Below, piece after piece: positions 1 to 64,000 of a stretch of DNA of 64,000 nucleotides. The notes under the pieces are model-generated. The model was not told the origin of the DNA. It ran no database searches and saw only the letters and a list, made by a program, of their open reading frames with translations. Position 1 is the first letter of the stretch, and the number at the start of each line of letters is the position of its first letter. The translations under genes were made by a program, and so were the position numbers. The stretch spans positions 5,893-69,892 of the forward strand of contig CAUJJC010000275.1 in the NCBI GenBank assembly GCA_963204975.1. Reading direction: 5' to 3'. The DNA comes from Verrucomicrobiota bacterium (GTDB lineage Bacteria; Verrucomicrobiota; Verrucomicrobiia; Verrucomicrobiales; Verrucomicrobiaceae).

Positions 1-177
1 TCATTCACGATGCACGCCGGCTTCATCCACCCACATCATGAAGTGCTCGCCTTGCCTCGTTACGGCAATCCCTCCGAACCCTGGGAAGTGGAAGCCATGG
101 CCTCGGGCCTCATGGAGCGCCTGCGGCAGTTCCGTCGCGGCCTCGGCTTGCGCTGGAAAAAGGAGGTGGCCGCATGA
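1..177 (+). CDS. 3' end of a CDS truncated by the window edge (product unknown; first visible gene of the polysaccharide operon)
   Basis: Frame 1 is open from nt 1 to TGA at 175-177 (...RLRQFRRGLGLRWKKEVAA*). The stop overlaps the next start as ATGA, the coupling pattern used throughout this operon. Confidence 0.4.
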   Translation, partial: SFTMHAGFIHPHHEVLALPRYGNPSEPWEVEAMASGLMERLRQFRRGLGLRWKKEVAA

Positions 178-1370
178 CCGCCGTGTCCGCCATGCCCGTG
201 CCCGAGGTTCGCGATGCCGCTCCCGCGCGAGCACGCAAGGTGCTGCACTTCATCCCAACGGTAGCGGGTGGAGGTGCCGAAAACTTTTTGCTCAACCTCA
301 TGACTCAGGTGCGTGGTTCGCGCTGGCAGCATGTGGTTCTCGCCGCCTGCGTGCATCCTCACGAGGCACGCGCCGAGCAGCTACGCGCCCTCGGCTGCCG
401 GGTCATTGATCTCAACGAGCCTGCACTCATGAGGGCAAGCCTCTGGAAGGCCGTGCGCCGCACCATCGCCACCGAGGCACCCGATGTGCTGCAAACCTGG
501 ATGCATCATGCCGACCTCATCGGTGCCACGGCCGCTTGGTGCGCAGGCGTTCGCAACATCGTCTGGGGCCTGCGCGCCACCGAGGTGCATCGCAATCCTG
601 GGGACAGCGACCTCAAGACCACGCTCTTCCATCAGGCTCTGCGCTGGGGCTCGAAGGTGCTGCCGTCCAAGATCATCGCGAACTCCACGGCAGCCATCGA
701 CGTTCACTGCGGCATGGGCTTCCCACGCTCGAAGATGGTGTGGATTCCCAATGGGGTAAATGCCACGCGTTTCGTGCCCGATCCTGTGGCTCGTGAGCAA
801 ACTCGCGCCTCGCTCGGCCTTGATCCACAAACGCCGGTAGTCGGCTTCGTCGGTCGCTTTCATCCGGTCAAGGACATCGCCTGCTTCTTCCGTGCAGCGG
901 CTCAGGTTCAGGCCGCCCGACCCGATGTCCATTTTGTGCTAGTCGGAGGCACTCGCGAAGAACTCTACCCCGAAGCCCGCGAGGCCTTCGAGCAACTCCG
1001 CGCCCCCTCCGTTGTCCGCTTTGTCCCGTTCGGCTCAGCCACCGAGAAGTTCTATCCTGCCTTCGATGTCTTCACGTTGTGCTCGAAGTCCGAAGCCTTC
1101 CCCAATGTCGTGCTCGAAGCGATGGCCTGCGGCATTCCCAGCGTCACCACCGATGCCGGCGACTGCACGGCCATGCTGCGCGACCTCGGCAAAGTGGTGC
1201 CCGTGGGCGCTGCCAAGCCTTTGGCCCAGGGCTGGCTGGAGATGCTTTCGCTTGGCTCTGACCAACGCATTGCCCTCGCAGCGAAGTGCCGTTCTCGAGC
1301 CGTGAACGACTACAGCATGGAGCGCGCCGCCCACCACTTCGAGGAGGTCTATGACAGCCTGACGCGCTGA
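174..1370 (+). CDS. Glycosyltransferase, GT-B fold, family 4/GT1-like
   Basis: 398-aa ORF. N-terminal FIPTVAGGGAENFLLNL; C-terminal CSKSEAFPNVVLEAMACGIPSVTTDAGD (E-x7-E-type GT4 motif). Confidence 0.85.
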   Translation: MTAVSAMPVPEVRDAAPARARKVLHFIPTVAGGGAENFLLNLMTQVRGSRWQHVVLAACVHPHEARAEQLRALGCRVIDLNEPALMRASLWKAVRRTIATEAPDVLQTWMHHADLIGATAAWCAGVRNIVWGLRATEVHRNPGDSDLKTTLFHQALRWGSKVLPSKIIANSTAAIDVHCGMGFPRSKMVWIPNGVNATRFVPDPVAREQTRASLGLDPQTPVVGFVGRFHPVKDIACFFRAAAQVQAARPDVHFVLVGGTREELYPEAREAFEQLRAPSVVRFVPFGSATEKFYPAFDVFTLCSKSEAFPNVVLEAMACGIPSVTTDAGDCTAMLRDLGKVVPVGAAKPLAQGWLEMLSLGSDQRIALAAKCRSRAVNDYSMERAAHHFEEVYDSLTR

Positions 1371-1380
1371 TCCTTTCGCC

Positions 1381-3126
1381 ATGCCATCCATCACACCCAT
1401 CGCACTGACCTTGTGCAGCCTCGCCCTCACGGTGACGGCAGCGCCCGAGCTGTGGATGACGCACGCGATGGATCGCGTGTTTCGCGGCACCACTCCCAGC
1501 GCCTGGGATGCCAAGCTCCAGGCAGGCCGTGGCGAGTGGGAGGCCTTGCAGATCATCGTCACCGGATCACCCGAAGAAGTCCGCGAGGCAGTGCTCTCCG
1601 CCGGATGTCTCAGGGGACCCAACGACACGCTCATCCCCGCTCCGGTGCTGCTGCGCGAGCACTACGTGGCCATCACGCAGACCTCCGAATCTTCATCCAT
1701 GGCGGGCGGGATGTATCCTGATGCGCTCGTGCCACAGACCTTCCCCACGCAGGCACTGCCCACGCTGGAACGAGTGAGCCAGCCATTCTGGGTGGATGTG
1801 TATGTGCCGCCCGATGCGAAGCCTGGGGACTACTCGGGCACGCTGACGATCACTCTGCCGGACGGGCAAAAACTCACGCGCGATTACTCGCTGCATGTGT
1901 GGGACTTCCAGATGCCTCGCCTGCCCACGCTGAAGTCCTCCATCTTCGTCACCTGGCGTCGCCTGGCGAAGATTCATGGCTTTGACGACAGCGGCTCCAC
2001 GGCTCCGCCGCCGCTTCAGAAGATCCTCAATGATTACTACGATATGCTCGTGGATCACCGGCTCAGCCCGCATGAAGTCTGGGCCACGTATCCCGACGGC
2101 ACTGATCCTCTGAGTGAGGAGAGTTTCGCCCACATGGAGCACGCACTGCGCGAGCATCTGCTGCATCGGCAAGCCGGGACCATCGGCCTGCCCTTGTGGC
2201 TCACCTGGCCCGTCGGTGATCCGTTGGGCAAGGACCGCAAGGCAGCGCTCGCGTATGCAGCACGCTGGTTCCAGATCTGCCAGAAGCTCGGCTGCGCTGA
2301 CCGGCTCTACAAGATCTTCGGCGAACTCGATGAGCCCAATTCCGCCGCGAAGTATGCCGAGGTGCGCGAATGGGGTCAGTTCTTCAAGGAACTCCGCGAG
2401 CGCCACAACGCGAACATCCCGCTGCTCATCACCGAACAACCTTGGCCAGACAACAAAGACTGGGGAACGCTCGATGGCAGTGTCAACATTTGGACCGCGC
2501 ATGTCAGCGATGTGTGGCGGGACCTCGAAGCCCCCAATGCCCCACGTCACATCGCTAAACGTCTCGCCGCTGGTGAGGAGGTCTGGACCTACACCGCGCT
2601 CGTGCAGACGCCGGCGGAGTGGCGCGCTGCTCATGGCAATCCGAAGCGCCTCGCAACGGGTCAACCTCCCGTGTGGCTGACCGACTTCCCAGCGATGAAC
2701 TACCGCATCCTTGGCTGGCTGGCACCGCAGCATGGCATCACCGGATTGACCTACTGGGACACCTCGTTCTGGAAAGGCGACGACTTCGATCCCTGGGCCA
2801 ACAATGGCACCTACCCGCATGACAACGATGAGGTTTACAATGGTGACGGCTTCCTCCTCTACCCCGCACGTCAGGAACGCCACGGACGTGAAGGCCCGGT
2901 CGCCTCGATCCGCCTGAAGTGGATTCGCGAGAGCATGGATGACCACGACTACATCGCGCTGATGGCCAAGCATGGGTTCAAGAAGACCGCCCTCGACACG
3001 GCACAAACATTTGCCCGCGGCTTCGGCGACTGGGATGACCGGCCCGAGGCTCTTTATCAGGCCCGCGAAGAGATCGGGAACAGCCTCGAAAAGCTCGCCT
3101 CCAAACACCTCTCCACCAACCCATGA
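1381..3126 (+). CDS. Secreted DUF4091-like (GH123-like) protein
   Basis: 581-aa ORF with a signal peptide (MPSITPIALTLCSLALTVTAAPE). Has HVWDFQMP and a C-terminal NYRILGWLAPQHGITGLTYWDTSFW pattern that I recall from DUF4091. Confidence 0.55.
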   Translation: MPSITPIALTLCSLALTVTAAPELWMTHAMDRVFRGTTPSAWDAKLQAGRGEWEALQIIVTGSPEEVREAVLSAGCLRGPNDTLIPAPVLLREHYVAITQTSESSSMAGGMYPDALVPQTFPTQALPTLERVSQPFWVDVYVPPDAKPGDYSGTLTITLPDGQKLTRDYSLHVWDFQMPRLPTLKSSIFVTWRRLAKIHGFDDSGSTAPPPLQKILNDYYDMLVDHRLSPHEVWATYPDGTDPLSEESFAHMEHALREHLLHRQAGTIGLPLWLTWPVGDPLGKDRKAALAYAARWFQICQKLGCADRLYKIFGELDEPNSAAKYAEVREWGQFFKELRERHNANIPLLITEQPWPDNKDWGTLDGSVNIWTAHVSDVWRDLEAPNAPRHIAKRLAAGEEVWTYTALVQTPAEWRAAHGNPKRLATGQPPVWLTDFPAMNYRILGWLAPQHGITGLTYWDTSFWKGDDFDPWANNGTYPHDNDEVYNGDGFLLYPARQERHGREGPVASIRLKWIRESMDDHDYIALMAKHGFKKTALDTAQTFARGFGDWDDRPEALYQAREEIGNSLEKLASKHLSTNP

Positions 3127-4319
3127 CCACCGTTCTCACAACGCGTTCGCCAGTGATCTGCCCCGACCTGACCAAGGCCGCCGCCAGTCGCCTGGAGCCG
3201 CGCCTTGTCACCACAGAGGCCGGTCTGCGCGCCCTGCAGCCGCACTGGGATTCGCTGCTGGAGCAGAGCGCCACGCGCACGCCATTCATGACGTGGGACT
3301 GGATCAGCCTCTGGTGGGAGCAGCATCGTGGATCGTGCCAGCTCTGCACCGCTGTGATCGACGATCCCGTCACGGGCAAGCCGCTGGCCATCGCCCCGCT
3401 CATGATTGGCCGACCACGCCAGGGATTTCGCCGCAGCCTGCGTCACCTCAGTTTCATTGGTGGCATCGGCGAGGATGCCTCCCAGGGCATGGATTTCCTG
3501 GTGCCGGAGGGATTGGAAGAAAAGCTCACTCCGCGCCTCTGCCGTGTCTTCCATCGCGCAGTGCTGCGCTGGGATGCCATCGACCTTCCCGCCGTTCACG
3601 CCGAATCGCCAAACCTCCCACACTTCCGCACCGCCTTGAGTCGTTTCGCTCAGAGTGGGGAACGCACACCGCCACAGGAATCACTGCTCATGTCCCTGCC
3701 CGGCACCTGGGATGAGCCCATGAAAACCTGGAAGGCCAAGCGCCGCGCCATGTTCCGTGCGAGTTGGCGCAAGGTGATGGACGAGCACCAGGGACGAACT
3801 CTGCAAGGCGGCATCGATCTGCCCGCAGGCGCTGCATTTGACGAACTCTGGCGTCTGCACTCGCTGCGCTTCGAAGGACGCCACAGCATGTTCCTCAATC
3901 CTAGGATGCGCGCTCTCCACCAGTCGCTGGTGCAGCGCTGGGCTCCTTCAGGACGAGCCATGCTGCCCGTGATCGAAGCCCAGGGCCAAATCGTCGCCGC
4001 CCGCTATGGCTTCGCCTTTGACGGCAAGTTCTGGAGCTATCAGACCGGCTTTGATCCCTCGTTCTCCAAGTATTCCGTGGGCACGCTCTCGCTGGGCTGG
4101 GCTGCTCAATGCGCCGTCCAGCGCGGCCTCACGGAGATCGACCACATGCCCGGTGATGCCCGCTACAAGACCGAATGGTCCACGCATCGTCGAATCGTCC
4201 ACAACCTGGAGGCCTTCAATCGCCTCAGCCTCACGGCCACTTTCTTCCGATTGCTGCGCGCCTTCAGCCGCAATCGCACCCCTGCCACCGCTGCCCCCTC
4301 TTCGGAGGACGCCGAATGA
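3123..4319 (+). CDS. CelD/BioF2/FemAB-like GNAT acyltransferase (Acetyltransf_6-like)
   Basis: 398-aa ORF. Has the LQPHWDSLLEQSATRTPFMTWDW..WW motif typical of CelD-like proteins in EPS loci. ATGA overlaps at both ends. Confidence 0.65.
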   Translation: MTTVLTTRSPVICPDLTKAAASRLEPRLVTTEAGLRALQPHWDSLLEQSATRTPFMTWDWISLWWEQHRGSCQLCTAVIDDPVTGKPLAIAPLMIGRPRQGFRRSLRHLSFIGGIGEDASQGMDFLVPEGLEEKLTPRLCRVFHRAVLRWDAIDLPAVHAESPNLPHFRTALSRFAQSGERTPPQESLLMSLPGTWDEPMKTWKAKRRAMFRASWRKVMDEHQGRTLQGGIDLPAGAAFDELWRLHSLRFEGRHSMFLNPRMRALHQSLVQRWAPSGRAMLPVIEAQGQIVAARYGFAFDGKFWSYQTGFDPSFSKYSVGTLSLGWAAQCAVQRGLTEIDHMPGDARYKTEWSTHRRIVHNLEAFNRLSLTATFFRLLRAFSRNRTPATAAPSSEDAE

Positions 4320-5464
4320 AACCCTCTGTGCCCAACCTCGAAATCATCCGCGACGAAGCCGCCTTCCTCGCGCTCGAACCCCACTGGGAGCGCCTCCATG
4401 AGGCCTCTGCGGTGCATACACCCTTCCGCACCTGGGACTGGAGCCGCCTCTGGTGGAAGCACTACCGTGATCGCTGCCAGCTCCGCATTGGTGTGCTGCG
4501 CGATGCCACTGGCATACCACAGGCCATCGCACCCTTCGTGCTCGGTCGCGAAGAATCGTCTGCACGCCATCACCTGCGCTACCTCTCGCTTCTGGGCGGC
4601 CTGGGCGAAGTCGTGTCCGAGGGGCTCGATTTCTTCGTTCCCGCCGGTCAGGAAGCCGCTTTGATTCCAGCCTTCGCTCCGCTGCTCAAGCAGACTCGCT
4701 CCGAGTGGGATCTGGTAGATCTGCCGATGCTTCAGGAAGACTCGCCGAGCATTCCGCACCTTAGGAAGTTGATTGGCACCACCGGACGCACTGGTGAACG
4801 CTCCGTGCCCCAGGAAGACTTCATCCTCGCCCTGCCTTCGACGTGGGATGAATTGCTCGGCTCGCTCTCTGGCAACCGCCGCAGCGACTACCGCTCCAAG
4901 TGGAAAAAACTCGTCTCCCGTCATGCAGGTCGTGGCCTCATCGTCAGCAGTGAGCAGCCATTGGCTGAAGCCTTCGATGAACTCGTGCGCCTTCACCGCA
5001 TGAGATTCACCGAGGAGGAAAGCAGCTTCCTCTCGCCCACAGCCCTCGCCTTTCACCGTGATCTGTCCGCCCTCTGGCTGCCCGCAGGCAAGCTCATGAT
5101 CACCATGCTGGAAGCCGATGGCCGTCCCGCATCCGTCCGCTATGGACTGATTTTTGGAGGTCGCTACTGGGACTACCAATCCGGCTACGACTCCCAATAC
5201 GGAGCCCTCTCCCTGGGCAATCTGAACGTCGGCTGGACCGCCCAGTGCGCCATGGAACGCGGCCTCACTGAATACGATCACCTCGCCGGTGACCTGCCCT
5301 ACAAGCGCGTGTGGTCCACCCGCAGCCGCCGCCTGCTCCACCTTGAATCCTTCAACAGCCGCAGCCCCCGCTCGCTCGTCTTTCGCCTCGCACGCAAAGC
5401 CAAGCGCCTCGTCGCACGCCGCCAGGAACTGAAGGCCGCCACCCAACTCATTACCCCTGCATGA
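4316..5464 (+). CDS. CelD/BioF2/FemAB-like GNAT acyltransferase, tandem paralog
   Basis: Start set at ATG 4316 (MKPSVPNLEI...), which overlaps the upstream stop as ATGA. About 45% identity by eye to the 3123-4319 product (LEPHWERLHEASAVHTPFRTWDW..WW). Confidence 0.65.
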   Translation: MKPSVPNLEIIRDEAAFLALEPHWERLHEASAVHTPFRTWDWSRLWWKHYRDRCQLRIGVLRDATGIPQAIAPFVLGREESSARHHLRYLSLLGGLGEVVSEGLDFFVPAGQEAALIPAFAPLLKQTRSEWDLVDLPMLQEDSPSIPHLRKLIGTTGRTGERSVPQEDFILALPSTWDELLGSLSGNRRSDYRSKWKKLVSRHAGRGLIVSSEQPLAEAFDELVRLHRMRFTEEESSFLSPTALAFHRDLSALWLPAGKLMITMLEADGRPASVRYGLIFGGRYWDYQSGYDSQYGALSLGNLNVGWTAQCAMERGLTEYDHLAGDLPYKRVWSTRSRRLLHLESFNSRSPRSLVFRLARKAKRLVARRQELKAATQLITPA

Positions 5465-6699
5465 AAATCGTCGTCCTCACCGCTGATGCGAACACGCTCG
5501 TCTATCATCGTGGCGATCTGATCCGCGACCTTGCACACGCTGGTTGCGAAGTGGTCACCAGCGCCGCCGAGGACTACCCGCATGTGCGCCAATTCGTCGA
5601 GAGCTTCGGGGCACGCCATCGTGCCATCCGCATGGTGCGCAGTCGCGTGAACTTGCTCAGCGACATCGACACCTTCATCGACATGTGGCGGCTCTTCCGT
5701 AGCGAGCGCCCGGACGCGCTCTTCGCCTACACGATCAAGTCCGTCGTCTATGGCTGCGTCGTCGCCGCCCTCGCCGGAGTGCCGCGCATTTACGCCCTGC
5801 TGCCCGGCCTCGGCTTCACCTTCGTCAAGCCGGAGACCTTCAAGCAAAAGGTCGTCAGCGCCATCTCCGTGTGGCTGCATCGCTTCGCGCTCAAGCGCGC
5901 CGACGTGATCTTCATGCAGAACGAAGACGATCATCGACTGCTGACGGAACTGAAGATCCTCCCACCCAAAGTGCCCGCCTTCGTCACCGCAGGCTCGGGG
6001 GTAAACGTCGATGAATTTCCCTTCGTTCCGCTCGAAAACGATCCCGCCATTGCCGAAGGCAAAGTGCGCTTCACCCTCGTCAGCCGCCTGCTCATCAGCA
6101 AGGGTGTGGTCGTCTTCGCCGAGGCAGCGCGCCGCATCCGGCAAAAGTATCCCCAGGCCGAGTTCCATCTCATTGGCCCCTTCGATCCCAACCCCAACCG
6201 CGTCTCCGAAGAGCAGGTGCAAGGCTGGGTCGCGGAAGGCATCCTCACCCATCACGGCATGATCCGCGATGTGGCCGCCGCTCTCCGTGACAAGCATGTC
6301 TTCTGCCTGCCCACCTGGTATCGCGAGGGCGTGCCGCACGCCACGCTGGAAGCCCTCTCAATGGGTAAACCCGTCATCACCACCGACAGCGTTGGCGCAC
6401 GGGAGTGTGTTCGGCTCACCTCCGAAGGCGAAGCCCAGCGAGCAGCAAATGCACCACTGCGCGAGGGCAGCAATGGCTTCCTGGTGGAGCCTCGCAACGT
6501 CGATGCCGTCGTCCGCGCCATGGAGTTCTACTTGCAGCATCCAGACCAGATTGCTCCGCACGGACGCGCCAGCCGCGAACTGGCCGAGGAGGTCTTCGAT
6601 GTGAAGATCGTCAATGCGCTCATCCTTCGCGAGATGGGACTCACTCAAAAGTCCTCTCACGCTCAACCATCTACCAGCCGCGTCGTCGTCCCCGCATGA
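5461..6699 (+). CDS. Glycosyltransferase family 4 (Glyco_trans_4_2-like N-terminus)
   Basis: 412-aa ORF. MKIVVLTADANTLVYHRGDLI N-terminus; REGVPHATLEALSMGKPVITTD GT-B C-terminal motif. Confidence 0.85.
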   Translation: MKIVVLTADANTLVYHRGDLIRDLAHAGCEVVTSAAEDYPHVRQFVESFGARHRAIRMVRSRVNLLSDIDTFIDMWRLFRSERPDALFAYTIKSVVYGCVVAALAGVPRIYALLPGLGFTFVKPETFKQKVVSAISVWLHRFALKRADVIFMQNEDDHRLLTELKILPPKVPAFVTAGSGVNVDEFPFVPLENDPAIAEGKVRFTLVSRLLISKGVVVFAEAARRIRQKYPQAEFHLIGPFDPNPNRVSEEQVQGWVAEGILTHHGMIRDVAAALRDKHVFCLPTWYREGVPHATLEALSMGKPVITTDSVGARECVRLTSEGEAQRAANAPLREGSNGFLVEPRNVDAVVRAMEFYLQHPDQIAPHGRASRELAEEVFDVKIVNALILREMGLTQKSSHAQPSTSRVVVPA

Positions 6700-9107
6700 C
6701 CACCGTCCAGCCTCCACCCGCCATGCATTGGGAAAATTCCATCGTCCCCGCCGCTCCCCCATCGGGAGCCCTCGTGCCTATCGAAGCTCAGCGATCCACG
6801 ATGCCCTTGCAGCCCTACGTCCCGCCGCAGCAGCACTACTATATGCCGCCGCCGATGATGCACATGCCTCATCCGGTGCCTCCACCTCCTCCTGCACAGC
6901 CCGAGACCATCGTCAGCGTCGCCGACATCATTGGCTACCTCACTACCTACTGGAAGCGCGGCATCGCCATCGCCATCCCCCTCGCGGCCCTCACCTTCTA
7001 CTTCCTTGGCTTCGGCAAGAAAGTCTATGAAGCCGAGGCCATGCTCCAGGTTTCCATCCAGGAAAACGCCCTGCTCAAAATGGACAAAAATCAGGGCGGC
7101 GGCCTTTCGGAACTCAGCGCCGTGCAGATCATCAACAATCACCGCACCGGCCTCAAGACGCGCCGTTACATCGACTATCTCTACCAGCGCTTCCCCGCCG
7201 AGCAGCGCAGCGCCTACCTCGAAGGCATGGGTGCGCTTGGCTTGCGCGGGCGCATTTTCATCGCGCTTGGATTAAAATCTCCACCGCGCGCTCTGCCACC
7301 TGAGGACATCTTCGCCGACAAGCTCGAAGACCACGTCCGCATTGAGCCCGTCAAGGAATCCCACGTCCTCCGCATCATCGTCACCGATGGCGATCCCCAC
7401 ATGGCCGCAGACCTCGCCAATCGCTACGCGCAGGATTACATCGAATACGTGGCTAATGACAGCGTGCAGGACGCCAGGGCCGCCTTTGAGCAGCTCACGC
7501 TCAAAACTGCGGATGCGAAGGTCAACCTCGACAAAGCGGAGGCCGCTCTTGCGGAGTTCAATCAAAAGGCCGACCTCCTCAAAGGCGGCGACACGAATGA
7601 TCTCTCCACCATGCGCGCCGAGAATCTCGAACGCGCACGCGCCGAGGTGGAAGTCTCCCTGCTCCGCGCCCAGGAGCGTCTGCGCCAGCTTCAAGCTGCC
7701 AAGGCCAGCGGGCAGGACCTCGCAGGCATTCGATCATCGTCAGCGACGGGTGCAGCCGACCAGGGCAACGAGACCCAGCGCAAGCTGATCGAAGCCAAGT
7801 CCAAGCGTGACAGCTTGTTGGAGTTCTGCGGTCCCCGTCACCCCAAGCTGATGCAGGCCACCCGCGAGATTGATCGTCTCGAAACCGACATCATGCAGTC
7901 CGCCGAAGGCGATGAGCAGCGCCTGCGCAGCGAACTTGATCGCCTCACCGAAGCCATGTCAGGAGCCCGTGGCGAGGCCTTCGACAAGAGCGCCAACCGC
8001 ATCCGCCAGAAGCAGCTGCGTGACGAAGTGGAAGGCCTCCGCGCCTTGCACACGGAACTCAGCCAGCATCAGGATCGTGCCCGCCTACTGAGCGAACTGC
8101 GCAGCAATGGCAACCTGAGCGTGAAGGATGTGGCCATCGCACCCGAAGCACCTATCTCACCCAAAAAATCACTCGCACTCGTCGCCGCCATGATGGTCTT
8201 CGGGCTCGCCAGCCTGGGAGTTCCCGTGAGCACCGGCTTGGCCAAAGATCACCTCCTTCCCCACCTCACCAAGGCCGCCGCCACCGCGAGGAACAAGGCC
8301 GAGACAGCTCCGTCCCCAGCCGCACCTCCAGCTCCACCGGCCCAGCCTTCGCCGCCTCCGCAGAACTACGCTCCGCCACCTCAGCCCATGTATGCGACAC
8401 CGCCACCACCGATGCTCTCGGAGCATGGCAGTCACAATGCCCAGGTGCTGGCCTCCATCCCTGAACTCATGGCCGGCGAGGGACCCATCCAGTTAAGCGA
8501 ACTGCTTCATCCCAGCCCGATCAGCGGCGGCAATGCGATTTCACAAATCACCAGCGTGCTGGAGCAGCAGCGTCTTCAGCGTCGCTGCACGGGCGTCATC
8601 CTGATCACCAGCGCTTACACGGGTGAAGGCAAGAGCCTGCTGGCCTCCGCCTTGTCCGCAGCCCTCTGCACGCTCGGCCGCAGTGTCTTCCTCATGGAGT
8701 GCAATCCCGCCGCTCCGAGCATCCAAAACTGGTTCCCCCAAGCCGGTGCCTACAGCTCCTGGTCGCACGACCTCGAGACGCTGCGCTACGGTCACTCCAA
8801 TCTGTTCCTGCTGCCCGCGCACGATCTGCCCTCGTATGAGATGACCGATCTCCTCGACGGCTACCGCGCCTGGATTGGCCGTGCGCAGTCCATGCAGCTC
8901 GACTGGATCATCCTCGACTCGGCCTCGCTCCTGCGCGGCTTCGCCGATGTGGCTCAATTGACCCCGATGGCCACGGACATCTTGTTTGTTCACGACGCCA
9001 CGATCAGCAACGCGGAACAAGTCAAAGCCGCGCTCAACCTCCTGCGTCCCCTCGCCCAACAAGGCCAGATGCGCGGCATGGTGCTGAACCGCGTGGAGTC
9101 AAATTAG
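6696..9107 (+). CDS. Polysaccharide chain-length determinant (Wzz/GumC-like) fused to a P-loop BY-kinase-like ATPase domain
   Basis: Start set at ATG 6696 (ATGA overlap with the upstream gene). Two TM segments flank a long coiled-coil region. C-terminal Walker A SAYTGEGKS and WIILDSAS. Two Pro-rich tracts. Confidence 0.75.
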   Translation: MTTVQPPPAMHWENSIVPAAPPSGALVPIEAQRSTMPLQPYVPPQQHYYMPPPMMHMPHPVPPPPPAQPETIVSVADIIGYLTTYWKRGIAIAIPLAALTFYFLGFGKKVYEAEAMLQVSIQENALLKMDKNQGGGLSELSAVQIINNHRTGLKTRRYIDYLYQRFPAEQRSAYLEGMGALGLRGRIFIALGLKSPPRALPPEDIFADKLEDHVRIEPVKESHVLRIIVTDGDPHMAADLANRYAQDYIEYVANDSVQDARAAFEQLTLKTADAKVNLDKAEAALAEFNQKADLLKGGDTNDLSTMRAENLERARAEVEVSLLRAQERLRQLQAAKASGQDLAGIRSSSATGAADQGNETQRKLIEAKSKRDSLLEFCGPRHPKLMQATREIDRLETDIMQSAEGDEQRLRSELDRLTEAMSGARGEAFDKSANRIRQKQLRDEVEGLRALHTELSQHQDRARLLSELRSNGNLSVKDVAIAPEAPISPKKSLALVAAMMVFGLASLGVPVSTGLAKDHLLPHLTKAAATARNKAETAPSPAAPPAPPAQPSPPPQNYAPPPQPMYATPPPPMLSEHGSHNAQVLASIPELMAGEGPIQLSELLHPSPISGGNAISQITSVLEQQRLQRRCTGVILITSAYTGEGKSLLASALSAALCTLGRSVFLMECNPAAPSIQNWFPQAGAYSSWSHDLETLRYGHSNLFLLPAHDLPSYEMTDLLDGYRAWIGRAQSMQLDWIILDSASLLRGFADVAQLTPMATDILFVHDATISNAEQVKAALNLLRPLAQQGQMRGMVLNRVESN

Positions 9108-9110
9108 CGC

Positions 9111-10238
9111 TCACTCACCCTTCATCGCTGGCCCCACTCGTTTCCAGAAGTTTTCCAGGTAGCGCTTCCGCACAGCGGGAGCCTCCTGGATGTGATCGCC
9201 ATCGGCATACATGTCGAGGGTGAGCGTGTCATCATGGGCCTCATCGGTGAGCACGCAGCCCTCTTTCTCGAGGTAAGCACGAAGCTCTGCCATATAGGTC
9301 TCCACCTCTGGCGGATCGGCTTGCGGAGCGCCATTCGGATGAGGGCGCTGCTTCACGCGATGGAAGTGCATCTTCCATCCCTCTGCACGACCAAGGGCGA
9401 TCATGTGAGGCAGGAACGATGCATCGGGCGAGGGATCAAACTTCTTCGAAGACTGATTGTAGTAAGTGCCGATGTCATCCACTTCATCGGCTGCTGGATC
9501 GCCATGGTTTGAGGGAGCCAGATCAGATGCGAGGTCATGACGGAGATGCGCCATGCCAAAGCGATCATTCATTTCATCACGCCGCTCGCCATTGTTCATT
9601 CGCGTGCCGATGCGCGTGGCTCGCAAGGCGCGATTCTGCCAGGATTGCCGTGTGTTGAGATTCAGGAATCTCGCGGGAAAGAGCCAGTCCATCCGATCAC
9701 GGACCGAGCCCACCACACCGTCCTCACCTCCGGTGCGGGTGCCGAGCACTTGCAGCCACTCGGGCTGCTGCGGTCCCTCCATGATGAGAATGGACTCGCG
9801 CTGCATTTGATTGCGAATGCGGAAGTCAGGCCAACTCAGGTCCATGTTTCGGAAGAACACCGAGACCCACTTGGGCTTCGCCTCGGAGGCAGCCACCACC
9901 TGCTTCAAGATGAGAAACCACACGGCTGACTGCGAGGCCGGCAGATACACTCGCCGCGCCTTGATCCCTGTGAACTCAGACATCTGCTCCTGATCAAGGC
10001 GGGAATTCAGCATCGAATTGCCCACCAGCACCCACTCGGGTTGATCCTTGGACAAGCGTTTCCGCTCGGCAGGCGGATGAATGCCGGCTTCCCGATTCAG
10101 CCACTCATGCGATGGCACGTTGTGGGTCCGGCAGAGGATCGCGCAAAACAAAATGGCCACCGCCATCACGGTCAGCAACTGCAGTGAGGCGATGAGGCGA
10201 GAGGAAGTCATGCTGAATAGATGGGCCGATCCATTCAT
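9111..10238 (-). CDS. Membrane-anchored hypothetical protein, possibly an SGNH-like esterase/acyltransferase
   Basis: 375-aa ORF with an N-terminal TM helix. VLVGNSMLNSRLD (GDS-like block I) and C-terminal DGDHI (DxxH-like). The family assignment is tentative. Confidence 0.45.
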   Translation of the reverse strand: MNGSAHLFSMTSSRLIASLQLLTVMAVAILFCAILCRTHNVPSHEWLNREAGIHPPAERKRLSKDQPEWVLVGNSMLNSRLDQEQMSEFTGIKARRVYLPASQSAVWFLILKQVVAASEAKPKWVSVFFRNMDLSWPDFRIRNQMQRESILIMEGPQQPEWLQVLGTRTGGEDGVVGSVRDRMDWLFPARFLNLNTRQSWQNRALRATRIGTRMNNGERRDEMNDRFGMAHLRHDLASDLAPSNHGDPAADEVDDIGTYYNQSSKKFDPSPDASFLPHMIALGRAEGWKMHFHRVKQRPHPNGAPQADPPEVETYMAELRAYLEKEGCVLTDEAHDDTLTLDMYADGDHIQEAPAVRKRYLENFWKRVGPAMKGE

Positions 10239-10339
10239 TGCCCGTCAAGTGCCGGACAGTGATGACTGCCACTTGATTGTCAAACGTTCCACCTCCGTGC
10301 CGCAATCAAAGGGACAAGCTGCGCAGCATCCGGGCAATC

Positions 10340-11380
10340 TCAGAATCGCCAGACGATGCCTGTGTGAACAGCCACATCGGAGGCCTCGGGTGTGATGCCA
10401 ATGCCAACTCCTACCTTCAAGGCAAGCCAGTCAACAGGCGACCAGTGAGCCGCCACCAACGCCTGATGCTCCAGCGACGCATCGAAGTCACCCACGGCCT
10501 CCACGCTCATGGCGAAATCATGATGAAACGCGTGCCTTAGCCCGACGCCATAACCCCAGGCTCCCTTGCCATGCTCGGGCGTGAAGTTGATGAGGTTCGC
10601 GACGATCTTGTCGTGCTTGCCGAGATCGGCCTCAATGATCAGGCGCGAATGCAAGCCGCTCTGGCCATGCCGGTGAATGCCCTCATGAATATGAACGGGC
10701 TCAGCAATGGGAATGATCACCGGTTCCACCACCACTTGCTGTGCCTCATCGTCTTGTCTCGGTGCCGGGGCCGCTGCTGCTGGCGCAGCCACAGGATGAT
10801 CATGCGTGCCCGTGGTAGGAGCGTCCGGCCCGCCGCCGCCCGTGGTGCCGCCCGTGTGACGCGAGCGACTGGCACTAGGGGCTGATTTTCCTTTGGTTGA
10901 GGAGCTTGTTGAAGAAGCAATCGCTGCCGCGGCTGGCGTTGTCACCGCCTTGGTGGAAGTCTTGCGGCTGGTGGTGCGTGTCTTTGTCTTTGAGGGACGC
11001 GTAGCGCTATGAGTTTCCTCCTCGGAAGCAAACTCGTAGCCCGTCCACAGGGCCACCCGCACACCCTTGATTTCGACAGGCAAAAGATTGATCACCACGT
11101 AAGGCGTTGTGGAAGAGTAGGCCCAGCCATCGCCCATGTCTGCGAAGTGAGCCATCCCCCCCACAGCCAGCCCCGGCAGCACGCCGAGGTGCAGGCCCGG
11201 TTCCGTAGCATACTCATCGAGTGCCCGCTCACGAGTCCACTCCGAGTTATTGAAGAACGATCCACTCAGTGGCTGCGGAAAAGTCGCGTCTTGAAGCAAC
11301 AAAAAGTCGAGCCCGTGATGAGCACGAGCAGATGTGGCTAGTGCCAGCACAATGATCGGGATCAGGAGAATGCGTGTCAT
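10340..11380 (-). CDS. His-rich putative outer-membrane beta-barrel protein with a low-complexity insert
   Basis: Signal peptide MTRILLIPIIVLALATSARA. His clusters (HHGLDF, HIHEGIHRHGQSGLH, HAFHHDF). About 110 aa of S/T/K/A/P-rich insert. Ends in an aromatic ...GIVWRF. Confidence 0.6.
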   Translation of the reverse strand: MTRILLIPIIVLALATSARAHHGLDFLLLQDATFPQPLSGSFFNNSEWTRERALDEYATEPGLHLGVLPGLAVGGMAHFADMGDGWAYSSTTPYVVINLLPVEIKGVRVALWTGYEFASEEETHSATRPSKTKTRTTSRKTSTKAVTTPAAAAIASSTSSSTKGKSAPSASRSRHTGGTTGGGGPDAPTTGTHDHPVAAPAAAAPAPRQDDEAQQVVVEPVIIPIAEPVHIHEGIHRHGQSGLHSRLIIEADLGKHDKIVANLINFTPEHGKGAWGYGVGLRHAFHHDFAMSVEAVGDFDASLEHQALVAAHWSPVDWLALKVGVGIGITPEASDVAVHTGIVWRF

Positions 11381-11444
11381 GTATTGAATCAGTTTGAAAG
11401 CGAGGCACGGAGATGAATCCGCGCCTCGCCGAATTGAAAAGATG

Positions 11445-14400
11445 TTACGGAGCCGGTGTCTGCGCCTCCAGCAGCACGCTGCCGCTGAGTTTCTTCGAGG
11501 TCAGGATCGTGGTCTTCGGAGGACCAACGACAGGCATCTCAGGCAGCAGGAAGCAGCCGTAGCCCTTCGTCGTCGTTCCATCGTTCACGATCATGCCATT
11601 GAAAGTCACCAGACGATCCAGGGACTTGTTGGGCGTCACCGATGTGTCCGTGTCAGTCAGCTTAAAGGTGCCAGTGAAGGAACCCGTGGCGCCCACCGCG
11701 AAGACCGTGCCCGCTCCAGGCGTGATCTTCAGCGTCGCTTTGCCAGGATTGAAGTTCGGATCAATGGTCGCGATCTTGGGCGATCCCGCCGTGATCGTGA
11801 CTTTGCTCGTGTTGAGCCGCGTCGAAGGGCTCGGTGCTCCACCTTCAGCAAAGATCAGCTTGGCATTGTTGGTGCCAGCCGTCAGCCAGGACGAGAGTGT
11901 GGTGACAGTGGCAGGAATGATATACTGACGACCGATGACGATGGGATGGATCGGACCGAAGCCATCTTTGTAAACCCGGTCCACGCCAGTGGTGGTGCCT
12001 GTCTTGAACCAATCCACCTTCGAATCATCCAGAGCGAAGCCTGCGGCACTATCGATGTGCAGCACAGCAATCACCGAACCAAGGTTCGTATACAACAGCT
12101 TGAAGATGCCAAGGTTGCCCATGTGCTCGATCGGAGCCGAGAAGGAAACTTTGGTTTCATCAGCCAGCGTGATAACACCCGTGGTGATGCCCGTGGGTGC
12201 CACGATGAATGCACCGAAGCCGTAGCCCTGGGGCTTGCCCGCCACGCTTTGGTCGCCCACGTCCAGCTTGAGAGCCAGCGTGTAATTGCCTTTGTAGGTA
12301 GCCGGAGTGGCCGAAGGCTGAAGAGCCATGAAGTCGAGACTCCAGGGACCATCCACCACGGTGCCCATGGCCTGCCTGTTAGCTGCATCAATGGCAAACG
12401 AGACCACGAGCGGTGTCTGACCGACACGCGTGATCGTTTGCGTGCCCGTCGGCTTGGCCACCAAGGTGTCGAGCAAGCCGTTGAGCGGATAGGACTTCGT
12501 TCCCAGAACCAAGGTGCCCGTGAATCCGCCGACCGCCGTGGTGGTGATCTTGATGCTGCCGCCGAGGAACTGGTTCATCGTGGAGGAACGACCGAGCACA
12601 CCTGTGAAGCTGCGCACCACGCCATCGCCGAAGAGCTTGGCAACTGTGATGGTGTCCCCTTGCGCAAGGGTGCTGGTGCCCGCGCGATTGGTGGCCTTGA
12701 ACGACACCGCGAAGTTCCCCACTGACAGCGCACGTCCCGTGATGGCTCCAGTCCGCGTGTTGAACGCCACACCAACTGGCAGACGTCCAATCATGAGGAA
12801 TGAAGTTGGATTGTTGGTTGCGGATACTGTCGCATTGATCACCTGACCGATGCTCACATCCGGGAGCGTCACCGTGTTCATCACCGGAAGGGCAGTCACG
12901 CTGAGCACCGCTGGAGCGCTCATCACGGCCCCAGCAGCATTGCGCACTTCCACTTTGTAGGTGCCAGCATCCGCCAGCGTAACCGCATTGACAGGCGGGA
13001 AGGTGCTGGCGATTGCGCCATCGACTTTCACACCGTCCTTGAACCACTGATAGCTCAGCGAAGGACCCACAGCAGTCACCGAGAAGGTCGCCTTCTGCCC
13101 TACATTCAAGGAAAGGCTGGCAGGCTGCTTCGTGATCACTGGCGAGACAAACTGCGGAGCGCTCGTGCTGTAGCTGAAGCTGAAGCCCTGGCGCAAGGTG
13201 TTGGTCGCCGGTGCATTGCTGCCCAATGCAAAGGTGTAGAGACCAGCGGGCAGTGTCCATGAGCGGGTAATCGAGTTTTGAGTGCTGTTATCGATGTGCT
13301 CGATGTAGCCCAGATCCTCGGCCCAGCCCACACTGCCATGGTTGTTATAGGTGTGGTCCTGCATGCCATCCTGATCCCAACCGCGCCAGATGGTGAGCGA
13401 AGGGAACATGCTGCTTGTATCGGCAAGGCGGTCCGGTTCAGCCACTGATGGCCAGGGCACCGTGGCATCGCGAGCCATCGTCACATTGAGCGTGACTGTG
13501 TCTTTCAGCATGACGGCCACCCACTTTGAAGTGTGCGTCCAGCCCACGGGATCATCACCAGGACTGAACAAGGAATTGTCCTCCCAGCTCCACGCGCCGA
13601 CGTGATCTTTGATCGAGCCCGAGTCTCCGGCTCCCACGATGAGCGTGTAGGTGTAAGGTGCTCCATTTCCGCTCTGAGCAATCTGGGTGACAGGAGCAAC
13701 CGCTTGCGCGGACCAGTTGAAGTTGAAGCCCTGGCGCAATGGATTCGTCGCAGGTGCATTGCTGCCCAGCGCGAGCGTGTAGTCGCCCGCAGGGAGACGG
13801 AAGGTGCGCGTGATCGCGGCATCGGTGGAGTTGTCCACATGGTCGATGTAGTTGATGTCTTCCGCCCAGGCCACACGACCCTTGTTGTTGTAGCTGTGGC
13901 TGTCTGCACCGTCTTGGTCCGCACCACGAAACAATGTGAAACTGGGGAACATGCTTGTCGTGTCCGCTAAGCGGCCAGGTTCTTCCGTCGAAGGCCATGG
14001 CACCGTGGCATCGCGGTCCATCTTCACCGTGAAGAGCGCTTCTTGCAGCAGCTTCACCTGCACCCACTTCGAGGTGTGCGTCCAGCCCACAGCGGGCTGG
14101 CCAGGGCCGAACAAAGCATTGTCCTCCCAGCTCCAGGCACCGACGTGGTCTTTGAACGAACCGCTGCCGCCTGGCTGAGCGACCACGGTGTAGCCATAGC
14201 CAATGCCACCACTGGCGGGCGGGCCGACCAGGTTAGGCACGAGGTCGGCAGCGGCTGTCTGCGCGGTGGTGAAGGTGAATGAGAAGCCCTGGCGTGGCGG
14301 GCTCGTTTCCGAAGGCGAGTTACTGCCCAGCACGATCGTGTAGTTGCCCGCAGGCAGTATCCACGAGCGCGTGATGGTGGTCGCCGTCGTGTTGTCAATG

Positions 14401-14912
14401 TGATCGCGATAGGCGAGGTCTTCCGCCCAGATCACATTGCCACGGTTCGCGTAGGTGTGGTGATCGTGTGCTGTCGTCGGCTCATACTCGAGCGTCGTCG
14501 CCACATCTGCGGGCATGAGGTCATTGTCCCAGTTGCTCCACAACGTGAGCGAAGGAAACATGTGATCCACGGCGGCGAAGCCACCGACATTGCCCGTGCC
14601 CGTGTAAGGCACCGTTTCATCGCGGCTCATTGTCACCGTGAGCACTGTGGGTGCTTGCAAGGTGAGTGCCACCCAACGTGAGGTGTGTGTCCAGCCCTCG
14701 CCACCAGCGGGCGCGATGCCTTGATCCTCCCAGCTCCATGCACCGGTGTGGTCCTTGAAGGTGCCGGAATCATTGGCCGTGGCGTCAATGGTCCAGGCGT
14801 AGCCAATGCCGCCCACTTGCGGGTCGCCATTGGTGATGGTGGATGCCTTTGCCGTGAGGCTCGCACAGAGCAGGAGGGCGCAGGTCATCGCTCGATTCAG
14901 TCGTCGTATCAT
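11445..14912 (-). CDS. Giant secreted protein A: 3x unknown ~170-185 aa domain + Ig I-set + cadherin-like Ig + ~385 aa C-terminal module shared with protein B
   Basis: 1155-aa ORF with a signal peptide. Three internal repeats (KDH[TV]GAWSWED...GWTHTS[RK]WV...). An Ig-like SYQWFKDGVKVDG segment, then NPTSFLMIGRLPVGVAFNTRTGAITG. Confidence 0.85.
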   Translation of the reverse strand: MIRRLNRAMTCALLLCASLTAKASTITNGDPQVGGIGYAWTIDATANDSGTFKDHTGAWSWEDQGIAPAGGEGWTHTSRWVALTLQAPTVLTVTMSRDETVPYTGTGNVGGFAAVDHMFPSLTLWSNWDNDLMPADVATTLEYEPTTAHDHHTYANRGNVIWAEDLAYRDHIDNTTATTITRSWILPAGNYTIVLGSNSPSETSPPRQGFSFTFTTAQTAAADLVPNLVGPPASGGIGYGYTVVAQPGGSGSFKDHVGAWSWEDNALFGPGQPAVGWTHTSKWVQVKLLQEALFTVKMDRDATVPWPSTEEPGRLADTTSMFPSFTLFRGADQDGADSHSYNNKGRVAWAEDINYIDHVDNSTDAAITRTFRLPAGDYTLALGSNAPATNPLRQGFNFNWSAQAVAPVTQIAQSGNGAPYTYTLIVGAGDSGSIKDHVGAWSWEDNSLFSPGDDPVGWTHTSKWVAVMLKDTVTLNVTMARDATVPWPSVAEPDRLADTSSMFPSLTIWRGWDQDGMQDHTYNNHGSVGWAEDLGYIEHIDNSTQNSITRSWTLPAGLYTFALGSNAPATNTLRQGFSFSYSTSAPQFVSPVITKQPASLSLNVGQKATFSVTAVGPSLSYQWFKDGVKVDGAIASTFPPVNAVTLADAGTYKVEVRNAAGAVMSAPAVLSVTALPVMNTVTLPDVSIGQVINATVSATNNPTSFLMIGRLPVGVAFNTRTGAITGRALSVGNFAVSFKATNRAGTSTLAQGDTITVAKLFGDGVVRSFTGVLGRSSTMNQFLGGSIKITTTAVGGFTGTLVLGTKSYPLNGLLDTLVAKPTGTQTITRVGQTPLVVSFAIDAANRQAMGTVVDGPWSLDFMALQPSATPATYKGNYTLALKLDVGDQSVAGKPQGYGFGAFIVAPTGITTGVITLADETKVSFSAPIEHMGNLGIFKLLYTNLGSVIAVLHIDSAAGFALDDSKVDWFKTGTTTGVDRVYKDGFGPIHPIVIGRQYIIPATVTTLSSWLTAGTNNAKLIFAEGGAPSPSTRLNTSKVTITAGSPKIATIDPNFNPGKATLKITPGAGTVFAVGATGSFTGTFKLTDTDTSVTPNKSLDRLVTFNGMIVNDGTTTKGYGCFLLPEMPVVGPPKTTILTSKKLSGSVLLEAQTPAP
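13161..14813 (-). repeat. Three tandem coding repeats (aa 34-216, 235-402, 415-584 of protein A)
   Basis: Repeated blocks GGIGY..T, FKDH.GAWSWED, GWTHTS.WV, MFPS.T, WAED..YI.H.DN, LP.G.YT..LGSN.P, RQGF.F. Confidence 0.8.
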
Positions 14913-14936
14913 GTGTCTTTGTTTGTGGTCTTATGG

Positions 14937-14954
14937 TTCAACGGGTCAGTTGAA
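14937..14954. other. Small hairpin in the B-A spacer that carries the same 10-mer core as the leader hairpins
   Basis: TTCAAC-GGGTCA-GTTGAA. Its complement contains AACTGACCCG, identical to the loop core of the hairpins at 19293-19330 and 24390-24427. Confidence 0.4.
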
Positions 14955-14970
14955 AGGGTTCAAAACTTCA

Positions 14971-17900
14971 TCAAGGCGTCGCCTCCAGCGTGGCACTGCC
15001 GCTCAGCATTCGAGACGTGCTGATCGTGGTCTTCACCGGCAGCAATGCGGGCAGCTCGGGAAGTTGGTAGAAACCGTAGCCCTTCGTGCTCGTGCCATCG
15101 TTCACGATCATACCAGCGACGACCCCTGTGCGTGTGATCGGCTTGTTAGGCACCACCGTGGTATCGGGATCGAGCAGAATGAAGGTGCCCGTGAACGAGC
15201 CCGTGGTGCCAGCCGTGAAGATCGTGCCAGAGCCTGGCGTGAGTGTGACGGTCACAATACCCGGATTCGGTGCCATAATCTTGCCGATGACCGACATGCC
15301 TGGGACCAGCTCAATCGTGTTCAAGTTCAATCGTGTAGCGGGACTTGGAGCCGCCCCACCGAAGAAGGTCATCTTGGCGTTGTTGGGTCCAGCAGTCAGA
15401 CCCATCACAATCGAGCCTGTCGCAGGTATCGCATAAGGTCCTCCACGAACCTCAAGATCAAGCGAGGGGAAGCCCGCCTTGTAGCTGCGCGTCGTGGACT
15501 TGACCGGCTGGGGCTTCTTCAGCCAGCTCAGCACCGATGCTCCCATTCGGAAGCCACCCGTAGGATTCACGTTCAGCGTGCCAAGCAGCGATCCTGTGTT
15601 GGCGTAGAGCAGCTTGAACATGCTCATCGAACCATCCGCTTCGATCGTATTCGAGAACGTCACCACGGTGGCATCGGACAACTTGAACAAGCCAGTCGCC
15701 ACGCCAGTGCCCGCTACTTTGAACGCTCCAATACTGTGACCCTGAGGCTTGGCATCGTCACTTTGGTCAGCAGGCTTGAGCAGCATCGCAAAGGTATAGT
15801 GACCAGCGTAGGAACTCAGCGCTGTGGAGGGCTGGCGTGCCGTGAAGCCTGCGGTGGCAGCACCATCACTCACACTGCCACTGAGCGCACGCGTGCCCGG
15901 AGTGACGGTGAAATTGACGGTCAATGCTGGCAGTCCGGTGCGTGCAATCGTCATGCTGGCGGTCGAGTCCACCGTCAGTCCTGAAGGGCTCAGGGTGCCG
16001 CTCAGCGGATAGGACTTCAGCCCCAGGGTCAACGTGCCTGTGTAGGTGCCTGCCTGCGTCGTTGTAATCGTGACTCTTCCCCCGAGTTCATCATTGAGCA
16101 CAGCACTGCGGCTCACCACGCCTTGATAGCTCCCCACTGTCCCAGCCGCGAGGCCAAAGACCTCCATCGTATCGCTCACCTGCACACTCGGGCCTGCCGC
16201 ATTAGTGGCGATCACGGTCACGTTGGATGTTCCCACCGTGGTGGGGTTGCCCTTGATCAAGCCGGTCGTCGAATTGTATGTCAATCCCAGAGGTAGATTG
16301 GAAATCGTGAACGATGTCGGGTTGTTCGCAGCCGTGACCTGCTTGCTGTAGTTTTCACCGACTCGTGCATCGGCCAAGTTAAGAGGATTCACGACCGGAC
16401 GCACCGGCACCTCCAGTTGCGCGACGTGACTCGTGACCTTTCCCGAGGCGTTCGAGATCACCACGGAGTATGCGCCCGTGTCAGTGCTCAGCACATTATT
16501 CATCGTCAGCGTGGCAGTGGTCGCACCGATGAGCGCGTTGCCGTTCTTCAACCACTGATAAGACAAACCCGCGCCAGTCGCAGTCACGCTCAAGGTCGCA
16601 ATGGCATTCGGCGCGACGATCTTCGACACGGGATGCACTGTGATCGTTGGCGCGGCTGTCACGGTGAGTGTCGCGGTGTTGCTTGTCGCACTGCCGTTCG
16701 TGTTGGATACCACCACGCTGAAAGTGCCTGCCACTGCGGGATTCACCGTGAGCGTCGCTGAGTCGGTGCCAACGTTTGTCGTGCCGCGTTTCCATTGATA
16801 ATGCAAACCTGATCCCGTGGCTTCGACCGTGAACGTGGCACTGCCGCCTGTCACCGCGCCTGCATTCTTCGGATGTCGCACAATCATCGGCGAACCCGCC
16901 ACTTCATCGCCATCCAGCACGCCGTCGCCATCGTGATCAATGGACATCACCTCACCCATGCCCGGCAGCACCCCCATGAAGGTCACGCTGTCTGAACCCG
17001 TGATCTGCGCGAGCAAGGCCGTGCGTGTCACGCCCCCGTTCGATGCCTTGTCGAACTTGTAATTCGTGCCCGTCCACAGCAACGAACGCTGCTGGCCTCC
17101 AATCAGGCCGCGCGCGATCACACTGGTCTCGCCAGTAGCTGCGCGAGCTTCGAGCAAAGCGATGTCCGCTAGCACACCCGTGTCGCTCTTATTCGTCGCC
17201 GTTACTGTTGGCCCATAGCCCACGATCAATCCGACTCCGGTATCGAAGCACATCATGAACGCAGTCATGTTCGCAAAGTCCGCAGGCGTGGTCAGCGAAT
17301 CGAGCACATAAGGATGCACCGTTGGCAGCGCGAAGCCCGTGCCATCGCTCAACATGCCAAAGCCCGAGACGCTGGTGTTGCCAGCGCGTGGATCAAACTT
17401 CTGCTTCTGATACACTAGCCGCAGCGATGGATTCTTGATGGGCTGCACTCGGCCAACTTCCTGAGGCAGGTCGATGTTGTTGTTGCTGCCTCGCGGCAGC
17501 TCGTGGCACAAGGCACAGTGGTTGATGTGAAGATTGAACAAGTCACGCCCGGTCGAAGGGCTCGCCCCGTTGAAGGTGGTAGGCAGCGAGCGCTCCAGGG
17601 TGCGGTTCGGGTTCGGGTGCAGCACCAGCGAAAACAGGTAGCCAGCCAGCAAGTCCATGTCCTCGGACGTTTGCAGCTCTCCGCCCATCAAGTTCTCGAA
17701 GGTGCCGTTGAAGCTCTGCAAAGTCGGCTTGTCACCACGCCAGTGGAAGGGCGCACTGCTTTGAAGATCGCGCAGCGTTTGAGTCACCATCGGTCCTTTC
17801 ATCGGATGCATGGTGCGAGTGCGTGTTTTTGAGTCGTGAATGACCGCATTGATCGCCAACGCCGTGGCCATGTCCCCACCGGGATCACCAAGATCCCAGG

Positions 17901-19242
17901 CAAGGCCATCTCGATCCGCATCAATGTGACAGGTGCCGCAGGACATCGTGCCATTGCCGCTCAGACGTGCATCGAAGAGAAAGCCACGCCCGTCCTTGAT
18001 CTCCATGGGAGTCGGATCATGTGAGCCATTTTTCACTTCGCTCGACACCGTCAGCGTGTTCGTATCCACGACGCTGATCGTGTTGGCTAACTTGTTCAAA
18101 ACAAAGAGCCGACTGCCCGCCTCATCCAGTGCCAACCCGCGAGGACCGCGCATGTTCTTGGTGCTGCCACTCGTGCGCACATCCACACGCGAGAGCACTG
18201 CGCCCGTCGCTGGATCAATCTTCGCCACACGATCCGATGCGAACGCTGCCACCCAAGCCGAAGCACCATCGCTGCTAAAGATCATGCTCATCGGCTGAGC
18301 GAGCGCGGTTGCCTGAGCTGTCTGGTTTGGCAGCGTATTGTAGTCCACGCCAGGATTCAAATCGAAGGGCGTCGTTGTCGCTGTGGTCAAGGCAATGCGA
18401 GTGACGCGATTGTCCGCGAAGTGGCCGTTGAGCATCGGTTCGAAGCGCGTGCGATTCAGCGCCTCCGTGTTTGGAATCCAGAGTTCTTCAGTGCCTGGTC
18501 GCACTGCGACATCGAACAAGTTCGTGCCCACATCGCTGAGGTAGCGAGTCACGGTTTGCGTCGTTGTGTCGATCTCAGCGACGTCGTTATCGAGCACGGT
18601 GTAGCTGATCCGTGAGTCACTCGCATCCACGATCAGAGCCGTCTTCGGAGGCGCGGGCAGATTTGCATTCGTTGGTGCGGGCTGATCGGGCGCTAGGCTC
18701 GCAGGCAGCACGGTGGTGCGATTACCAGAGAAAAGGAAGGCAGCGAAGAGCTTGGTTCCGTCCTCGCTCACGCACAGAGCGCGTGGATAGTCGCCCGTCA
18801 GTGTGATGGTGCCGAGATCAGCACGCGTGCTAGCATCAAAAACTCGAATCAAACCAGCACGAGCGCACGAGATAAACGCCTTCCCGTTCGCGAACACCAC
18901 ATCCGCCGGTTCATCGTTCACCTTGAGAGTGGCGATCACGCTGCCTGATGAAAGCGATACGACCGTCACCGTGTCCGACACTTCATTCACCACCCAGGCT
19001 TCGTCATTGGTGCGAGCACGCACGCTGACGGGATCAAGACCCACGGGCACCTCGGCGGTCAGAGCCATCGTTGAGGCATTGAAAATGGAAAGCCGTGCAT
19101 CTGGCGAATTGATCGCGAGCAGCTTCGAGTTGTCAGGCGTGAGCGCGATGGGATGCACCTGACGTGCTTCGAAGTGCGTGAACGTGGACTGCGCTGCGAG
19201 CGATGACGCGAGCGTGATACTGAGGACGAAGATGCGTAGCAT
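14971..19242 (-). CDS. Giant secreted protein B: YVTN-type beta-propeller + di-haem cytochrome c peroxidase/MauG-like domain + Ig I-set repeats + cadherin-like Ig + shared C-terminal module
   Basis: Start set at ATG 19242 (MLRIFVLSITLASSLAAQ signal peptide). Two CXXCH motifs (SCGTCH, HCALCH) plus FHWRGDKPTLQ (CCP-like). DHDGDGVLDGDE Ca-binding-like motif. HYQWKRG and SYQWLKNG Ig repeats. Confidence 0.85.
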   Translation of the reverse strand: MLRIFVLSITLASSLAAQSTFTHFEARQVHPIALTPDNSKLLAINSPDARLSIFNASTMALTAEVPVGLDPVSVRARTNDEAWVVNEVSDTVTVVSLSSGSVIATLKVNDEPADVVFANGKAFISCARAGLIRVFDASTRADLGTITLTGDYPRALCVSEDGTKLFAAFLFSGNRTTVLPASLAPDQPAPTNANLPAPPKTALIVDASDSRISYTVLDNDVAEIDTTTQTVTRYLSDVGTNLFDVAVRPGTEELWIPNTEALNRTRFEPMLNGHFADNRVTRIALTTATTTPFDLNPGVDYNTLPNQTAQATALAQPMSMIFSSDGASAWVAAFASDRVAKIDPATGAVLSRVDVRTSGSTKNMRGPRGLALDEAGSRLFVLNKLANTISVVDTNTLTVSSEVKNGSHDPTPMEIKDGRGFLFDARLSGNGTMSCGTCHIDADRDGLAWDLGDPGGDMATALAINAVIHDSKTRTRTMHPMKGPMVTQTLRDLQSSAPFHWRGDKPTLQSFNGTFENLMGGELQTSEDMDLLAGYLFSLVLHPNPNRTLERSLPTTFNGASPSTGRDLFNLHINHCALCHELPRGSNNNIDLPQEVGRVQPIKNPSLRLVYQKQKFDPRAGNTSVSGFGMLSDGTGFALPTVHPYVLDSLTTPADFANMTAFMMCFDTGVGLIVGYGPTVTATNKSDTGVLADIALLEARAATGETSVIARGLIGGQQRSLLWTGTNYKFDKASNGGVTRTALLAQITGSDSVTFMGVLPGMGEVMSIDHDGDGVLDGDEVAGSPMIVRHPKNAGAVTGGSATFTVEATGSGLHYQWKRGTTNVGTDSATLTVNPAVAGTFSVVVSNTNGSATSNTATLTVTAAPTITVHPVSKIVAPNAIATLSVTATGAGLSYQWLKNGNALIGATTATLTMNNVLSTDTGAYSVVISNASGKVTSHVAQLEVPVRPVVNPLNLADARVGENYSKQVTAANNPTSFTISNLPLGLTYNSTTGLIKGNPTTVGTSNVTVIATNAAGPSVQVSDTMEVFGLAAGTVGSYQGVVSRSAVLNDELGGRVTITTTQAGTYTGTLTLGLKSYPLSGTLSPSGLTVDSTASMTIARTGLPALTVNFTVTPGTRALSGSVSDGAATAGFTARQPSTALSSYAGHYTFAMLLKPADQSDDAKPQGHSIGAFKVAGTGVATGLFKLSDATVVTFSNTIEADGSMSMFKLLYANTGSLLGTLNVNPTGGFRMGASVLSWLKKPQPVKSTTRSYKAGFPSLDLEVRGGPYAIPATGSIVMGLTAGPNNAKMTFFGGAAPSPATRLNLNTIELVPGMSVIGKIMAPNPGIVTVTLTPGSGTIFTAGTTGSFTGTFILLDPDTTVVPNKPITRTGVVAGMIVNDGTSTKGYGFYQLPELPALLPVKTTISTSRMLSGSATLEATP

Positions 19243-19292
19243 AGAGTGCTTGGATTTTTGGAGATAGTGATCCCCTGAGTTGAGTTGCTGTT

Positions 19293-19330
19293 GCCCGCCC
19301 GTTGAAACTGACCCGAAACAACGGGCGGGC
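19293..19330 (-). promoter_or_regulatory. Conserved leader hairpin, copy 1 (12-bp stem, 14-nt loop), 51 nt upstream of the protein B start
   Basis: GCCCGCCCGTTG-AAACTGACCCGAAA-CAACGGGCGGGC on the + strand. 35/38 identical to the copy at 24390-24427, including one compensatory pair. Confidence 0.6.
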
Positions 19331-19507
19331 TTTGCAAGGCTCGTGCGAGCGGATACCGGCCGCGCACACAAACCGCGCCCCAGCGCAACCACGAGGGTGC
19401 GTTGGGGTGCAAAGTAGTCTTGGGCTTCAGCCCGTGGGAGCGAGGCAGTCTTGTCAACTGCCTGCGCGCATGTGCATCTGCGAAGGGCGGGAGCCCATCA
19501 CTGTCTG

Positions 19508-19909
19508 TTAAGCCACGAGCATCGCCATGCCGCATCGTGGCGGAGGCGTGGGTGGCATGATGAAAAGCTCGACAGCGGTTTCATCAGCCGCAGCAAAGGC
19601 TTGCTCAGGCAAGGCAGGGGCAATCACAATCATCATTCGCGCCTGGGCGATGAGTTCGATCTTCAGCTTCGCTGATGCTTCCTTAGGGTCCTTCTTTTCA
19701 GATTCGGTGCCCTTCTTGATCGCACAACACATGCGGCACGGATGCTCGCCATCAAAGGTCTGGCTCAGGCCTTCCGTGATGGATCCTTCCTTGATCGAAT
19801 AGGTCACGGCCATGCTCACCCAGGCTGCCGTCTGAAGCACAGCCCACTGCCCACCGATGGAAATCATCAAGGCGGTGAGCAGTAAGAATCTGGCGAAACG
19901 ATGAAGCAC
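19508..19909 (-). CDS. Small membrane-anchored Cys-motif protein (HPCxxCC), unknown family, paralog 1
   Basis: 133-aa ORF. TM helix FLLLTALMISIGGQWAVLQTAAWVSMAV, then FDGEHPCRMCCAIKKGTESEKKDPK and a C-terminal PPRC. About 70% identical over about 95 aa to the 24683-25063 product. Confidence 0.7.
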   Translation of the reverse strand: MLHRFARFLLLTALMISIGGQWAVLQTAAWVSMAVTYSIKEGSITEGLSQTFDGEHPCRMCCAIKKGTESEKKDPKEASAKLKIELIAQARMMIVIAPALPEQAFAAADETAVELFIMPPTPPPRCGMAMLVA

Positions 19910-20107
19910 GCCTTCGTCGGTAAAGTGTTTTCAAGTGCGATGCAATGAGCAAATTGACGCACGTATTGTTCCTCTTGGAGCCATCACTATCTCATCACTG
20001 CATCCGACCACCACACCAGCTGTCATCGATCTCCGCACAGGCCTTTCCAGCTCTATCGAAGTGCGACCAAATGCCGCATCGCCAGCCATCATTCATTTCT
20101 CATTCTC

Positions 20108-21412
20108 ATGAAATCCCTCCTCGCTCTCCTTTTCACCGCCTCGCTCCATGCCGCTGATTTCCACGGCTGGACCGCCGAGAGCCCGCGAGACGAAATCCGC
20201 CCGCAGTTCAGCAGCGGAGCCGACAACACACTCATCATCACACACGACGAGCGCGAAGGTCTCGACGGCTGGTTTCAAATGAGCTTCGAGGTGAAGGGCG
20301 GCACGTTTTACCGCTTCGATGCACGGCGAAAGACCAACGGCGTCACGAACCTGCGTCAGAGCTGCCTCGTGCGCCTTGTTTGGCAGGACTCGAATGGCAA
20401 CGGCGTGAAGCTCGATGCTGCGCCGGAGTATCTCACGCCCGGCCTGCCAATGCCCAGCGCCGAGCCCGAGTATCCCGCCGACGGCCCAACGGACGCCGAG
20501 GGCTGGACCACCGTCAGCGGTGTGTATCGCGCGCCGTCGAAGGCCGCGAAGGCCATCATCGAGCTACATCTGCAATGGGCACCCGGAGGCCGTGTCGAGT
20601 GGCGTGGAGCTTCTCTCGTAGCCACCGAAGCTCCCACGCCGCGCAAGGTGCGCCTCGCCACCATCCATCACAAACCTAGGGGCAAATCACCGCGCGAAAA
20701 CTGCGCTGAGTTCGCACCGCTCCTCGCCGAGGCAGCGCAAAAACACGCCGACCTCGTTGTGCTCGGCGAGACCGTGCCCAGCGCGAATGTGAAGGCAAAG
20801 CCCGAGGACATCGCCGAGCCCATCCCCGGCCCCTCGACCACCTACTTTGCCGATCTCGCGAAACAGCACCGCCTGCACATCGTGCTCAGCCTTTACGAGC
20901 GCGACGCGCACCTCATCTACAACACAGCGGTGCTCCTCGGCCCCGATGGCGCATTGATTGGCAAATATCGCAAAGTCTCCCTCCCGCCTGGCGAGGCCGC
21001 GAAAGGCATCGCGCCCGGCAAGGACTATCCCGTCTTCGACACCGCCTTCGGCAAAGTCGGTCTCATGGTCTGCTACGACGGCTTCTTCCCCGAAGTCGCC
21101 CGCGAACTCACGAAGAACGGCGCAGAAGTCATCGCGTGGCCCGTGTGGGGCTGCAATCCGCTGCTCGCCCAGGCCCGTGCGTGCGAGAACCACGTCTTCA
21201 TCGTCAGCAGCACCTTCATGAAACCGGAGGACGGCTGGATGTATTCCGCCATCTACGACCAAGGCGGCCGCCCCCTCGCCAAGGGCGAAAAATGGGGCAC
21301 CGTCATCATCACCGAAGTCGATCTCAACCAACCCTACCACGGCCCCTACAACCTCGGCGATTTTCATTCGATGATCATGAGGCATCGGCCTCCGGTGCCG
21401 GGTGGGAGGTGA
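20108..21412 (+). CDS. Secreted carbon-nitrogen hydrolase (nitrilase superfamily) with an N-terminal ~170 aa accessory domain
   Basis: Signal peptide MKSLLALLFTASLHA. E-K-C triad context: VVLGE, YRKVSLP, MVCYDGFFPE. Confidence 0.8.
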   Translation: MKSLLALLFTASLHAADFHGWTAESPRDEIRPQFSSGADNTLIITHDEREGLDGWFQMSFEVKGGTFYRFDARRKTNGVTNLRQSCLVRLVWQDSNGNGVKLDAAPEYLTPGLPMPSAEPEYPADGPTDAEGWTTVSGVYRAPSKAAKAIIELHLQWAPGGRVEWRGASLVATEAPTPRKVRLATIHHKPRGKSPRENCAEFAPLLAEAAQKHADLVVLGETVPSANVKAKPEDIAEPIPGPSTTYFADLAKQHRLHIVLSLYERDAHLIYNTAVLLGPDGALIGKYRKVSLPPGEAAKGIAPGKDYPVFDTAFGKVGLMVCYDGFFPEVARELTKNGAEVIAWPVWGCNPLLAQARACENHVFIVSSTFMKPEDGWMYSAIYDQGGRPLAKGEKWGTVIITEVDLNQPYHGPYNLGDFHSMIMRHRPPVPGGR

Positions 21413-21413
21413 C

Positions 21414-22187
21414 TCAGCGCCCGATGAACACCTCAGTGGCGTAGAGGAAGGTGACGCTGCCGTTTTGCTCGTGATTTTCAAACAGACGCCGCAATTCCTC
21501 AATCATCGGCTTGTGCAAAGGATGGCCCTCAGCGGGCGCATAGGAGCAAGACAGCAATCGTCCGCAGAGTCCGGCAAAGTCGAAACCCTGCTGATTGGCG
21601 AAGACGTGCTTCTCAAAGATGCCATCGGTGAAAAAGGTCGTCAGAGCTTCCGCATCGACGTTTTCATGCCGAACCTGCATGTAGTCGGGTGTGGAGTGGA
21701 GCAGCAGGTTCTCGTAGTCGCGGAGAAACGGCGTGCTGGCTGTCTGACGCACATTCCAGATGAAGACGATCCTGCCGTCTGGCTTGAGCAGGCGCGTGAA
21801 CTCGCTCCGTGCCCGTGTGCGGTCGAGCCAGTGAAAAGCCTGGGCGGAGACGATGAGATCCATGCTGTGGTCCGCCAAAGTTGTTTCCTCACCCGAGGCG
21901 GCGATGGAGTGGAACAAGGCACTCTGCCCCAGCATGGCCTCCGCTGCTTCACGCATTTCGGCATTGGGCTCCACCGCGAAGACCTCCGCGCCTTCATCAA
22001 GCAGGAGACGTGAAAAAATGCCTGTGCCAGAGCCGATGTCGGCCACCCGGGCACCTCGTTTCAGCCAGCCTCGGTCTTGCAACAAGGTCAGCACACCTTC
22101 CGGATAGCCCGGACGATATCGCACATAGTCCGCGACCCGGTTCGAGAAGCGTGACGTGGCGTTTGCGGGAGGATGATGCGGAAGCAT
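21414..22187 (-). CDS. Class I SAM-dependent methyltransferase
   Basis: 257-aa ORF with motif I VADIGSGTGIFSRLLL and EVFAVEPNAEMR. Confidence 0.85.
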   Translation of the reverse strand: MLPHHPPANATSRFSNRVADYVRYRPGYPEGVLTLLQDRGWLKRGARVADIGSGTGIFSRLLLDEGAEVFAVEPNAEMREAAEAMLGQSALFHSIAASGEETTLADHSMDLIVSAQAFHWLDRTRARSEFTRLLKPDGRIVFIWNVRQTASTPFLRDYENLLLHSTPDYMQVRHENVDAEALTTFFTDGIFEKHVFANQQGFDFAGLCGRLLSCSYAPAEGHPLHKPMIEELRRLFENHEQNGSVTFLYATEVFIGR

Positions 22188-22623
22188 CGAAAGGTTGCGT
22201 GTTATGTCGTGAATGATTCACAACCGGATTGGACTCTAAGAGTATGTTATTGATCGACTGATTTGCCAACTCTCGAAGCTCTGTTGGTCTTACAGAAAGC
22301 AAAACCCGCATTCGGACGTCGTCGAAATGTGCGTTCTTTTTTTGCGACAAAAGTCGAGGATCGGATGCGCGTTTGATACCAACTCATGGTCCGTCACCTC
22401 GCCCCGCTTGTGCGAGACATGATGATGTGGCTCGAGAGGTGATGAGTCGGCTGCCGGAGGCACGGGCGAAGTTCACGCCGGAGATCGTCGAGGAGGCGAT
22501 CAAGCATGACAGCCATTACCCGGGTAGGTTTCAGACGTTTTTGCCCGTAGAGGTCGGTGACAAGGCTATCGCGGCGCTGAAGCTGCGGGGCTGAAATCAC
22601 GCTGCGAATAAGGCTGTTGCGCC

Positions 22624-22944
22624 TCACTTGCTGACGAGCTTGAAGCTCTGAATGACATAATAGGCAGCCTTCTCACCGAGCGCCTTGATTGCAGACTCTT
22701 TGGTGAGGTTGGGCGAACTGGAAGTGACTTCGAGACGTGGTGCAGCGCCTTCCTTACCCAGCTTGATTTTTACAGACGTGACGCCATCGAGCTTGGAAAG
22801 CGCGGCCTTCACATTGCTGGCGCAGGCATTGCAAACGACTCCGGCGACTTCGCCTTCATAGGTGAAGACGGGTTTGTCCTCTGCGGCGGGGAGGACTGCT
22901 GTAATGGTGACAATGAAAAGGGTGATAATGGTTTTGATGTTCAT
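22624..22944 (-). CDS. Periplasmic heavy-metal-associated (HMA) domain protein, copper-chaperone-like
   Basis: Signal/anchor MNIKTIITLFIVTITAVLPAA. HMA metal site GVVCNACASNVKAAL. Confidence 0.75.
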   Translation of the reverse strand: MNIKTIITLFIVTITAVLPAAEDKPVFTYEGEVAGVVCNACASNVKAALSKLDGVTSVKIKLGKEGAAPRLEVTSSSPNLTKESAIKALGEKAAYYVIQSFKLVSK

Positions 22945-22965
22945 AGGGTTGGATGTGTTTTCAGG

Positions 22966-23661
22966 TTAGAATTCGGGGTGATCAAGCAGGGTGATCACGT
23001 CGCGCTGGAGCTTCTCACTCATGAGTTGAGCGATCTCGCTCTCGGAGTGAAAGACCTCATAGTAGCCGCGCACCCGCCCCTGCCGATCAATGAGCACGAT
23101 GCGAAGATCGTGCTGGTAGAGATCTAGCGGATTGAGCCGCTCATCGAGAGGGATGGGCTTCGCCGGAGCGAGTTTCAACTGGGTGTCCATGAAGCTCCAC
23201 AAGCGCTTCTGCTCGCCCGTCATCAGCCACCAGGGATCTCTCGGCTGGAGGCCGATTCCTTCCGCATAGGTATTGAGGAAGGCAGGCGTGTCGTGCTCAG
23301 GTGCGACGGTGATGGACACCTGATGGAAGTCCGTCCGGGCACCATGTGCGTTCTGGAGCTTCATCATCTGCCCCACCACCGCCGCGCATCCATGCGGGCA
23401 GACGGTGTAAAGGTAGGCACAGGTGAAGACCTTGCCGCGCAGGGCGGAGAGGCGCACCTCGCTTCCATCTCGATTGGTAGCAACAAGGTCGCCAGCAATT
23501 CGCGAATACACTGGCAACTGCCCCACCGGACGTCTCTTGTCGATGAGCCGTCCCGCCACCACCAGCAATGCTAGAATGCCAATGATGACGCCGATCATGC
23601 CGCCCCAGAAGCGCAAGGGCGAAAAGGGCGGCAGGGGCTCGCTTGTGGTGTCCTGATTCAT
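22966..23661 (-). CDS. SCO1/SenC family thioredoxin-fold copper chaperone
   Basis: N-terminal TM helix. FTCAYLYTVCPHGC (CxxxC) and a downstream His (FHQVSITVAPEHD), typical of SCO1/SenC. Confidence 0.8.
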   Translation of the reverse strand: MNQDTTSEPLPPFSPLRFWGGMIGVIIGILALLVVAGRLIDKRRPVGQLPVYSRIAGDLVATNRDGSEVRLSALRGKVFTCAYLYTVCPHGCAAVVGQMMKLQNAHGARTDFHQVSITVAPEHDTPAFLNTYAEGIGLQPRDPWWLMTGEQKRLWSFMDTQLKLAPAKPIPLDERLNPLDLYQHDLRIVLIDRQGRVRGYYEVFHSESEIAQLMSEKLQRDVITLLDHPEF

Positions 23662-24311
23662 CAGCGGTCAGCGATTTTAAGGAGTTCTGCTTCCGTCCAC
23701 ATCGCTGTGCGAGCCTTCTCCACATCGCGGATGGCTTTGACTTCCTCCGGTGTCACAGCGCTAGCTTTGTTGCCCCAGGAGTTACGGACGTAAGTCAGCA
23801 CGTCTGCGATTTGCTTGTCCGACAACGCCGCTCCCTGCGGTGGCATCAGAGGCGCCGCTGTCGCGAAGGGCTTGCCGTTGATCGAGATCGGTCCCGTCAT
23901 CCCGTGAAGCACGTTGCGGATGATGCGGTCCGGCTTCGGAGCGATCACCCAATCGGAACCCGCGAGAGGTGGAAACATATTGGGCATCCCAAGGCCGGTC
24001 GGTTGATGGCAGGCGAAGCACACCAGCATGTATGTCTTCTGCCCCTCAGCCATCTGTGCCGTCAGTCCATCGCCAGCAGGGGCGGAAGATGCCTCAGGCG
24101 ACGCCTCCGAGGCTGGCGTTGCGATTGCGGGCGAGGCCGTTGGGATGGCACTTGCCTGCACGGCTGGTTGCGGATGGCGAAGGTTGTAGCTGGCCTTGAT
24201 GCCTCCCAAGACAAAGGTGATGGGAAAATAGGCGGCACCTACCGCTAAGACGATGGCGATGACTTTATTGATGACTGACCAGGGTGATGAATGGGGTGCG
24301 GATGCGGACAT
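23661..24311 (-). CDS. Membrane-anchored class I c-type cytochrome
   Basis: Start set at ATG 24311 (MSASAPHSSPW..., TM helix VIAIVLAVGAAYFPITFVLGG). Haem motif CFACHQPTG with distal Met context (PLMPPQG). The stop abuts the SCO1 start. Confidence 0.8.
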   Translation of the reverse strand: MSASAPHSSPWSVINKVIAIVLAVGAAYFPITFVLGGIKASYNLRHPQPAVQASAIPTASPAIATPASEASPEASSAPAGDGLTAQMAEGQKTYMLVCFACHQPTGLGMPNMFPPLAGSDWVIAPKPDRIIRNVLHGMTGPISINGKPFATAAPLMPPQGAALSDKQIADVLTYVRNSWGNKASAVTPEEVKAIRDVEKARTAMWTEAELLKIADR

Positions 24312-24389
24312 AAAAAGCGAGTCTTTGATAGAGGTTTCAGATGCGCGAGATGCCTTTATCCGGGCATCGCGGAATGAGGGAAGAGTGTC

Positions 24390-24427
24390 GCCCGCCCGAT
24401 GAAACTGACCCGAAACATCAGGCGGGC
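24390..24427 (-). promoter_or_regulatory. Conserved leader hairpin, copy 2, 79 nt upstream of the cytochrome c start
   Basis: GCCCGCCCGATG-AAACTGACCCGAAA-CATCAGGCGGGC. The loop is identical to copy 1. The flanking GCGGATACCGGCCGC block is also conserved. Confidence 0.6.
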
Positions 24428-24682
24428 TATGCACGAACTCGACTGCGCGGATACCGGCCGCACATCCGAGTCACAGCATCACACAACCATGACGGTGCGT
24501 GATGGTGCAAAAGGGGCGATGACAGGGCCAGAGGGGTCTGAAGTAGTCGCTCGAAAGGCATCACTCAGAGCACGGAACTGCTCATGATCACAAGGGTCCG
24601 ACAACAACCGAACAAATCGTTAGACACCAATGCGAAGTCAAAGATGACCTTCCGCTCTTTGAACAACTAGGCTGGCCCTGCC

Positions 24683-25063
24683 TCAGGCGCAGCGCGGCGG
24701 CTGATGTGGCGGAGCCTCGGCCCTCGCCTGCGCGACTTGAGTTGCAGCACCGTGGTCCACTTCAGCGTCCGACGGTGCGATCACCACGATGGCTCTGCCA
24801 TGCGTGAAAAGCTCCAGCTTCTTCTTCGCGGTTTCCTGTTTCGGATCCTTTTTCTCAGACTCTGTGCCCTTCTTCACCACACAGCAGAGGGGGCATGGAT
24901 GCTCACCATCGAAGGTCTCGCTCAGTCCTTTTGTAAGGGAGCCCGCTTTGATCGAATAGCTGACGGCCATGCTGATCCATGCTGCTGATTGCAACACAGC
25001 CCACTGAGCACCGATGGAAATCATCAGAGCGCTCACGAGCAGGAATCTGGCGAGGCGGATCAC
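24683..25063 (-). CDS. Small membrane-anchored Cys-motif protein (HPCxxCC), paralog 2
   Basis: 126-aa ORF: FLLVSALMISIGAQWAVLQSAAWISMAV, FDGEHPCPLCCVVKKGTESEKKDPK, C-terminal PPRCA. Confidence 0.7.
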   Translation of the reverse strand: MIRLARFLLVSALMISIGAQWAVLQSAAWISMAVSYSIKAGSLTKGLSETFDGEHPCPLCCVVKKGTESEKKDPKQETAKKKLELFTHGRAIVVIAPSDAEVDHGAATQVAQARAEAPPHQPPRCA

Positions 25064-25103
25064 GCCCTGTTGATAAACAGCTTATGAGTTGAGCGCAAGT
25101 CTT

Positions 25104-25139
25104 TCGAAAACAACACAGCCGGAGATTTCTCTCCGGCTG
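25104..25139 (-). terminator. Intrinsic terminator downstream of the glutathione peroxidase gene
   Basis: Perfect 10-bp stem CAGCCGGAGA-TTTC-TCTCCGGCTG (25116-25139), followed on the minus strand by TGTTGTTTTC. Confidence 0.65.
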
Positions 25140-25168
25140 CGCTCAAATAGAGGTGCAGTGTGCGTGAG

Positions 25169-25717
25169 CTATTTCTTCGCCAGCGCTTTCTCGATAGCCT
25201 CGACCACGGCGGGGTCGGTCACTTTGGTCTTGGGCTCGATCCGCATGATGGGTTTGCCATCGCGACCCACGAGGAACTTGCCGAAATTCCATTTCACATC
25301 CCCTGGGAAGGCCCCTTTCTTGCCGGTGAGCGCTTCATACAGCGGATGCTTGGGCTCGCCCATCACCTGCACCTTGTCGAACATGGGGAAGGTCACGTTG
25401 TATTTGGTCGTGCAGAAGGTTTTCACCTCTTCATTCGAGCCCGGCTCCTGGCCACCGAAGTCATTGCAGGGGAAGCCCATGATCACGAGACCCTGGTCCT
25501 TGTATTTCCCGAAGGCAGCTTCGAGGTCCTTGTATTGAGGCGTGTTGCCACACTTGGAGGCGACATTCACGATAAGCAGCACTTTGCCATCGAAGGCTTT
25601 GAGGGAGGTCTCCTTGCCATCAATGTCCTTCAGCGAGATGTCTTTGAGGGCTTTGTGAGTTTCCGCGCCGATCACAGCGGTGGCGGCCAGCATTAGAGAG
25701 AGGAAGATGTATTTCAT
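25169..25717 (-). CDS. gpx: Glutathione peroxidase (Cys-type), secreted/periplasmic
   Basis: Start set at MKYIFLSLMLAATAVIGA (signal peptide). Motifs NVASKCG, FPCNDFGGQEPG, WNFGKFLV. Confidence 0.9.
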   Translation of the reverse strand: MKYIFLSLMLAATAVIGAETHKALKDISLKDIDGKETSLKAFDGKVLLIVNVASKCGNTPQYKDLEAAFGKYKDQGLVIMGFPCNDFGGQEPGSNEEVKTFCTTKYNVTFPMFDKVQVMGEPKHPLYEALTGKKGAFPGDVKWNFGKFLVGRDGKPIMRIEPKTKVTDPAVVEAIEKALAKK

Positions 25718-25840
25718 GGGCCTCCAAAGACGGTTCCACAGCTCGATACTTTTCAGAACATTCGATGCGCACATCACCCCATGCCAGACGTAAGGGCCTC
25801 TCGAACTGACTCTCTCAACCCACAACTTGAATCCAATCCT

Positions 25841-26554
25841 ATGAACCGTCGCTCCTTCATCACCACCTCCAGCACCGCTGCCATCGGCGCGCTAGTCGCC
25901 GCTCCTCAGGCACACGCTGAAATCACTCTGCCCGCTCTACCCTATGCGCCTGCTGCGCTGGAGCCCCACATTGATGCCGAGACCATGACCATCCATCATG
26001 ACAAGCATCATGCCGCCTACATCGCGAAGCTGAACGATGCGCTCAAAGCACTCAACCAGCCCGACGCCAATCCTCTCGATCTCATCACCAAGATCTCTTC
26101 ACTGCCCAGCGATCAGCAGATGGCCGTTCGCAACCATGGCGGCGGGCATGTGAATCACTCCTGGTTCTGGAACTGGATGGCCCCAGCGGGCAGCGGTCCC
26201 TCAGGCCCGGATGGCAAACTCGCCGCAAAGATTCAAAGCACCTTCGGTAGCATTGATGACTTCAAAAAGACTTTCAATGACGCAGCCACGAAGCGCTTTG
26301 GCTCCGGTTGGGCGTGGTTGATTGTGAAATCCGATGGCTCGGTGGCGATTACCTCCACGGCGAATCAGGACAATCCATTGATGAAAGGGGTGGTGCCGGA
26401 TTCCGATCTCGGCACGCCTGTGCTCGGGCTCGATGTCTGGGAGCACGCCTACTATCTGAAGTATCGCAACAAGCGCCCCGACTACATCACCGCCTGGTGG
26501 AACGTGGTGAACTGGGCCGAGGTGAACAAACTGGCCGCAGCTGCTGGCGTCTAA
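25841..26554 (+). CDS. sod: Fe/Mn-family superoxide dismutase with a twin-arginine signal peptide
   Basis: Start set at MNRRSFITTSSTAAIGALVAAPQAHA (Tat-like RR motif). Motifs HHDKHHAAY and DVWEHAYY. Confidence 0.9.
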   Translation: MNRRSFITTSSTAAIGALVAAPQAHAEITLPALPYAPAALEPHIDAETMTIHHDKHHAAYIAKLNDALKALNQPDANPLDLITKISSLPSDQQMAVRNHGGGHVNHSWFWNWMAPAGSGPSGPDGKLAAKIQSTFGSIDDFKKTFNDAATKRFGSGWAWLIVKSDGSVAITSTANQDNPLMKGVVPDSDLGTPVLGLDVWEHAYYLKYRNKRPDYITAWWNVVNWAEVNKLAAAAGV

Positions 26555-26573
26555 CACACGACTGATCGACAAC

Positions 26574-26603
26574 GCCGGAGGCCGAGCGGTCTCCGGCATT
26601 TAT
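26574..26603 (+). terminator. Possible terminator after sod
   Basis: GCCGGAG-N10-CTCCGGC followed by ATTTAT. The U-tract is weak. Confidence 0.4.
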
Positions 26604-26733
26604 CGTGCTCTCGGGAAGCAAGGGGGTGCTCGGATTGCCTTCTCCTTGGCAAAGACTCCTCACCATCTGCGCATCGGAAGGATCAGGGGCAAGGCGGCGT
26701 AGGTTTGCGCAGCCTCTGTCCCGCCTTTCAAGC

Positions 26734-29733
26734 ATGAAACCACTTCCCGTTATCGGCTGGCTCGCATTGTTGATACCAGCCTCCGTCTCCCTGGCAGGCC
26801 CCGTCGATTTCGCGCGCGACATCAAGCCACTGCTCAACAAGCACTGCACGGCCTGCCATGGCGGCGTGAAGCAGGCGAGCAATCTGTCGCTCGTCTATCA
26901 CAGCAAGGTGCTCGAACCCGCAAAGTCCGGGAAGATTCCCGTCGTGCCCGGCAACCTGGACAAGTCCGAACTCATCGCGCGCATCACGACCACCGATGAC
27001 GACGAAGTGATGCCGCCACCGAAGCACGGCAAACGTCTGCCTGAGCACGACATCCAGCTCTTCAAAGACTGGATCAGTCAAGGCGCTCCGTGGGACGAGC
27101 ACTGGGCCTTCGTGAAGCCAAAGCCGCCAACACTACCCGATCTCAAAGACAAGTCCTGGCCGAAGCAAAGCCTAGATGCCTTCGTGCTCGCGAAGCTGGA
27201 AAGCGAAGGACTCAAGCCATCGCCCGAGGCTGACCGTGCGCAGTGGCTGCGCCGTGTGTCGCTCGATCTGACGGGCTTGCCTCCGACGCCTGAGGAGGTT
27301 TCGTCATTCGCCACTCAGAATTCGTCATTCGAGTCAGTCGTTGATCGCTTGCTGCGCTCACCCGCCTTCGGCGAGCGCTGGGCCAGCGTGTGGCTCGATC
27401 TCTCGCGCTATGCCGACTCCCAAGGCTACGAAGCCGACAAGCCGCGCATCATCTGGCCATATCGCGACTGGTTAATCCGCGCGTTGAATGCGGACATGCC
27501 GTTCGACCAGTTCGCCATCAAACAGCTCGCGGGCGATCTTTTGCCGAAGGCGACACTCGATGACCGCATCGCCACCGCGTTCCATCGGAACACGCCTACG
27601 AACTCGGAGGGTGGCACCGATGATGAGGAGTTCCGCGTGGTCGCTGTCGTTGATCGCATCGCAACGACATGGCGCACATTCCAGGGCGTGACCTTCAACT
27701 GCGTGCAGTGCCACTCACATCCCTATGATCCCATCGAGCATAGCGAGTTCTACAACTTCATGGCCTTCTTCAATACTCAGAAGGACTGGGACTTGCCCGA
27801 AGACGAACCCAAGCTGCGCGTGCCTCTGAAGGACGGTGACTTCGCCAAAGCTCAGCATCTCGACGATCAAATGCTCGCCCTGCGCTCCGCCAAGGTGAAC
27901 GAGATGATGCAACGCAGCGAGTCGGCAAAATGGAAGTCCTTGCAGCCGAGCGCCGTGCAGTCGTCAGGCCAGACAAAGCTGATTACCAAAAAGGCCGAGG
28001 ACGGCATCACGGACGTCGTCGCGCAAGGCACTGTGTCGCACTACTCCGTGTTCACGATTGATGCGCCCGTGCCTGCGGGAACGAAGAAGCTGACCGCGCT
28101 GAAGATGGACGCGCTGCCGCTCGATCCTGTGAAGGCGAAGAGCACCGCTGAGCTGGGCTATGTCGTGTCGCTGCTGCGCGCCATCGTGGTCACCCCGGAG
28201 ACGGAGGCGAAAGTCTTCGCTGCTACGAGTGTCCCGCCAGAGCAGGAATTGGATGTCGCGGTCAATGCGAGTGCAAAGAAGAAAGTATCGTCACCACCAG
28301 CGCCCAAGGGCGTGCCCAATCCGCCGCCGCAGCCCGGCGAGATCACCTTCACCTATGCGCTCGGCGACGAAGCTGATCCAGTCTTCGATGCACAGACCAC
28401 GTTGAACGCCGACAAAGGTGGCTGGGGCGCGAACCCACGGATGACGCATACACGACGCCTCGTGCTCATCCCGTCAAAGCCCGTTGAATTGCCTGCCAAT
28501 GCAAAGCTCCGCATCATCATGCGCCACGATGAAGGCGGCTTTGGCTACGCACCGCTCGTCACGAACCGCAGCCGCTTCGGCATCTCGGACAGCGATGAAT
28601 GGACGAGCTACACAAGCAGCAGAGCCTTCACCGATCGCGAAGCTCAACTCGTGAAGCTCGACAAGGATCGCAGCGCCATCGCGAATGCTTTGATGCCAGT
28701 GATGGAAGAACAAGACGCGCACCTCAAGCGCCAGACCGCGACCTTCGTGCGCGGCAACTGGCTGGACAAAGGCGAGGTTGTTGAGCCGACGATCCCGGCA
28801 GTCTTTGGCACCATGCCGAAGTCGAACGATCCTGCGAGGCTCGCGCTCGCGAAGTGGATGGCGTCGGTGAAGAACCCGCTCACCGCTCGCGTCGCCGTGA
28901 ATCGCTTCTGGGAGCAACTCTTCGGCACCGGGATTGTCGAGACGTTGGAGGACTTCGGCAGCAGCGGTCAGGCACCGTCGAATCAAGCACTGCTCGATCA
29001 CCTCGCCGTGCGCTTCCAGACCGACCTCGGCTGGAGCATGAAGAAGCTGCTGCGCGAGATCGTCCTCAGCGCCACCTATCGCCAGAGCGCGAAGACTTCG
29101 CCGGAACTGCGCGAACGCGACCCGCACAATCGCTTACTCGCTCGTGGACCTCGCACGCGCCTCACTGCCGAGATGGTGCGCGACAACGCCCTGTTCGTTG
29201 CTGGCGTGCTATCGCCCAAGATATTCGGCCCGCCCGTCATGCCCGTGCAACCCGACGGCATCTGGCGAGCAGCCCGCAGCGGTGCGAAATGGAAGAACGC
29301 CACAGGCGACGATGCGCATCGCCGCTCGCTCTACACCTACTGGCGTCGCACGAGTCCGTATCCGAGCAGCCTCACTTTCGATGTGCCGGATCGCTTGCTA
29401 TGCACCGCCCGCCGCACCGCAACGAATACGCCGTTGCAAGCGCTCGTTACGCTCAACGATCCCGTCTTCATGGAAGCCGCCGTCGCGCTCGCCACGCGAG
29501 TCGAGAAGGCTGGCGACTTGAAGCAGCAGATCGCGCAAGCCTACGAACTCGCGACCAGCGCGAAGCCGAGTGCGAGCGACATCACCGATCTCATCGCCCT
29601 GCATGACGCGGCACTCGCTGAATACAAAGCGGACGCGAAGCTCGCCAAGTCGCTCGGCAACACGCCCGAGAAAGCCGCGCTCGCCGTGGTCGCGAATGCC
29701 ATCCTCAACCTCGACACCGTCCTCACCAAATGA
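26734..29733 (+). CDS. PSCyt1 (planctomycete-type cytochrome c) + DUF1549 + DUF1553 protein
   Basis: Start set at MKPLPVIGWLALLIPASVSLA. N-terminal CTACHGG haem motif. RRVSLDLTGLPPTPEEV (DUF1549-like). CVQCHSHPYD and RFWEQLFG (DUF1553-like). Confidence 0.85.
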   Translation: MKPLPVIGWLALLIPASVSLAGPVDFARDIKPLLNKHCTACHGGVKQASNLSLVYHSKVLEPAKSGKIPVVPGNLDKSELIARITTTDDDEVMPPPKHGKRLPEHDIQLFKDWISQGAPWDEHWAFVKPKPPTLPDLKDKSWPKQSLDAFVLAKLESEGLKPSPEADRAQWLRRVSLDLTGLPPTPEEVSSFATQNSSFESVVDRLLRSPAFGERWASVWLDLSRYADSQGYEADKPRIIWPYRDWLIRALNADMPFDQFAIKQLAGDLLPKATLDDRIATAFHRNTPTNSEGGTDDEEFRVVAVVDRIATTWRTFQGVTFNCVQCHSHPYDPIEHSEFYNFMAFFNTQKDWDLPEDEPKLRVPLKDGDFAKAQHLDDQMLALRSAKVNEMMQRSESAKWKSLQPSAVQSSGQTKLITKKAEDGITDVVAQGTVSHYSVFTIDAPVPAGTKKLTALKMDALPLDPVKAKSTAELGYVVSLLRAIVVTPETEAKVFAATSVPPEQELDVAVNASAKKKVSSPPAPKGVPNPPPQPGEITFTYALGDEADPVFDAQTTLNADKGGWGANPRMTHTRRLVLIPSKPVELPANAKLRIIMRHDEGGFGYAPLVTNRSRFGISDSDEWTSYTSSRAFTDREAQLVKLDKDRSAIANALMPVMEEQDAHLKRQTATFVRGNWLDKGEVVEPTIPAVFGTMPKSNDPARLALAKWMASVKNPLTARVAVNRFWEQLFGTGIVETLEDFGSSGQAPSNQALLDHLAVRFQTDLGWSMKKLLREIVLSATYRQSAKTSPELRERDPHNRLLARGPRTRLTAEMVRDNALFVAGVLSPKIFGPPVMPVQPDGIWRAARSGAKWKNATGDDAHRRSLYTYWRRTSPYPSSLTFDVPDRLLCTARRTATNTPLQALVTLNDPVFMEAAVALATRVEKAGDLKQQIAQAYELATSAKPSASDITDLIALHDAALAEYKADAKLAKSLGNTPEKAALAVVANAILNLDTVLTK

Positions 29734-31172
29734 ACGCGCTCCACCACCTCCAGCTCGACACGCTTCATCAAACCACGCGTCGTCACTTCCTACAAAAGTG
29801 TGGCGTGGGACTCGGCAGTGCGTGGCTTGCACAGCAGGACTTGGCAGCACAGCGTGATCCGGCGCGACCGAATGCAGCGCAGGCTCCGGCCTTGCCTGCG
29901 AAGGCGAAGCGGGTGATCTACATGCACATGTCGGGCTCGCCGAGTCAGCTCGAACTCTTCGACTACAAGCCCGTGCTGCAAAAGCTCAACGGCAAGGACT
30001 GCCCGAAGGAGTTCCTCGAAGGCAAGCGCTTCGCCTTCATCCGCGGCACGCCGAAACTACTGGGGCCGTATTTCCCGTTTCATCAGGAGAAGAAGACGGG
30101 GCAGTGGATCTCGGATCGGCTGCCGCACTTCGAGTCAGTGATGGACAAGGTTTGCATCATCAAGTCGATGCAGACCGACCAATTCAACCATGCGCCTGCT
30201 CAGTTGCTCGCACTCACAGGTAGTCAGAACCTCGGCAACGCGAGCCTCGGTGCGTGGACGACGTATGGCCTTGGCAGCGAGAGCGATAACATGCCGGGCT
30301 TTGTCGTGCTGCTCAGCGGCGGACAGAATCCTGATGCGGGCAAGGCGGCGTGGGGCAGCGGCTTCCTGCCCAGTGTGTATCAAGGCGTGCAGTGCCGCAG
30401 CGAAGGCGATCCGGTGCTGTATTTGTCGAATCCTCCGGGCATCAATCGCACCGTGCGTGGTGGCGTGATCGACGCGCTGAAGAAGATCAATCAGCGAACT
30501 TACGAGCAGCTCGGCGACACCGAGACCATCACGCGCATTGCTCAATACGAGATGGCCTTCCGCATGCAGATGTCGGCCAGCGAGGCGATGGACATCACGC
30601 AGGAGCCGAAGCACATCCACGAGATGTATGGCACCGAGCCGGGCAAGGAGAGCTTCGCCAACAACTGCCTGCTCGCGCGTCGGCTCATCGAGCGCGGCGT
30701 GCGCTTTGTGCAGCTCTTTGACTGGGTGTGGGACCATCACAGTGGTCTCGATGATGCCTTCCCGAAGAAGTGCCAGCAGGTGGACAAGCCGATGACTGCG
30801 CTGCTGAATGATCTCGAACAACGCGGCTTGCTCGAAGACACGCTGGTCGTGTGGGGCGGCGAGTTCGGTCGCACGCCGATGCAGGAGAATCGTGGTGGTG
30901 TAGCTGCGAAGTCACCGGGTCGCGATCATCATGTCGATGCCTATTCGCTCTGGCTCGCAGGCGGCGGCATCAAGGGCGGCATCAGCTACGGCGAGACCGA
31001 TGAGATCGGCTACAACGCCGTGCTCGACAAGGTGCTCGCGCGTGACCTGCACGCGACGATCCTGCATCAGCTCGGTATTGATCACTTGAAGCTCACGTAT
31101 CCCTATCAAGGCCTCAACCAGCGCATCGTCGGCGTGAAGCCTTGCCGCGTGATCAATGACATCCTGGCCTAA
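29730..31172 (+). CDS. DUF1501 (sulfatase-fold) protein with a Tat signal
   Basis: RRHFLQKCGVGLGSAWLAQQ; GEFGRTP; SPGRDHH..AYSLWLAGGGIKGG. ATGA-coupled to the upstream DUF1553 gene, the usual partner arrangement. Confidence 0.85.
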   Translation: MNALHHLQLDTLHQTTRRHFLQKCGVGLGSAWLAQQDLAAQRDPARPNAAQAPALPAKAKRVIYMHMSGSPSQLELFDYKPVLQKLNGKDCPKEFLEGKRFAFIRGTPKLLGPYFPFHQEKKTGQWISDRLPHFESVMDKVCIIKSMQTDQFNHAPAQLLALTGSQNLGNASLGAWTTYGLGSESDNMPGFVVLLSGGQNPDAGKAAWGSGFLPSVYQGVQCRSEGDPVLYLSNPPGINRTVRGGVIDALKKINQRTYEQLGDTETITRIAQYEMAFRMQMSASEAMDITQEPKHIHEMYGTEPGKESFANNCLLARRLIERGVRFVQLFDWVWDHHSGLDDAFPKKCQQVDKPMTALLNDLEQRGLLEDTLVVWGGEFGRTPMQENRGGVAAKSPGRDHHVDAYSLWLAGGGIKGGISYGETDEIGYNAVLDKVLARDLHATILHQLGIDHLKLTYPYQGLNQRIVGVKPCRVINDILA

Positions 31173-31399
31173 GTGCCATCCGTCGCCTTCACAGCGATGC
31201 TGGCAGTCAGCTTACCAGCGGCTTTGAGTTCGCCGAACCAGAGCACCTGCTGCGTGGTGTCTTTCCAATTCGATATGCCATGCTCCTTCGAGATACTCAG
31301 GCCGTTCGGATCGGGATCAACAAAGGCGATGAACGCAGGCACACGAAGTTCCGCCATGACGGGCGTGCAGAGGGCGAGGAGAAGGCTGGCAAGTTTCAT
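31169..31399 (-). CDS. Short secreted hypothetical protein, possibly the N-terminal stump of a larger gene
   Basis: MKLASLLLALCTPVMA signal peptide then 60 aa. The stop overlaps the convergent DUF1501 stop. No recognisable complete domain. Confidence 0.3.
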   Translation of the reverse strand: MKLASLLLALCTPVMAELRVPAFIAFVDPDPNGLSISKEHGISNWKDTTQQVLWFGELKAAGKLTASIAVKATDGT

Positions 31400-31449
31400 C
31401 AAGGGGCGGACAGTGGCGGACGTTCGTTGCTGCGCAATGCAGGACTCAG

Positions 31450-32130
31450 TCATGGCACCTCCAGCCGATAGCCAATCCTCGGCTCTGTCTTGATTAAACC
31501 TGTGTGCTCAGGATCAATTTTCTGCCGCAGATGCGTGAAGTGGACGCGCAGGTAGTGGCTTTGGTCCTCGGCCTGCGGGCCCCAGACTTCGCGGAGCAGT
31601 TGCCTCTGCATCACCACCTTCCCGGCGTGCTTGATGAGGAGTCGGAGCAGGGCGTATTCGATGGAGGTAAGTTTTACTTCCTCGCCTTTGAGCTTCACGA
31701 GGCGTGCCGCGAGGTCCACTTCGAGCGCACCGGTTTTGAAAACGGGTTCTTCATCAACATCAGCACTGCGCCGCATGACGGCGCGGAGACGGGCGATGAC
31801 TTCGCGGGCGTTGAAGGGCTTGGTGATGTAGTCGTCGGCACCGAGGTCGAGCGCGGTGATCTTCTCATCGGCGGCATCGCGCACGGAGATCATCACGACG
31901 GGCACGCGGCTCCATTCGCGAATGCGCTTCAGCACTTCGAAACCGGTGATGTCTGGCAGGCCGATGTCGAGCAACACAGCATCGGGCCGCGTCGATGCGA
32001 CCTCAATCAAACCCTGCTGTCCGGCCTCGCACTCGCGCACCTTCCAGCCAGCGTCCTCAAGGCAGAGTCGCAGCAACCGGCGCATGGGTTGCTCGTCGTC
32101 AATGATGAGGATGGTCGGCTGGGCAATCAT
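31450..32130 (-). CDS. kdpE: KdpE response regulator (OmpR family)
   Basis: Start set at ATG 32130 (ATGA overlap with the kdpD stop). Receiver ILIIDDE...LLDIGLPDITG. Winged-helix C-terminus LRQKIDP...TEPRIGYRL. Confidence 0.9.
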   Translation of the reverse strand: MIAQPTILIIDDEQPMRRLLRLCLEDAGWKVRECEAGQQGLIEVASTRPDAVLLDIGLPDITGFEVLKRIREWSRVPVVMISVRDAADEKITALDLGADDYITKPFNAREVIARLRAVMRRSADVDEEPVFKTGALEVDLAARLVKLKGEEVKLTSIEYALLRLLIKHAGKVVMQRQLLREVWGPQAEDQSHYLRVHFTHLRQKIDPEHTGLIKTEPRIGYRLEVP

Positions 32131-34784
32131 GCGTGTGGCGAATCCTTGCAAGGAAAGGTCATCGTGAAAACCGCACCGCCATCGGGTGCATTCGTGGCTG
32201 TGACTTTGCCGCCGAGCGCTCGCGCGAAGCCGCGCACGATACTGAGACCCAGACCGGCACCACCGGCGGGGGATTGACTGGAGCGATAGAACTTGTCGAA
32301 CAAGCGCGGCAAATCTTCTTCGGCGATGCCAGCACCATGATCACGCACAGCAAGGCTCCACTGATCACCTTGCTTTGTCGCGGTGACTTCGATGCGGCCT
32401 TCGTTGGGAGTGTAGGCGAGTGCATTGAGCAACAGGTTGGTCACACAGGCTTCGAGCAGACCGGCATCGGTGTGCACGGGTGGGAAGTTGTCGGGCACCT
32501 GGATCACGATGCGTGATTGTTGAGCGGCAGGCACATGATGATCCACCGCCGCGCGCAGCATTTCCTCGATGTCGCACCAGTCGGCCTGAGGCTTGAGCAG
32601 GCCGCTTTCAATGCGGGTCATGTCGAGCAATTGCGTGGTCACGCGCTCGAGGCGGCAAGTGGCGCTGTCCATCTCGCCGAGCAGCAGCGCGCCACGTTCA
32701 TCGGCGGGCTTGGTTTGCAAATCGAGCGAGGCACGCAGCGCCGCGATGGGTGTCTTCAGCTCGTGCGAGACGCTGTCGAGCAGTGCCTTGTGCAGGCGGT
32801 TGGATTGCTCGGCGATCTCAGCGCGCTGCATCGCGGAGGCGAGGTGCTCCTTCTCCAGCACGAGCCCGAGTTGTGCGCACAGGGCTTCGAGCAGGCTGCG
32901 TTCCTCATGTCGCAAAGTGCGACCGCTCGGCCATTCAAGCACGAGCGCACCCATGATGGAACTGCGCGTCTGCAACGGCAGGCAGGTGACACGGCTTTCC
33001 GGCAGCGTCTCGGTGAATCGTCCGGCGGCCTGACGATGCGACTGCACCCAGGTGGCAACACTCCAATCCTTGTTCGTGATGGCAAGTGATGATCCTGCCA
33101 CGGGCTCGCGCAGCAAGGAGTGATCGTTGTCGTTCCGGCGCAGTAACGCGAGAGGAGCATCGAAGAGTTCATGCAAACGCACGAGCGCACGCTGCATGGC
33201 ATCGGACTCATCCAGCGCGCCCGAAGTGAGCTGCGTAAAGCCGAGCAGCGTGGCGGTGCGTTGCTCGCGCTGACGTTCCAACTGCTGCTGCCTGCGCAGC
33301 TTCGAGGTCACATGCCCGATCACCAGTGCGACGATGAAGTAGGCGGCGAACATGATACCGTCGTGCGTCTCTTTGATGTAAAACGTGAAGCGCGGCGGGA
33401 TGAAGAGGAAGTCCCACAGCAGCGCGCTCACCGTCGCCATCACTAGGATCGGCACACGCCCCAGTCGCAGCGCTGAAAGCACGACCGCGAGCAGATAAAT
33501 CAGCGCCACCGACCAGTAGCCGATCCACGACACGGCGAACCAGCAAGCTGCGGTGAGTGCGGAGACAATGCCCAGCGCGATGCCTGTCTCGGCCAGGCGG
33601 TCTGAAGACGTGGTTGTGTTGGTGGAGATGATCTTCGGTGCCGTCGATTCGCCCCGTCTTGGTCGGACCACCTGCACATCAATGTCACCGCTGCCCGCGA
33701 TCAAGCGATCCACGAGCGAGGGCCGCCACCATGCCCACAAGTCGATACGACGCTCCGGCTTGCCCACGATGATCTGCGTAGCGTGGCGCTCTCGCGCCAC
33801 TGCCAGCACTGCATCGCTCACGCTTTGCCCGCTTGTCTGCACCACCTCGGCACCGAGCGATTGCGCCAGCGTGATGTGGCGTGTGAGAGTAGCGCGTGCG
33901 GCTTCACTCAGCACGTCTCCCGTGTCCACCGTGACCGCGAACCACGTCGCATCCAGCATCCCAGCGGCGCGTCTGGTTCGGCGAATCAGACTCTCCGAAC
34001 TCGGGCTCGGTCCGATGGCCACCAGCAGCTTCTCGTTGGTGCGCAGCGGCCCGGTGCGTTTTCGCTCAGCAGCGAACTCGCGAAAGTCTTTGCCCGCGCG
34101 CTCCGCCGCATAGCGCAGCGCGAGTTCACGCAGGGCAGTGAGATTACCCATGCGGAAGAACTGATCCGCTGCCATCGCCGCGCGCTCACCTTGATAGACC
34201 TTGCCCTCCGAGAGCCGTGCGCGCAGTTGCTCCGGCGGCAGATCAATGAGCACCACTTCATCGGCGCGATCGAGCAAGGAGTCCGGCACTGTCTCGCGCA
34301 CAGTGACGCCCGTCAGCTCTGCGACGATTTCGGCACGGCTTTCCACATGTTGAATGTTCAGCGTGGTCCACACCGAGATGCCTGCATCCAGCAGTTCGGC
34401 CACGTCTTGATGCCGTTTCGGATGTCGGCTTCCGGGCACGTTCGTGTGCGCCAGTTCGTCCACCAGGGCGATGCTTGGCCGTCGGGCAAGCAGTGCATCC
34501 AGGTCCATCTCACGCACCGTGATGCCACGATGCTCGGAGCACTTCAGCGGCACGACTTCGAGCCCCTCTATCAACGCCGCTGTCTCCTTGCGCCCATGCG
34601 TTTCTACCACGCCGATCACCGCCTCGGAGCCACGCGCTGCTTGCAGCATGGCAAACGTTTTGCCCACGCCCGGACACATGCCGAGGAACACGCGCAGCCG
34701 AGCCACCTCTGCGCGCGGCTCCTGCATCTCGGCAAGGAGCGCATCAGGATCAGGGCGATGATCGTCGTCGGACATCGGGTTCAA
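32127..34784 (-). CDS. kdpD: KdpD sensor histidine kinase
   Basis: 885 aa. KdpD N-terminal P-loop GMCPGVGKTFAML, Usp-like segment, 4 TM helices, H-box SHELKTPIAAL, G-boxes DHGAGI and GGAGLGLSIV. Confidence 0.92.
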   Translation of the reverse strand: MNPMSDDDHRPDPDALLAEMQEPRAEVARLRVFLGMCPGVGKTFAMLQAARGSEAVIGVVETHGRKETAALIEGLEVVPLKCSEHRGITVREMDLDALLARRPSIALVDELAHTNVPGSRHPKRHQDVAELLDAGISVWTTLNIQHVESRAEIVAELTGVTVRETVPDSLLDRADEVVLIDLPPEQLRARLSEGKVYQGERAAMAADQFFRMGNLTALRELALRYAAERAGKDFREFAAERKRTGPLRTNEKLLVAIGPSPSSESLIRRTRRAAGMLDATWFAVTVDTGDVLSEAARATLTRHITLAQSLGAEVVQTSGQSVSDAVLAVARERHATQIIVGKPERRIDLWAWWRPSLVDRLIAGSGDIDVQVVRPRRGESTAPKIISTNTTTSSDRLAETGIALGIVSALTAACWFAVSWIGYWSVALIYLLAVVLSALRLGRVPILVMATVSALLWDFLFIPPRFTFYIKETHDGIMFAAYFIVALVIGHVTSKLRRQQQLERQREQRTATLLGFTQLTSGALDESDAMQRALVRLHELFDAPLALLRRNDNDHSLLREPVAGSSLAITNKDWSVATWVQSHRQAAGRFTETLPESRVTCLPLQTRSSIMGALVLEWPSGRTLRHEERSLLEALCAQLGLVLEKEHLASAMQRAEIAEQSNRLHKALLDSVSHELKTPIAALRASLDLQTKPADERGALLLGEMDSATCRLERVTTQLLDMTRIESGLLKPQADWCDIEEMLRAAVDHHVPAAQQSRIVIQVPDNFPPVHTDAGLLEACVTNLLLNALAYTPNEGRIEVTATKQGDQWSLAVRDHGAGIAEEDLPRLFDKFYRSSQSPAGGAGLGLSIVRGFARALGGKVTATNAPDGGAVFTMTFPCKDSPHA

Positions 34785-35311
34785 TGCAGCGTATCCAGAG
34801 TCTGATTGAGCTTCAACACATTCACCTGGCCGTCGCCAATCAAGGCCGAGACGAGTGCTTCATCGAGGCCGCGAGCAGTGCAGACACGCTTCAACTGAAA
34901 ACGCGCGGCGTCGGCGCTAATGTGCGGATCGAGACCGCTGCCACTGGCTTGCACGAGTTCCGCAGGCACGGGTGCGTTATCAGGGAGGTTGTGAGCTTTG
35001 CGCAAGGCGGCAGCGCGATCACTGATGACTAGCTTCAAGGCGGCACTCGTGGAGCCGAGATTGCTGGCACCGCTGGGCACGGTGGCGAAAGCGGCGGCGC
35101 TCGGCCTGGGCCAGAAATAGCGTGGTGATTTGAACTCTTGAGCGAGTAACTCGGAGCCGAGCAGCTTGCCGTCAGCACCGGTGATGAGACTGCCATTGGC
35201 CTGATGAGCGAAAGCTACTCTGGCGATGCCGGTGACGAGGAGAGGATAACCGACGCCGGTGATCAAAGTCAGCGTCGCGAAGGTTAGAAGAGCATGGAGA
35301 AGTGTTTTCAT
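34781..35311 (-). CDS. kdpC: K+-transporting ATPase subunit KdpC
   Basis: 176 aa with a single N-terminal TM helix. Positioned between kdpB and kdpD. Has the SGSGLDPHIS motif. Confidence 0.9.
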   Translation of the reverse strand: MKTLLHALLTFATLTLITGVGYPLLVTGIARVAFAHQANGSLITGADGKLLGSELLAQEFKSPRYFWPRPSAAAFATVPSGASNLGSTSAALKLVISDRAAALRKAHNLPDNAPVPAELVQASGSGLDPHISADAARFQLKRVCTARGLDEALVSALIGDGQVNVLKLNQTLDTLH

Positions 35312-35367
35312 GAGAAGAACGGCCGTCCCGGTCGTAAGCAGGGTCGCGACCGAAACGGTCGTTCTCC
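35312..35367. repeat. Palindromic element, short copy (56 bp), filling the whole kdpC-kdpB spacer
   Basis: GAGAAGAACGGCCGTCCCGGTCGTAAGCAGGGTCGCGACCGAAACGGTCGTTCTCC. Its termini are an inverted repeat. It aligns to both ends of the 111-bp copy. Confidence 0.8.
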
Positions 35368-37499
35368 TAGCCGAGTTGTGTGAGGGTTAGAAGGAGGTCA
35401 ATGAGCTTGATGCCGACGAAGGGCACCAGCAGCCCGCCGAGGCCGTAGATCAGGAGGTTGCGCCTCAGCACCACGGCGGCTCCTGCGGCACGATAGGCCA
35501 CGCCTTTCAATGCCAGCGGAATGAGCGCGATGATGATCAGCGCATTGAAGATGACGGCGCTGAGAATGGCGCTCTGCGGGCTGTGCAGATGCATCAAATC
35601 GAATGACTTCAGCGGGCCGTCTCCACTGAGCGCATAAAGACCACCAAACATCGCGGGCAGAATGGCAAAGTATTTGGCCACATCGTTTGCGATGCTGAAG
35701 GTGGTGAGCGCGCCTCGCGTCATGAGCAGTTGCTTGCCGATCTCCACGATCTCGATGAGCTTCGTGGGATTGCTGTCGAGGTCCACCATGTTGCCTGCCT
35801 CGCGGGCGGCCTGCGTGCCGGTGTTCATCGCCACACCCACATCGGCCTGTGCAAGCGCGGGGGCATCGTTGGTGCCATCGCCAGTCATCGCGACGAGCTG
35901 CCCCTTCGCCTGCTCATCGCGAATGCGGCGTAGTTTGTCCTCGGGTGTCGCCTCGGCCATGAAGTCATCCACGCCTGCTTCGGCGGCGATGCTTGCGGCG
36001 GTCAATGGATTGTCGCCCGTAATCATCACGGTGCGGATGCCCATCTGGCGAAGCTGCGCAAAGCGCTCGCGGATGCCGCCTTTGACCACGTCTTTCAGCT
36101 CGATCACACCCAGCACCTGCGCGCCATCGGCGACGACGAGCGGCGTGCCACCGGATTGCGCGATAGACTTCGTGCATTGGTCCACGAGTTCGGGGAATGC
36201 GCCGCCGTTCGATTTCACCCAGGCCTTGATCGCTTCGCCAGCGCCCTTGCGCAGCGAGCGCGTGCCAAGATCCACTCCGCTCATGCGCGCCTGCGCGGTG
36301 AACGGAATAAAGGTAGCATCAAGCTCATGCAGCTCACGCCCGCGCAAGCCATGACGCTCCTTCGCCAGCACGACCACGCTGCGTCCTTCCGGTGTTTCGT
36401 CCGCGAGCGACGAAAGCTGTGCGGCCTCAGCAAGCGTCTTCTCATCAACGTCCGGCGCAGGATGAAACGCGACCGCCATGCGATTGCCGAGCGTGATCGT
36501 GCCTGTTTTATCCAGCAACAGAACAGAGATGTCGCCCGCCGCCTCGACCGCACGACCACTCGTCACGAGCACATTGCGCCGCACCAAGCGATCTATCCCA
36601 CTGATGCCAATCGCACTGAGCAAGCCGCCAATGGTGGTAGGAATGAGACAGACAAACAACGCGATCAGCACTGGCAGACTTGTGTCCACTAGAGAACGAT
36701 CAGTCTCAGTCGTTATCTGGGCCTCGGGGCGTCTAGCCCCGACAGCATCTGAAGCGTGATCGAGACGATCACGATCCCAGTTTACGACCGGGACAGATCG
36801 TTCTCCAAAATTCACAAACGATGGCAGCGTGCCGACGGCGAACACAAACACCAGCGTGAGACTTGTGAGCAGGATACTCAAGGCGATCTCGTTCGGCGTG
36901 CGTTGACGACGCGCGCCTTCAATCAATGAGATCATGCGATCCACGAAGGATTGGCCGGGCTCGCTGGTGACACGTATGAAGATTCGATCACTGAGCACAC
37001 GCGTGCCTCCAGTTACCGCGCAGCGGTCGCCACCACTTTCGCGGATCACCGGAGCGCTTTCACCTGTGATTGCCGACTCATCAACGGTCGCAATGCCAAG
37101 AATGACCTCTCCATCCGCTGCGATGATCTCTCCGGCCTCGCACACAATGGTGTCCCCCTTCACCAGATCTGCGGCAGCAACGGCATCAATCACATCGCCC
37201 TGAACTCGGCGTGCGGACTGAACCTCCCGCAGCTTACGAAGCTCCGCTGCTTGCGCCTTGCCGCGACCTTCAGCGATAGCTTCGGCGAAGTTGGCAAACA
37301 GCACCGTGAACCACAGCCAGGCCGTGAGTTGAATGTGAAACAACGTTGGCTCAACAGTGGTGACAATGGTCGTGGCGATGCTGCCGAGCCACACAGTGAA
37401 CATCACCGGATTGCGCCATTGCCAGCGTGGATCCAGCTTCCGCAAGCTGGACCAGAACGCGGGAATGAGAAGTTCTTTGGAATAGAAGGATGAGGTCAT
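35367..37499 (-). CDS. kdpB: K+-transporting P-type ATPase subunit KdpB (carries an in-frame ~38-codon repeat-element insert)
   Basis: 710 aa. [44 protein letters not shown]. Confidence 0.93.
36691..36806. repeat. Palindromic element copy inside kdpB, inverted relative to the kdpA copy
   Basis: AGAGAACGATCAGTCTCAGTCGT...ACGACCGGGACAGATCGTTCTCC. Its reverse complement aligns along the full length of 38791-38901. Confidence 0.8.
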
Positions 37500-37501
37500 G
37501 A

Positions 37502-37583
37502 GGAGAACGACCTTCTCGGTCGCGTTGCAGTGCGCGAGCTAGACGCCCGCTTGCCCAGAGGACGACCGGGACGGTCGTTCTCC
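37502..37583. repeat. Palindromic element copy (82 bp) in the kdpB-kdpA spacer
   Basis: GGAGAACGACCTTCTCGGTCGC...CCCAGAGGACGACCGGGACGGTCGTTCTCC. It occupies most of the 94-nt spacer. Confidence 0.8.
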
Positions 37584-37593
37584 GGGTGTGAAA

Positions 37594-39348
37594 TCAAAAG
37601 GTGCGACCATTATTCATGAGCATGTGCTCCACGATGGGGCCGAGCGTAAGGGCGGGCAGGAAGGTGAGGCCGCCAACGATGAGGATGACGCCGAGGAGCA
37701 GCACGATGAACAAGCCGCCATCAGTGGGAAAGGTGCCGGGACCGGGCTCAGCGATGCGCTTCTGCGCCATGCGACCAGCCAGCATCAGTGTCGGCACAAT
37801 CACGCCGAAACGTCCGACGAGCATCGCGAAGCTGAGGCCGTAGTTGTAGAAAGGAGTGTTCGCATTGAGCCCACCGAAGGCGCTGCCGTTGTTGTTTGCG
37901 GCGCTGGCCCAAGCATAGAGCGCTTCGCTGAAAGCATGCGGACCAGCATTGGTGAGGGACGCTCTGCCCGCCTCAGAGAGCACGCTCAACGCGGTGCCGA
38001 TGAGCACCACCAGACTCGGCAAGATCACGGCGACAGCAGCACAGATCACTTCGCGTGCTTCGATACGCTTGCCCAAATACTCTGGCGTGCGTCCGACCAT
38101 CAGGCCCGCTAGGAAGACGGTGAGCACGACGAACATGATCATGCCATAAAGCCCCGAGCCAACACCGCCGAAGATGATCTCGCCCAGCAGCATGTTCACC
38201 AGTGCGACGAGTCCACTCAGCGGCATGAGGCTGTCGTGCATCGCGTTGACCGATCCGTTGGAGGCAGCAGTGGTCGCGGTGGCCCACAGCGCGCTGTCTG
38301 CGATGCCAAAGCGCGTCTCCTTGCCCTCTAGCATGGTTAGCACACCGAGCGATGGATTACTCTGATGCTCTGCCCACAAGGCCGCACCCAGCCCGGTGAG
38401 CAACAGCACGAGCATGGTGGCAAACAAACACCAGCCGTGTCTGCGATGGCCGGTCATGCGGCCAAACATGAACGGGAAGCCAGCAGCGAGCGCGAGGATG
38501 GCAAAGCATTGGAGGAAGTTCGAGAGACGCGTCGGATTCTCGAACGGATGCGCCGAGTTCACGCCGAAGAAGCCGCCGCCATTGGTGCCGAGCTGCTTGA
38601 TCGCGATCTGTGAGGCCGCCGGTCCAAGAGGGATCACCTGCGCAGAACCTTCGAGCGTAGTCGCACTCGCAAACACATCAAAGGTCTGCGGCACACCCTG
38701 CTGCACGAGCACAAGCGACAAGAGAATCGAAAGCGGCAGTAGCACGTAGATCGTGGCCCGCGAGACGTCGCGCCAGAAGTTGCCCAGGCCGGAGAACGAC
38801 CGTCCCGGTCGTAAGCTGGGTTCGCGACCATCTCGGTCGCACGGAGAATCAGCGGGCGAGACGCCCACCTGCCCAGAGGACGACCGAGACGGTCGTTCTC
38901 CCAGCCCGCGCACGAGCGCCGCTGCGACTGCCATGCCCGTGGCGGCGCTGAGGAAGTTCTGCACGCCGAGTCCGAGCATCTGCGTGAGGTAACTCATCGT
39001 CGCCTCGCCGGAATAGGCCTGCCAGTTGGTGTTCGTGAGAAAGCTGATTGCCGTGTTCAGTGCCAAAGGGAACGGCACGTTTGCGAGTGACTGAGGATTG
39101 CCGGGCAGTTTCGCCTGCAGCATTTGCAGCAACATCAGCACCACGAATCCGATCCCATGAAACAGCAGCAGCGCCTTCAAATACTGCGGCCAGTTCATTG
39201 AACGCGAGGTATCGCCAGCCATCAGTTTCTCGCCCGGCAGTGGGCGTTCGACCTGGAACACCCAGGCTAGATAGCGACCGATGAACGGCGCGAGACCGAT
39301 CAGCAGTGCAAGATACAAAAGCAGTTCCAGGACATCGTCTGTTTTCAT
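37594..39348 (-). CDS. kdpA: K+-transporting ATPase subunit KdpA (carries an in-frame 37-codon repeat-element insert)
   Basis: 584 aa, polytopic. GTNGGGFFGVNSAHPFENPT selectivity-filter-type motif. First gene of the operon. Confidence 0.93.
   Translation of the reverse strand: MKTDDVLELLLYLALLIGLAPFIGRYLAWVFQVERPLPGEKLMAGDTSRSMNWPQYLKALLLFHGIGFVVLMLLQMLQAKLPGNPQSLANVPFPLALNTAISFLTNTNWQAYSGEATMSYLTQMLGLGVQNFLSAATGMAVAAALVRGLGERPSRSSSGQVGVSPADSPCDRDGREPSLRPGRSFSGLGNFWRDVSRATIYVLLPLSILLSLVLVQQGVPQTFDVFASATTLEGSAQVIPLGPAASQIAIKQLGTNGGGFFGVNSAHPFENPTRLSNFLQCFAILALAAGFPFMFGRMTGHRRHGWCLFATMLVLLLTGLGAALWAEHQSNPSLGVLTMLEGKETRFGIADSALWATATTAASNGSVNAMHDSLMPLSGLVALVNMLLGEIIFGGVGSGLYGMIMFVVLTVFLAGLMVGRTPEYLGKRIEAREVICAAVAVILPSLVVLIGTALSVLSEAGRASLTNAGPHAFSEALYAWASAANNNGSAFGGLNANTPFYNYGLSFAMLVGRFGVIVPTLMLAGRMAQKRIAEPGPGTFPTDGGLFIVLLLGVILIVGGLTFLPALTLGPIVEHMLMNNGRTF
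38791..38901. repeat. Palindromic element, full-length copy (111 bp), inside kdpA
   Basis: GGAGAACGACCGTCCCGGTCGTAAGCTGGG...CCCAGAGGACGACCGAGACGGTCGTTCTCC. Each end holds a mini-hairpin ACGACCG-N3-CGGTCGT. Confidence 0.85.
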
Positions 39349-39419
39349 GACAGGCGATGTGTCGGCCAGCAGGCGATTTTTTGCCTGTAAAGGCTCGACC
39401 TCGGGGCGCTAAGAAGTCG

Positions 39420-39646
39420 CTAAGCCAGAAGGTGATTTCGCTTCGCAAGCACTTCGTCGATCTTCGGCCCGATCACCTTCGCCCAGATCTCGTAACCTTT
39501 CGGACTGAGATGCAGCAGGGCGGGCAGATATCCTTGCTCACGGTGCCGACTTTGTTCATGCGTTTCGTGACAATGACGCTCTCGCTCTGATCACCGAATG
39601 TCTTCCACACCTCCGCAAAGGTGAGTGAAGTCGTTGTGAGGAAGTC
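39420..39646 (-). pseudogene. C-terminal remnant of an SGNH/GDSL (PAF-acetylhydrolase-like) hydrolase, frameshifted and lacking an N-terminus
   Basis: Two frames read ...FAEVWKTFGDQSESVIVTKRMNKVGTVSKDI and then LPALLHLSPKGYEIWAKVIGPKIDEVLAKR*. There is no start codon, and the fragment begins right after the kbl stop. Confidence 0.5.
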
Positions 39647-39648
39647 TC

Positions 39649-40839
39649 TCAGATGCCGAGTTCCTTCTTCACCTCGATGAAGGCGGCGACGGCCTTTTCA
39701 AGGTCATCGCGCGTGTGCGCTGCACTGATCTGTGTGCGGATGCGCGCCTTGCCTTGCGGCACGACGGGGTAGCTGAAGCCGATGACATAGACGCCGCGCT
39801 CAAGCATCGCGTCGGCGAACTTCGTCGCGAGCGCGGCATCGCCGAGCATCACAGGAACAATCGGATGCTCACCGGGCACGATCTTGAAACCGGCCTTGGT
39901 CATCGCCTCGCGGAAGAACTTCGTGTTCGCCTCCAGCTTGTCCCGAAGCGCGGTGGAGTGCTTGAGCAAGTCGAGTGCGCCCAACGAAGCGCCGGCGATG
40001 GTGGGCGCGAGCGTGTTGCTGAAAAGGTAAGGCCGCGACCGTTGGCGCAGCAGTTCGATGATTTCCTTGCGACCACTGGTGTAGCCGCCACTCGCACCGC
40101 CGAGCGCCTTGCCCAGCGTGCCGGTGAGGATGTCGATGCGGCCCATCACATCGCAGTGCTCGTGCGTGCCGCGACCTGTCTTGCCCATGAAGCCGACGGC
40201 ATGCGAGTCATCAACCATGACCAGCGCTTGATACTTGTCCGCGAGATCGCAGATCGCCTTCAGTGGCGCGATGAAGCCGTCCATGGAGAAGACGCCGTCC
40301 GTGGCGATGAGTTTGAAGCGCGCACCCTTCGCATCGGCGGCGATGAGCTGAGCTTCAAGGTCAGCCATGTCGCAGTTCTTGTAGCGGTAGCGCGCGGCCT
40401 TGCAGAGTCGGATGCCGTCGATGATCGAGGCGTGGTTCAACTCGTCACTGATGATCGCGTCCTCGGGGCCGAGGATGGTTTCAAAGAGGCCGCCGTTCGC
40501 ATCGAAACAGGAGCCGTAGAGGATCGTGTCCTCCGTGCCGAGGAAGTCGGTGAGGCTGTCCTCCAGTTCCTTGTGAACGCCCTGCGTGCCGCAGATGAAA
40601 CGCACGCTCGCCAGCCCATAGCCCCAGTGCTCCAGCGCTTCGTGTGCAGCCTGCCGCACCTTGGGATGCTGCGCGAGACCGAGGTAGTTGTTCGCGCACA
40701 GGTTGAGCACTGGCTTTCCGCCATTCGTGCGAATCACCACCCCCTGCGGCGTGGTCAGCTTGCGCTCGCGCTTGTAGGTGCCTGCGGCACGGATGGCATC
40801 GAGTTGCGCGGTGAGGTAGGATTGGAAGGCGGTGTTCAT
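39649..40839 (-). CDS. kbl: Glycine C-acetyltransferase (2-amino-3-ketobutyrate CoA ligase)
   Basis: Start set at MNTAFQSYL (ATGA overlap with the upstream stop). PLP-Lys context [25 protein letters not shown]. Confidence 0.92.
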
Positions 40840-42014
40840 GTCGTCAAAGAAGGGTCCAGCTCGCGCCAGCAATACCAAAGCATTCGGGGCAGATGGAACG
40901 GGCCCTTATAAATCGTGCCCTTCGCACGCGATGAGATGCGCCCATCGCGATGCAGGTAGCCATACCACTCGCCGTGCTCGGGATCAGAGAAGTGCTGGAA
41001 GCTCCAGTCATGCACTAGGCGATGCATCTCGGTGTAGCGTGCGTCGCCAGTGAGCTTCGCTGCGAGCAGCATGGCGATGATCGCTTCGTTGTGCGGCCAC
41101 CAGAACTTCATGTCGTGCCAGTATTCCTGCACCGGCTTGCCAAAAACATCCGTGAAGTAAAGCAGCCCGCCATGCTCCGCATCCCAGCCGCGCTGCCACA
41201 TGCAATCGAGGATGCGCGTGCCCAGCGTGATGAGCCGCGCATCGCCCCGATGCTGGCCTTCGTGCATGATGAACCACGCGCATTCGATGGCGTGGCCAGG
41301 GTTCAGCGTGCGGCCTTCGTGATGATCGATGACACTGCCATCAGGCGCGACGACCTCCATCAACGCGCCGAGGTCCGGCTTGAAGAAGTCGCGCTCGATC
41401 TCGGCGATGCTGGCGTCGATCCACTCTGTGCAAGTGCGCTCACGCACGCGCACGTCGCCCAGGTTCTCGCGCAGTTCCTGCGCCGTCATGATCGCGATCA
41501 TCAGTGGCGCGATGCCTTTCATTGGACGTGTCGCCTCAAACTTCGGCGGCATCACACCAGACGTGAAGCTGTGGTGCAGATACGTGTCGAAGCACTTCAC
41601 CGCGTCGTCCGCCGCACGCGATTCACCCGTGGCCTTGGCATACGCAGCATACGAGACGGCAGCGAAGGCTTCGCTGAAGACATAGCGCCGCATCCGCAGT
41701 GGTGCGCCTTCACGCGTCACGCTGAAATACATCTTCCCCTCGGGTGAAAAGCAGTGCGCACGATTGAACTCCACACACGATCTCGCCGCCTCCAGCCACT
41801 CGCTGCGTTGCTCCACGGTGTTGTAGAGCGTCGCGAACATCCAGCCCGCGCGACCTTGGAACCACACGCTCTTGTCCGTGTCGATCAGGCTGCCATCGCG
41901 ATCCACGCAGGTCATGATGCCGCCGTGCTCGCGGTCCATGCCGTGCTTCAACCAGAACGGGATGACATCGTTGAGCAACGTGTCGCGATAGAGCGTGGCG
42001 TAGTTTGTCATCAT
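40836..42014 (-). CDS. N-acylglucosamine 2-epimerase (AGE) superfamily protein
   Basis: 392 aa. [44 protein letters not shown]: (alpha/alpha)6-barrel AGE-like motifs. Confidence 0.75.
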
Positions 42015-43039
42015 GATGCCCAGTCGAGCACGACTTTACCACACTCGCCACTCTCCATCGCCGCGAAGCCCTTCTCGAACTCGGTGTAGTGAAAGCGATG
42101 AGTGATGACCGGCTTAATATTGAGGCCGCTCTCCAGCATCACGCTCATCTGATACCAGGTTTCATACATCTCGCGGCCGTAGATGCCTTTGATCATGAGC
42201 ATGTTGAAGATCACCTTGTTCCAGTCGATGGCGATCTGCTCGCTGGGAATGCCGAGCATCGCGATCTTGCCGCCGTGGCACATGTTATCAATGAGGCTGC
42301 GGAAGGCGCTGGCATTGCCACTCATCTCCAGGCCCACATCGAAGCCTTCCTTCATGCCGAGCTGCCGCTGCACATCCTCGATCTTCTCATGCTTCACGTT
42401 GACCGCGCGCGTGGCACCCATTTGTCGCGCGAGGTCGAGACGATACTCGTTTACATCGGTGATGACGACGTGTCTTGCTCCCGCATGCTTCACTACTGGG
42501 ATGGCCATGATTCCGATAGGACCAGCGCCCGTGATGAGCACGTCCTCACCCAGACATTCGAACGCGAGCGCCGTGTGAACGGCGTTGCCAAAGGGATCGA
42601 AGATGCTCGCCACTTCTTCGTCCACGCCGTCGCGATGATGCCAGACATTCGTCATCGGCACGCTGATGAATTCGGCAAAGGCACCCGTGCGATTCACGCC
42701 GATACCCACGGTGTCTTTGCAGAGATGGCGGCGTCCTGCGAGGCAGTTGCGACAGCGACCACACACGACGTGCCCCTCGGCGCTGACAATTTCACCTGGA
42801 TGGAAGTCGTTCACATTCGATCCCACGCTCACCACTTCACCGACGAACTCGTGGCCCACCACCATGGGGACGGGAATCGTCTTCTGCGCCCAGGCATCCC
42901 ATTTGTAGATGTGCAGGTCGGTGCCGCAGATGCCGGTTTTGTGAACCTTGATCAGCACATCGTTGATGCCGACTTCAGGCTCAGGCACATCTTGCAACCA
43001 GAGACCTCTTTGAGAGTGGGCTTTGACTAGAGCTTTCAT
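42011..43039 (-). CDS. tdh: L-threonine 3-dehydrogenase
   Basis: 342 aa. [28 protein letters not shown]. Sits in one operon with kbl. Confidence 0.92.
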
Positions 43040-43653
43040 CGTTTATGGGGAGGGAAGATGGGAAGGGCAATTCGATACCGGATGGCGCTGAGCCGAAGGA
43101 GCAGTGTGAGGGCGACGCCCAGCCACATCACGACAGGATTGCCGATCACTGGCACGAGCAAACAATAGCCAAGCGCACCCACGAACGCGGCCGTGGCATA
43201 GAGGTAGATTTCAGGCTGGAATACCATGGGCACACGGCTGGTCAGCATGTCGCGAATGATGCCCCCGGCGACTCCGGTGATCACCCCAAGTGCAATCGCC
43301 GGCACCATGGCAAATCCCAGAGCCAGACCCTTTTGTGTGCCGGCGATGGTGAAGAACGCGAGCGAGAAGGCATCCGCAATCTGTAGCAGGTTGGCCGGTG
43401 GCTCCCAGGTGCGGCAGACGAAAAACGCCATGATCGCAGTCGCACAAGCCGTGTAGAGATAGGGAGGCGAACGAAGCCAGTTCACAGGCGTGTCTCCAGC
43501 GATCACATCACGCAACGATCCGCCCCCCAGCGAGGTGACAAGCGCGAGCACGAGCACTCCGAACAGATCGAGACTCCGGCCTCGGGCCGCGAGGACGCCC
43601 GACAGGGCTCCCACAGCAATGCCGAAGTGATCGAGAATGGAATGAAGCTGCAT
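43036..43653 (-). CDS. Trimeric intracellular cation channel family protein (UPF0126/YadS)
   Basis: 205 aa, 7 TM helices. Duplicated GGGSLRDV / GGIIRDM motifs. Confidence 0.8.
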
Positions 43654-43662
43654 GAGTGCGGA

Positions 43663-43684
43663 ATAATGGACTCCAATCCATTAT
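43663..43684. promoter_or_regulatory. Inverted repeat in the divergent promoter region (candidate XRE operator)
   Basis: ATAATGGA-CTCCAA-TCCATTAT (perfect 8-bp arms) in an AT-rich spacer. TTATATCGG / ATATATCGG direct repeats lie nearby. Confidence 0.3.
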
Positions 43685-43746
43685 ATCGGCAAGTAAATAT
43701 TTTTTGTTTACCGCACGTCGATTCAATATATCGGAATCAACTCCCC

Positions 43747-44337
43747 ATGCCCGCCCCCAAAAAGACCGCCAAGAATGCCGCCGACGCCATCAATGAAAAC
43801 CTGGGCCGCCGGGTGAAGAAGCTGCGTGGTGATCGCGGCTGGTCGTTGGAAGAGCTGTCCAAGGTGAGCGGCGTGAGCAAGTCGATGCTCAGCGAGATCG
43901 AGCGCGAAAAGGCCAACCCTACGCTCAGCGTGACCTATCGCATCGCCAACGCCTTCGGCTTGAATTTGCAGGAGCTGATCGAGACCTCGGAGTCTGCCTC
44001 CGCCATTCAGGTCATCCGCAGCACTGAACGCTCGCAGGTTTATCGCTCGGACAAGCAATGCGAGATCCGCACGCTCTCGCCGCTGAACCTGGAGAAGGAA
44101 ATCGAGTTCTACCAAGTCACGCTCAAACCCAAAGGTGAACTCCGCAGCCAGGCGCACTACGAGGGCACGCGCGAGTTCCTCACCGTCGAGCACGGGGCCA
44201 TCCGCATCGAGTCCGGCAAAGACACCGCCGACCTCGCCAACCACGACTCCGCCACCTACCGAGCCGACATCCCGCACGCCATTGTGAACACGGGCAACCA
44301 GGAGGCTGTGGTGTTTCTGGTGGTGATTTATCGGTGA
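43747..44337 (+). CDS. XRE-family HTH transcriptional regulator with a C-terminal cupin domain
   Basis: Start set at MPAPKKTAKN. HTH LRGDRGWSLEELSKVSGVSKSMLSEIEREKANPT. Cupin C-terminus ...YRADIPHAIVNTG. Confidence 0.85.
   Translation: MPAPKKTAKNAADAINENLGRRVKKLRGDRGWSLEELSKVSGVSKSMLSEIEREKANPTLSVTYRIANAFGLNLQELIETSESASAIQVIRSTERSQVYRSDKQCEIRTLSPLNLEKEIEFYQVTLKPKGELRSQAHYEGTREFLTVEHGAIRIESGKDTADLANHDSATYRADIPHAIVNTGNQEAVVFLVVIYR
44208..44337 (+). repeat. Direct repeat copy 1: the 3' end of the XRE-cupin gene currently in use
   Basis: 130 bp. Matches 45137-45257 except for 6 substitutions and a 9-bp in-frame indel (GACCTCGCC). Confidence 0.9.
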
Positions 44338-44630
44338 ATGTAGAACTCAATCACAGGCTTGCGGCGTTCGATTCAGGCAGTAATCTGGCCAATATGATCG
44401 GGGCTTATGAAGAAACTGTCGCCTTTCTTGCGCGGGGAATGACTTCTGCGGAGTTGCTCGCGTTCAAGCCGTCCGAGGATGCATCAGCCCGCTTCGAGTG
44501 GCTGGTCCAAAAGGAGAAGGCGGAGGGCCTTCTCCCCGATGAGCAGGATGAACTTGATCGCACCATGGAGGTCGAGCGGGTGTTAAGTCTGGCCAAGGCA
44601 CGAGCGCGGGCATCATTAGCACATCGATAG
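44334..44630 (+). CDS. Small acidic hypothetical protein, partner of the HNH endonuclease
   Basis: 98-aa ORF with a GTG start overlapping the upstream stop (GTGA). Helical, with LLAFKPSEDASARFEWLVQKEKAEGLLPDEQDELD. Lower GC than its surroundings. Confidence 0.55.
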   Translation: MNVELNHRLAAFDSGSNLANMIGAYEETVAFLARGMTSAELLAFKPSEDASARFEWLVQKEKAEGLLPDEQDELDRTMEVERVLSLAKARARASLAHR

Positions 44631-44633
44631 TCC

Positions 44634-45068
44634 ATGAGTCGGTCGCACATTCCGGACTTACTTCGGGAATTAGTTCGACGACGTGCCGGGTGTGTCTGTG
44701 AGTATTGCCTGCTTCACGAAGACGACATCGTCCATCGTTTTCATGTCGATCATGTAATCAGTGAAAAGCACGGCGGCCCCACCGAGGATCACAATCTGGC
44801 CCTCTGCTGTCCCTTTTGTAACCGAGCCAAGGGCAGCGACGTCGGCAGCTTGGAAGGTGGCGAGTTCGTGCGCTTGTTCAATACACGCATCGACCGCTGG
44901 TCCGATCACTTCTCCCTGAAAGGCGATCTGATTACGCCGCTCACCACTGTGGGTGCGGTGACAGTGCGGGTGCTGTGCATCAATGCCGCCCATCGCCTCA
45001 CGCTGCGACAATCCTTGAAGGAAGCGAGCTTGTTTCCGAGTGAACAGGCGCTGGCTACCATGAAGTAG
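44634..45068 (+). CDS. HNH endonuclease (small, stand-alone)
   Basis: 144 aa. CEYC...HVDHVISEKHGGPTEDHNLALCCPFCNRAKG (Cys4 zinc + H-N-H core). Confidence 0.85.
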   Translation: MSRSHIPDLLRELVRRRAGCVCEYCLLHEDDIVHRFHVDHVISEKHGGPTEDHNLALCCPFCNRAKGSDVGSLEGGEFVRLFNTRIDRWSDHFSLKGDLITPLTTVGAVTVRVLCINAAHRLTLRQSLKEASLFPSEQALATMK

Positions 45069-45136
45069 CGAATTCTTGCTCGTAACCAGCTAAGTTGGAC
45101 GGCGAGTTTGGCCGCATTTTCTCCTGAAAATGTGCC

Positions 45137-45257
45137 CGAGTCCGGCAAAGATACCGCCAACCACGACTCCGCAACCTACCGAGCCGATATCCCGCACGCC
45201 ATTGTGAACACGGGCAACCAGGAGGCTGTGGTTTTCTTGGTGGTGATTTATCGGTGA
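45137..45257 (+). repeat. Direct repeat copy 2: displaced 3' end of the XRE-cupin gene, now without a start
   Basis: Encodes ESGKDTANHDSATYRADIPHAIVNTGNQEAVVFLVVIYR* with a TAG in frame upstream. Followed by the terminator hairpin. Confidence 0.9.
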
Positions 45258-45265
45258 AAATGAAG

Positions 45266-45296
45266 AAGGCGGTGAAGCATTGCTCCACCGCCTTTC
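45266..45296. terminator. Bidirectional terminator hairpin between the XRE-cupin remnant and rpiB-glyA
   Basis: AAGGCGGTG-N11-CACCGCCTT (9-bp perfect stem). T-rich on the minus-strand side (CTTCATTTTC). Confidence 0.6.
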
Positions 45297-45320
45297 GATG
45301 TGACTGCTGGACGGGGTGAC

Positions 45321-47000
45321 TTACGGCACCGGGAAGCGCTTGTTCACTTCGTGCACTTCGGCGCGGATGGCGGCGAGGACTTCGGCGTTGTCTTTGTTGT
45401 CGAGGGCGCGCGCGATCCAGCCAGCGATGGTCTGCATCTCGGCTTCCTTCATGCCACGCGTGGTGACGGCAGGGGTGCCGAGGCGGATGCCGCCGCCGAG
45501 GGTGTTCTTCTCGGTGTCGTAGGGGATGCCGTTCTTGTTGCAGGTGATCGCTGCCTTGTCGAGCGTCTCGCTGGCGATCTTGCCGTTGAGACCCTTTGGA
45601 CGCAGGTCCACGAGCATGAGGTGATTGTCCGTGCCGCCGCTGACGATGCGGAAGCCATGGCTGGTCATCGCAGCAGCGAGCGCCTGGGCGTTCTTCACGA
45701 CCTGCTTCTGGTATTCGATGAACCCAGGCTGCAGCGCTTCGTGGAAGCACACCGCCTTGGCTGCGATGACGTGCATGAGTGGGCCGCCCTGCACGCCGGG
45801 GAAGACCTGGCTGTTGATCTTCTTGATGAGTTCCTCGCTGTTCGTGAGGATCATACCGCCGCGAGGTCCGCGCAGGGACTTGTGCGTGGTGGTAGTGACG
45901 AAGTCCGCGTATTCCATCGGCGAGGGATGCACGCCTGCGGCCACGAGACCGGCGATGTGCGCCATATCGACGAAGAGGTAAGCGCCCACGCTCTTGGCGA
46001 TCTCGCTCATCTTCTTGAAGTCGATGATGCGCGGATAGGCGGAGGCACCGGCGGTGATCATCTTCGGCTGCTCGCGCTTGGCGACTTCGGCGAGTTCATC
46101 GTAGTCGATGAGTTCGTCGGACTGGCGGACGCCGTATTGGCAGAAGTTGTAGAAGCGGCCCGAGAAGTTGGCCAGATTGCCATGAGTCAAGTGACCGCCG
46201 TGGGCAAGGTTCATGCCGAGCACCTTGTCGCCGGGCTGGAGCACGCTGAAATAGACAGCGGCGTTGGCTTGCGAGCCGGAGTGCGGCTGCACGTTGGCGA
46301 ACTTCGCACCGAAGAGCTTGCAGGCGCGGTCGATGGCGAGTTGCTCGGCCTTATCGACTTCCTCGCAGCCGCCATACCAGCGCTTGGCGGGATAGCCTTC
46401 CGCATACTTGTTGGTCAGGCAGGAGCCCTGAGCGGCCATGACGGCGCGCGAAGTAAAGTTCTCGCTCGCGATGAGTTCGATGTGGTCCTGCTGACGCAGC
46501 GCTTCGCCACGCACGATGGCGGCGATTTCGGGGTCGGTGGCTTCGAGGATGTCGTTGGGGGTCTTGTTCATGTTCATCTTGTCAACTCTGCGTCCATGGC
46601 GTCCGCCGCTGAAGCTCGCGCTCAGCCAGGCATCGGCGATGGCATTTCCTTGTTCGGGGGAAGTGGCTTTGGCACCCATCACCAGCACGTTGCTGTTGTT
46701 GTGCTCGCGCGTGATCTTGGCGGTCTCAACATCGGCCACAAGGCTGGCTTGGATGCCTGGGTGGCGGTTCGCCGCGATGCTCATGCCGATGCCCGTGGTG
46801 CAGAAGAGCATGCCTGCATCTGCGCTGCCATCGAGCACGCGCGAGGTCACGAGATCAGCGAAGTCCGGGTAATCCACAGACGCATGACCATGCGTGCCCA
46901 GGTCATCCACGGCATAACCTTTCTCACGGAGGTAGGCGACAACGCTGTCCTTCAGATCAACGGCACCGTGATCGGCACCCATGGCTATGCGCTGACTCAT
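45321..47000 (-). CDS. rpiB-glyA: Fused ribose-5-phosphate isomerase B / serine hydroxymethyltransferase ORF
   Basis: Single 559-aa ORF. N-terminal RpiB ([33 protein letters not shown]) runs without a stop into GlyA ([22 protein letters not shown]). Confidence 0.85.
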
Positions 47001-47479
47001 GCTTCTTCGCTCTTCGGTTTGGTGGTTTGTTCGATGTAGGCGAGCACCGTGGGCAGGAGCTTTTCCAGCATCCAGCGCGTGTCGTCATAGATGCGGCGCG
47101 GGCCGCCGAAGGGATCGGTCACGTCCGCGTTGCGCAGCATGTCCTCGGCGGCGAACTCGCTCACGAGATACGCTTTGCCGTCGGCCTCGGGGAACTCATC
47201 GACCACGGCCTCCAGGTGATGCTTCGCCATGGTGAAAATGTGCGTCGCTTGCTCGACCAGATCGCGAGTCAGCGGACGGCTCTTGAACCCGCTCACGTCC
47301 ACGCCCTTTTCCTTCAAGATGTCAGCGGTGTGCTTGCTCGCATTGCCACCGGGCATCGCGGCGACGCCTGCTGAGCCAACCTGGTAGTCGCTGCGGTCCT
47401 TGACCAGTTCGCGGAAAAGCCCCTCAGCCATCGGGCTGCGGCAGGTGTTTCCGGTGCAGACAAAAAGGACGTGTTTCAA
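46997..47479 (-). CDS. Low-molecular-weight protein tyrosine/arginine phosphatase
   Basis: 160 aa. CX5R(S) loop [16 protein letters not shown] motif near the C-terminus. Confidence 0.9.
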
Positions 47480-47588
47480 GGCGAAGACCGGCGGGCTTGC
47501 CGGGCGTTCAGAGTGCCCCGCTGGCTGCCCTTGTCAAAAGGGGAATCGGAGCGAAGTGCCGGGCGCGGCATTGCCATTTCGCAGATCG

Positions 47589-50500
47589 CTATTCGATCTT
47601 GGGTGACCTCGGCTCGGGTAGCACGGTGTCGATGGTGTCCGGCAGTTTGGGGAGTTCCACCGGCTGAAATTTCTCCCCTGAGGGCACGAGGTGCGGCTCG
47701 GTAGAGCTGGTAGTCGTCTGTGTAGGCGAGGCGAGGCTGTCGAGCAGCGGCGAGCCGGGATGGAACACTCGGAGCAGATTGCGGATGACGTTGGCGTTGG
47801 CTTCAGGCGTGTATTCAGTGCTGAACTTGGGTTCCGCGTATAGGGGCTCGAACTCGACCCGCGCGGTGCTAGCGGGTATGTCCACTGGCGGCAAACTGGA
47901 ACCTCGACCGGGCACGTAATCGTAGCTGCGGCCATCGCTGGAGACGATGATGTCGGCGGGCTTGAAGCTGCCGAGCGGCCAGGGATTGGGGTAGCGACGG
48001 CGGGGTGGCCCTTGCGTAATTTGGGTTAAGTCACTGAGCCGTGAGTTCACCTGCTCAAGTTTCGCAAATATTGCCGGCGTGGCCTTAACCTGGTTCTGCG
48101 GAATGCCGGACATGATCTTCTGTGCCGCTCCTTGTGTCATCGCCAAGACTTTTAGAAACTCAACAGTGCGAACTCGAGCCCTGCCATTCGCAACCACCTC
48201 TCCCCCAGCGGACAGTTGCACCTCGACATCTGGATCGATTGCGTCCCAGGTGGTCTGCTTGTTCCGATGAAAAATGGCGGGACCACGCAGGATGTAGAAA
48301 TCGCCCCGGCTCTCCAATTGCCCACTGTGCCGGATGTTGGTGAGATGGACCTTGTCAGATCGTGAGTTCAACAACCAGTCCACAGTCAACCACGAGGGCA
48401 ACGCCGACGCATCCGCAGATGTGGAGCCCTTGTCGGGCATGACATGCTTTGGCGCGCTGGGACGCAGCTTGGTGAGGGCCGCATCGAGTGCGGGCAGTTC
48501 ACCGGGTTTGATGAAACCGAAGTGCACGGGGCCGTGGAAGGACATTTTACCGGTGTTCGAGACCATGACGTTCGCTTTCTGCCCGCTGATCAGTATCTGG
48601 CCGTTTACCACGACCACGTTGCCGGTGAACATGGTGACCCCTTCGGCATCCGGTTTCTCGTGGCGCTTCATTTCACCATCATAGAAGAAGCAAGCGGGAC
48701 CTGGGGAATCCATGAGCGGATCGTTGGGAAGCAATTTGAAGGGCACGGAGGTGGACTTCGCAGACTGGAGCCACTCGGCATTGATCCAGGCAGGTGGCGG
48801 GTCGGGTTTCTTGGGCTGGCCTTTGACCGCGCGTTGCCAGTGCTCAGGCAGCACGTCGAGGCTGGTGACGAAAGTGGCTTCGTCAGCGTCGATGGTTGCT
48901 TTGCCGTTCTTGCCAACGGTGATCCGCCCGTCGCCATGGAAGAACTGGACGCGAGTGGGATGCTTCGTGTCGATCAACGCGATGTCGGTGGCGCGTATCG
49001 GGCCAGCTGAAAGGTTCTGTGCGTTGGGCTGATAAAGGATCGTGGTGCCTGGATCGGCGGGCACGCTGAGACGGCTGGCCGTGTCGAGCCACTGCTGATC
49101 GAGCGCTTCGATCCAGCTCACGGCTTTCAGCTTCTTGAGCGCGCCCTCCATGATCTCTTTGGCGATCAGTGCGGCGACGGCTCCTCCGCTGACGCTTTCG
49201 CCGAAGCTGCCTTCATAAACGACGGTGACGACGAGCTTGGGGTTGTCAGCAGGCGCGAAGCCGGTGAACCAGGCGAGGGATTTGCTCCTGTCGGGATCTT
49301 CGTTCACCACCCATTGCGCGGTGCCGCTTTTTCCAGCGACGGTGACGCCTTCAACCATCGCGTTATGGCCGGTGCCGCCGTCGCCTTGCACGCTCTCGAT
49401 CATGCCGCGCTTCACGAGGTCGAGGTGCTCGGGCTTGAGCCCTTTCGCGATGAGGTCGGTGCGCACCTGGGCGGGCTCGCGGGTCTTGAGCAGGCGGGGT
49501 GTGAGCACCTTGCCGCCATTGCTGATCGCGGCGGTGGCCACAGCGACTTGCAGCGGTGTGGCGGTGGTGATTTGCCCGATGGCGATGCTCGCGAGGATGC
49601 CGGGCGGTATCGGGCGGTCCAATGTTTGTAGGTAGTAGGCGTCGGTGGGGAGGAAGGTTTTGCCTTCCACCAACGGAATGCCGGTGGGTGAGCCGAAGCC
49701 AAGGTCGCTGGCCATGCTGGTGATGGGGTCGGCTCCTGTCTTGAGCGCGGCCTGGTAGAACCAGGTGTTGCACGAGCGCTTGATGGCCGTGACGAGGTCG
49801 ATGGAGCCTTCAGGATACTTGTGCCAGTTGCGAAAGGTGCGGTCGCCGATCTTAAACTCGGGCGAGCCGTCGAAGATCGTCTTCTCGTCGATGGCTCCGC
49901 TCTTCAATCCGGCGAGCGCGGTGACGAGCTTGAACGTGGACGCGGGGAAGTAGACAGACTGGAAGGCGCGGCCAAAGAGGGGGGTCTTGGTGTCCTTGAC
50001 TAGCTCCTCAAAATGTTTGACCGAGATGCGTGGCACGAAGTCGTTCGGGTTGAACATGGGATTCGAGGCGAGGGCGAGGATGTCGCCGGTGTTCGGATCG
50101 AGCACGACGGCGGCTCCGCCTCTGGGGGAGCGCTTCTGGAGTATGCTCTCTGCAAGGGCCTGGATTTCAGCATCGAGCGTGAGCTGCACGTCTTGCTTTG
50201 CAGCGAGTGTGGCTTCTTGCGACAGCTCAATGCCAGAGCGGCCGAAGAGTTCGGGTTTTCCACGGTTGACCTGACCTGCGAAGCCGAGCACATGCGCGGC
50301 GAGAGTTTGCTTCGGGTAACGTCGCTCGCCGATGCTGGGGCTCTCGGCGTGGACAACGCCGTTGCGGTCGTGGATTCGACCGCGCGGCGGGGCATCGGCT
50401 TGGGCGCGAGGCTGGATGCCAAAGCCAGAGGCAAGAATGATCAGGGTAATCAAGGGCCAGGCATTGAGCCGCATCGGGGCGGGAGGAGGCAGGAGCAGGC

Positions 50501-51467
50501 GGCGGATGCGGGTGAGCACGGGCATGTGTCCAGTGGCGGCGAGGGCGAGCGAAGGACTGCCATCAAGGGCAAGCCGACCAAGTGCCTGCGCCAGCGTGTG
50601 GCGCTCGATGCCGCGCGCGGTGGCGAGATCGTCGGCACATAGTTCGCGGTCCTCGCGAGCGCGACGGCTGATCCACCACACGGCGGGATGGAAGAAGAGA
50701 AGCGTCTCGATCGCGCACTGGAGAAGATTAAGCACGTCGTCCCAGCGGCGGAGGTGCGCGAGTTCGTGGGCGAGCAGGGCTTCGACTTGATCGGGTGAGA
50801 AGCCGGTGAGCACACTGGCAGGCAGCAGCACCACGGGCCGCAGCGTACCGATGACCATGGGCGCGAGCGCTCTGGCGGAGACGATCACCCTGTAGCCGCG
50901 CCGCAGGCCAAGGCGTGAGGCGATGCCGCGTGCGACGGCGAGGAGGGCATCGGGCGCAGGCTCCGTGTCGCGAGTGCGCAGACGATGCAGCCACCACAGG
51001 GCTCCGGCATGGCGCAGCGTGAGCAAGATCACGCCGATCAGCCATGCAGCCGCCAGGGCAGGCAAGGCACGGCGTGACTGCGTGAGCGCCTGGAGATGGG
51101 GCATATAGGGCGTATAAGCCGTATAGGACATAGATGTCCTATACGCAGCACCCTGGACCTGCGCGCCTGCCTCCTGGCCACTCGCCGAAGAACCCAGTGC
51201 CTCCGCATCGCCCACCTCCCCCTCGACCGAAGGGCTGACCACCTGCGTCTGCATCCGTGGCACCGCTTTCTCCGCCCACAGGCCTGCCACTGGCCACGCG
51301 ACGCACGCCACCAATGCGATCATCGCCAGCAGGTGCCGGGCCTGCGGACTGCGGAAGAACCATCGGCTAACGATCAGCACGACGGCGATGGCGGTGATAT
51401 GCCAGAGCGAGTGCAGGAGCATCCAGCCGATGCGTTCAGCAAGCGGGGAGCTGAGGAGCGTGTTCAT
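47589..51467 (-). CDS. BlaR1/MecR1-type M56 peptidase fused to a PBP2-like transpeptidase domain and a ~500 aa C-terminal extension
   Basis: 1292 aa. M56 domain with HELAHLRRWD. PBP dimerisation-like RIHDRNGVV...RRYPKQTLAAHVLGF. Transpeptidase boxes STFK, SCN, KSGTA. Unknown beta-rich C-terminus. Confidence 0.8.
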   Translation of the reverse strand: MNTLLSSPLAERIGWMLLHSLWHITAIAVVLIVSRWFFRSPQARHLLAMIALVACVAWPVAGLWAEKAVPRMQTQVVSPSVEGEVGDAEALGSSASGQEAGAQVQGAAYRTSMSYTAYTPYMPHLQALTQSRRALPALAAAWLIGVILLTLRHAGALWWLHRLRTRDTEPAPDALLAVARGIASRLGLRRGYRVIVSARALAPMVIGTLRPVVLLPASVLTGFSPDQVEALLAHELAHLRRWDDVLNLLQCAIETLLFFHPAVWWISRRAREDRELCADDLATARGIERHTLAQALGRLALDGSPSLALAATGHMPVLTRIRRLLLPPPAPMRLNAWPLITLIILASGFGIQPRAQADAPPRGRIHDRNGVVHAESPSIGERRYPKQTLAAHVLGFAGQVNRGKPELFGRSGIELSQEATLAAKQDVQLTLDAEIQALAESILQKRSPRGGAAVVLDPNTGDILALASNPMFNPNDFVPRISVKHFEELVKDTKTPLFGRAFQSVYFPASTFKLVTALAGLKSGAIDEKTIFDGSPEFKIGDRTFRNWHKYPEGSIDLVTAIKRSCNTWFYQAALKTGADPITSMASDLGFGSPTGIPLVEGKTFLPTDAYYLQTLDRPIPPGILASIAIGQITTATPLQVAVATAAISNGGKVLTPRLLKTREPAQVRTDLIAKGLKPEHLDLVKRGMIESVQGDGGTGHNAMVEGVTVAGKSGTAQWVVNEDPDRSKSLAWFTGFAPADNPKLVVTVVYEGSFGESVSGGAVAALIAKEIMEGALKKLKAVSWIEALDQQWLDTASRLSVPADPGTTILYQPNAQNLSAGPIRATDIALIDTKHPTRVQFFHGDGRITVGKNGKATIDADEATFVTSLDVLPEHWQRAVKGQPKKPDPPPAWINAEWLQSAKSTSVPFKLLPNDPLMDSPGPACFFYDGEMKRHEKPDAEGVTMFTGNVVVVNGQILISGQKANVMVSNTGKMSFHGPVHFGFIKPGELPALDAALTKLRPSAPKHVMPDKGSTSADASALPSWLTVDWLLNSRSDKVHLTNIRHSGQLESRGDFYILRGPAIFHRNKQTTWDAIDPDVEVQLSAGGEVVANGRARVRTVEFLKVLAMTQGAAQKIMSGIPQNQVKATPAIFAKLEQVNSRLSDLTQITQGPPRRRYPNPWPLGSFKPADIIVSSDGRSYDYVPGRGSSLPPVDIPASTARVEFEPLYAEPKFSTEYTPEANANVIRNLLRVFHPGSPLLDSLASPTQTTTSSTEPHLVPSGEKFQPVELPKLPDTIDTVLPEPRSPKIE

Positions 51468-51853
51468 GATTTGCCACGGGTTTGCTGGTTGAGGAGCTTC
51501 TGAATCTCGGCGGCCTCGGCCTTGCTGAGCTTCGTGGTGCCGAGCGCTTGCAGCACGAGTTCGCTCACACTGCCCTGGAAGAGCCGGTCGAGCAGATCGC
51601 CCACCATTTGCTTCTTCGTCGTGTCTGGCGACACGGCCGGGCTGTAGCTATGGGTGCGGTCAGCGTCGTCGCGAGTGACGAGACCCTTCTCCGTCATGAT
51701 CTGGAAAAACTTGAGCACCGTGGTGTAGGCGAGCGGTGGATCGCGCTCCTCGTTCAAGGTCTCCATCACCTCGCGCACGGTGGCGGGATGCTTTTTCCAG
51801 AGCGCGCGCAGGATGGCGAGTTCGGACTCGGTCGGCTTGGGCAGATCGGACAT
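51464..51853 (-). CDS. blaI: BlaI/MecI/CopY-family transcriptional repressor
   Basis: 129 aa. Winged helix ESELAILRALWKKHPATVREVMETL...AYTTVLKFFQIMTEKGLV. ATGA-coupled to the M56 gene. Confidence 0.88.
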   Translation of the reverse strand: MSDLPKPTESELAILRALWKKHPATVREVMETLNEERDPPLAYTTVLKFFQIMTEKGLVTRDDADRTHSYSPAVSPDTTKKQMVGDLLDRLFQGSVSELVLQALGTTKLSKAEAAEIQKLLNQQTRGKS

Positions 51854-51862
51854 GGCGCGGTT

Positions 51863-51903
51863 CTACTAATTTCTTCGTTTTTAGTCAACGAATAATTTAG
51901 TAG
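51863..51903. promoter_or_regulatory. Candidate BlaI operator (17-bp imperfect inverted repeat)
   Basis: CTACTAATTTCTTCGTT-N7-AACGAATAATTTAGTAG (15/17 complementary), starting 10 nt upstream of the blaI ATG in an AT-rich stretch. Confidence 0.55.
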
Positions 51904-52052
51904 ATCGCCACGAACGAGTTTGAAGAGGAGTTTGCGCGGTGCAGCTTCAGCGCTCGTTCCGATCCGCAAACCTCGCTCCATCAAGGGCTGGCACAAGAAA
52001 GCCGCACTTCCTGGCTGCATGAATGGACGGTGATGCTTTAATCGCCGCTCCC

Positions 52053-53057
52053 ATGACTTACCCCCAAGTCCAAGACTCCCTTCGTTCGTCTCCTCGCGCC
52101 TGGCTTGTGACCGGTGCTGCTGGATTCATCGGTTCCCACGTTGTCGAAAAACTCCTCTCCCTCGGCCAGCGCGTGCGAGTGATGGACAACTACTTCTCCA
52201 GCACGCCGCGCAATCTGGAGATCGTGCGCGGCATCGTGGGCGACGAGGCCGCCGGACGCCTTGAGTTTGTCCAGGGCGACATCCGTTCGGGAGCTGACTG
52301 CGCCCATGCGGTGCAAGGCATGGATCAAGTCATTCACCTCGCCGCGATGGGCAGCGTGCCCATGTCGATGGACAAGCCGCTGGAGTGCAATGAGATCAAC
52401 GTGACAGGCACGCTGAACATGATGCAGGCCGCCCACTCGTCAGGCATCCGGCGCTTCGTCTATGCTAGCAGCAGCGCGGTGTATGGTGACGATGCCTTGC
52501 CCACGAAGGTGGAGCACAGCCTGGGCCGGCCTTTGTCGCCGTATGCGGCGAGCAAGTTCATCGACGAGGTCTATGCACGCACCTACCTGATGGCGTATGG
52601 ATTGCAGACCGTAGGCCTGCGCTTCTTCAATGTCTTCGGCCCCCGGCAGGACCCCAAGGGAGCCTACGCCGCCGTCATTCCCTGCTGGATCAGCCAGATG
52701 CAGAACAACGAGCCGGTTTACATCAACGGCACGGGCGAGAACACGCGCGACTTCTGCTTCGTGCGCGACGTGGTGCAGGCCTTGATCCTGGCCAGCATGA
52801 CAACGAACGAGGAAGCCTTCGGCAACGCCTTCAATGTCGGCCTCGGCAAGGCCACCGACCTCAACGAACTGTTCTCAACAATCCGCACGCTGGTGCAGGA
52901 GCAATCGGGCAAAGCGGTCCCCGACGTGATTCATCGCGCGCCTCGAGCAGGCGACATCCTGCACTCCTGCGCGAATACGGATCGAGTGCAAAGCGTGCTG
53001 CAGTTTGCGCCTGAATACTCCGTGATGGAAGGCCTGCGAATCACCGTGGCGAACTGA
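52053..53057 (+). CDS. NAD-dependent sugar-nucleotide epimerase (WbpP/UDP-GlcNAc 4-epimerase-like SDR)
   Basis: TGAAGFIGSH Rossmann motif and YAASK catalytic motif. The start could instead be ATG 52023. Confidence 0.8.
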   Translation: MTYPQVQDSLRSSPRAWLVTGAAGFIGSHVVEKLLSLGQRVRVMDNYFSSTPRNLEIVRGIVGDEAAGRLEFVQGDIRSGADCAHAVQGMDQVIHLAAMGSVPMSMDKPLECNEINVTGTLNMMQAAHSSGIRRFVYASSSAVYGDDALPTKVEHSLGRPLSPYAASKFIDEVYARTYLMAYGLQTVGLRFFNVFGPRQDPKGAYAAVIPCWISQMQNNEPVYINGTGENTRDFCFVRDVVQALILASMTTNEEAFGNAFNVGLGKATDLNELFSTIRTLVQEQSGKAVPDVIHRAPRAGDILHSCANTDRVQSVLQFAPEYSVMEGLRITVAN

Positions 53058-53060
53058 ACC

Positions 53061-53649
53061 ATGAACGCACTCGACACGCTCAACGCGATCATCCGCCATC
53101 GCCGCACGATCAAGCCACAGAGCATGGATGCGGCGAAGCCCGTTGATCGCGCCTTGCTCATGTCCTTGCTGGAAAACGGCACCTGGGCACCCACGCATGG
53201 CGTGACGGAGCCGTGGCGGTTCCGCGTCTAATGAAGGCGACTCACGAGCCGCGCTGGCGAAGGCACTCGGTGAACTCTACCAGGCGACCACACCACCGAA
53301 CGAGTTTCGTGACGACAAACTGATCAAGCTCAGTGAGAACGCCCTCCTTGCACCCACGGTCGTGGTGGTGTCGATGCAGCGCAGCGTGGGACACAAGGTG
53401 CCCGCCATCGAAGAACTCGAGGCCGTGGCCTGCGCGATGCAAAACATCATGCTCAGCGCTGCGGCGGTGGAGCTGGGTTCCTTCTGGAGTTCACCTCCGC
53501 TGATCGAGACGAATGAATTCCGCCAGTGGCTGGGCATCGGAGCCGAAGACCAATGCCTGGGGCTGCTCTACCTTGGCTGGCCGAAGAGCGGATTCGAGTG
53601 GCCCAAAAGCCAGCGCAAACCCGTCGAGAGTTTCGTTTCCTGGGCGTGA
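53061..53649 (+). pseudogene. Nitroreductase-family gene interrupted by a +1 frameshift
   Basis: Frame a: MNALDTLNAIIRHRRTIKPQS...THGVTEPWRFRV*, with the stop at 53229-53231. The reading continues in the next frame: EGDSRAALAKALGELYQ...SFWSSPP...LLYLGWP. Deleting one A in GTCTAATGAAGG restores VYEGD. Confidence 0.7.
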
Positions 53650-53650
53650 T

Positions 53651-54658
53651 TCACTGACCAAAGCCGGTGCCCTTGACGAGCGTCTTCACGCGCAGCAGGA
53701 ACATGTCTGCCGTGATGTAAATCGTGGAGCCGTCATCACCGAAAGCGCAGTTGCCCGTGGCCTGTCCGGTGAGGATGGAGCCCAGGTGCTTGCCTTCTTT
53801 GGTGATGATGAGCACGCCTCCTGGACCAGTGGTCCAGATATTGCCCTGGGTGTCCACCTTCATGCCATCGCACAGGCCTTTGCGAGTGGGTGATTTCAGC
53901 GGCTGAGCATCGAACAGCACGCGACCGTTCTTCGCCTTGCGGATGACGTCGCCATTGTCCACCATCGCAATTTCGTTGAGATCATAGGCCATGATGCGCG
54001 TGCTCACGGGGTCGGAGACCGCGAGGTAGAGGGTGTTCTGGTCGGGGCTCAAGGCGATGCCATTGGGGAACTTCACGTCCTCGATAAGAAGCACCGCCTT
54101 GCCTGACTTGCCCACGGCATACACGCCATGGAATGGCAGCTCGGCCTTCGTCTTGTCCTTCAATCCATAAGGCGGGTCGGTGAAGTAAATGATGCCCTTC
54201 TTGTCGATGACGAGATCATTGGGACTGTTGAAGCGCTTGCCGTCGTAGCGGTCGGCGAGCGAGGTGAAGCTACCGTCCTTTTCGAGGCGGGCGATGCGAC
54301 GCTCGCCATGCTGGCAGAGGATGAGATTTCCCGCTGCATCCACCGCGAGACCATTGGAGCCCTGACCATCATTGCGAAGACTGCCGCTGGGCTTGAGCAC
54401 GACGGAGGCTGCGCTGTCGCCTTCCTTCCAGCCGAAGACGGTGTTCTCCGGCACATCAGAGAACACGATGCGACCATCACGCCAGACGGGGCCTTCGGAC
54501 CAATTGAAGCCCGTGGCGAGGACTTCGATCTTCGCATCCTTGGCGAGCAAGGCATCCAGGGCGGGATCGAGGCGCTCGATGCTGCCATCGAAGGGCGGCA
54601 CGGGTTCAGCAGCGAGGGCGGGCAAGGCGGCGACGAGGAGCAAGGACAAGGCTTTCAT
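53651..54658 (-). CDS. SMP-30/gluconolactonase/LRE-family beta-propeller, secreted
   Basis: Start set at MKALSLLLVAALPALAA. FNWSEGPVW, SNGLAVD, FNSPNDLV, PNGIALSPD. Confidence 0.85.
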   Translation of the reverse strand: MKALSLLLVAALPALAAEPVPPFDGSIERLDPALDALLAKDAKIEVLATGFNWSEGPVWRDGRIVFSDVPENTVFGWKEGDSAASVVLKPSGSLRNDGQGSNGLAVDAAGNLILCQHGERRIARLEKDGSFTSLADRYDGKRFNSPNDLVIDKKGIIYFTDPPYGLKDKTKAELPFHGVYAVGKSGKAVLLIEDVKFPNGIALSPDQNTLYLAVSDPVSTRIMAYDLNEIAMVDNGDVIRKAKNGRVLFDAQPLKSPTRKGLCDGMKVDTQGNIWTTGPGGVLIITKEGKHLGSILTGQATGNCAFGDDGSTIYITADMFLLRVKTLVKGTGFGQ

Positions 54659-54750
54659 GCGGTCCCGAGTATGGGAAGTGGGTCTGCGGGACACAAGCCA
54701 GATTCGCGACCCGTGCTCGACAAGCCAAGCCTCACAGCCTAGATGCACTC

Positions 54751-55920
54751 ATGGCATCATTGATCATTTTCCCTCGCGCACGCATTTTTCACGGACACGA
54801 CTGGGTTTACGCCAGCGACGTGCGCAATGCTTCGGGCGCCCCCCAACCTGGTGACGTGGTGATGCTGAAGGACTTCAAGCTGCGCCCGCTCGGCTCCGCG
54901 ATTTACAATCCCAAGTCCCAAATCATCGCCCGCCGCATCTCGTTCCGTGCCGTGGACTTGGACCAGGAATTCTTCCTCCGCCGCATCGAGCGCGCGTGGG
55001 AACATCGCAAATCGCTGGGCATCGACACCACCGTCTGCCGCGTCGTCTGGAGTGAGGCCGATGGCCTGCCCGGCCTTGTGGTGGATCGCTACGGCGATCA
55101 TGTGGTGTTTCAGACGCTGACCCTCGCCTTTGGCATGAGAGAGCACCTCATCGTTCGCGCCATCGAAGAGGTGCTCAAACCCAAGAGCATCACCGCCCGC
55201 AACGAAGGCAACATCCGCCTGGCCGAGGGCATGGAACTCGTGAAAAAGACCGTGGTCGGCGAGACTCCCCCACCTTTCCCGATTCAAGTCGCTGGCATGA
55301 CCTTCCAAATCGACGTGATGGATGGCCAGAAGACAGGGCTCTACATTGACCAGATCGACAACTACGTCGGTGTTGGCCGTATGGCCAAGGGCCGCCGCAC
55401 GCTGGACTGCTTCTGCAATCAAGGCGGATTCGCGCAAGCCGCCGCCCTCGGTGGTGCCTCGGAAGTGACCGCCATCGACGTTAGCGAGCCCGCGCTCAAG
55501 CAAGTGCAGGCCAATGCGCAGGCCGCCGGTGTGACGATCAAGACCATCGCGGAGAACGCCTTCGATTTCCTCAAGCGCAATGAAGCGGCGGGCGAAAAAT
55601 ACGATCTCATCATTCTCGATCCGCCATCCTTCACCCGCACCAAAGCCTCAGTAAATGATGCCCTGCGCGGCTACAAGGAAATCCACCTGCGCGCGATCAA
55701 GATGCTGGCTCCCGGTGGACGACTGGCCACCTTCAGCTGCTCGCATCATGTGAGCCTGGGTGAATTCTACAAGACGGTGCTTGATGCCGCCGTGGACGCG
55801 AAGCGCACGCTCCGCCTCGTAGAGCGCTTCGAACAGCGGCGCGATCATCCGATCATCGCAGGGCTTTCGGAGACAGAATACCTCCGGGGTTATGCGTTTG
55901 AATTGATGGCTTCCTGGTAG
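54751..55920 (+). CDS. rlmI: RlmI-like class I SAM-dependent rRNA (m5C) methyltransferase
   Basis: 389 aa. PUA-like N-terminus. QKTGLYIDQ, LDCFCNQGGF, IILDPPSF. Confidence 0.8.
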   Translation: MASLIIFPRARIFHGHDWVYASDVRNASGAPQPGDVVMLKDFKLRPLGSAIYNPKSQIIARRISFRAVDLDQEFFLRRIERAWEHRKSLGIDTTVCRVVWSEADGLPGLVVDRYGDHVVFQTLTLAFGMREHLIVRAIEEVLKPKSITARNEGNIRLAEGMELVKKTVVGETPPPFPIQVAGMTFQIDVMDGQKTGLYIDQIDNYVGVGRMAKGRRTLDCFCNQGGFAQAAALGGASEVTAIDVSEPALKQVQANAQAAGVTIKTIAENAFDFLKRNEAAGEKYDLIILDPPSFTRTKASVNDALRGYKEIHLRAIKMLAPGGRLATFSCSHHVSLGEFYKTVLDAAVDAKRTLRLVERFEQRRDHPIIAGLSETEYLRGYAFELMASW

Positions 55921-55929
55921 CCATTCCCC

Positions 55930-56928
55930 ATGAGCACGACCGCCTATCTTCAATTCTCGACCACTGGCGCTCCGCAGGATGTGCTGGAACTGTTGCACCG
56001 TGAAATGCCCGCTCTCGGGCCTCACGATGTGCGAGTGGCGATGCGCTACGCACCGATCAATCCAGCGGATCTCAACTTCATCGAAGGCAACTACGGCCGC
56101 CCATCGAATCCGCCCGCTGTTCCTGGGCACGAAGGCAGTGGAGAGGTGGTGGAAATTGGAACGGAAGTGGAATCTCTGAGCATCGGTGACTTCGTCATTC
56201 CTCTGCATTCGGGCGGCACCTGGACGCAGCAACTCGTCGCACCGGAAGGCTACTTCGCGAAGCTGCCGGATCGCATCGACCTCATGCAAGCGAGCATGTT
56301 GCGAATCAATCCGGTGACGGCGTGGCGCTTGCTGGAGGATTACGTGGAACTCGTGCCCGGTGACTGGATCGTGCAAAACGCGGCGAACTCGGGCGTGGGA
56401 CGTGCCTTGATCCAGATCGCCAAGCAGCGAGGCATCCGCACACTGAACTTTGTGCGCCGCGCGGAACTCATCAATGAACTCAAGGACCTCGGGGCTGATG
56501 AGGTGCTCGTCGATGACGATGCAGGCGTGGACGCCGCACGACAAATCCTACAGCACAACACACCACGCCTCGCCGCGAATGCGGTGGGTGGCGATAGTGC
56601 GGTGCGGCTGATGGAGGTGCTCGCCGCGCATGGCACGATGGTGACCTACGGGGCGATGAGCCGCCGCAGCCTCAAGGTGCCCAACAAGTTCCTCATCTTC
56701 AAAGATCTGTCCCTGCGCGGCCTGTGGGTGACAAAGTGGTTCGAAAGCGCCAGCCACGCGGAGATCACTGAGGTGCTGCGTCCGCTGGCAGCCATGGTGG
56801 TCGAGGACAACCTCGTCACCGCCGTAGATGCGGTGGTTCCGCTCAAGGATTATCGCCGCGCCGTGCAGCGTGCGATGGAAGGCGGACGTAGTGGGAAAGT
56901 GGTCATCGACTTGGCCGCCGCAGATTGA
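55930..56928 (+). CDS. MDR-family NADPH-dependent enoyl reductase / quinone oxidoreductase (MECR/Etr1-like)
   Basis: 332 aa. INPADLNFIEGNYG, PGHEGSGEVV, QNAANSGVGRALIQIAK. Confidence 0.75.
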   Translation: MSTTAYLQFSTTGAPQDVLELLHREMPALGPHDVRVAMRYAPINPADLNFIEGNYGRPSNPPAVPGHEGSGEVVEIGTEVESLSIGDFVIPLHSGGTWTQQLVAPEGYFAKLPDRIDLMQASMLRINPVTAWRLLEDYVELVPGDWIVQNAANSGVGRALIQIAKQRGIRTLNFVRRAELINELKDLGADEVLVDDDAGVDAARQILQHNTPRLAANAVGGDSAVRLMEVLAAHGTMVTYGAMSRRSLKVPNKFLIFKDLSLRGLWVTKWFESASHAEITEVLRPLAAMVVEDNLVTAVDAVVPLKDYRRAVQRAMEGGRSGKVVIDLAAAD

Positions 56929-57040
56929 GGCAGATGCACCAAAGAACCAGGGAACGTCAGGCGTTCACTCAGACGCAGACGGTGAACACGGGCGAAAGTC
57001 CAGTTTGCGCCGTTCTGTTTCACACATTATCAATCCCCCC

Positions 57041-57310
57041 ATGAACACACACCTTCTTGCCATCGGACCCCTCGGAACCTGGGAAATGGTCGTCATCGCC
57101 TTGCTCGTGCTGGTTCTCTTTGGCGCGAAAAAACTTCCCACCTTTGCCCGCAGCCTCGGCCGCAGCATGGGTGAATTCCGTCGTGCTAAAGACGAGTTCG
57201 AACAGGAGCTTCATCGTGCCCAGGACGACGCCGAGCGTCCCGCGATCAAGCCTGAAGCCGCCTCCAAAACGGTAGCTGTGGACCGCCAGCGCGATCACGA
57301 AGACGCCTGA
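57041..57310 (+). CDS. tatA: Twin-arginine translocase subunit TatA/E
   Basis: Start set at ATG 57041. WEMVVIALLVLVLFGAKKLPTFARSLGRSMGEFRRAKDEF. Confidence 0.88.
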   Translation: MNTHLLAIGPLGTWEMVVIALLVLVLFGAKKLPTFARSLGRSMGEFRRAKDEFEQELHRAQDDAERPAIKPEAASKTVAVDRQRDHEDA

Positions 57311-57311
57311 C

Positions 57312-58313
57312 ATGATTTCACGCCTGCCATCGCAGCGCATTCAAAGGCGGCCAGCAGCAATGCTCGTCGCCTTTTTTCTGTGCCTCGGAGGAACTGCGAA
57401 CCTCAACGCTCAAGCCGAGAAAACGGAGGCCTCCCGCGAGGACGCCATTGTCTTCTGCTCCTACAATCTGAAGAACTGGCTGATGATGGATCGCACCTTC
57501 AAGAAAACCGGCAAGCTGACGGGCAAGCCGGAGAAGGAGAAGGCCAAGGTGATCGAGTTCCTCAAGGCGATCCACCCCGATGTGCTCGGAGTATGCGAGA
57601 TAGGTAGCGACGACGATGTGGCCGATCTCAAGAAACGCCTCGCAGATGTGGGACTCGACTACCCTTTCACCGAGCGTGCCCACGGCGGTGATCCCGTTCG
57701 TGCCCTTGCTTTGTTGAGCAAGTTCCCCATCACGGCCAGGAATTCCCAGACCAGCCTCAGCTACCAACTGGGCGAACTCACACTGCCGTTTCAGCGTGGC
57801 ATTCTCGACGTGACAATCGAGGTGAATCCTCAATTCAAGCTGCGCTGCCTGGGTGTGCATCTGAAGTCCATGCGCACTATTCCCGAAGCAGACCAAGCCC
57901 TGATGCGCCGCAACGAAGCCTACCTCGTGCGCAAGCATGTGGAGGGGATCATGAAGGCGGAACCAGGAACGAAATTACTGGCCTACGGCGACTTCAACGA
58001 TCATCCCAAGAACGATCCCATCGTTGCCATTCGCGGTGATCGCGCCGTGCCTGAGAATTCACTGAGCGATGTGCCCCTGCGTGATGTGAACGGCCTCGTC
58101 TGGACGCACTCCTATGAATGGGAGGACAGCTACTCGCGCCTCGACTATGCCTTCGTCAACCGGGCGCTGCATCCGCATGTGAGCTTCCGCCGCTCCTACA
58201 TCTTCTGGGACAAGGATTTCGACAAGGCCAGCGATCACCGCCCACTCGTCCTTCAGTTGTCCCTCAAGTCCACGAAAGCCGAGCCGAAGAAGGCGGAGCC
58301 GGTGGCAAAGTGA
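57312..58313 (+). CDS. Secreted endonuclease/exonuclease/phosphatase (EEP) family protein
   Basis: Signal peptide. SYNLKNW, VLGVCEIG, GDFND, C-terminal SDHRPL. Confidence 0.75.
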   Translation: MISRLPSQRIQRRPAAMLVAFFLCLGGTANLNAQAEKTEASREDAIVFCSYNLKNWLMMDRTFKKTGKLTGKPEKEKAKVIEFLKAIHPDVLGVCEIGSDDDVADLKKRLADVGLDYPFTERAHGGDPVRALALLSKFPITARNSQTSLSYQLGELTLPFQRGILDVTIEVNPQFKLRCLGVHLKSMRTIPEADQALMRRNEAYLVRKHVEGIMKAEPGTKLLAYGDFNDHPKNDPIVAIRGDRAVPENSLSDVPLRDVNGLVWTHSYEWEDSYSRLDYAFVNRALHPHVSFRRSYIFWDKDFDKASDHRPLVLQLSLKSTKAEPKKAEPVAK

Positions 58314-58537
58314 GAATCGCAGCTTGCACGACCACTGCGCTGCCCTTACAAACCGGGCGTCTGATGAACCTCAAACCTGCCAGCCTCCATGTGAAGCGAG
58401 CTACCGTCGTAGCCCGCCGAGTTTGGCTTGCCTAGCCCCCTTGGTTTGACGTTCTCCCAGCTCTGTTGAAGCACTCCTCGCCTCCTCATTCAGACGCCAG
58501 CACCTCCCAGGTGGAACATCAAACCCGTTCCACCTCC

Positions 58538-59434
58538 ATGAGCACTGAAACTGCTGAATCCCCTCTGCCAATGAAGCCCCGCATCAACGTGCGCGAGGGC
58601 TCCATCTGGATGCTGGTCTCCCTGCTTTGCTTCACAGCCAATTCCCTGCTGCTGAAATACTTCGCCACCAGCCGCCACATTGATCCCTGGGTGTCGATGG
58701 CCTTTCGCTTCGGCATCGGGCTCGCCTTGACCTGGCTGATCTTCACCCCCAGCGGCACGCTGAATTTGGGGCGAAGCTTCAAGAGCTGGTTGCTCGCCTC
58801 ACGCGGTGTCTTTGGCGGGTTGGGCACGGCGGCTTATTACTTCAGCATCGGGCACATGGGTGCGGGCAAGGCAACGCTGGTGGGCAACACTTGGTGCGTG
58901 TTCTCTGCCATCATGGCCATGTTCGTTCTGGGTGAAAAGCTCACGCGCGGCAAGGCTGCGGGCATTGCCATCACGCTCGCAGGTCTCGCCCTGCTGACGG
59001 GCCTGGCACCAGGCACTCTGGGCACCTTTGGCCAATGGGAGCTGGTGGCCCTCGTCGGCGCACTGCTGGCGGCTGCGGTCGTCGTCATGATTCGGCAGCT
59101 CACCGCCACCGAAACCAGCGCCACCATCTTCGCTTCGCAGTGCATCTATGGCTTGCTCCTGGCTTTACCCTTCGCTGTGCTGAAGGCACCGCATCTCGAT
59201 GCGATTGATGTGGTCCTGCTTATGGTCGCTTCATTGTGCGCCGCTGCGGGACAACTGGCGATGACCGAGGGTTTTCGCTTCCTGACTGTGGCGGTCGGCG
59301 GTGCCTTTCAAATCACGCTTCCGGTGGTGATTTCGATCGGGAGCATCGCGCTATTTAACGAACCTTTCAGTCTGGTGCAGGTCCTCGGTGCCGTATTGAT
59401 CCTGGCGGGCTCCTTCCAAACAGTGCGGAAGTGA
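58538..59434 (+). CDS. DMT superfamily (EamA-like) transporter
   Basis: 10 predicted TM helices across two EamA-like halves. The start is ambiguous (TTG 58466, ATG 58538 or ATG 58571). Confidence 0.75.
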   Translation: MSTETAESPLPMKPRINVREGSIWMLVSLLCFTANSLLLKYFATSRHIDPWVSMAFRFGIGLALTWLIFTPSGTLNLGRSFKSWLLASRGVFGGLGTAAYYFSIGHMGAGKATLVGNTWCVFSAIMAMFVLGEKLTRGKAAGIAITLAGLALLTGLAPGTLGTFGQWELVALVGALLAAAVVVMIRQLTATETSATIFASQCIYGLLLALPFAVLKAPHLDAIDVVLLMVASLCAAAGQLAMTEGFRFLTVAVGGAFQITLPVVISIGSIALFNEPFSLVQVLGAVLILAGSFQTVRK

Positions 59435-59543
59435 CCGAAGAGTGCGCCCGCTGGCCATTCGCAAGCGTTGTTGGCCAAAGGGCTCGCACCAGAAAGAACC
59501 GCTTGCCCCTTCCCGTTCCCTCGCCGCTTTTAATCCTTTCCTC

Positions 59544-60821
59544 ATGAGCATGATCCTCCGTTCCTCCATCGTGCTGGCGCTTAGCGCTGGCGTTGCCCTG
59601 GCAGAATCCAAACCCGGTGAGTGGCCCGCCTTTCGCGGCACCAACAACGGCCTCGCCGTAGCCCCCAAAAGCGTGCGCGACTGGAAGCGTGTGCAGTTGA
59701 AGAAGGTGTGGAAGGAAGACACGCCTGCGGGATTTAGTTCGTTTGCAGTCGCTGGGGGCAAGGCCTACACCATCGTGACGGACGAAGTCGATGGAAACAA
59801 AGGCGAGGTGCTCGTGGCGCACGATGCGAAGACCGGTAAGAAAGCCTGGAGCAAGCCCCTGGGCGTGATCTCCAAGTATGATGGTGGCGGTGATGCTGGC
59901 ACCAATGAGAACAAAGGTGGCGATGGTCCTCGCTCGACTCCCGTGGTCGATGGCGGCCTTGTTTATGCCATTGATGCCAACCTGGGCGTGTATTGCTTCA
60001 ATGCTCTGGACGGCAAGCCAGTTTGGTCGCACGACGTGATGAAGGAAAACGCAGGCGTGCAGATCAAGTGGCAAAACGCCGCCTCCCCGCTCATCGACGG
60101 CAACGTCCTGCTGATGTGCGGCGGTGGTCCTGGCCAAGCGCTAATCGGCTTTGACAAGGCAACCGGCAAAATTCTCTGGAAGGGCGAGGACGACAAGATG
60201 ACCCACGCCACTCCTGTCTCGGCTGACATTCTGGGCGTGCATCAGGTCATCTTCTTCACTCAGAAAGGCTTGGTCGCCGTGGTCCCAGACAGCGGCAAGG
60301 TCCTCTGGCGTGCCGAATACAAGTTCGCCGTCTCCACCGCCGCCTCCCCCGTGGTCTGGAATGACATCGTCTATTGCTCCGCCGGCTACGGCGTAGGCGC
60401 TGGTGCCTTCAAGATCAGCAAGGAAGGCGACGGCATGCAAGCTGCCCCGATCTGGCGCAAGGAAGGCAACGATCTCGCCAATCACTGGAGCACTCCCGTA
60501 GTCAAAGACGGTTTCCTCTACGGCATGTTCAGCTTCAAAGAATATGGCAAAGGCCCCGTCGCCTGCGTGGACATCCGCACGGGCGATGTGAAATGGAAGG
60601 AGGAAGGCTTTGGCCCAGGACAGGTCATCCTCGCTGACAAGACCCTCGTGGCGATCAGCGACAAGGGTGAGATCGTCTTCATCGAAGCCTCGCCAGAGAA
60701 ATACAACGAACTAAGCCGTGACCAAGTCGTGAAGGGCAAGGTCTGGAGCTATCCCGTGCTGGCCTACGATCACCTCTATGCCCGCAGCACCATGGAAGGT
60801 GGTTGCTGGGAACTGAAGTAG
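59544..60821 (+). CDS. Secreted PQQ-like (BamB-type) beta-propeller repeat protein
   Basis: Start set at MSMILRSSIVLALSAGVALA. Repeated G.VY....DG..W motifs (GLVYAIDANLGVYCFNALDGKPVW, GKVLWRA, GDVKW). Confidence 0.75.
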   Translation: MSMILRSSIVLALSAGVALAESKPGEWPAFRGTNNGLAVAPKSVRDWKRVQLKKVWKEDTPAGFSSFAVAGGKAYTIVTDEVDGNKGEVLVAHDAKTGKKAWSKPLGVISKYDGGGDAGTNENKGGDGPRSTPVVDGGLVYAIDANLGVYCFNALDGKPVWSHDVMKENAGVQIKWQNAASPLIDGNVLLMCGGGPGQALIGFDKATGKILWKGEDDKMTHATPVSADILGVHQVIFFTQKGLVAVVPDSGKVLWRAEYKFAVSTAASPVVWNDIVYCSAGYGVGAGAFKISKEGDGMQAAPIWRKEGNDLANHWSTPVVKDGFLYGMFSFKEYGKGPVACVDIRTGDVKWKEEGFGPGQVILADKTLVAISDKGEIVFIEASPEKYNELSRDQVVKGKVWSYPVLAYDHLYARSTMEGGCWELK

Positions 60822-60850
60822 TCCGCCACGAGTCGCTGACGAATCAAATG

Positions 60851-60884
60851 AAAGCCCGGTCCTCGCGGATCGGGCTTTTTGTTT
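60851..60884. terminator. Bidirectional intrinsic terminator (propeller gene / LOG gene)
   Basis: AAAGCCCGGTCC-TCGC-GGATCGGGCTTTTTGTTT. The complement is also followed by a T-rich run. Confidence 0.75.
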
Positions 60885-60899
60885 GAGTGGGATGCTGAA

Positions 60900-61763
60900 T
60901 CAAATCCCTCGTTCGCCCAGCAGCACACTCTCCTTCGGCACGCGAGCGCGTCGGAGCTTGAACTGCTTCACCGCCTTCTCTTCGAGATGGGCGACGGCCT
61001 CGTCGATTGAATCCGTGAAAAGCATCAAATCGAGATCCTCCGGACTGATCGTGCCTCCCGATACCATCTTTTCGAGAAAGTCCCGGAGGTCCGTCCAGTA
61101 TTCCTTGCCCATCAGCACTACGGGGAAGTTCTCTAGCTTGCCGGTCTGGATCAAGGTCAGCGCCTCGAACATCTCATCCATGGTGCCAAAACCTCCCGGC
61201 ATGATCACAAAACCATAGCTATATTTGATGAGCAGCGTTTTGCGGACGAAGAAGTGTTTGATGTCCACTGACCGATCCAGGTAGGGATTCTGCTTTTGTT
61301 CGAAAGGCAGGATAATATTGCAGCCCACACTACGCCCGCCCACGTCCTTGGCCCCACGATTGGCGGCCTCCATGATGCCCGGACCACCGCCCGTCATCAC
61401 CGTAAAGCCCATCTTGGAAATCGCCGCCCCGAGCTTTCTCGTGAGCACATAATATGGGTGATCCTCCTTGTAGCGGGCGGAACCAAACACCGTCACGCAA
61501 GGACCCACAAAGTGGAGCGCACGAAATCCAACCAGGAAATCCTTCACCACGCTCATGAGCAGGCTGAAGTCCCTGGATCGCGGATTAGGACCTGCGAGCA
61601 ACAGGCGGTCTTGAAAAGCCGTCGTAAACTCCTCCTCGGCTTTGATTTCACTCGGGCTGGGGGGAGGCCCACCATGGGGCAATGTTTTTGCGGCGGATTC
61701 GGGGATCATCTGGCTGGAAGCGTTGACTATGATCAGAACCCCACTAAAGGCAAAGCTGCTCAA
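60900..61763 (-). CDS. LOG-family (TIGR00730) nucleotide phosphoribohydrolase
   Basis: GGGPGIMEA and PGGFGTMDEMFE motifs. The true start may be the internal ATG at 61709. Confidence 0.85.
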   Translation of the reverse strand: MSSFAFSGVLIIVNASSQMIPESAAKTLPHGGPPPSPSEIKAEEEFTTAFQDRLLLAGPNPRSRDFSLLMSVVKDFLVGFRALHFVGPCVTVFGSARYKEDHPYYVLTRKLGAAISKMGFTVMTGGGPGIMEAANRGAKDVGGRSVGCNIILPFEQKQNPYLDRSVDIKHFFVRKTLLIKYSYGFVIMPGGFGTMDEMFEALTLIQTGKLENFPVVLMGKEYWTDLRDFLEKMVSGGTISPEDLDLMLFTDSIDEAVAHLEEKAVKQFKLRRARVPKESVLLGERGI

Positions 61764-61843
61764 CGATTTTTGCCTGGAACTGAAAAAAGCGAGATTGACC
61801 TTGCCAACCAGAGGCGATTTTTGCTAACAATGATACCACCCGC

Positions 61844-62263
61844 ATGAAAAAGCGCTTCCTACTTACCCTTACCGCCCTCCTCACCATTGGCAGCATGGCC
61901 ATGGCTGACATCCAATCTCCTCCAGGAGGCCAGTTTAACTGGAGCCGCAAGCTCTCGCGTGCCATCGCCAATCTGGCTTACGCCCCCTTCGAAATTCCTT
62001 CATACGCCATGCGTTCGCTGCGAAGCGAGGGCAACGTGGGCTCCAATGTAATCGCCCCTATCGAAGGCCTCAAGCGCACTGCCGTCCGCATCGGTTACGG
62101 TGTGTTTGAAGTCGTGACTTTCCCAGTTCCTGCTTACAAGGCGACCTACCGTCCGCCGTATTATCGCAAGCAGCGTATCGACCCCTGGTTCGGCTACGAT
62201 GAGTTCCCGCCACAGTTTGGCATTGCGGCTCAATCGACCTACAGCCGCACCCAGAGCTGGTAA
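61844..62263 (+). CDS. Exosortase-system-associated small secreted protein (TIGR04073-like)
   Basis: Signal peptide MKKRFLLTLTALLTIGSMAMA. KLSRAIANLAYAPFEIP...GLKRTAVRIGYGVFEVVTFPVP matches my recollection of TIGR04073. Confidence 0.55.
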   Translation: MKKRFLLTLTALLTIGSMAMADIQSPPGGQFNWSRKLSRAIANLAYAPFEIPSYAMRSLRSEGNVGSNVIAPIEGLKRTAVRIGYGVFEVVTFPVPAYKATYRPPYYRKQRIDPWFGYDEFPPQFGIAAQSTYSRTQSW

Positions 62264-62296
62264 ATTTGGCTTATATACGTTCGTGGTTCTGTGTGG

Positions 62297-62331
62297 GAAG
62301 GCCCAGCCGTGAGGCTGGGCTTTTCTTTTTC
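62297..62331 (+). terminator. Intrinsic terminator
   Basis: GCCCAGCC-GTGA-GGCTGGGC followed by TTTTCTTTTT. Confidence 0.8.
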
Positions 62332-62348
62332 CCGCAAGCTGCCAATGA

Positions 62349-62855
62349 TTGAGGATCATGCTTCCGAAGACTTTGATACTGATGGGTGTATGCGGCTGCG
62401 GCAAAACGCGAGTCGGCGAGATGCTCGCTCGCGAGACTGGAGCCATCTTTGAAGACGCTGACAACTTTCATACTGAAGCGGCCAAAGACAAGATGCGCGC
62501 GGGCACACCCCTCACGGACGATGACCGCTGGCCGTGGTTTGACCGTCTCCGCGCCCGCATGGTGGAAATGCGGGACAAGGTGCCGCTCTACATCCTCGCC
62601 TGCTCGGCGCTGAAGCAGAAATATCGAGACTATCTCCGCGCAGACGATCCAACCGAGGTGCTCCAGTTCGTCTTCCTTGATGGGAGCTTCGAATTGATCG
62701 AGAACCGGATGTCACGCCGCAAGGGGCATTACATGCCGGTCAGTCTCCTGCAAAGCCAGTTCGCGATACTGGAGCGACCGACCGACGCGGTCACCGTTTC
62801 CATCGAGCCGCCGCCAAAGAAGATCGTGGCCGACATCCTGCGCAAGCTAGGCTGA
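62349..62855 (+). CDS. gntK: Gluconokinase (GntK/IdnK family)
   Basis: 168 aa. P-loop LMGVCGCGKT. HTEAAKDKMRAGTPLTDDDRWPW. Confidence 0.85.
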   Translation: MRIMLPKTLILMGVCGCGKTRVGEMLARETGAIFEDADNFHTEAAKDKMRAGTPLTDDDRWPWFDRLRARMVEMRDKVPLYILACSALKQKYRDYLRADDPTEVLQFVFLDGSFELIENRMSRRKGHYMPVSLLQSQFAILERPTDAVTVSIEPPPKKIVADILRKLG

Positions 62856-63854
62856 GTAGCGTCCTTTGCGCGGTCCGCTCATCCACTTCCACGCGCTTTC
62901 AATGTGGCTGCGCGGGTCCTTGAACTGGGCCTCCCAGCCCAGCACAGCCTTGGCCTTGGCGGGGTTGCAGATCAGCTCGCTTGGATCGCCGGCACGACGC
63001 GGGCCGTATTGCACGGGCACCTTCTGGCCGGTGACGGACTCGGCAGTTTGGATGATCTCCTTCACACTGAAGCCACGTCCGGTGCCGAGATTGACGGCGG
63101 TCGTTTCGCCGCCCTGGCGCAGGTAGTTCAGCGCCAGCGCATGGGCCGAGGCCAAATCATTGACGTGGATGTAGTCGCGGATGCAGGTGCCATCAGCAGT
63201 TGGATAGTCAGTGCCGAAGACGGTGATGGCGTCAATTTCTCCCGTGATAGCCATCAAGATGCGAGGAATAAGATGGGTCTCGGGGCTGTGATCTTCGCCG
63301 ATCTCGCCCTCAAGATCACAACCACTCGCATTGAAGTAACGCAGGAAGACACACCGCAGGCCCCAGGCGATGCCGCAATCTCGGAGCACACGCTCCAGCA
63401 TCCATTTGCTTGCACCATACGGATTCACTGGCTGTTGCGGGTGGTCCTCGCTCATCGGCATGAATTGCGGATCGCCATACGTCGCGCAGGTGCTGGAGAA
63501 AATGAACTGCTTGCAGCCGTGCCTCTGCATCGCGTCAAGCAACGTGAGCGGTGCTGCGAGGTTGTTGCGATAGTATTTGAGCGGATCAGTGACGGACTCT
63601 CCGACAAAGGCGAATGCTGCGAAATGCAGGACGGCCTCAATCTTGTGCTGTGTGAAGAGGCTTTCGACCAGGGCAGCATCGCTCATGTCACCACGGACAA
63701 AGGTCACGCGGTCCAATGAAAGTGCCTCTACATGGCCAAAGACGAGGTTGTCGAGCACGATGATGCTTTCGTGCTGCGTGAGCAGATGGCGAACGGTGTG
63801 AGAGCCGATGTAGCCTGCGCCACCGGTAACAAGGAGAGAGCCAGAAGAGGACAT
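62847..63854 (-). CDS. galE: UDP-glucose 4-epimerase
   Basis: 335 aa. TGGAGYIGSH, PYGASKWM, FNASGC, RAGDP. Confidence 0.9.
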   Translation of the reverse strand: MSSSGSLLVTGGAGYIGSHTVRHLLTQHESIIVLDNLVFGHVEALSLDRVTFVRGDMSDAALVESLFTQHKIEAVLHFAAFAFVGESVTDPLKYYRNNLAAPLTLLDAMQRHGCKQFIFSSTCATYGDPQFMPMSEDHPQQPVNPYGASKWMLERVLRDCGIAWGLRCVFLRYFNASGCDLEGEIGEDHSPETHLIPRILMAITGEIDAITVFGTDYPTADGTCIRDYIHVNDLASAHALALNYLRQGGETTAVNLGTGRGFSVKEIIQTAESVTGQKVPVQYGPRRAGDPSELICNPAKAKAVLGWEAQFKDPRSHIESAWKWMSGPRKGRYSA

Positions 63855-63972
63855 CCGCAGACTGTCCCGAAGACACGCCAGGATGCAACACCCTCAAGCG
63901 GGTGGCGACACCTCCATCAGTTCGTTTCCTTGCCTTGACCACGCTCTTGCTACCGCTAGTCTCGCGCCCACT

Positions 63973-64000
63973 ATGGACACCGTCAGACTCGGCATCGTTG
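63973..64000 (+). CDS. 5' end of a CDS truncated by the window edge
   Basis: ATG 63973 then MDTVRLGIV..., which resembles Gfo/Idh/MocA-type N-termini. Only 9 codons are visible. Confidence 0.25.

Follow-up and report, generated by a model that had tools for sequence, protein, structure and literature searches.

Two intergenic regions in a Verrucomicrobiaceae genome carry almost the same GC-rich hairpin downstream of a gene for a small membrane protein, and the question raised by this locus is what such an element does for the genes around it. The host is a metagenome-assembled genome (MAG) of 6.18 Mb with Prosthecobacter and Brevifollis among its relatives, and the stretch of it that we analysed, 64,000 nucleotides in all, is referred to here as the window. 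According to the open reading frame list, the neighbouring genes lie on the minus strand. In the first operon the small gene (19508-19909, minus strand; 133 aa by translation) is followed by a 265-nt intergenic region, gene B (14971-19242, minus strand), a 58-nt spacer and gene A (11445-14912, minus strand). The product of gene B is secreted and CorB-like, and combines a beta-propeller and Ig domains with a di-haem domain of the MauG/CCP/MbnH type (Pfam PF03150 and others; weak NCBIfam matches to MbnH and MauG). That of gene A is likewise secreted and contains CorA/MopE-like Cu(I)-binding repeats (Pfam PF18252, Cu_bind_CorA). In the second operon a paralogous small gene (24683-25063, minus strand; 126 aa, 62-63% identical to the first) is followed by a 371-nt intergenic region and by genes that Pfam and NCBIfam assign to a cytochrome c (with a transmembrane segment and CxxCH), a SCO1/SenC protein and an HMA/CopZ-like chaperone (22624-24311, minus strand). 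The CorA-like, MauG-like, SCO1 and HMA genes behind the small genes place the locus in a context of copper homeostasis.

The small protein has features that bear on this context. Copy 1 has an N-terminal transmembrane segment, the motif TFDGEHPCxxCC and a C-terminal PPPRC; across the family (alignment A5) the proteins share an N-terminal hydrophobic segment, the invariant motifs TFD.EH.C..C and W..LQ..AW, and PPPR placed 1-7 residues before the stop. We found no Pfam or NCBIfam match for the protein, and six family members compared with Pfam DUF2946 (PF11162) gave no match even at E <= 10. The protein nevertheless looks like a copper-sensing upstream ORF of the CruR/CutF type, without the DUF2946 match. 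CruR, the DUF2946 protein Bp2923 of Bordetella pertussis, undergoes ribosome arrest that copper relieves, whereupon Rho terminates transcription in a GC-rich structured intergenic region of 162 nt (PMC9426467). In the cutF-cutO operon of Rhodobacter capsulatus, CutF acts through the melting of a stem-loop in which the following ribosome-binding site is masked (PMC9973294). Both upstream ORFs work through long structured intergenic regions (PMC9426467, PMC9973294).

The sequence-only reading of the window had picked out a 38-nt hairpin on the + strand as part of a conserved structured leader between the small gene and gene B, and its description of the sequences proved accurate. The two copies of this hairpin, here H3 (19293-19330, GCCCGCCCGTTGAAACTGACCCGAAACAACGGGCGGGC on the + strand, and 24390-24427), are 35/38 identical; they have a GC-rich stem of 12 bp with one compensatory T-A to A-T swap, a 14-nt loop (UUUCGGGUCAGUUU) without any change, and the conserved blocks GCGGATACCGGCCGC and GGTGCAAA beside them. 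Its choice of strand has to be reversed, since genes and RNA lie on the minus strand and the many G.U pairs fit only there: on the + strand they would be C.A mismatches, as is the third difference between the two H3 copies, a G.U wobble on the minus strand. We therefore read the RNA in the direction of the genes. The idea of a conserved structured leader stands, with its extent recast as a unit of ~140 nt (19279-19420, minus strand) made of three consecutive hairpins, H1 (19375-19410), H2 (19338-19374) and H3, flanked by conserved UUUGCAC and UGCAAAG (GUGCAUAG) blocks. On the minus strand, the two blocks noted earlier correspond to the apex of H2 and the 5' flank UUUGCAC. This three-hairpin model was derived from an alignment of the two window copies with the leaders of a congeneric genome (G002) and of a genome from another genus (G032). 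The folding z-scores of the aligned leaders range from -3.1 to -5.8, copy 1 having a minimum free energy of -74.9 kcal/mol and a z-score of -5.75. The covariance model, R1, matches copy 1 over its full length with 149.6 bits and copy 2 (24378-24518, minus strand) with 148.2 bits.

Covariation across homologous loci, which the sequence-only reading had treated as decisive for such a leader, is present. Over 13 leader sequences, in an alignment that was fitted to the covariance model and so favours the structure, 92.8% of the pair cells are canonical, compared with ~37% in slid controls, and 26/40 pairs show compensatory changes. The sequence of H1 is variable, with 11/13 pairs changed on both sides, and 9/14 pairs of H2 are compensatory. 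H3 alone, in an independent MAFFT alignment, is 100% paired across seven lineages with compensatory changes in half of its pairs (6/12). Matches to R1 occur in 6/145 genomes of the family, at the same place each time, and the leader directly follows the small-protein gene in 9/80 metagenome contigs that encode the small protein. In these six representative genomes and nine contigs its position is invariably either immediately behind the small gene or ahead of copper or haem genes; each relative's genome has one copy and the genome studied here has two. On the evidence of these comparisons, the leader is a covarying structured RNA encoded on the strand of the genes. It has no match in Rfam, and we found no description of it in the literature.

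Two parts of the leader change little while the stems around them covary. One is the apex of H2, GCGG-CCGGUAU-CCGC (GGCCGGUAUCC; 19347-19359 and 24445-24457), which is near-invariant in genera g1 and g15 and in the metagenome copies. A search downstream for a conserved sequence complementary to this apex found none, so the apex may bind a protein or a ligand. The other is the H3 loop, and here a partner is at hand. The 10 nt CGGGUCAGUU within the loop (19306-19315, minus strand) are the exact complement of AACUGACCCG (also written AACTGACCCG) at 14942-14951 on the same strand, inside the 58-nt spacer between genes B and A. This candidate target starts 19 nt past the final base of the gene B stop codon, and 29 nt separate its end from the gene A ATG. 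Across a distance of 4.4 kb, the seed and target would form a duplex with a predicted energy of -17.6 kcal/mol. The target falls within a 25-nt block (CCTTTCAACTGACCCGTTGAACCAN, with one variable position) that is 24/25 identical between this spacer and that of G002, in flanks that have diverged. The 10-mer occurs nine times in the genome on both strands; two of these occurrences are the leader loops on the other strand and six are inside long ORFs. In this genus the target also sits in a small local hairpin, UUCAAC-UGACCC-GUUGAA (14935-14954), which is not conserved in other genera. A kissing interaction between this loop and that of H3 is therefore conceivable.

The second leader has the same loop as the first, and the small proteins that precede the two leaders are only ~62% identical. 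No convincing target for the loop was found in the copy 2 operon itself; the best match there, coding sequence ending ...ADR-stop at the junction of the cytochrome c and SCO1 genes, is not conserved and we rejected it. The operons of relatives offer a history for this arrangement. In G025, G015 and metagenome contig L075 the small gene, leader, cytochrome c, SCO1, HMA, B, target and A form one undivided operon, so the two operons of the window look like a split of an ancestral unit. Compared with window positions 11445-25063, the relatives L044, L045 and L075 have a single operon in the order small gene, leader, cytochrome c, (x), SCO1, HMA, B, A, and both split operons of the window retain a small gene and a leader of their own. 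A further paralogue of the small protein, the third in this genome and less closely related, heads a gene for a His-rich barrel-like protein (G000 contig C225, ~18082-18456, minus strand). No homologous leader was found in its surroundings; its intergenic region contains a small hairpin, CAUCGU-UCAACUG-ACGAUG, with UCAACUGAC, which resembles the target motif and not the loop. A candidate target in trans was considered as well: AACUGACCC, directly before the ATG of a 60-aa Cys-rich secreted protein (..GGCCDKAKKAGKECSHPCCVKAAKEGKVCAKCNS) on contig C311 (~12213-12401, minus strand, in G000; equivalent to L266:1501-1700), complements the leader loop and is kept in G002. Proteins of this type are widespread in Verrucomicrobiaceae, and the upstream motif is kept within the genus only, so we set this candidate aside; a second motif, AACUGACC, after the ATG of the C311 gene stems from its MKLT codons.

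A single match of 10 nt between two sites in one genome could have many origins, and the argument for a pairing comes from other members of the family. We compared the B-A spacer of each of 20 further operons with the upstream non-coding RNA of the same operon. In a total of ~21 operons, representing at least 12 sequence classes, the loop of an upstream hairpin matches the operon's own B-A spacer, and the two sites vary together. Where the loop core is the same as in our genome, the complement measures 10 nt here and in G002, 9 nt in G025 (with a G-C to C-G swap beside the core), 8 nt in G015, and 8 nt plus a G.U pair in L075. In more distant operons the sequences are different and the match persists: GGGUCAGCG in the loop and CGCUGACCC in the spacer in g13, where the hairpin stands just before gene B; GGGUCAGCA(A) and (U)UGCUGACCC in g5; GGGUCAGCAA and UUGCUGACCC in a pair from other genera, G029; and GUUUUCUCUG and CAGAGAAAAC in the more distant MAG L223. 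Within g11, three genomes pair UUUCCGCUAG(U) in the loop with (A)CUAGCGGAAA in the spacer, and the others pair UCAGCUAG with CUAGCUGA, CAGCUAGUGG with CCACUAGCUG, CAGCCAGUG with CACUGGCUG, and CAGCGAGUGA with UCACUCGCUG. Three g11 versions (CAGCUAGUG, CAGCCAGUG and CAGCGAGUG) differ at a single position, at which the pair is Watson-Crick each time (U-A, C-G and G-C). In G029 (L170), two upstream segments, GGUUUUCGGG and GGGUCAGCAA (at ~+161 and ~+200 of the small-gene intergenic region), complement adjacent parts of the spacer (UUGCUGACCC-GAAAACC), which suggests that pairing there may be bipartite or alternative.

Control comparisons indicate that the match is specific to the operon. The complementary stretches are short (8-11 nt), and the longest complement averages 8.8 nt for matched pairs compared with 6.6 for shuffled spacers and 6.6 for a same-sense control. 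Summed over 14 lineage representatives, the complement lengths add up to 129, whereas permuting loops and spacers gives 111 +/- 4, and duplex energies average -16.1 kcal/mol in matched and -10.3 kcal/mol in mismatched pairs; none of 20000 permutations reached the observed value in either case, with the proviso that some of the complementarity must have been inherited and not gained independently, because the lineages are related. In most predicted local folds the complementary stretch occupies unpaired loop positions partly or wholly (clearly so in ~13/21), while several of the 21 folds place it partly in a stem, and in G014 and G019 the folded segment was a second occurrence and not the intended site. 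The target starts 1-26 nt after the B stop codon, except in G155 (~100 nt), whose spacer has acquired an additional hairpin; it precedes the A start codon by 6-90 nt, at 3.3-7.8 kb and several cistrons from the leader, and the spacer that holds it is always C/A-rich, G-poor and devoid of a Shine-Dalgarno sequence. Some g11 spacers (L193 (G155), L148, L150 and L151) contain a long REP-like palindromic hairpin (GGTCCGCACAGTCC...GGACTGTGCGGACC) between the B stop and the target, and the target is retained downstream of this insertion.

The pattern has exceptions. We found no loop-spacer pairing in G006 or in three Prosthecobacter MAGs, L216 pairs weakly, and a pattern search for a target in G010 gave many chance matches. 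In G032 and L065 the leader precedes a gene for a TonB-dependent receptor, and G032 lacks both B and A, which requires a different role or target for its loop. The G032 loop has diverged to GGGAUGAGUUU; this variant has a single 10-mer complement, within the PepSY coding sequence, a match that chance can account for, and we rejected it. The layout in these two lineages (L043:2540-6766 for G032; L065:1818-4635), with a TonB-dependent receptor and a PepSY-like gene in place of the haem genes, recalls CruR-bfrG. For two further loop variants the pairing makes specific predictions, namely that the B-A spacer should contain AACUGAGCC in the case of L062 (GGCUCAG) and AACUGAUCC in that of L060 (GGAUCAG).

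From these comparisons, which bear out the structure of the leader, its strand, its synteny and the co-variation of loop and spacer, we consider it probable that the H3 loop carries an antisense seed that pairs with the spacer before gene A and tunes A, in a leader situated behind a copper-sensor-like upstream ORF. For the family as a whole, a co-evolving address system is in our judgement the likely reading: the loop of a leader hairpin would pair over 3-8 kb with the spacer ahead of the CorA/MopE-like gene, either in cis within the operon mRNA or in trans as a small RNA derived from attenuation. As would be expected of an attenuator-derived sRNA, the locus appears to combine a conserved leader RNA with a co-varying potential to pair with a distal cistron. 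The sequence-only reading had suggested that the element couples the small gene to the haem gene; a leader connecting the gene for the small Cys protein with those that follow is supported, whereas a local link to the haem gene is not, the loop being better explained as a seed for the B-A spacer.

We propose that the upstream ORF and leader together form a copper-responsive attenuator, probably Rho-dependent as in CruR, with H3 as its output module. The RNA bearing H3 would bind the spacer of gene A, in trans if it is released as a short attenuated transcript or in cis if it stays part of the full-length mRNA, and thereby tune translation of gene A or the access of Rho to it. Pairing could hinder the landing of the 30S subunit on the A start, which has no Shine-Dalgarno sequence, or change how readily Rho reaches the spacer, which looks like a Rho-utilisation site. 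In the version we favour, sufficient copper would cause short H3-bearing leader transcripts to accumulate, and residual A mRNA would be silenced in trans or in cis through occlusion of its C/A-rich ribosome landing region. We prefer repression of A because CorA is copper-repressible in a methanotroph (PMC3912023) and because attenuation of the CruR type stops transcription in the presence of copper. Activation in cis, for example by blocking Rho at the spacer, would be equally compatible with the sequences. The copy 2 leader, which keeps the loop without a target of its own, favours action in trans on the single B-A spacer.

The strongest competing explanation, which we nonetheless regard as unlikely, is that the leader is only the structured intergenic part of an attenuator of the CruR/CutF type, serving as a pause site, a Rho zone or an insulator, and that the complementarity has no function. 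The known CruR and CutF systems do have long GC-rich structured intergenic regions (PMC9426467, PMC9973294), and C>G bubbles resembling Rho-utilisation sites flank the leader: they occur in the 3' end of the upstream ORF, immediately 5' of the leader, and beyond H3 on its 3' side. Leaders also stand ahead of operons without gene A, as in copy 2 and G032. Such an attenuator leaves unexplained, however, why an invariant loop should sit beside covarying stems and why loop and B-A spacer should change jointly across at least 12 sequence classes. Less likely again, to our minds, is a role for H3 as an RNA processing or stability element, or as the site of an RNA-binding protein, that sets the ratio of small-gene to downstream expression; in the processing variant, the hairpin would shield the small-gene transcript at its 3' end, or a processed B mRNA at its 5' end. 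A stable GC-rich hairpin without a U-tract, 50-80 nt upstream of the next start codon, would suit such a role, and its conserved loop could be a protein-binding site; yet a protective hairpin needs no conserved loop sequence, and a protein site would not be expected to turn over to unrelated sequences in step with a distal spacer. A function in processing or stability could also operate alongside the pairing that we propose.

The co-variation of loop and spacer could, taken alone, also reflect two DNA operators, because complementary sites in RNA are at the same time identical motifs of double-stranded DNA in inverted orientation; a single regulator would then bind the same 8-11 bp motif at both sites. 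We judge this highly improbable. The motif is wholly different between genera, which would demand repeated re-specification of the protein; the upstream site lies in or overlaps a predicted hairpin loop in most lineages; and the stem of the leader hairpin of the type found in our genome covaries with G.U pairs. The register of the pairing also shifts between lineages. The 11-bp duplex of G113 is kept through an interior U.G wobble, and several of the loop-spacer pairs are extended by G.U, which preserves pairing at the RNA level while breaking the identity of the DNA motifs.

That H3 is a REP-type repeat or terminates the small gene intrinsically, as a GC-rich stem downstream of a gene might suggest, is scarcely credible: H3 is followed by AACAGCAACUCAAC, with no U-tract on either strand and no call from a terminator scan, as the sequence-only reading had anticipated, and a genome-wide search for the 38-mer at <=3 mismatches returned only two copies in 6.18 Mb, in identical context downstream of the paralogous small genes. 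Scans of the intergenic region for sigma-70 promoters and intrinsic terminators found none, and a sigma-54 promoter around UUUGCAC was rejected after a check by eye, there being no GG at -24. An invertible segment or terminal inverted repeats were rejected because gene orientation is the same in all operons examined. In the window, Rfam 15 gave no match at the gathering score, and at E <= 10 only chance-level sub-threshold matches (RsmW and a CRISPR repeat).

If the proposed pairing is real, it would add a layer to copper control and would be one of the rare conserved cases in bacteria of long-range or leader-to-distal-cistron RNA pairing. Upstream-ORF attenuators could then pass their decision to a specific downstream cistron by means of RNA, and metal homeostasis in the little-studied Verrucomicrobiota would include a long-range or trans RNA step. 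Post-transcriptional copper control of the kind seen in CruR and CutF has been described only recently, and the present locus supplies a defined covarying motif in the intergenic position. The prediction that a loop seed pairs with the spacer ahead of a distal copper-acquisition gene is concrete and open to mutational testing, and the family would offer naturally matched variants of seed and target.

Comparison with known systems places the individual parts. As with CruR, the gene at the head of a copper-homeostasis operon encodes a small protein, exported or in the membrane, that has a CxxC motif and a Pro-rich motif at its C-terminus, and behind this gene comes a long GC-rich structured intergenic region with C>G bubbles nearby. 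Unlike CruR, the small protein lacks a match to the DUF2946 HMM, the intergenic RNA is a defined three-hairpin motif with a conserved loop, and that loop is predicted to pair with a spacer 4-7 kb downstream, no such pairing having been described for CruR. As with CutF, a stem-loop stands behind an upstream ORF of the copper-sensing type whose product has a PPP-type C-terminus. In contrast to CutF, H3 lies ~175-255 nt past the stop codon of the upstream ORF, so that a stalled ribosome cannot reach it, and 50-80 nt before the next start codon; shielding of the CutF type does not apply, because H3 does not overlap the next start region or ribosome-binding site.

The route that we propose for the leader has parallels among trans-acting RNAs. 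SreA of Listeria is one such RNA derived from an attenuator or riboswitch. The same is true of rnTrpL of Sinorhizobium meliloti, which derives from an attenuator (PMC6614838), and of Rli51 (PMC11394854). Like these three, an RNA from the leader of an upstream-ORF attenuator, whose release is here proposed, would pair with a distal cistron of the same pathway; unlike them, it would use a seed located in a hairpin loop and target a spacer between cistrons of its own operon, with copper as the proposed signal.

The pairing itself also has counterparts. RNAs of the GcvB type target C/A-rich enhancers upstream of ribosome-binding sites. Long-range pairing within a single mRNA is known from the 5'-3' UTR interaction of icaR in S. 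aureus (PMC3868564). In both, a short G/U-rich stretch binds C/A-rich sequence ahead of a start codon to control translation, as is predicted here; in our case the interaction would span 3.3-7.8 kb and several cistrons, its partner is the loop of a leader hairpin, and it is predicted from sequence comparison. Of all these systems rnTrpL (PMC6614838) appears to be the closest precedent for the proposed mechanism. The parts of the system thus resemble known principles, and what is new, as judged from the sequences, is their combination, in particular a seed in a leader loop that co-evolves with a distal intercistronic spacer in a copper operon.

Follow-up and report, generated by a model that had tools for sequence, protein, structure and literature searches.

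The 64,000-nucleotide stretch of DNA analyzed here (hereafter, the window; contig CAUJJC010000275.1 of a Verrucomicrobiota bacterium) raises the question of what two small, related membrane proteins do at the head of two separate strings of genes. The first, ORF A (24683..25063, minus strand; 126 aa), is a small HPCxxC leader protein that is predicted to be exported, and the second, ORF B (19508..19909, minus strand; 133 aa), is its paralog; both have a GTG start codon. ORF A is a called gene in three public assemblies and is 100% identical to P0001. The public gene call for ORF B gives a protein of 119 aa that starts from an internal Met, though alignment indicated that its N-terminal RFARFLL, upstream of that start, is kept across the family.

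The initial annotation had described the two products as paralogs with about 70% identity over their first ~95 residues, and this was borne out: 66 of 94 positions (70%) were identical over residues 2-95. BLASTP aligned the two proteins at 63% identity over 123 aa (E 2e-59). The hydrophobic segment (residues 7-38) and the FDGEHPC..CC..KKGTESEKKDPK block (residues 50-76) were each 81% identical, and residues 77-117 just 34%. Different codons were used at 38 of the 78 identical residues, which indicates that selection acts on the protein. Neither ORF A nor ORF B had a Pfam-A or NCBIfam match at E<=10, scans of the same collections that included 33 homologues likewise produced no match, and a profile search of PDB sequences returned just one chance match of 18 residues for the HPCxxC family.

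The family is large, with 2,790 cluster representatives at 50% identity and 405 loci in GTDB species genomes, and all its named members belong to Verrucomicrobiota. Its architecture is conserved family-wide and consists of an N-terminal membrane helix, the motif TFDGxHxCxxC, a C-terminal PPPR and a fixed spacing between the CxxC and the PPPR.

The membrane helix was examined by alignment (A2), AF2 and Kyte-Doolittle analysis. The predicted signal-anchor or transmembrane (TM) helix of ORF A corresponds to residues 7-38 (24950..25045, minus strand), which have a Kyte-Doolittle maximum of 1.78 and lie within a helix predicted by AF2 at residues 2-40 (pLDDT about 80-86), in agreement with the single TM helix proposed earlier. 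Residues R3 and R6 are on the N side of this helix, and an N-in/C-out orientation is predicted. Outside the helix the model had pLDDT values of 54-68 with an overall pTM of 0.26; it contained short, low-confidence helices around the CxxC, and no globular domain was predicted by AF2 for the protein. That AF2 was confident only in the TM helix would suit a sensor acting as a nascent chain better than a folded protein. Alignment A2 also showed far stronger conservation of the family's helix than would be expected of a generic export signal, and in ORF A one face of it (G18-W21-Q25-A28/W29-M32) is invariant. This suggests that the protein might be stable in the membrane and have a partner, and counts against a role as a leader peptide.

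The putative periplasmic Cu(I) site of ORF A is H-P-C-x-x-C at residues 55-60 (24884..24901, minus strand), and sequence alignment placed the equivalent H-P-C-R-M-C of ORF B at residues 56-61 (19727..19744, minus strand). The conservation pattern at this site is strict, as H55, P56, C57 and C60 of ORF A are invariant in alignment A2 and HxCxxC with both Cys was present in 264 of 268 members scanned. The initial annotation had considered all of FDGEHPC..CC invariant and had treated a C-terminal PPRC as a second shared Cys motif. Across the homologues the HxCxxC pair was upheld, but the third Cys of "CxxCC" is retained in only 45 of 262 members (17%) and a Cys after the last PP occurs in only 62 of 262 (24%), the conserved core at the C-terminus being PPPR. 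Conservation of these cysteines, which the initial annotation had chosen as a test of its idea, was thus only half upheld.

This C-terminal end has the family consensus R-x3-P-P-x-P-P-P-R followed by about 2-5 residues to the stop. In ORF A the putative ribosome-arrest motif is PPHQPPR at residues 118-124 (24692..24712, minus strand), 2 residues before the stop, and in ORF B it is PPTPPPR at residues 119-125 (19535..19555, minus strand). ORF B thus carries the full PPP, as PPPR, and ORF A only QPPR; the PP is 3 and 9 residues from the C-terminus in ORFs A and B, respectively. In 207 of the 262 members the Pro motif is separated from the stop by 3-5 residues; 196 of them all carry Pro at position -1 and 213 carry R at +2, again out of 262. 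All four Pro codons are used at each of three Pro positions in the family, indicating that the peptide, and not the RNA, is under selection at this motif. The spacing is also fixed: in 197 of 262 members, 60-63 aa separate the CxxC from the last PP, and the length of the linker is held although its sequence is just 34% identical between ORFs A and B.

Both ORFs are at the 5' end of minus-strand gene strings in which a gene for a c-type haem protein is next, as was originally described. Behind ORF A are genes for a membrane-anchored class I cytochrome c of 216 aa (23661..24311; PF00034, E 1.4e-11), a SCO1/SenC copper chaperone (22966..23661; PF02630, E 3.3e-14) and a secreted HMA-domain metal chaperone (22624..22944; PF00403, E 5.4e-8), all on the minus strand. 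Behind ORF B is a gene (14971..19242, minus strand) for a giant protein of 1423 aa that combines a beta-propeller, a CCP_MauG-like di-haem region and Ig domains; it has two CxxCH sites and a weak PDB match to 6e1c, "Di-heme enzyme" (E 0.0014). A glutathione peroxidase gene is located upstream of ORF A on the same strand. This gene is ended by a hairpin with a T-run that can be read in the sequence (25106..25139, minus strand; CAGCCGGAGA-GAAA-TCTCCGGCTG-TGTTGTTTTC), so ORF A still heads its own unit.

The gene order in the window is part of a wider pattern. For neighborhood counts the copper-type genes were taken as those for a TonB-dependent receptor, PepSY_TM, cytochrome c, SCO1, HMA and the giant di-haem protein, and at least one was found among the first four same-strand downstream genes at 44 of 63 usable homologous loci. 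The commonest first same-strand gene encoded a TonB-dependent receptor (14 loci), followed by PepSY_TM in 7 of those 14 (PepSY_TM takes this second place in 8 loci overall). Cytochrome c was first in 10 loci, with SCO1 and HMA behind it, and the giant di-haem protein in 9. The simple ORF caller picked antisense ORFs at some loci (e.g., L047) and contexts from called genes were used instead; these agree with the neighbor counts from ORF calling. The verrucomicrobial receptor shares 38-40% identity with receptors of Proteobacteria; of five such proteobacterial receptors inspected, four have an annotated DUF2946 gene upstream, which in three cases directly precedes the receptor. The linkage to haem and copper genes that the initial annotation had relied on is conserved for copper genes generally but is not specific to haem c, the most frequent first neighbor being a TonB-dependent receptor. 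Its suggestion of a metal (Cu) role agrees with this linkage, and of the two functions it offered, "regulating" is probably right and "maturing" probably not, the latter being doubtful because the protein has no predicted globular domain and has the hallmarks of an arrest peptide rather than of a chaperone or oxidoreductase.

Two or more family copies were found within 16 kb at 19 of 80 loci, as in this window, which has two. Several copies per genome, each heading its own operon, are what would be expected of a cis-acting element. When family clades were compared with operon type, the nearest neighbor was of the same class in 25 of 57 cases, with 11.9 expected and some shuffles reaching 28.

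The spacers behind the two ORFs are long and structured. A spacer of 371 nt (24312..24682, minus strand) separates ORF A from the cytochrome c ATG at 24311, and one of 265 nt (19243..19507, minus strand) separates ORF B from the giant-protein ATG at 19242. No Shine-Dalgarno sequence was evident before either start, and no intrinsic-terminator-like site was found in the ORF A spacer. The highest excess of C over G (rut-like) in any 60-nt window of that spacer was 0.30, directly before the RNA element described below. Across the family spacers the median C>G value was 0.22 compared with 0.17 in controls (Mann-Whitney p 2e-5); per locus this signal is weak, as 7% of loci exceed the control 95th percentile.

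Both spacers contain a conserved, RNA-like element of three hairpins (24384..24518 behind ORF A and 19287..19420 behind ORF B, both minus strand), each scoring 147 bits with the covariance model. The element has 39 pairs, 14 of which show compensatory changes in 8 rows representing about 6 distinct sequences, and it begins 88-165 nt past the stop codons of ORFs A and B. It was found only behind family ORFs, with all eight true instances 88-226 nt past a stop, and it precedes three operon types, headed by cytochrome c, the giant protein and a TonB receptor (L002). A pattern scan of the metagenome returned 93 stretches, 80 of which were examined and 4 of which were true instances; the others were chance matches in GC-rich DNA. 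The covariance model (R1) identified no copies in the other 76 family loci, and outside the window genome the element occurs only in that genome's closest relatives. An Rfam search of positions 19100-25300 gave a sub-threshold CyVA-1 match at 20292-20355 that was taken as chance, and the folding z-score of the short junction in Prosthecobacter fusiformis (0.75) was uninformative.

Based on these analyses, we consider it probable, at roughly 60%, that ORFs A and B encode CruR/CutF-type leader peptides that act in cis, are exported co-translationally and sense copper. We infer their export, copper binding, arrest and switch direction to be as follows. The signal-anchor helix would target the growing chain to the Sec translocon and leave its C-terminal part outside, and the ribosome would pause on reaching the C-terminal PPPR, 3-5 codons from the stop. 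During the pause the HxCxxC, 60-63 residues back, would be past both the ribosomal tunnel and the translocon and would face the periplasm, where its occupancy by Cu(I) could alter the duration of the arrest. Depending on whether the ribosome at the end of the leader was arrested or released, the structured spacer would then pass or block transcription or translation into the copper genes. Since the downstream genes (OprC-like TonB receptor, PepSY_TM, SCO1, HMA, cytochrome c and MbnH-like di-haem protein) serve copper acquisition and cuproenzyme assembly, we favor the logic of CruR, in which a lack of copper would lead to arrest and turn the operon on, and copper would cause release and turn it off, possibly through Rho. 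The distance of the RNA element from the stop codons counts against a leader peptide, as 88-165 nt is too far for direct melting by a stalled ribosome.

It is conceivable, if somewhat doubtful, that the family did not diverge from DUF2946 but arose independently, by convergence, as a transmembrane arrest peptide that senses copper and has become massively widespread among Verrucomicrobiota. The face of the TM helix would then be active in sensing and might grip the lateral gate of the translocon or a partner, setting the pulling force; the 60-63 residue ruler would set the HxCxxC at the periplasmic mouth of SecY; and in one clade the peptide would act jointly with a new three-hairpin RNA. The same helical face, which is typical of specific helix-helix packing, could also belong to a stable bitopic membrane protein that acts in trans and binds copper through its periplasmic HxCxxC, roughly as the initial annotation proposed. 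Working alongside the downstream receptor, SCO1 or di-haem systems, it might be a sensor, a chaperone or an accessory subunit, and its Pro-rich end would be a structural or interaction motif. The HxCxxC and the D/E residues near it could form a real metal site, the neighborhood is consistently copper-related and no homology to proven arrest peptides was detected. However, no folded periplasmic domain was predicted by AF2, a trans-acting factor needs no copy per operon, and the Pro motif is always 3-5 residues from the stop, behind a linker whose variable sequence and fixed length are difficult to account for in a binding protein but could easily be those of a tunnel-plus-translocon ruler. We regard such a stable protein as rather unlikely.

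The presence of CxxCH proteins behind both copies in the window, and of short, low-confidence AF2 helices flanking the CxxC, could suggest a thiol-disulfide oxidoreductase of cytochrome c maturation, CcmH/CcsX-like in having a CxxC beside a membrane anchor, that keeps the haem-binding Cys of the c-type apocytochromes encoded downstream reduced. This is very improbable, as there was no CcmH or thioredoxin match in Pfam (E<=10), NCBIfam or the PDB sequence profile search, neither an LRCxxC three-helix domain nor a thioredoxin fold was predicted, and the commonest first neighbor is a TonB-dependent receptor with PepSY_TM and without haem c. The 14 compensatory pairs of the three-hairpin element and its occurrence before three operon types would be consistent with regulation mainly via the spacer RNA, riboswitch-like or protein-bound, with the small ORF an unrelated membrane protein travelling along. 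The restriction of the element to one genome and its closest relatives argues against this, as the ORF and its copper-gene linkage extend across the whole family, and the position of all eight instances behind a family ORF makes the ORF the constant partner; we therefore consider control by the RNA improbable.

The copper-responsive arrest-peptide uORFs described and tested to date, CruR and CutF, are all from Proteobacteria. If ORFs A and B are copper-sensing leader peptides, Verrucomicrobia would regulate several operons per genome post-transcriptionally via a family of thousands, and the controlled operons would include those for an OprC-like copper receptor, SCO1/HMA chaperones and the giant MbnH-like di-haem protein. 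This would offer a way into the function of the uncharacterised proteins encoded downstream, which would be regulated by copper and probably related to it. In addition, the ruler of 60-63 residues, compared with 41-45, and the conserved TM helix would represent a natural variant of how a ligand outside the cell leads to ribosome stalling, and the three-hairpin element would be a candidate new cis-regulatory RNA. Surveys based on RAPP/RGPP or on DUF2946 would miss the family, since its motif is PPPR and PF11162 does not match it.

Among known systems, the arrest peptides SecM and the RAPP-type ApdA and ApdP sense translocation activity and control sec/yidC genes (PMC10987492). They have in common with our proposal for ORFs A and B an exported nascent chain, an arrest modulated from beyond the translocon and control of the next gene, but they are without a metal motif.

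CutF of Rhodobacter capsulatus has a CxxxC, a cleavable Sec signal and an experimentally required C-terminus, GPPPRL-stop (Ozturk et al. 2023, PMC9973294; bioRxiv 10.1101/2025.02.05.636593). It controls a copper-detoxifying multicopper oxidase through a stem-loop, which lies directly against the stop codon and sequesters the Shine-Dalgarno sequence (PMC9973294). CutF-like proteins were defined as having <150 aa, an N-terminal signal, a Cys/His site, PP in the last 15 residues and a same-strand gene <1 kb downstream (PMC9973294), a description that ORFs A and B fit with their 126 and 133 aa, predicted signals and spacers of 371 and 265 nt. They are also like CutF in having PPP with a basic residue at the C-terminal end (PPPR in the family, QPPR in ORF A, and GPPPRL in CutF) and a structured downstream mRNA. 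In contrast to CutF, their conserved hairpins are 88-165 nt from the stop with no Shine-Dalgarno sequence evident before the downstream starts, and the genes behind the family ORFs serve copper acquisition and assembly rather than detoxification.

The gene order has a parallel in CruR (Bp2923) of Bordetella pertussis (Pfam DUF2946/PF11162), a copper-responsive arrest-peptide uORF (Roy et al. 2022, PMC9426467) whose arrest was demonstrated in vitro (PMC12992588). CruR has a CXXC, a RAPP motif about 3 residues before the stop, a spacing of 45 aa between them and a dispensable export signal; operons headed by CruR-type genes encode TBDT, PepSY_TM, ScoC, PCuAC, MbnPH-like and AhpC_TSA proteins, and Verrucomicrobiota are absent from Table S1 of that study (PMC9426467). 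Sequence homology of the family to DUF2946 could not be shown. PF11162 had no match at E<=10 among 35 members (ORFs A and B and 33 homologues), HMM cross-searches between the family and DUF2946 were insignificant, and hhalign aligned 15 columns around the CxxC with a probability of 32% against 46 true DUF2946 members and gave a probability of 1.8% for 206 family against 115 DUF2946 sequences. One member, from P. algae (UniRef100_A0ABP9P731), is labelled "DUF2946 domain-containing" in UniProt. The family differs from CruR in its host phylum, Verrucomicrobiota, in its extended metal motif (TFDGxHxCxxC), in a highly conserved TM helix where the CruR signal is dispensable, and in its P-P-x-P-P-P-R in place of RAPP; that ORF A has only QPPR counts against the comparison. 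The initial annotation stated that the proteins could not be placed in a named family, and indeed no HMM places them, but their architecture and gene order match the DUF2946 CruR/CutF class. Like CruR, they are encoded by a small first gene with an N-terminal signal or TM segment, a CXXC and a Pro arrest motif near the stop, the metal-to-arrest-motif spacing is constrained (60-63 residues, compared with 45 in CruR), the spacer is long, and the genes behind them are ordered as TonB-dependent receptor then PepSY_TM, or encode SCO, MbnH-like di-haem and peroxidase proteins. Most likely, therefore, the family extends the known copper arrest-peptide mechanism and is not a new kind of protein.

The small HPCxxC membrane proteins encoded by ORF A and ORF B are best read, from our comparative analyses, as a Verrucomicrobial variant of CruR (Bordetella) and CutF (Rhodobacter), which are copper-sensing arrest-peptide leaders. 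On this reading, the leader family is very abundant yet missed by current family models, and in the window the leader is duplicated ahead of two operons, with a candidate new RNA element.

Both genes, ORF A (24683-25063 (-), 126 aa) and ORF B (19508-19909 (-), 133 aa), were confirmed where the initial annotation had placed them. Their products aligned without gaps, with 63% identity across 123 residues (E 2e-59), and the ~70% identity claimed for the first ~95 residues was reproduced (66/94 in residues 2-95, or 70%). Identity was 81% in both the hydrophobic segment (residues 7-38) and the FDGEHPC..CC..KKGTESEKKDPK block (residues 50-76), only 34% in residues 77-117, and higher again at the PP..PPR end. 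Different codons were used at 38 of the 78 identical residues, which indicated that the similarity has been kept at the protein level. For neither protein did Pfam-A or NCBIfam give a match at E<=10. In public gene calls, ORF B begins at an internal Met (119 aa); because the residues upstream of it, RFARFLLL (window 19868-19909 (-)), are conserved in the family, the GTG at 19909 (133 aa) is more likely to be the true start.

A word-indexed search identified 151 homologues, all named ones being Verrucomicrobial, and an exhaustive profile search, run over 1.84 billion cluster representatives, identified 2,790 family members at E<=1e-3 (1,835 at E<=1e-10). There were 405 family loci in GTDB species genomes, and among the 80 fetched the named ones were Verrucomicrobiota. 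Residues S16, G18, W21, Q25, A28, M32, F51, D52, G53, H55, P56, C57, C60, P118, P122 and P123 (ORF A numbering) were invariant across the 35 diverse family members of alignment A2. In this alignment, G18, W21, Q25, A28/W29 and M32 share one face of the TM helix (window 24968-25018 (-)). Conservation of this helix (residues 16-32) far exceeds that of a generic signal anchor, and its invariant face is left unexplained by the arrest-peptide model.

The HPCxxCC and PPRC cysteines, which had been put forward as conserved, turned out to be half family features and half local: a Cys directly after the CxxC was present in only 45/262 members and a Cys after the last PP in only 62/262. The C-terminal consensus of these 262 members was R-x-x-x-P-P-x-P-P-P-R, with the last PP 3-5 residues ahead of the stop in 207 of them and 60-63 residues from the second Cys in 197, across a poorly conserved intervening sequence. 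Across 67 loci, each PPP position used all four proline codons, which indicated that the peptide is what is selected. Tandem copies of family genes included variants in which HPC or FDG is replaced by HAC, HGC, HSC or FDN. AlphaFold2 with the family alignment produced a single confident helix (residues 2-40, pLDDT ~80-86), with pLDDT of 54-68 elsewhere and a pTM of 0.26; the small protein is thereby predicted to lack a globular periplasmic domain.

As noted initially, the gene next to each paralog encodes a c-type haem protein. Downstream of ORF A on the same strand are genes for a membrane-anchored cytochrome c (PF00034), SCO1 (PF02630) and an HMA protein (PF00403), and downstream of ORF B, also on the same strand, is that of a giant 1423-aa protein (14971-19242 (-)) combining a beta-propeller with a CCP_MauG-like di-haem region and Ig domains. 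The sole solved structure related to the di-haem region was 6e1c, "Di-heme enzyme" (E 0.0014, residues 415-456), which we take to be MbnH; the Ig-like region had a far stronger match, to phage tail and decoration proteins (E 1e-38).

Upstream of ORF A, the glutathione peroxidase (GPx) gene ends, as read from the sequence, in a 10-bp hairpin and T-run (25106-25139 (-)), which indicated that ORF A heads its own unit. Only ~40 nt (25064-25105 (-)) separate this hairpin and T-run from the GTG of ORF A, and their sequence can be aligned to that preceding ORF B (TTGC..ACT..AA.C..TTTA.C.AC.A.GGCGTG), which points to a common promoter and an almost leaderless mRNA. In L001, the locus of the closest GTDB relative (7260-12978, versus window 19508-25825), the GPx gene is followed first by a small ORF with a B-like C-terminus and next by the giant protein; in the window, a block of ORF A, cytochrome c, SCO1, HMA and methyltransferase genes, plus a divergent CN-hydrolase gene, lies between the GPx gene and ORF B. 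From this gene order, the ORF A cassette seems to have arisen by insertion or duplication, with a leader ORF and RNA element of its own carried along. Two genes divergent from the GPx gene, encoding an Fe/Mn superoxide dismutase (25781-26554 (+)) whose long N-terminal extension has an RRSF that could be a TAT signal, and a PSCyt1/PSCyt2/PSD1 "planctomycete cytochrome" protein (26605-29733 (+)), make up an oxidative-stress/haem cluster around both leader-headed units.

Same-strand ORFs were clustered, and representatives annotated, at the 63 GTDB loci whose downstream sequence was usable. The first gene encoded a TonB-dependent receptor (TBDT; Plug + barrel) at 14 of the 63, with PepSY_TM second in 7 of these (8 loci overall had it), a cytochrome c at 10, typically with SCO1 and HMA next, the giant beta-propeller/di-haem protein at 9, an outer-membrane-barrel-like protein at 6, a pseudopilin-like protein at 4 and a small CxxCH protein at 3. 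Conserved linkage to haem/copper genes thus holds, with at least one such gene of the listed kinds among the first four genes at 44/63 loci; the proposed haem-c link stands as one to copper handling in general and is not specific to haem c. A second source, called-gene contexts with precomputed Pfam assignments, agreed with this census. The window's own arrangement was present in three assemblies, and the isolate Prosthecobacter fusiformis had the small gene, TBDT and PepSY_TM. In another context, a 287-nt spacer separated the small gene from cytochrome c, SCO1, HMA, TonB, ExbB, ExbD and HupE/UreJ genes, and in another a 277-nt spacer preceded a gene encoding 1117 aa or more (cut short by the end of the contig and lacking a Pfam record), taken from its size to be of the giant-protein type.

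Two or three family motifs occurred in 19 of the 80 16-kb loci, and tandem arrays of leader-headed operons were observed in the fetched loci L016, L017, L023, L026, L033, L050, L052, L053 and L055. Small secreted CxxCH proteins repeatedly adjoin family members (L042:8723-9079, L043:3304-3747, L053:7401-7919, L185:6732-7088). They have a C-terminal NCKACHxxHK with the CxxCH haem site, measure ~118 aa both in L042 and in the gene call (sizes of 147-172 aa being crude longest-ORF extensions), had no match in Pfam or NCBIfam, and may represent a small, unclassified cytochrome c.

We reached CruR and CutF by a literature search from the UniRef label "DUF2946 domain-containing" on one distant homologue. 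CruR requires both its CXXC and a RAPP located three residues from its C-terminal end, their 45-residue spacing is conserved and matters, >95% of the members of CruR's own family have an export signal, and its homologues, usually with long spacers behind them, head operons with TBDT, PepSY_TM, ScoC, PCuAC, YcnI, CopC, MbnPH-like and AhpC_TSA genes (PMC9426467). Copper was proposed to relieve translation arrest, leading to Rho-dependent termination in a 162-nt spacer (PMC9426467), and arrest at RAPP has been demonstrated in vitro (PMC12992588). CutF of Rhodobacter capsulatus is Sec-exported, with a CxxxC and the C-terminus P109-EPEGPPPRL-118; periplasmic copper binding prolongs stalling at PPP, overriding EF-P, and the stalling melts a stem-loop hiding the cutO ribosome-binding site (PMC9973294; bioRxiv 10.1101/2025.02.05.636593).

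Alignment of the A and B loci revealed conservation beyond the ORFs, in a three-hairpin element of ~135 nt in spacer A (24384-24518 (-)) and spacer B (19287-19420 (-)). Its core occurred only twice in the window, against a chance expectation of zero, and it matched no Rfam family. Other copies were found behind the family ORFs of L001 (8498-8631; giant protein downstream) and L002 (8500-8632; TonB receptor downstream), and in L095, L099, L114 and L151. Pattern scanning of metagenomes yielded 93 stretches; the complete element was present in only 4 of the 80 fetched, each time 144-226 nt past the stop of a family ORF, and all eight copies were 88-226 nt behind such a stop. RNAalifold of the eight sequences predicted three hairpins with 39 pairs, 14 with compensatory changes; the loops CGTCAT, CCGGTAT and TTTCGGGTCAGTTT and a 5' single-stranded CYTTTGCACC were conserved. 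A covariance model recovered the known copies at 117-147 bits and had no match in the other 76 family loci, so the element is specific to a narrow Verrucomicrobiaceae clade.

In the window spacers the element starts 88-165 nt after the stop, too distant for direct melting by a stalled ribosome. This distance, the location of the most C-rich, G-poor stretch of each spacer immediately ahead of the element, and the lack of a predicted intrinsic terminator in either spacer are more in keeping with a Rho-type mechanism than with the stem-loop one of CutF. Across the family, the rut-like C>G signal was weak (median 0.22 vs 0.17 in controls) and above the control 95th percentile in only 7% of loci.

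In the mechanism we infer, the signal anchor of the leader would target the nascent chain to SecYEG. With the ribosome at PPPR, the HxCxxC would be ~60 residues from the peptidyl-transferase centre, roughly the length of ribosome tunnel plus translocon, and would hence have only just emerged into the periplasm. Binding of copper, or formation of a disulfide in its absence, may then alter nascent-chain force or conformation and so the lifetime of the arrest, and the ribosome at the end of the leader ORF would control read-through into the operon. We favour a switch that is on when copper is scarce, as in CruR, because the downstream genes serve acquisition and assembly; the PPP motif, being of CutF type, makes this direction uncertain.

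The invariant TM face would also suit a stable membrane copper protein acting in trans. We consider this explanation doubtful, given a linker fixed in length yet variable in sequence, a Pro motif placed at the stop, no predicted fold and one copy per operon. Regulation in the RNA alone is improbable, as the RNA is confined to a narrow clade and the ORF is family-wide. A CcmH-like thiol oxidoreductase is more improbable still: neither a family nor a PDB match was found, and the commonest neighbour is without haem c. Of the metal role in maturation or regulation originally suggested, copper stands and regulation is probable; a maturation factor is unlikely.

The copper-sensing leader reading does not make the family part of DUF2946 (PF11162), the Pfam family of CruR. 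The receptor of the Verrucomicrobial locus L041 was 38-40% identical to TonB-dependent receptors of proteobacterial replicons, and the DUF2946 position was inspected at five related proteobacterial receptors. A DUF2946 gene was directly before the receptor in Bradyrhizobium, Novosphingobium and Burkholderia gladioli (the last with a DJ-1/PfpI gene downstream, likewise in L016), upstream of it with a YcnI gene between in Ralstonia, and absent from the listed neighbours in Methylobacterium radiotolerans. The Verrucomicrobial small gene and the proteobacterial DUF2946 gene are thus positionally equivalent. One true DUF2946 protein reads ...HCPLC...RGPPFLT-stop. Against 120 collected PF11162 proteins, hhalign aligned only 15 columns around the CxxC (probability 32%); larger alignments gave a probability of 1.8%, and HMM cross-searches were insignificant. 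Membership of DUF2946 was rejected, as homology was not demonstrable by these comparisons and no Verrucomicrobia are in the Roy et al. table of >2,000 DUF2946 proteins (PMC9426467). On our analysis the family is filed instead as a variant of the CruR/CutF kind of device.

To count as "CutF-like", a protein has to be <150 aa long, carry a signal peptide, have PP among its last 15 residues and be followed within 1 kb by another gene on the same strand (PMC9973294); ORF A and ORF B conform to all of these rules. The PPPRL-stop of CutF is nearly the same as the PPPR-x(2-4)-stop of the family. With CruR, ORFs A and B have in common the CXXC, the stop-adjacent Pro motif, the fixed spacing and first place in the operon, as well as the gene sets and long spacers (371 nt for ORF A and 265 nt for ORF B).

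Follow-up and report, generated by a model that had tools for sequence, protein, structure and literature searches.

REPINs, or REP dimers, are doublets of REP sequences for which RAYT tyrosine transposases are the presumed mobilising enzymes (Bertels and Rainey, 2011, PMC3116915; PMC3733652). In the CGTC-tagged REPs, the stem is 8-9 bp long and opens with A/T pairs, the loop has 4-5 nt, and the unit carries a terminal CGTC and a CCA tail (PMC3733652). Opitutus terrae, a verrucomicrobium, has the largest numbers of REPs and REP dimers lying in frame within genes, and some of its genes have been hit twice (Di Nocera et al., 2013, PMC3733652). Rickettsia palindromic elements (RPEs) have been summarised as in-frame insertions in Rickettsia genes (Ogata et al., 2000; see PMC10969869, PMC3733652). 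The window analyzed here is a 64-kb stretch of DNA from an uncultured member of the Verrucomicrobiota. Copies of a palindromic sequence in its kdp operon very probably represent a new, rare family of REPIN/RPE-like, non-autonomous mobile elements.

A palindromic element in the kdp operon

The operon is encoded on the minus strand. kdpA (37594-39348, 584 aa) and kdpB (35367-37499, 710 aa) are intact open reading frames that match Escherichia coli KdpA (6hra_A, phmmer E = 4e-160) and KdpB (E = 2e-264), and kdpC (34781-35311, 176 aa) matches the Pfam KdpC family (E = 8e-56). The two-component regulators kdpD (32127-34784; Pfam KdpD, HisKA, HATPase_c) and kdpE (31450-32151; Pfam Response_reg, Trans_reg_C) lie downstream. 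An nhmmer profile built from the copies found exactly four loci in the window, the next match having E > 1. kdpD, kdpE and the rest of the ~60 kb outside the cluster carry no copy. If four copies were scattered uniformly over 64 kb, the chance of all of them lying within 3.6 kb would be P ~7e-4.

The full-length copy, c4 (38791-38901, plus strand, 111 bp, E = 7e-33), occupies codons 150-186 of kdpA. Its 22-nt termini are at 38791-38812 and 38880-38901, and it is read as an open frame with the translation GERPSRSSSGQVGVSPADSPCDRDGREPSLRPGRSFS. A second intragenic copy, c3 (36691-36806, minus strand, 116 bp, E = 7e-31), covers codons 232-270 of kdpB with a 39-residue reading, is oriented opposite to the other three and is the most divergent of them (69-76 % identity to the others). 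The remaining copies fill spacers. An 82-bp derivative, c2 (37502-37583, plus strand, E = 5e-20), makes up 82 of the 94 nt between kdpA and kdpB, beginning 10 nt past the kdpA stop and ending 2 nt short of the kdpB ATG. The 56-bp internal-deletion derivative c1 (35312-35367, plus strand, E = 1e-6) is the whole kdpB-kdpC spacer; the G of the kdpB TAG stop serves as its final base, and the opposite end adjoins the kdpC ATG. The left end of c1 and both c3 termini are degenerate variants. An earlier sequence-only reading had proposed these four homologous copies, with this placement relative to the kdp genes, c3 inverted within kdpB, and none in the rest of the window. The profile search, the alignment of the copies, and the open reading frame and spacer coordinates agree with it on each point.

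The full element is a palindrome of ~111 bp, and copies range from 56 to 140 bp when those on other contigs are included. The terminal inverted repeat, GGAGAACGACCGNNNCGGTCGT, pairs perfectly in c4. Each repeat is laid out as GGAGA-ACGACCG-NNN-CGGTCGT and contains its own mini-hairpin with a 7-bp stem and a 3-nt loop; the termini read GGAGA-stem-loop-stem followed by AAG or CCT. The sequence-only reading had recognized the shared termini, but gave the inverted repeat as 12 bp where it is 22 bp. It had also pointed out the mini-hairpin ACGACCG-N3-CGGTCGT, which at up to two mismatches occurs six times in the window, always within a copy, compared with 0.28 expected from shuffles. The terminus GGAGAACGACCG, also at up to two mismatches, has 14 matches in the window compared with 7.2 expected. 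Internal to the termini are a CTGGG/CCCAG inner stem and two small hairpins, which form a structured spacer of ~67 nt between the ends.

The entire unit is predicted to fold into one long hairpin when single-stranded, whether as DNA or as RNA. Folding the copies, a check proposed by that reading, gave stable predicted structures of -32 to -97 kcal/mol (z -4.8 to -9.5 against shuffles), for example -75.9 kcal/mol for the RNA of c4 (z = -8) and -32.3 kcal/mol for c1 (z = -5.2). RNAalifold gave 43 consensus pairs. Compensatory changes affect seven of these, every one of them in the two internal hairpins, and the terminal stem does not vary.

Insertion history and host genes

Related metagenome contigs carry the operon with and without the element. 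Two of them (L016, L017) are empty at all four sites. A third (L015) holds only the kdpA copy and the kdpA/kdpB-spacer copy and is empty at the other two sites, while two 99 %-identical strains (L014, L021) are filled at every site covered by their contigs. Where sites are empty, the spacers are 12-18 nt long (kdpA/kdpB in L016 and L017; kdpB/kdpC in L015, L016 and L017), and KdpB relatives at 84-91 % identity are without the 28 extra residues. Such empty sites in orthologous kdp operons, which had been suggested as a check on the element, indicate that the four segments are insertions and not ancestral sequence. The series of filled, half-filled and empty operons indicates that copies accumulated stepwise. 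Read from these alleles, acquisition took no fewer than two rounds: the copies in kdpA and in the kdpA/kdpB spacer arrived first, and those in kdpB and in the kdpB/kdpC spacer later.

Copies have also been shortened after arrival. At the c2 site, the copy in L014 and L021 is full-length at 110 bp, and c2 in the window is shorter by 28 bp, a strain-level deletion. The deleted 28 nt lie between two 15-nt direct repeats (CGACCGAGAAGGTCG), and the same deletion is found in the window and L015 and is absent from L014 and L021. Short derivatives have arisen repeatedly, through slippage from one internal direct repeat of the form CGACCG-N3/4-GGTCG to another.

The internal sequences bear on where the copies came from. 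Both c1 and the c4 of the window have TAAGC...CGCGACC, and the c4 of L015 has CAAAC...GGTGACC. That c1 carries the derived states of the neighbouring, window-lineage c4 supports local spread, and at least c1 was probably made by short-range copying from c4. Together with acquisition at two or more times, this fits the earlier suggestion that one operon was hit four times or that the element spreads locally. The c3 copy keeps family-ancestral states that were lost from the window's c4, and, being the most divergent although among the younger insertions, was probably not copied from its neighbours. Three other contigs (L018, L024, L020) have the same termini around different cores in intergenic settings unrelated to kdp. 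The 22-nt termini in unrelated contexts suggest that the element is able to reach distant sites or other genomes. An exact-terminus scan of 241 million metagenome records recovered only four true contigs, and a scan of 185,579 representative genomes, the host genome not among them, recovered no true copy. By these scans the family looks very rare, which sets it apart from REP/REPIN families with their typically high copy numbers.

That reading was right about the family, but omitted that kdpA and kdpB stay open and in frame. The phmmer matches to E. coli KdpA and KdpB span full length in two blocks each and are broken only at the insert. The insertion points are between residues 155 and 158 of E. 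coli KdpA (c4) and around residues 240-252 of E. coli KdpB, between TM3 and TM4 (c3). In place of c4, the empty alleles L016 and L017 have 18 nt (6 codons); c3 with 4 more nt stands where the empty alleles have the 12-codon loop AIKAAGRDGAAA (11-12 codons, 33-36 nt). Both inserts take the place of part of a loop between transmembrane helices, are in frame and stop-free and add 37-40 residues, and their lengths net of the replaced codons are multiples of 3. The consensus has a TAA in c3's orientation, past which c3 is shifted in frame by internal indels of +1, +3 and +1. At the c4 junction, the window and L015 differ in length by exactly 3 nt. For kdpA, dN/dS is 0.10 against L015, with c4 present in both lineages (dS = 0.65), and for kdpB it is 0.056-0.064 against relatives. 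By these estimates both genes are under strong purifying selection after insertion, which supports KdpA and KdpB being still functional with their inserts. From frame preservation and the purifying selection on the genes, we infer that the inserts are translated; the intragenic copies would be 37-40 extra loop residues, tolerated like RPEs. In both spacers, the 22-bp stem would bury the ~20 nt that precede the start codons of kdpB and kdpC, so that translation of these genes probably relies on an upstream terminating ribosome to melt the stem. Another verrucomicrobial contig, L036, has an unrelated 107-nt palindrome in frame in its kdpB.

Mobilisation and alternative readings

We found no transposase, integrase or Y1/HUH domain among the ~50 open reading frames of the window in Pfam searches. 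A non-autonomous element, as the sequence-only reading also concluded, is therefore the natural reading. Target-site duplications, which that reading had named as something to look for, are absent from every junction, and neither a duplication nor a shared target motif was found in the filled-versus-empty alignments and flanks of seven independent insertions. Instead, three of the four sites have lost host nucleotides or had them replaced, amounting to 18 nt, 33-36 nt and almost all of the kdpB/kdpC spacer. Such loss is predicted by neither classical DDE nor IS200/IS605 transposition and counts against transposition. The element termini are precise at every junction. An enzyme whose gene lies elsewhere in the genome would mobilise the element in trans. 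Hairpin termini and absent target-site duplications favour a single-strand route, through a HUH/tyrosine transposase (RAYT/IS200-IS605-like), over a DDE transposase.

The label "MITE/REP-like" given to the element at first is partly apt. Terminal inverted repeats, a size that leaves no room for a transposase, and presence/absence polymorphism are all MITE features, but an assignment to MITEs in the strict sense is not supported by the filled-versus-empty junctions, which show no target-site duplication. Since no cognate IS was found in the window either, REPIN/RPE-like is the better label. Like a REPIN, the element has two inverted REP hairpins at its ends and folds as a whole into one hairpin, and like an RPE it is inserted in frame into known protein genes, in loops of kdpA and kdpB, with the reading frame kept. 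The conserved tag at one end of REPs, GTAG or of GTRG type (as defined in PMC3733652), is in none of the aligned copies. The CGTC-tagged REPs, which include RPE-4 and RPE-6, do not fit a 7-bp stem with a 3-nt loop and no CCA tail; CGTC occurs at one arm incidentally.

The terminal stems raise the question of whether a mobile arrival has since been retained by the operon for a cis-acting structural role, in which case the clustering would result from selection and not chance. In the two orthologous copies shared by the window and L015, the terminal stems differ at 2/76 positions and the cores at 27/105, with a divergence of ~34 % at third codon positions in the adjoining kdpA (Fisher p = 1e-5; binomial p = 1.5e-11). 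Near-invariant stems beside drifting cores and this level of neutral change imply sequence-specific constraint or gene conversion, and the comparison of window and L015 shows no local low-divergence tract of the kind left by recent recombination. The stems are far more conserved than expected of a decaying selfish insertion, which points to some continuing constraint. In the polycistronic mRNA, the perfect 22-bp stems could serve as RNase III/degradosome sites, mRNA stabilisers, or gates that set the relative translation of KdpA, KdpB and KdpC; in the DNA, they could instead be protein-binding sites. Retention for such a role would also suit the significant clustering, the compensatory changes that preserve internal hairpin pairing, and spacer copies that reach to within 0-2 nt of the kdpB and kdpC starts. 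However, the same termini are conserved in unrelated intergenic copies (L018, L024), where conservation may reflect recognition by the mobilising enzyme or gene conversion. Close relatives have an element-free operon with short spacers, copies are readily shortened by internal deletions, and they have neither terminator-like tails nor, at the gathering threshold over the window, any match in Rfam 15. We consider retention for a cis-acting role unlikely as the main explanation, and it overlaps with that of a REPIN/RPE-like mobile element rather than excluding it.

Templated copying linked to replication or repair within the operon, by template switching at hairpins or by gene conversion, would involve no transposition at all. 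It would account for the absent target-site duplications and for the nucleotides replaced at three junctions, and c1's likeness to nearby c4, the confinement of every window copy to 3.6 kb and the rarity of the family elsewhere all agree with it. It is at odds with the 22-nt termini in unrelated contexts on other contigs, with the precise termini at all junctions, and with an inverted, most divergent c3 that has ancestral states lost from c4. As an account of the copies it is improbable. Still less probable is that the intragenic copies are never translated, being removed from the mRNA like introns or bypassed by ribosomes (cf. phage T4 gene 60 and the mitochondrial 'byp' GC-clusters). Very stable, GC-rich hairpins within open reading frames and CTGG-type repeats near both c4 junctions might suggest this, but the repeats are native Gly-Leu codons that are also in the empty alleles. 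The stop-free inserts with net lengths in multiples of 3, the compensating frameshifts by which c3 avoids an in-frame TAA, and the 3-nt junction indel in c4 all speak for translation. No ribozyme or intron family was matched, the sole Rfam match at E ≤ 1 over the operon being a chance snoRNA elsewhere in kdpB. An element of 111 nt is below the size of any known self-splicing intron.

Significance and comparison with known systems

As an event, in-frame insertion of a palindromic repeat is already known from Rickettsia and Opitutus. With the kdp element, REP/RPE-like behaviour within genes is seen in one more uncultured verrucomicrobial lineage, and the phylum's kdp operons show it more than once, with repeat families that are unrelated. 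The empty, half-filled and fully filled operons make up a natural allele series for KdpFABC, a well-understood membrane machine whose structures have been solved and for which transport assays are established. The series opens questions on the tolerance of membrane-protein loops, on effects on operon expression, and on insertion without target-site duplications. Stems that barely vary over a dS of ~0.65 give a concrete and testable sign that a supposedly selfish repeat is under constraint. In annotation work, such elements lengthen proteins and operon spacers and leave genes unbroken. There is a small chance that four copies with host-selected 22-bp stems amount to an operon-specific system that controls KdpFABC post-transcriptionally, by RNase III-type processing or by a ribosome-gated coupling of kdpA, kdpB and kdpC translation. 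The repeated hits on the kdp operon would then reflect targeted or short-range homing followed by selection, and a selfish palindromic repeat would have been domesticated as a modular RNA regulator, even inside coding sequence.

Among known systems, REPINs resemble the kdp element in having two short, inverted, palindromic REP-like units that form one long hairpin, and its ~110 bp is like the 110-bp doublet class of Pseudomonas fluorescens REPINs. Termini better conserved than the spacer, the lack of target-site duplications, and presence/absence variation among relatives are further likenesses. The kdp element differs in being without a GTAG tag or CGTC-type architecture. Its family appears to be very low-copy and narrow, whereas REPINs reach tens to hundreds of copies per genome and are mostly extragenic; half of the copies in the kdp window are intragenic, and no RAYT could be linked to them. 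The O. terrae families encode VGPALAAG and GTGVPPV, and the peptides of the kdp element are different. Bacterial MITEs such as Correia, ERIC, BOX and Nezha are likewise small, with terminal inverted repeats, no transposase, transcript hairpins and possible in-frame fusions (PMC10969869). Classical MITEs, however, are flanked by target-site duplications and can mostly be traced to a recognisable parent IS that shares their inverted repeats; for the kdp element, the junctions show no duplication and the window contains no such IS. RPEs are similar as palindromes of ~100-150 bp that lie in frame in housekeeping genes, are apparently translated as tolerated surface or loop segments, and also occur between genes. 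Their host is of another phylum, and the likeness is drawn from their description, not from sequence relatedness. RPEs are scattered over many genes of a reduced genome, whereas the kdp element has four copies in one operon, two of them filling its spacers.

Copies and architecture of the kdp element

Positions 35200-39000 of the window were read directly and an nhmmer profile of the copies was run over the full 64 kb. The four homologous segments described in the sequence-only reading were recovered at the same positions, and their placement relative to the kdp genes had been described correctly. One copy lies inside kdpA (c4; 38791-38901, 111 bp, E=7e-33), one inside kdpB in reverse orientation (c3; 36691-36806, 116 bp, E=7e-31), one in the kdpA-kdpB spacer (c2; 37502-37583, 82 bp, E=5e-20) and one in the kdpB-kdpC spacer (c1; 35312-35367, 56 bp, E=1e-6). 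As that reading had concluded by eye, the window holds no further copy (next-best scores in the 64 kb all E>1). Under uniform placement in the window, the probability that 4/4 copies fall within 3.6 kb is ~7e-4. The mini-hairpin ACGACCG-N3-CGGTCGT, also noted earlier, occurs six times in the window against 0.28 expected, each time within a copy. The inverted repeat had been given as 12 nt; the closing stem is actually 22 bp, with the repeat GGAGAACGACCGNNNCGGTCGT.

Folding, which the earlier reading had recommended, gives a single long hairpin for every copy. Folded as kdp mRNA, c4 reaches -75.9 kcal/mol (z=-8.0 against dinucleotide shuffles), and the remaining copies and relatives have z-scores of -4.8 to -9.5 against shuffles. 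The closing stem encloses a CUGGG/CCCAG stem together with a pair of small hairpins. RNAalifold, run on six family members that are not identical, gives a consensus of 43 pairs, of which 7 have compensatory double changes. All seven are within the two internal hairpins (e.g., GCGACC/GGTCGC, GTGATCG/CGATCAC, GTGAGCG/CGCTCAC); the terminal stem has no compensatory pairs and is conserved in sequence itself. The short copies are internal deletions, which have recurred among the copies, between hairpin-made direct repeats CGACCG-N3/4-GGTCG. A 28-bp deletion bounded by two 15-nt direct repeats CGACCGAGAAGGTCG is found in c2 and in L015:4465-4546, on a metagenome contig with a related kdp operon. The same 28 bp are retained in two 99 %-identical strains (L014:604-713 and L021:3532-3641). 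The deletion common to the window and the distant L015 thus reflects either slippage that happened more than once or a polymorphism of long standing. A consensus scan of the copies ruled out an intrinsic terminator or sigma-70 promoter (no terminator-like tails, no promoter consensus), and Rfam returned nothing relevant at gathering or permissive thresholds.

The ~50 ORFs of the window include no transposase, integrase or HUH domain, which bears out the earlier remark that the window is free of transposases. A stand-alone HNH endonuclease ORF (44634-45068, plus strand, 144 aa; Pfam HNH, E=3e-11) lies ~5.3 kb from the kdp operon, preceded by a 98-aa ORF of unknown function and an HTH-cupin regulator; no link between this ORF and the element was found. 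The 579-aa ORF at 45300-47039 (plus strand) has no Pfam match, an unusual codon-position composition (GC1 0.80, GC3 0.62) and a ~40-nt overlap with the end of the next gene; it could be a false gene call or code for a low-complexity protein. Two adjacent, very large ORFs of 1155 and 1473 aa (11445-19392, minus strand) contain Ig-like, beta-propeller and CorA-like copper-binding/MauG-like segments. With SCO1/SenC, cytochrome c and HMA-domain genes close by, the region may encode a cluster of surface proteins related to copper or redox chemistry.

Filled and empty sites, junctions and distribution

The gene content of the window, which includes PSCyt1/PSCyt2/PSD1 and DUF1501, is that of a PVC superphylum member. 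The closest named KdpB relatives are from Chthoniobacteraceae or Verrucomicrobia MAGs (~71 % identity), and look-up of the window KdpB gave no exact-protein record. Contigs of closer relatives, fetched from a KdpB search, form a graded identity series. L014 (from sample ENA ERZ28653773, KdpB 99 % identical to the window) is filled at the kdpA-kdpB spacer (110 bp), kdpB and the kdpB-kdpC spacer, with the kdpA site not on the contig. L021 (from sample JGI Ga0075163, operon DNA near-identical) is filled at kdpA, the kdpA-kdpB spacer (110 bp) and kdpB, with the kdpB-kdpC site not on the contig. L015 (~90 %) carries the element in kdpA and the kdpA-kdpB spacer and is empty in kdpB (683 aa) and the kdpB-kdpC spacer (18 nt). 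The empty sites that the sequence-only reading had proposed looking for were also found at all four positions in L016 (~88 %; KdpA 552 aa, KdpB 684 aa) and L017 (~84 %; KdpA 554 aa, KdpB 682 aa), where the spacers are 12-18 nt. Because L015 is filled at two sites and L016 and L017 at none, copies were gained in at least two rounds, the kdpA and kdpA-kdpB sites earlier and the kdpB and kdpB-kdpC sites later, which gives both the polarity and the order of insertion. This agrees with the earlier suggestion of repeated hits on one operon or local spread.

The derived states common to c1 and the window-lineage c4 point to local copying as the source of c1. Identity between c2 and c4 is 84 % and between c4 orthologues 86 %, i.e., they are equally diverged. 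The most divergent kdp copy is c3 (69-76 %), which retains family-ancestral states; its source was probably a different copy, or else it changed quickly under coding constraint.

At the kdpA junction, the 111-nt element stands in place of 18 nt (six codons, AGRTGD or AGRSAD). In kdpB, 116 nt and 4 further nt replace a 12-codon loop, AIKAAGRDGAAA. Nearly all of the host kdpB-kdpC spacer has been replaced; the element gives the G of the TAG stop and adjoins the kdpC ATG. The kdpA-kdpB spacer copy lies 10 nt past the stop and 2 nt ahead of the ATG. Target-site duplications, which the earlier reading had suggested looking for, were absent from seven independent insertions, as was any common flanking motif. 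GGGCTGG and GGCCTGGG around c4 were rejected as a target-site duplication, since both are native Gly-Leu codons also present in empty alleles. No standard transposition chemistry is known to account for the host nucleotides missing from the junctions.

An exact-terminus scan of 185,579 representative genomes, the source genome not among them, found no true copies. Its 13 single hits in unrelated taxa were attributed to chance, the nhmmer match being confined to the pattern itself. Viral contigs gave no match in the same scan, and 241 million metagenome records gave four true contigs. One is L021, in the same kdp operon. The others carry a 140-bp copy between convergent ORFs (L018), a 140-bp copy downstream of a small HTH gene (L024) and a partial copy at the contig end (L020); all three have the termini of the kdp element and different cores. 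Since these termini occur at non-kdp sites, the family is, on this comparison, mobile beyond kdp. It appears to be rare and narrowly distributed. In L024, a ~42-nt unit (GGGAGACTCGGGAACGACGATTGGTGATTCAATGCGCCACCT) is repeated in tandem about four times at the start of the contig (1-180); the small HTH gene lies between these repeats and the element.

Reading frames and selection

Neither gene has its ORF broken: kdpB spans 35367-37499 (minus strand, 710 aa) and kdpA 37594-39348 (minus strand, 584 aa). No convincing small hydrophobic ORF (>=20 aa) for kdpF was seen at 39349-39648, the 300 nt that separate kdpA from the aminotransferase gene upstream of it. KdpA and KdpB align end to end with the E. 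coli KdpFABC chains of known structure, each as two blocks split exactly at the element. The KdpB insert (residues 238-274) maps to E. coli residues ~251-252 and the KdpA insert (residues 149-183) between residues 155 and 158. From the known E. coli topologies, we take these sites to be the periplasmic TM3-TM4 loop of KdpB and the cytoplasmic loop joining pore repeats 1 and 2 of KdpA. Hydropathy of the window proteins places both inserts between hydrophobic segments, in agreement with loop placement. An AlphaFold2 model of KdpB (9-sequence alignment) had a mean pLDDT of 43.6, too poor to use, and drew the insert as a coil between two long helices.

The frame is preserved in both genes. The codon map has c4 and c3 beginning in the same phase, GGA GAA CGA (G-E-R), in opposite orientations. 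The c4 frame is open end to end and encodes GERPSRSSSGQ in KdpA. Read in the c3 orientation, that phase of the consensus contains a TAA, which c3 avoids through indels of +1, +3 and +1 that shift the frame and then restore it. Between the window and L015, dN/dS is 0.10 for kdpA (dS=0.65, both with c4) and 0.056 for kdpB. The genes have therefore remained functional after insertion and are under purifying selection, and pseudogenisation is ruled out by these values (0.06-0.10).

The c4-encoded peptide is under weaker constraint than the remaining KdpA (pN 0.11 vs 0.06); its nucleotides are nonetheless more conserved than neutral sites. We partitioned the two pairs orthologous between the window and L015, c4 and the kdpA-kdpB spacer copy. 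The terminal stems differ at 2 of 76 positions, the mini-hairpin loops at 2 of 12 and the cores at 27 of 105, and ~34 % of flanking kdpA third codon positions differ (stems vs cores, Fisher p=1e-5; stems vs neutral rate, binomial p=1.5e-11). A recent recombination tract was ruled out, as third-position divergence is uniform along kdpA with no local trough. With stems so much less diverged than cores or neutral sites, the termini are either under sequence-specific constraint or homogenised by gene conversion.

Origin of the insertions and known repeat families

We consider a mobile REPIN/RPE-like element probable. Its inserts would be translated as loop residues of KdpA and KdpB. The hairpins at the termini, and the missing target-site duplications, suggest that an enzyme of the single-strand (HUH/tyrosine) type mobilises it in trans, and c1 would have arisen by short-range copying. 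Initiation of kdpB and kdpC probably depends on the stem being melted by the ribosome that terminates upstream. That the element has in addition been exapted for a function in kdp is unlikely. Smaller chances go to purely local templated copying and to non-translation of the inserts.

The kdpA-frame insert peptide had no match among 1.84 billion representative proteins, a slight hint that it is not a widespread module. A six-frame concatenated peptide query of 5.8 billion proteins scored nothing and missed even P0001, a protein with the identical 40-aa insert, probably because low-complexity words took up the list of candidates, so we give this result no weight.

Another verrucomicrobial kdp operon (L036; ENA ERZ28573514 scaffold_29303) carries a 107-nt palindrome (3488-3594) in frame in the KdpB nucleotide-binding domain. 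Its family is unrelated to the window element; its 45-nt arms are 87 % complementary and it codes ~30 extra residues (PVRTPGILPGSDPREQAGSPLAAQAGS). The termini, GGAAC-ACAGGCT-TCC-AGCCTGT, share their design with the window element, both having GGAxx and then a 7-bp stem around a TCC loop. A shorter insertion occupies this KdpB loop in protein P0015. The L036 kdpB-kdpC spacer (4489-4753) is 265 nt, vs 12-18 nt, and holds another long inverted-repeat element (CTTTGGACTGCGGCGGCTTGACGCCGC ... GCGGGGTCAAGCCCCCGCACTCCAAAG), so that kdp operon spacers seem to have been invaded repeatedly in the phylum.

REPINs are hairpin-forming REP doublets, which in P. fluorescens include classes of 71 and 110 bp (PMC3116915), and Rickettsia palindromic elements are inserted in frame (reviewed in PMC10969869). 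GTAG- and CGTC-tagged REPs were catalogued by Di Nocera et al. (2013; PMC3733652), who found the most intragenic GTAG REPs, among the genomes examined, in the verrucomicrobium Opitutus terrae. Among those intragenic REPs are dimers coding 20-30 residues, some genes are hit twice, including both uvrA genes, and REP termini can provide stop codons (PMC3733652). The kdp element has the architecture of a REPIN and behaves like a Rickettsia palindromic element, but it has no GTAG or CGTC signature, its encoded peptides are unlike those of the O. terrae families, and its copy number appears low. Thus, supported by the L036 insertions, we class it as a new family of the known REPIN/RPE-like kind.

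Follow-up and report, generated by a model that had tools for sequence, protein, structure and literature searches.

The DNA analysed here (the window, a stretch of 64,000 nucleotides) includes a kdp operon in which a 116-nt repeat lies within the coding sequence of kdpB without closing its reading frame. The question that this locus raises is how a repeat whose length is not a multiple of three, and which carries a TAA of its own, came to be accommodated in that frame. The original prediction gave the decisive role to a single extra nucleotide, gained after insertion and kept by selection in favour of an intact KdpB.

Repeat copies in the kdp operon

The genes of the operon and the repeat copies associated with them are located in the window as follows.

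32127-34784: kdpD, which abuts kdpC, with no transposase gene between the two
34781..35311, minus strand: kdpC, 176 aa
35314..35367, unstranded: remnant of a REP doublet in the kdpB/kdpC spacer, 54 nt, ending 2 nt before the kdpC ATG
35367..37499, minus strand: kdpB, 710 aa, intact, with the P-type ATPase motifs present
36691..36806, minus strand: REP doublet (REPIN-like, 116 nt), in frame within kdpB
37502..37583, unstranded: REP doublet in the kdpA/kdpB spacer, 82 nt, ending 2 nt before the kdpB ATG
37594..39348, minus strand: kdpA, 584 aa
38791..38901, minus strand: REP doublet in frame within kdpA (111 nt, 37 codons), in the orientation opposite to that of the kdpB copy

Sequence, translation and nhmmer all identify the kdpB segment as an in-frame copy of the repeat, and it can be aligned with the kdpA copy only as the reverse complement; the inversion that had been predicted is thus confirmed. 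The copies match one another by nhmmer with E-values of 1e-24 to 1e-36, and the 21-nt terminal arm has six matches in the window, as against 0.01 expected by chance. All four copies are found within 3.6 kb of the kdp operon; nhmmer detected no further ones in the other 60 kb. The copies show signs of decay. The one in the kdpA/kdpB spacer, which is 110 nt long in L084 and L091 (strains 99% identical to the window), has lost 28 nt between the direct repeats CGACCGAGAAGGTCG, the one in the kdpB/kdpC spacer measures 109 nt in L119 and is a remnant of 54 nt in the window, and the arms of the kdpB copy are mutated. The first G of the kdpB/kdpC spacer copy completes the TAG stop codon of kdpB, and the kdpA copy, which would encode GERPSRSSSG...RPGRSFS, replaces about six native codons.

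Structure and distribution of the repeat family

The repeat is a REP-doublet (REPIN-like) family of an uncultured Verrucomicrobia-like lineage. Its half-unit consists of GGAGAACG, a first hairpin (CGACC-GTCYC-GGTCG), either TAARCTGGG or TCCTCTGGG, and a second hairpin with the apex CGTCYCG. The doublet is built from two such half-units inverted relative to each other and measures 100-120 nt, with 100-140 nt for complete copies outside the window and 54-116 nt within it; lone half-units also occur (L093, L090 and L096). As single-stranded DNA, the doublet is predicted to fold into a long terminal stem bearing two small hairpins. Copies reach z-scores of -7.5 to -8.9, the kdpB copy folding at -38.1 kcal/mol (z = -8.85). 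In an alignment of 17 copies, in which the left and right halves are mutually reverse-complementary, 97.1% of the cells in the four hairpins of the doublet pair, 8 pairs show double (compensatory) changes and none of 500 shuffles reaches the observed score. For the stem formed between the arms, 95.2% of the cells pair and 7 pairs covary. No GTAG or CGTC tag is found at the ends: arms start with GGAGAACG, and CGTC is located at a hairpin apex. After hairpin 1 come TAAG, TAAA or TCCT; TAGC occurs there in a single copy.

Rfam returned no match, either for the locus by E-value threshold or for the whole window by gathering scores, and the 37-aa kdpA insert had no match among 1.84 billion representative proteins. 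A scan for the arm in 185,579 species-representative genomes, which do not include the source species, gave 83 single matches in unrelated taxa; we attribute them to chance because nhmmer matched only the seeded 20 nt. Pattern searches in metagenomes gave 26 matches, of which 16 correspond to unrelated coding sequence (L089, L092, L095, L097, L099, L101, L103 and L105-L113). GGAG, a motif too short for significance, occurs in the native loop of both L085 kdpB and L086 kdpA.

Association with a RAYT-type transposase gene

In five unrelated metagenome contigs (L096, L114, L115/L116, L117/L118 and L119) the repeat is present on both sides of a RAYT-type gene, which in L119, a close relative, is located between kdpC and kdpD. 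In L096 the corresponding ORF (356-1096), situated between inverted half-units, matches Pfam Y1_Tnp with 26 bits (gathering score 23) and NCBIfam REP_Tyr_transpos with E = 3e-19 and 69.3 bits, below the curated cut-off of 80. The HUH motif (HVH) and the catalytic tyrosine (RYxxxNP) are invariant across 7 homologues, and JGI annotates homologues as RayT. As the 64-kb window has no RAYT gene, the association for this locus is drawn from its relatives. A RAYT-type HUH tyrosine transposase that acts on hairpins in single-stranded DNA is the most likely agent of the family's mobility. ORF calls are also inflated by the repeats; in the L119 transposase, for instance, a repeat encodes the predicted N-terminus.

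With 21-nt terminal inverted repeats, a size of 54-116 nt in the window and 100-140 nt when complete elsewhere, and no transposase gene in the window, the element would also fit a classical DDE-derived MITE independent of any RAYT. Nevertheless, comparison of filled and empty sites revealed no target-site duplication at any of the four loci, native bases having been lost in kdpA and in kdpB; no gene other than the putative Y1/HUH transposase gene of the five contigs is repeatedly flanked by the repeat, and the arms themselves are covarying hairpins. We consider such a MITE highly improbable, and the same judgement covers the notion that the kdpB insert is an assembly artefact or the mark of a pseudogene, which is excluded by its occurrence in four independent assemblies (the window, L084, L091 and L119) and by dN/dS values of 0.05-0.07.

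Insertion site and reading frame in kdpB

The kdpB copy corresponds to about 39-40 residues (ending in ...TETDRSL) in the TM3-TM4 loop. Alignment with E. coli KdpB structures breaks at residues 251/252, between TM3 and TM4, and this places the insert in the loop just ahead of the CLIPTTIGG helix, as predicted. KdpB of L085, L086 and L087 lacks the insert and has a conserved 12-aa loop instead, and the same is true of the other aligned homologues, P0005, P0006, P0008, P0023, P0027, P0072 and P0105; most of the best 120 KdpB matches are 688-693 aa long. The KdpB sequence of the window has no exact database match on record. An AlphaFold2 model of KdpB, built on a 12-sequence alignment, is too poor to position the insert (mean pLDDT 52, pTM 0.30).

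Compared with L085, L086 and L087, about 34 nt of the native kdpB loop are replaced by a 118-nt segment made up of the 116-nt copy and 2 junction nucleotides, a net gain of 84 nt. As 116 nt is not a multiple of three, the frame is kept only because the stretch of native loop was lost, and the integrity of the kdpB frame depends on the net length, loop deletion included. The frame used by kdpB corresponds to reverse frame 3 of the consensus, and it is free of stops in the consensus too. Four of the six frames of the 111-nt copy are open, so that, as had been proposed, both orientations can be read through. The open frames of the kdpA and kdpB inserts are kept in three to four diverged lineages, a conservation which suggests that the KdpB insert is translated. 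An intein or an intron was ruled out by size, by the missing motifs and by the maintenance of the open frame across lineages.

The extra nucleotide has a mirror-image counterpart and predates the window/L119 split

Three further positions of the kdpB copy have to be considered here.

about 36702, minus strand: mirrored extra nucleotide in the opposite arm
36782..36784, minus strand: the TAA of the element, out of frame in kdpB
36795..36795, minus strand: extra nucleotide, a T in the gene strand, located in the arm that forms the 5′ end when read along the gene; within GATCTGTC it could equally be placed one base to either side (+/-1)

The kdpB copy reads GGAGAACGATCTGTC where the other copies of the window read GGAGAACGACC-GTC, and because of this one extra base the TAA falls out of the kdpB frame; to this extent the original prediction stands, although it missed the mirrored base of the opposite arm. 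In the orthologous copy of L119 a C occupies the position of the extra nucleotide (GATCCGTC) and the opposite arm reads GACCCGTC, the two extra bases forming a C-G pair inside the 15-bp terminal stem. The paired form of the doublet can be written GACCCGTC...GACGGGTC. Since both extra bases are found in L119, at a dS of 0.73, they are older than the split between the window and L119. The +1 falls at a CC/GG run, and non-coding copies in L093, L117, L098 and L088 have it at the corresponding place; in L096 it occurs in both arms flanking the RAYT gene.

Whether the extra base is the ancestral state was assessed on the consensus of the 17 aligned copies. The majority consensus, to which 14 of the 17 conform, is without it, so that the extra base does not represent the ancestral form of the family. 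The comparison indicates that it is a minority variant which already existed in the family, and which this copy had before the window/L119 split.

According to the original prediction, a canonical copy with an in-frame TAA would have been inserted and a later +1 would have been selected as a rescue of KdpB; the model further takes in a second indel that restored the downstream frame. Several observations are in keeping with this. When the extra bases are removed at the same phase, the copy has two in-frame stops. Among the local copies of the window, as among the six of L119, the extra bases are confined to the one in kdpB, as a selective origin predicts. Moreover, a gain after insertion is less improbable than at a random site because the CC/GG run is a slippage hotspot, and the +1 recurs in the family. 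The Kdp system is dispensable when K+ is plentiful, and a null intermediate could therefore persist for a time. Nonetheless, such a null intermediate would have to be followed by two separate +1 events at mirror-image positions, which in L119 form a Watson-Crick pair. In addition, a copy without the extra bases but with the same junctions would add 82 nt and be out of frame as well, the +1 variant is found where no frame is at stake, RAYT-flanking arms included, and both extra bases predate the window/L119 split. On balance we regard a corrective gain after insertion as unlikely.

Selection on kdpB and on the insert

The dN/dS of the kdpB core is 0.069 against L119, which bears the same insert, and 0.054 against L085. 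The gene is under strong purifying selection and is therefore not a pseudogene; the claim that selection keeps kdpB intact is borne out, and a non-functional gene is contradicted by both values. This substitution pattern indicates that, once the insert was in place, purifying selection continued to act strongly on the pump gene. The insert peptide evolves faster, with a dN/dS of 0.31 versus 0.07 for the rest of KdpB, 32 of its 40 residues being identical as compared with 92% for KdpB overall. The inserts have been kept over a dS of about 0.7-1.0.

This retention could also mean that the copies have been co-opted by the operon, either as mRNA hairpins acting in stability, processing or translational coupling, or as loop peptides that aid the pump. 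The confinement of all four copies to 3.6 kb at the kdp operon would fit such a role, as would the two spacer copies, each ending exactly 2 nt ahead of the next start codon. Third codon positions are also slower inside the in-gene copies: between the window and L119, 15 of 76 differ there, as against 447 of 1212 in the rest of kdpA and kdpB (Fisher p = 0.002). Clustering is, however, more simply accounted for by local spread from a transposase gene within the operon, as in L119, and third positions can also be slowed by gene conversion between the copies or by a transposase that still interacts with them. Furthermore, the copies of the window are decaying and shortening, the insert peptide changes faster than KdpB, the operons of L086 and L087 are intact with no copies, and no terminator-like sites fall on the copies. 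Co-option is, for these reasons, rather improbable in our judgement.

A related and speculative idea, to which we give little credence, is that the transposase-repeat system is tied to the kdp operon, its hairpins or loop peptides having a role in the expression or assembly of the Kdp pump. This idea draws on L119, with its transposase gene between kdpC and kdpD and its doublets in both spacers and at two loop-coding sites, and also on in-gene nucleotides conserved beyond the level of synonymous sites.

Proposed course of events

Taken as a whole, the locus is probably best explained by a RAYT-mobilised REP doublet which replaced part of a loop and whose extra base was inherited and not a later repair. 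Copies are absent from the kdp operons of L086 and L087, two are found in the part of the operon covered in L085 (the contig ends inside kdpC), four in the window, and six, plus the transposase gene, in L119. Judging from this presence and absence, an ancestor of the window lineage would have received the copies in kdpA and the kdpA/kdpB spacer (common to L085), and those in kdpB and the kdpB/kdpC spacer would have come later (common to L119 only). The kdpB copy landed in the periplasmic TM3-TM4 loop, where the segment bearing the element replaced 34 nt; the frame was kept and would be read, free of stops, as about 40 added residues. The extra nucleotide may be understood as one half of an added base pair of the terminal stem, a +1 at the CC/GG run in both arms. 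This +1 appears to be a recurrent polymorphism of the family, and the copy most likely brought it at insertion or gained it very early. Selection would thus have acted as a filter, in that only the combination of variant, phase and deletion leaving kdpB open persisted, and presumably not through the fixation of a later corrective indel. One point against this explanation is the loss of bases at the in-gene sites, which the classical RAYT/IS200 "peel-and-paste" does not explain.

Filled and empty sites across relatives offer here a timed series of invasions, and two membrane subunits of a P-type ATPase complex appear to tolerate repeat-encoded loops of 37-40 residues over long evolutionary time. 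The locus also advises caution: what looks like a frame-saving indel within a coding copy can have been inherited as a structural variant of that repeat, here a paired extra base in the stem, and the frame may instead be preserved by an accompanying deletion of host sequence.

Comparison with known systems

The closest known counterparts are the REP/REPIN-RAYT systems (Nunvar 2010; Bertels & Rainey 2011, PMC3116915; Di Nocera et al. 2013, PMC3733652). As in these systems, short hairpin units are paired in inverted orientation and the resulting doublet folds into a long hairpin, one RAYT-type gene, putatively of the Y1/HUH class, lies between repeats (REPtron), there is no target-site duplication, and most copies are found in spacers beside gene ends, where the end of a repeat provides a TAG stop codon. 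Such systems have tens to hundreds of copies per genome; the 64 kb analysed here contain four, all of them in the kdp operon. Two published REP superfamilies are defined by a GTAG or CGTC tag (Di Nocera 2013, PMC3733652), whereas the units described here start with GGAGAACG, without either tag, and are longer than published REPs (about 50 nt, with two hairpins each). Intragenic in-frame REPs occur in many species, and those of the GTAG type are more numerous in the verrucomicrobium Opitutus terrae than in any other (Di Nocera et al. 2013, PMC3733652). Single REPs of that survey encode 7-8 aa and doublets 20-30 aa (PMC3733652), as compared with 37-40 aa for the present inserts. The loss of native bases at both in-gene sites is a further difference from REP/REPIN-RAYT systems.

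The mycobacterial interspersed repetitive units (MIRU) also share features with the present repeat. These elements, attributed to Supply et al. 1997, are said to lie in the spacers of polycistronic operons, abutting or overlapping the flanking stop and start codons, and reportedly are tandem direct repeats with small ORFs. The two spacer copies of the kdp operon likewise adjoin or overlap stop and start codons; they are, in contrast, hairpin doublets with a RAYT association. Bacterial MITEs (Correia, ERIC, Nezha and others) resemble the repeat in being small and non-autonomous and in having terminal inverted repeats, and some of them lie inside genes as in-frame fusions (PMC10969869), but they depend on DDE transposases and generate target-site duplications, which are not seen at the loci compared here.

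The Rickettsia palindromic elements (RPE; Ogata et al. 2000 Science, reviewed in PMC10969869) are likewise palindromic repeats of ~100-150 bp, found in frame in unrelated housekeeping genes, read through and tolerated in surface loops. We liken them to the present repeat as functional analogues only, given the unrelated host phylum and the lack of any evident sequence relationship. RPE have no known dedicated transposase, whereas the repeat described here flanks a RAYT-type gene, and in-gene copies number two in this study as against dozens for RPE. In-frame insertion of REP or RPE sequences is thus already known from Rickettsia and Opitutus, and the kdpB case adds to this known kind.

Four copies of the element within the kdp operon

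Profile searches of the window detected four copies of the element, a REP doublet, every one of them located inside the kdp operon. Its 21-nt arm, GGAGAACGACCGTCCCGGTCG, occurs six times at ≤3 mismatches, against 0.01 expected.

Genes of the kdp operon and element copies (window coordinates)
37594-39348, - strand: kdpA
38791-38901: element copy, 111 nt, in frame in kdpA
37502-37583: element copy, 82 nt, kdpA/kdpB spacer
35367-37499, - strand: kdpB, 710 aa
36691-36806: element copy, 116 nt, in frame in kdpB
35314-35367: element copy, 54 nt, kdpB/kdpC spacer
34781-35311, - strand: kdpC
32127-34784, - strand: kdpD

Only after reverse complementation does the kdpB copy align with the kdpA copy, and one arm of the kdpB copy contains one base more than the other copies (GAACGATCTGTC vs GAACGACC-GTC), which shifts the TAA of the element out of frame. 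Sequence and alignment hence bear out the original prediction as far as it described an inverted, in-frame kdpB copy with an extra arm base that displaces this TAA.

The half-unit, of about 50 nt, reads GGAGAACG, hairpin 1, TAAACTGGG, hairpin 2, and the full element is an inverted doublet of half-units. In an alignment of 17 copies, pairing is 97.1% over the four local hairpins, with compensatory changes in 8 pairs, and 95.2% over the terminal arm-arm stem, with compensatory changes in 7. Folded as single-stranded DNA, the copies reach -38 to -46 kcal/mol (z about -8). No Rfam family matches the element. A pattern scan of metagenome contigs provided genuine copies in L088, L090, L091, L093/94/100/102/104, L096 and L098; the remaining 16 matches were unrelated.

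The spacer copies lie very close to the coding sequences. The TAG stop codon of kdpB (window 35365-35369), TAA in copy-free relatives, takes its last base from the kdpB/kdpC spacer copy, whose first nucleotide is this G, and the next ATG begins exactly 2 nt after the end of each spacer copy (window 35312-35316 and 37497-37503). The native spacers of relatives show a CTCC motif where the spacer copies end.

Empty sites and distribution among relatives

The best relatives of the window KdpB are all metagenomic, with Verrucomicrobia or Chthoniobacteraceae as the nearest that carry a name, at about 71% identity. The same insert is present in homologue P0001 (710 aa, 99% identity). It is absent from P0002, P0003 and P0004 (88, 85 and 81% identity; 682-684 aa) and also from the more distant aligned homologues P0005, P0006, P0008, P0023, P0027, P0072 and P0105. 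Most of the best 120 KdpB matches are 688-693 aa long, and the aligned insert-free homologues conserve the loop length, e.g., PSFTNFAIKAAGRDGAAADTSLPVL. DNA alignment with contigs L084-L087 shows that in kdpB 34 nt of native loop are replaced by a 118-nt element-bearing segment (net +84 nt); in kdpA, about 6 codons are replaced by the 111-nt copy. At none of the four sites did contig alignments with relatives reveal a target-site duplication.

When KdpB is aligned to E. coli KdpB structures, the alignment is interrupted at residues 252/251, in the TM3-TM4 loop; the original prediction had placed the insert in the loop ahead of the CLIPTTIGG helix. The TM3-TM4 loop is periplasmic in P-type ATPases. 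In kdpA, the insertion falls at the position of E. coli KdpA residues 155-158.

Element copies in the kdp region of the window and of related contigs
L086, L087: zero copies
L085: kdpA and kdpA/kdpB spacer only; the contig stops inside kdpC, kdpD onward being outside its coverage
L091: kdpA, spacer and kdpB; the 4.9-kb contig stops inside kdpB, the kdpB/kdpC spacer being outside its coverage
window, L084: all four sites
L119: all four sites, and two extra copies flanking a transposase gene

L119, from an activated-sludge assembly, shares 81.8% nucleotide identity with the window over kdpCBA and 92% identity in KdpB.

The extra nucleotide in the kdpB copy

When the extra bases are removed at the same phase, two in-frame stops appear. 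A second extra base, at about 36702, mirrors the first in the other arm of the kdpB copy. In the orthologous copy of L119 (arms GGAGAACGATCCGTC... and ...GACGGGTCGTTCTCC), both extra bases form a C-G pair within an unbroken 15-bp stem; in the window both are retained, but later mutation of each has left a T.T mismatch. As kdpB dS between the window and L119 is 0.73, the paired extra base is older than their split. A +1 at this CC/GG run is present in non-coding copies too: in L093, in one arm each of L117, L098 and L088, and in both arms flanking the L096 transposase gene. By reading of the sequences, roughly 6 of about 34 non-coding arms carry it, and on this evidence the +1 is a recurrent polymorphism of the repeat family.

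The proposal that the extra base is a frame-restoring indel is therefore not upheld, the base being mirrored, paired in L119, older than the split and present in non-coding copies. A later rescue would take two mirror-image slippages by way of a null intermediate, and we regard it as improbable, even though the extra pair is confined, among local copies, to the one in kdpB, at a site prone to slippage. The reading frame of kdpB through the element corresponds to reverse frame 3 of the consensus, which is open in the consensus; as 116 is not divisible by 3, the frame downstream survives only because 34 nt of host sequence were lost along with the insertion. The simplest history is that a variant copy, already with the extra bases, inserted into kdpB, and that insertion and deletion together left the gene open. 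Selection would then have acted as a filter, letting persist only what left kdpB open.

Selection on kdpB, conservation and decay of the copies

That selection keeps KdpB intact, as originally proposed, holds: all catalytic motifs are present, and comparison of the window with L119, which shares the insert, gives a core dN/dS of 0.069, and with L085 one of 0.054. The original interpretation thus stands as regards in-frame insertion, orientation, loop location and selection on kdpB, but not as regards the frame-restoring indel. An open reading frame runs through the insert in the window, L084, L091 and L119, and of the six frames of the window copy only the one used is open. Between the window and L119, 32 of 40 insert residues are identical; dN/dS of the insert region is 0.31, so that as protein it is tolerated rather than strongly constrained.

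At the nucleotide level, third codon positions of the in-gene copies (38791-38901 and 36691-36806) differ between the window and L119 at 15/76 sites vs 447/1212 elsewhere in kdpA and kdpB (Fisher p = 0.002), about half the rate, and differences in the copies lie mostly in the central spacer. This suggests nucleotide-level constraint or gene conversion; possible causes are gene conversion among copies, continued constraint by the transposase and a functional role of the hairpins.

Decay is also apparent. The kdpA/kdpB spacer copy measures 82 nt in the window (37502-37583) vs 110 nt in 99%-identical strains (L084:604-713, L091:3532-3641), owing to a 28-nt deletion between direct repeats CGACCGAGAAGGTCG. 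A similar deletion is found in the L085 spacer copy, and hence the deletion is either recurrent or polymorphic. The kdpB/kdpC spacer retains a 54-nt remnant vs 109 nt in L119, and the window kdpB copy has four arm substitutions.

Association with a probable RAYT-type transposase

A 246-aa ORF lies between two inverted half-units in L096. It scores 26 bits with Pfam Y1_Tnp, above the gathering score of 23, and 69 bits (E = 3e-19) with NCBIfam REP_Tyr_transpos, under the cut-off of 80. Its homologues in Verrucomicrobiaceae, Verrucomicrobiales and Prosthecobacter bear the JGI name "REP element-mobilizing transposase RayT"; the homologues conserve the HUH motif and the catalytic Tyr without exception, and in four more of them, on independent contigs, the same repeat is found on both sides of the gene.

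In L119, this probable RAYT-type transposase gene, bracketed by two doublets (L119:1625-2599, equivalent to about 34767-34813 of the window), is located between kdpC and kdpD, which offers an economical explanation of why the copies cluster in the operon. The window and L084 have no transposase gene between kdpC and kdpD, which abut; the gene may have been gained in L119 or precisely lost elsewhere. Translation of the upstream doublet (L119:1625-1740) yields what is predicted as the N-terminus of the L119 protein (MENDRLGRNLGWW...YDRDGRS), probably an over-extended gene call.

Other repeats in the window

A separate 48-nt hairpin-forming repeat (TGTTGCCCGCCCGTTG...CAACGGGCGGGC) occurs at 19289-19336 and 24386-24433 (90% identical), and a 280-nt repeat (74% identity) at 19617-19896 and 24774-25053, about 5.1 kb apart. 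These two repeats may represent a duplicated gene cassette or a second repeat family. A pair of very large ORFs on the - strand (11445-19392; 1155 and 1473 aa) contain internal repeats of a period of about 543 nt and have paralogous segments in common, spaced 3517-3520 nt; they are probably repeat-domain surface proteins. A 104-nt direct repeat (95% identity) occurs at 44235-44338 and 45155-45258, 920 nt apart.

Comparison with known systems

In-frame palindromic repeats are already documented as the RPEs of Rickettsia (PMC10969869). [quoted passage not shown] The kdp element differs from REPIN-RAYT systems in having neither a GTAG nor a CGTC tag; in most of their defining features, the kdp element system behaves as they do.
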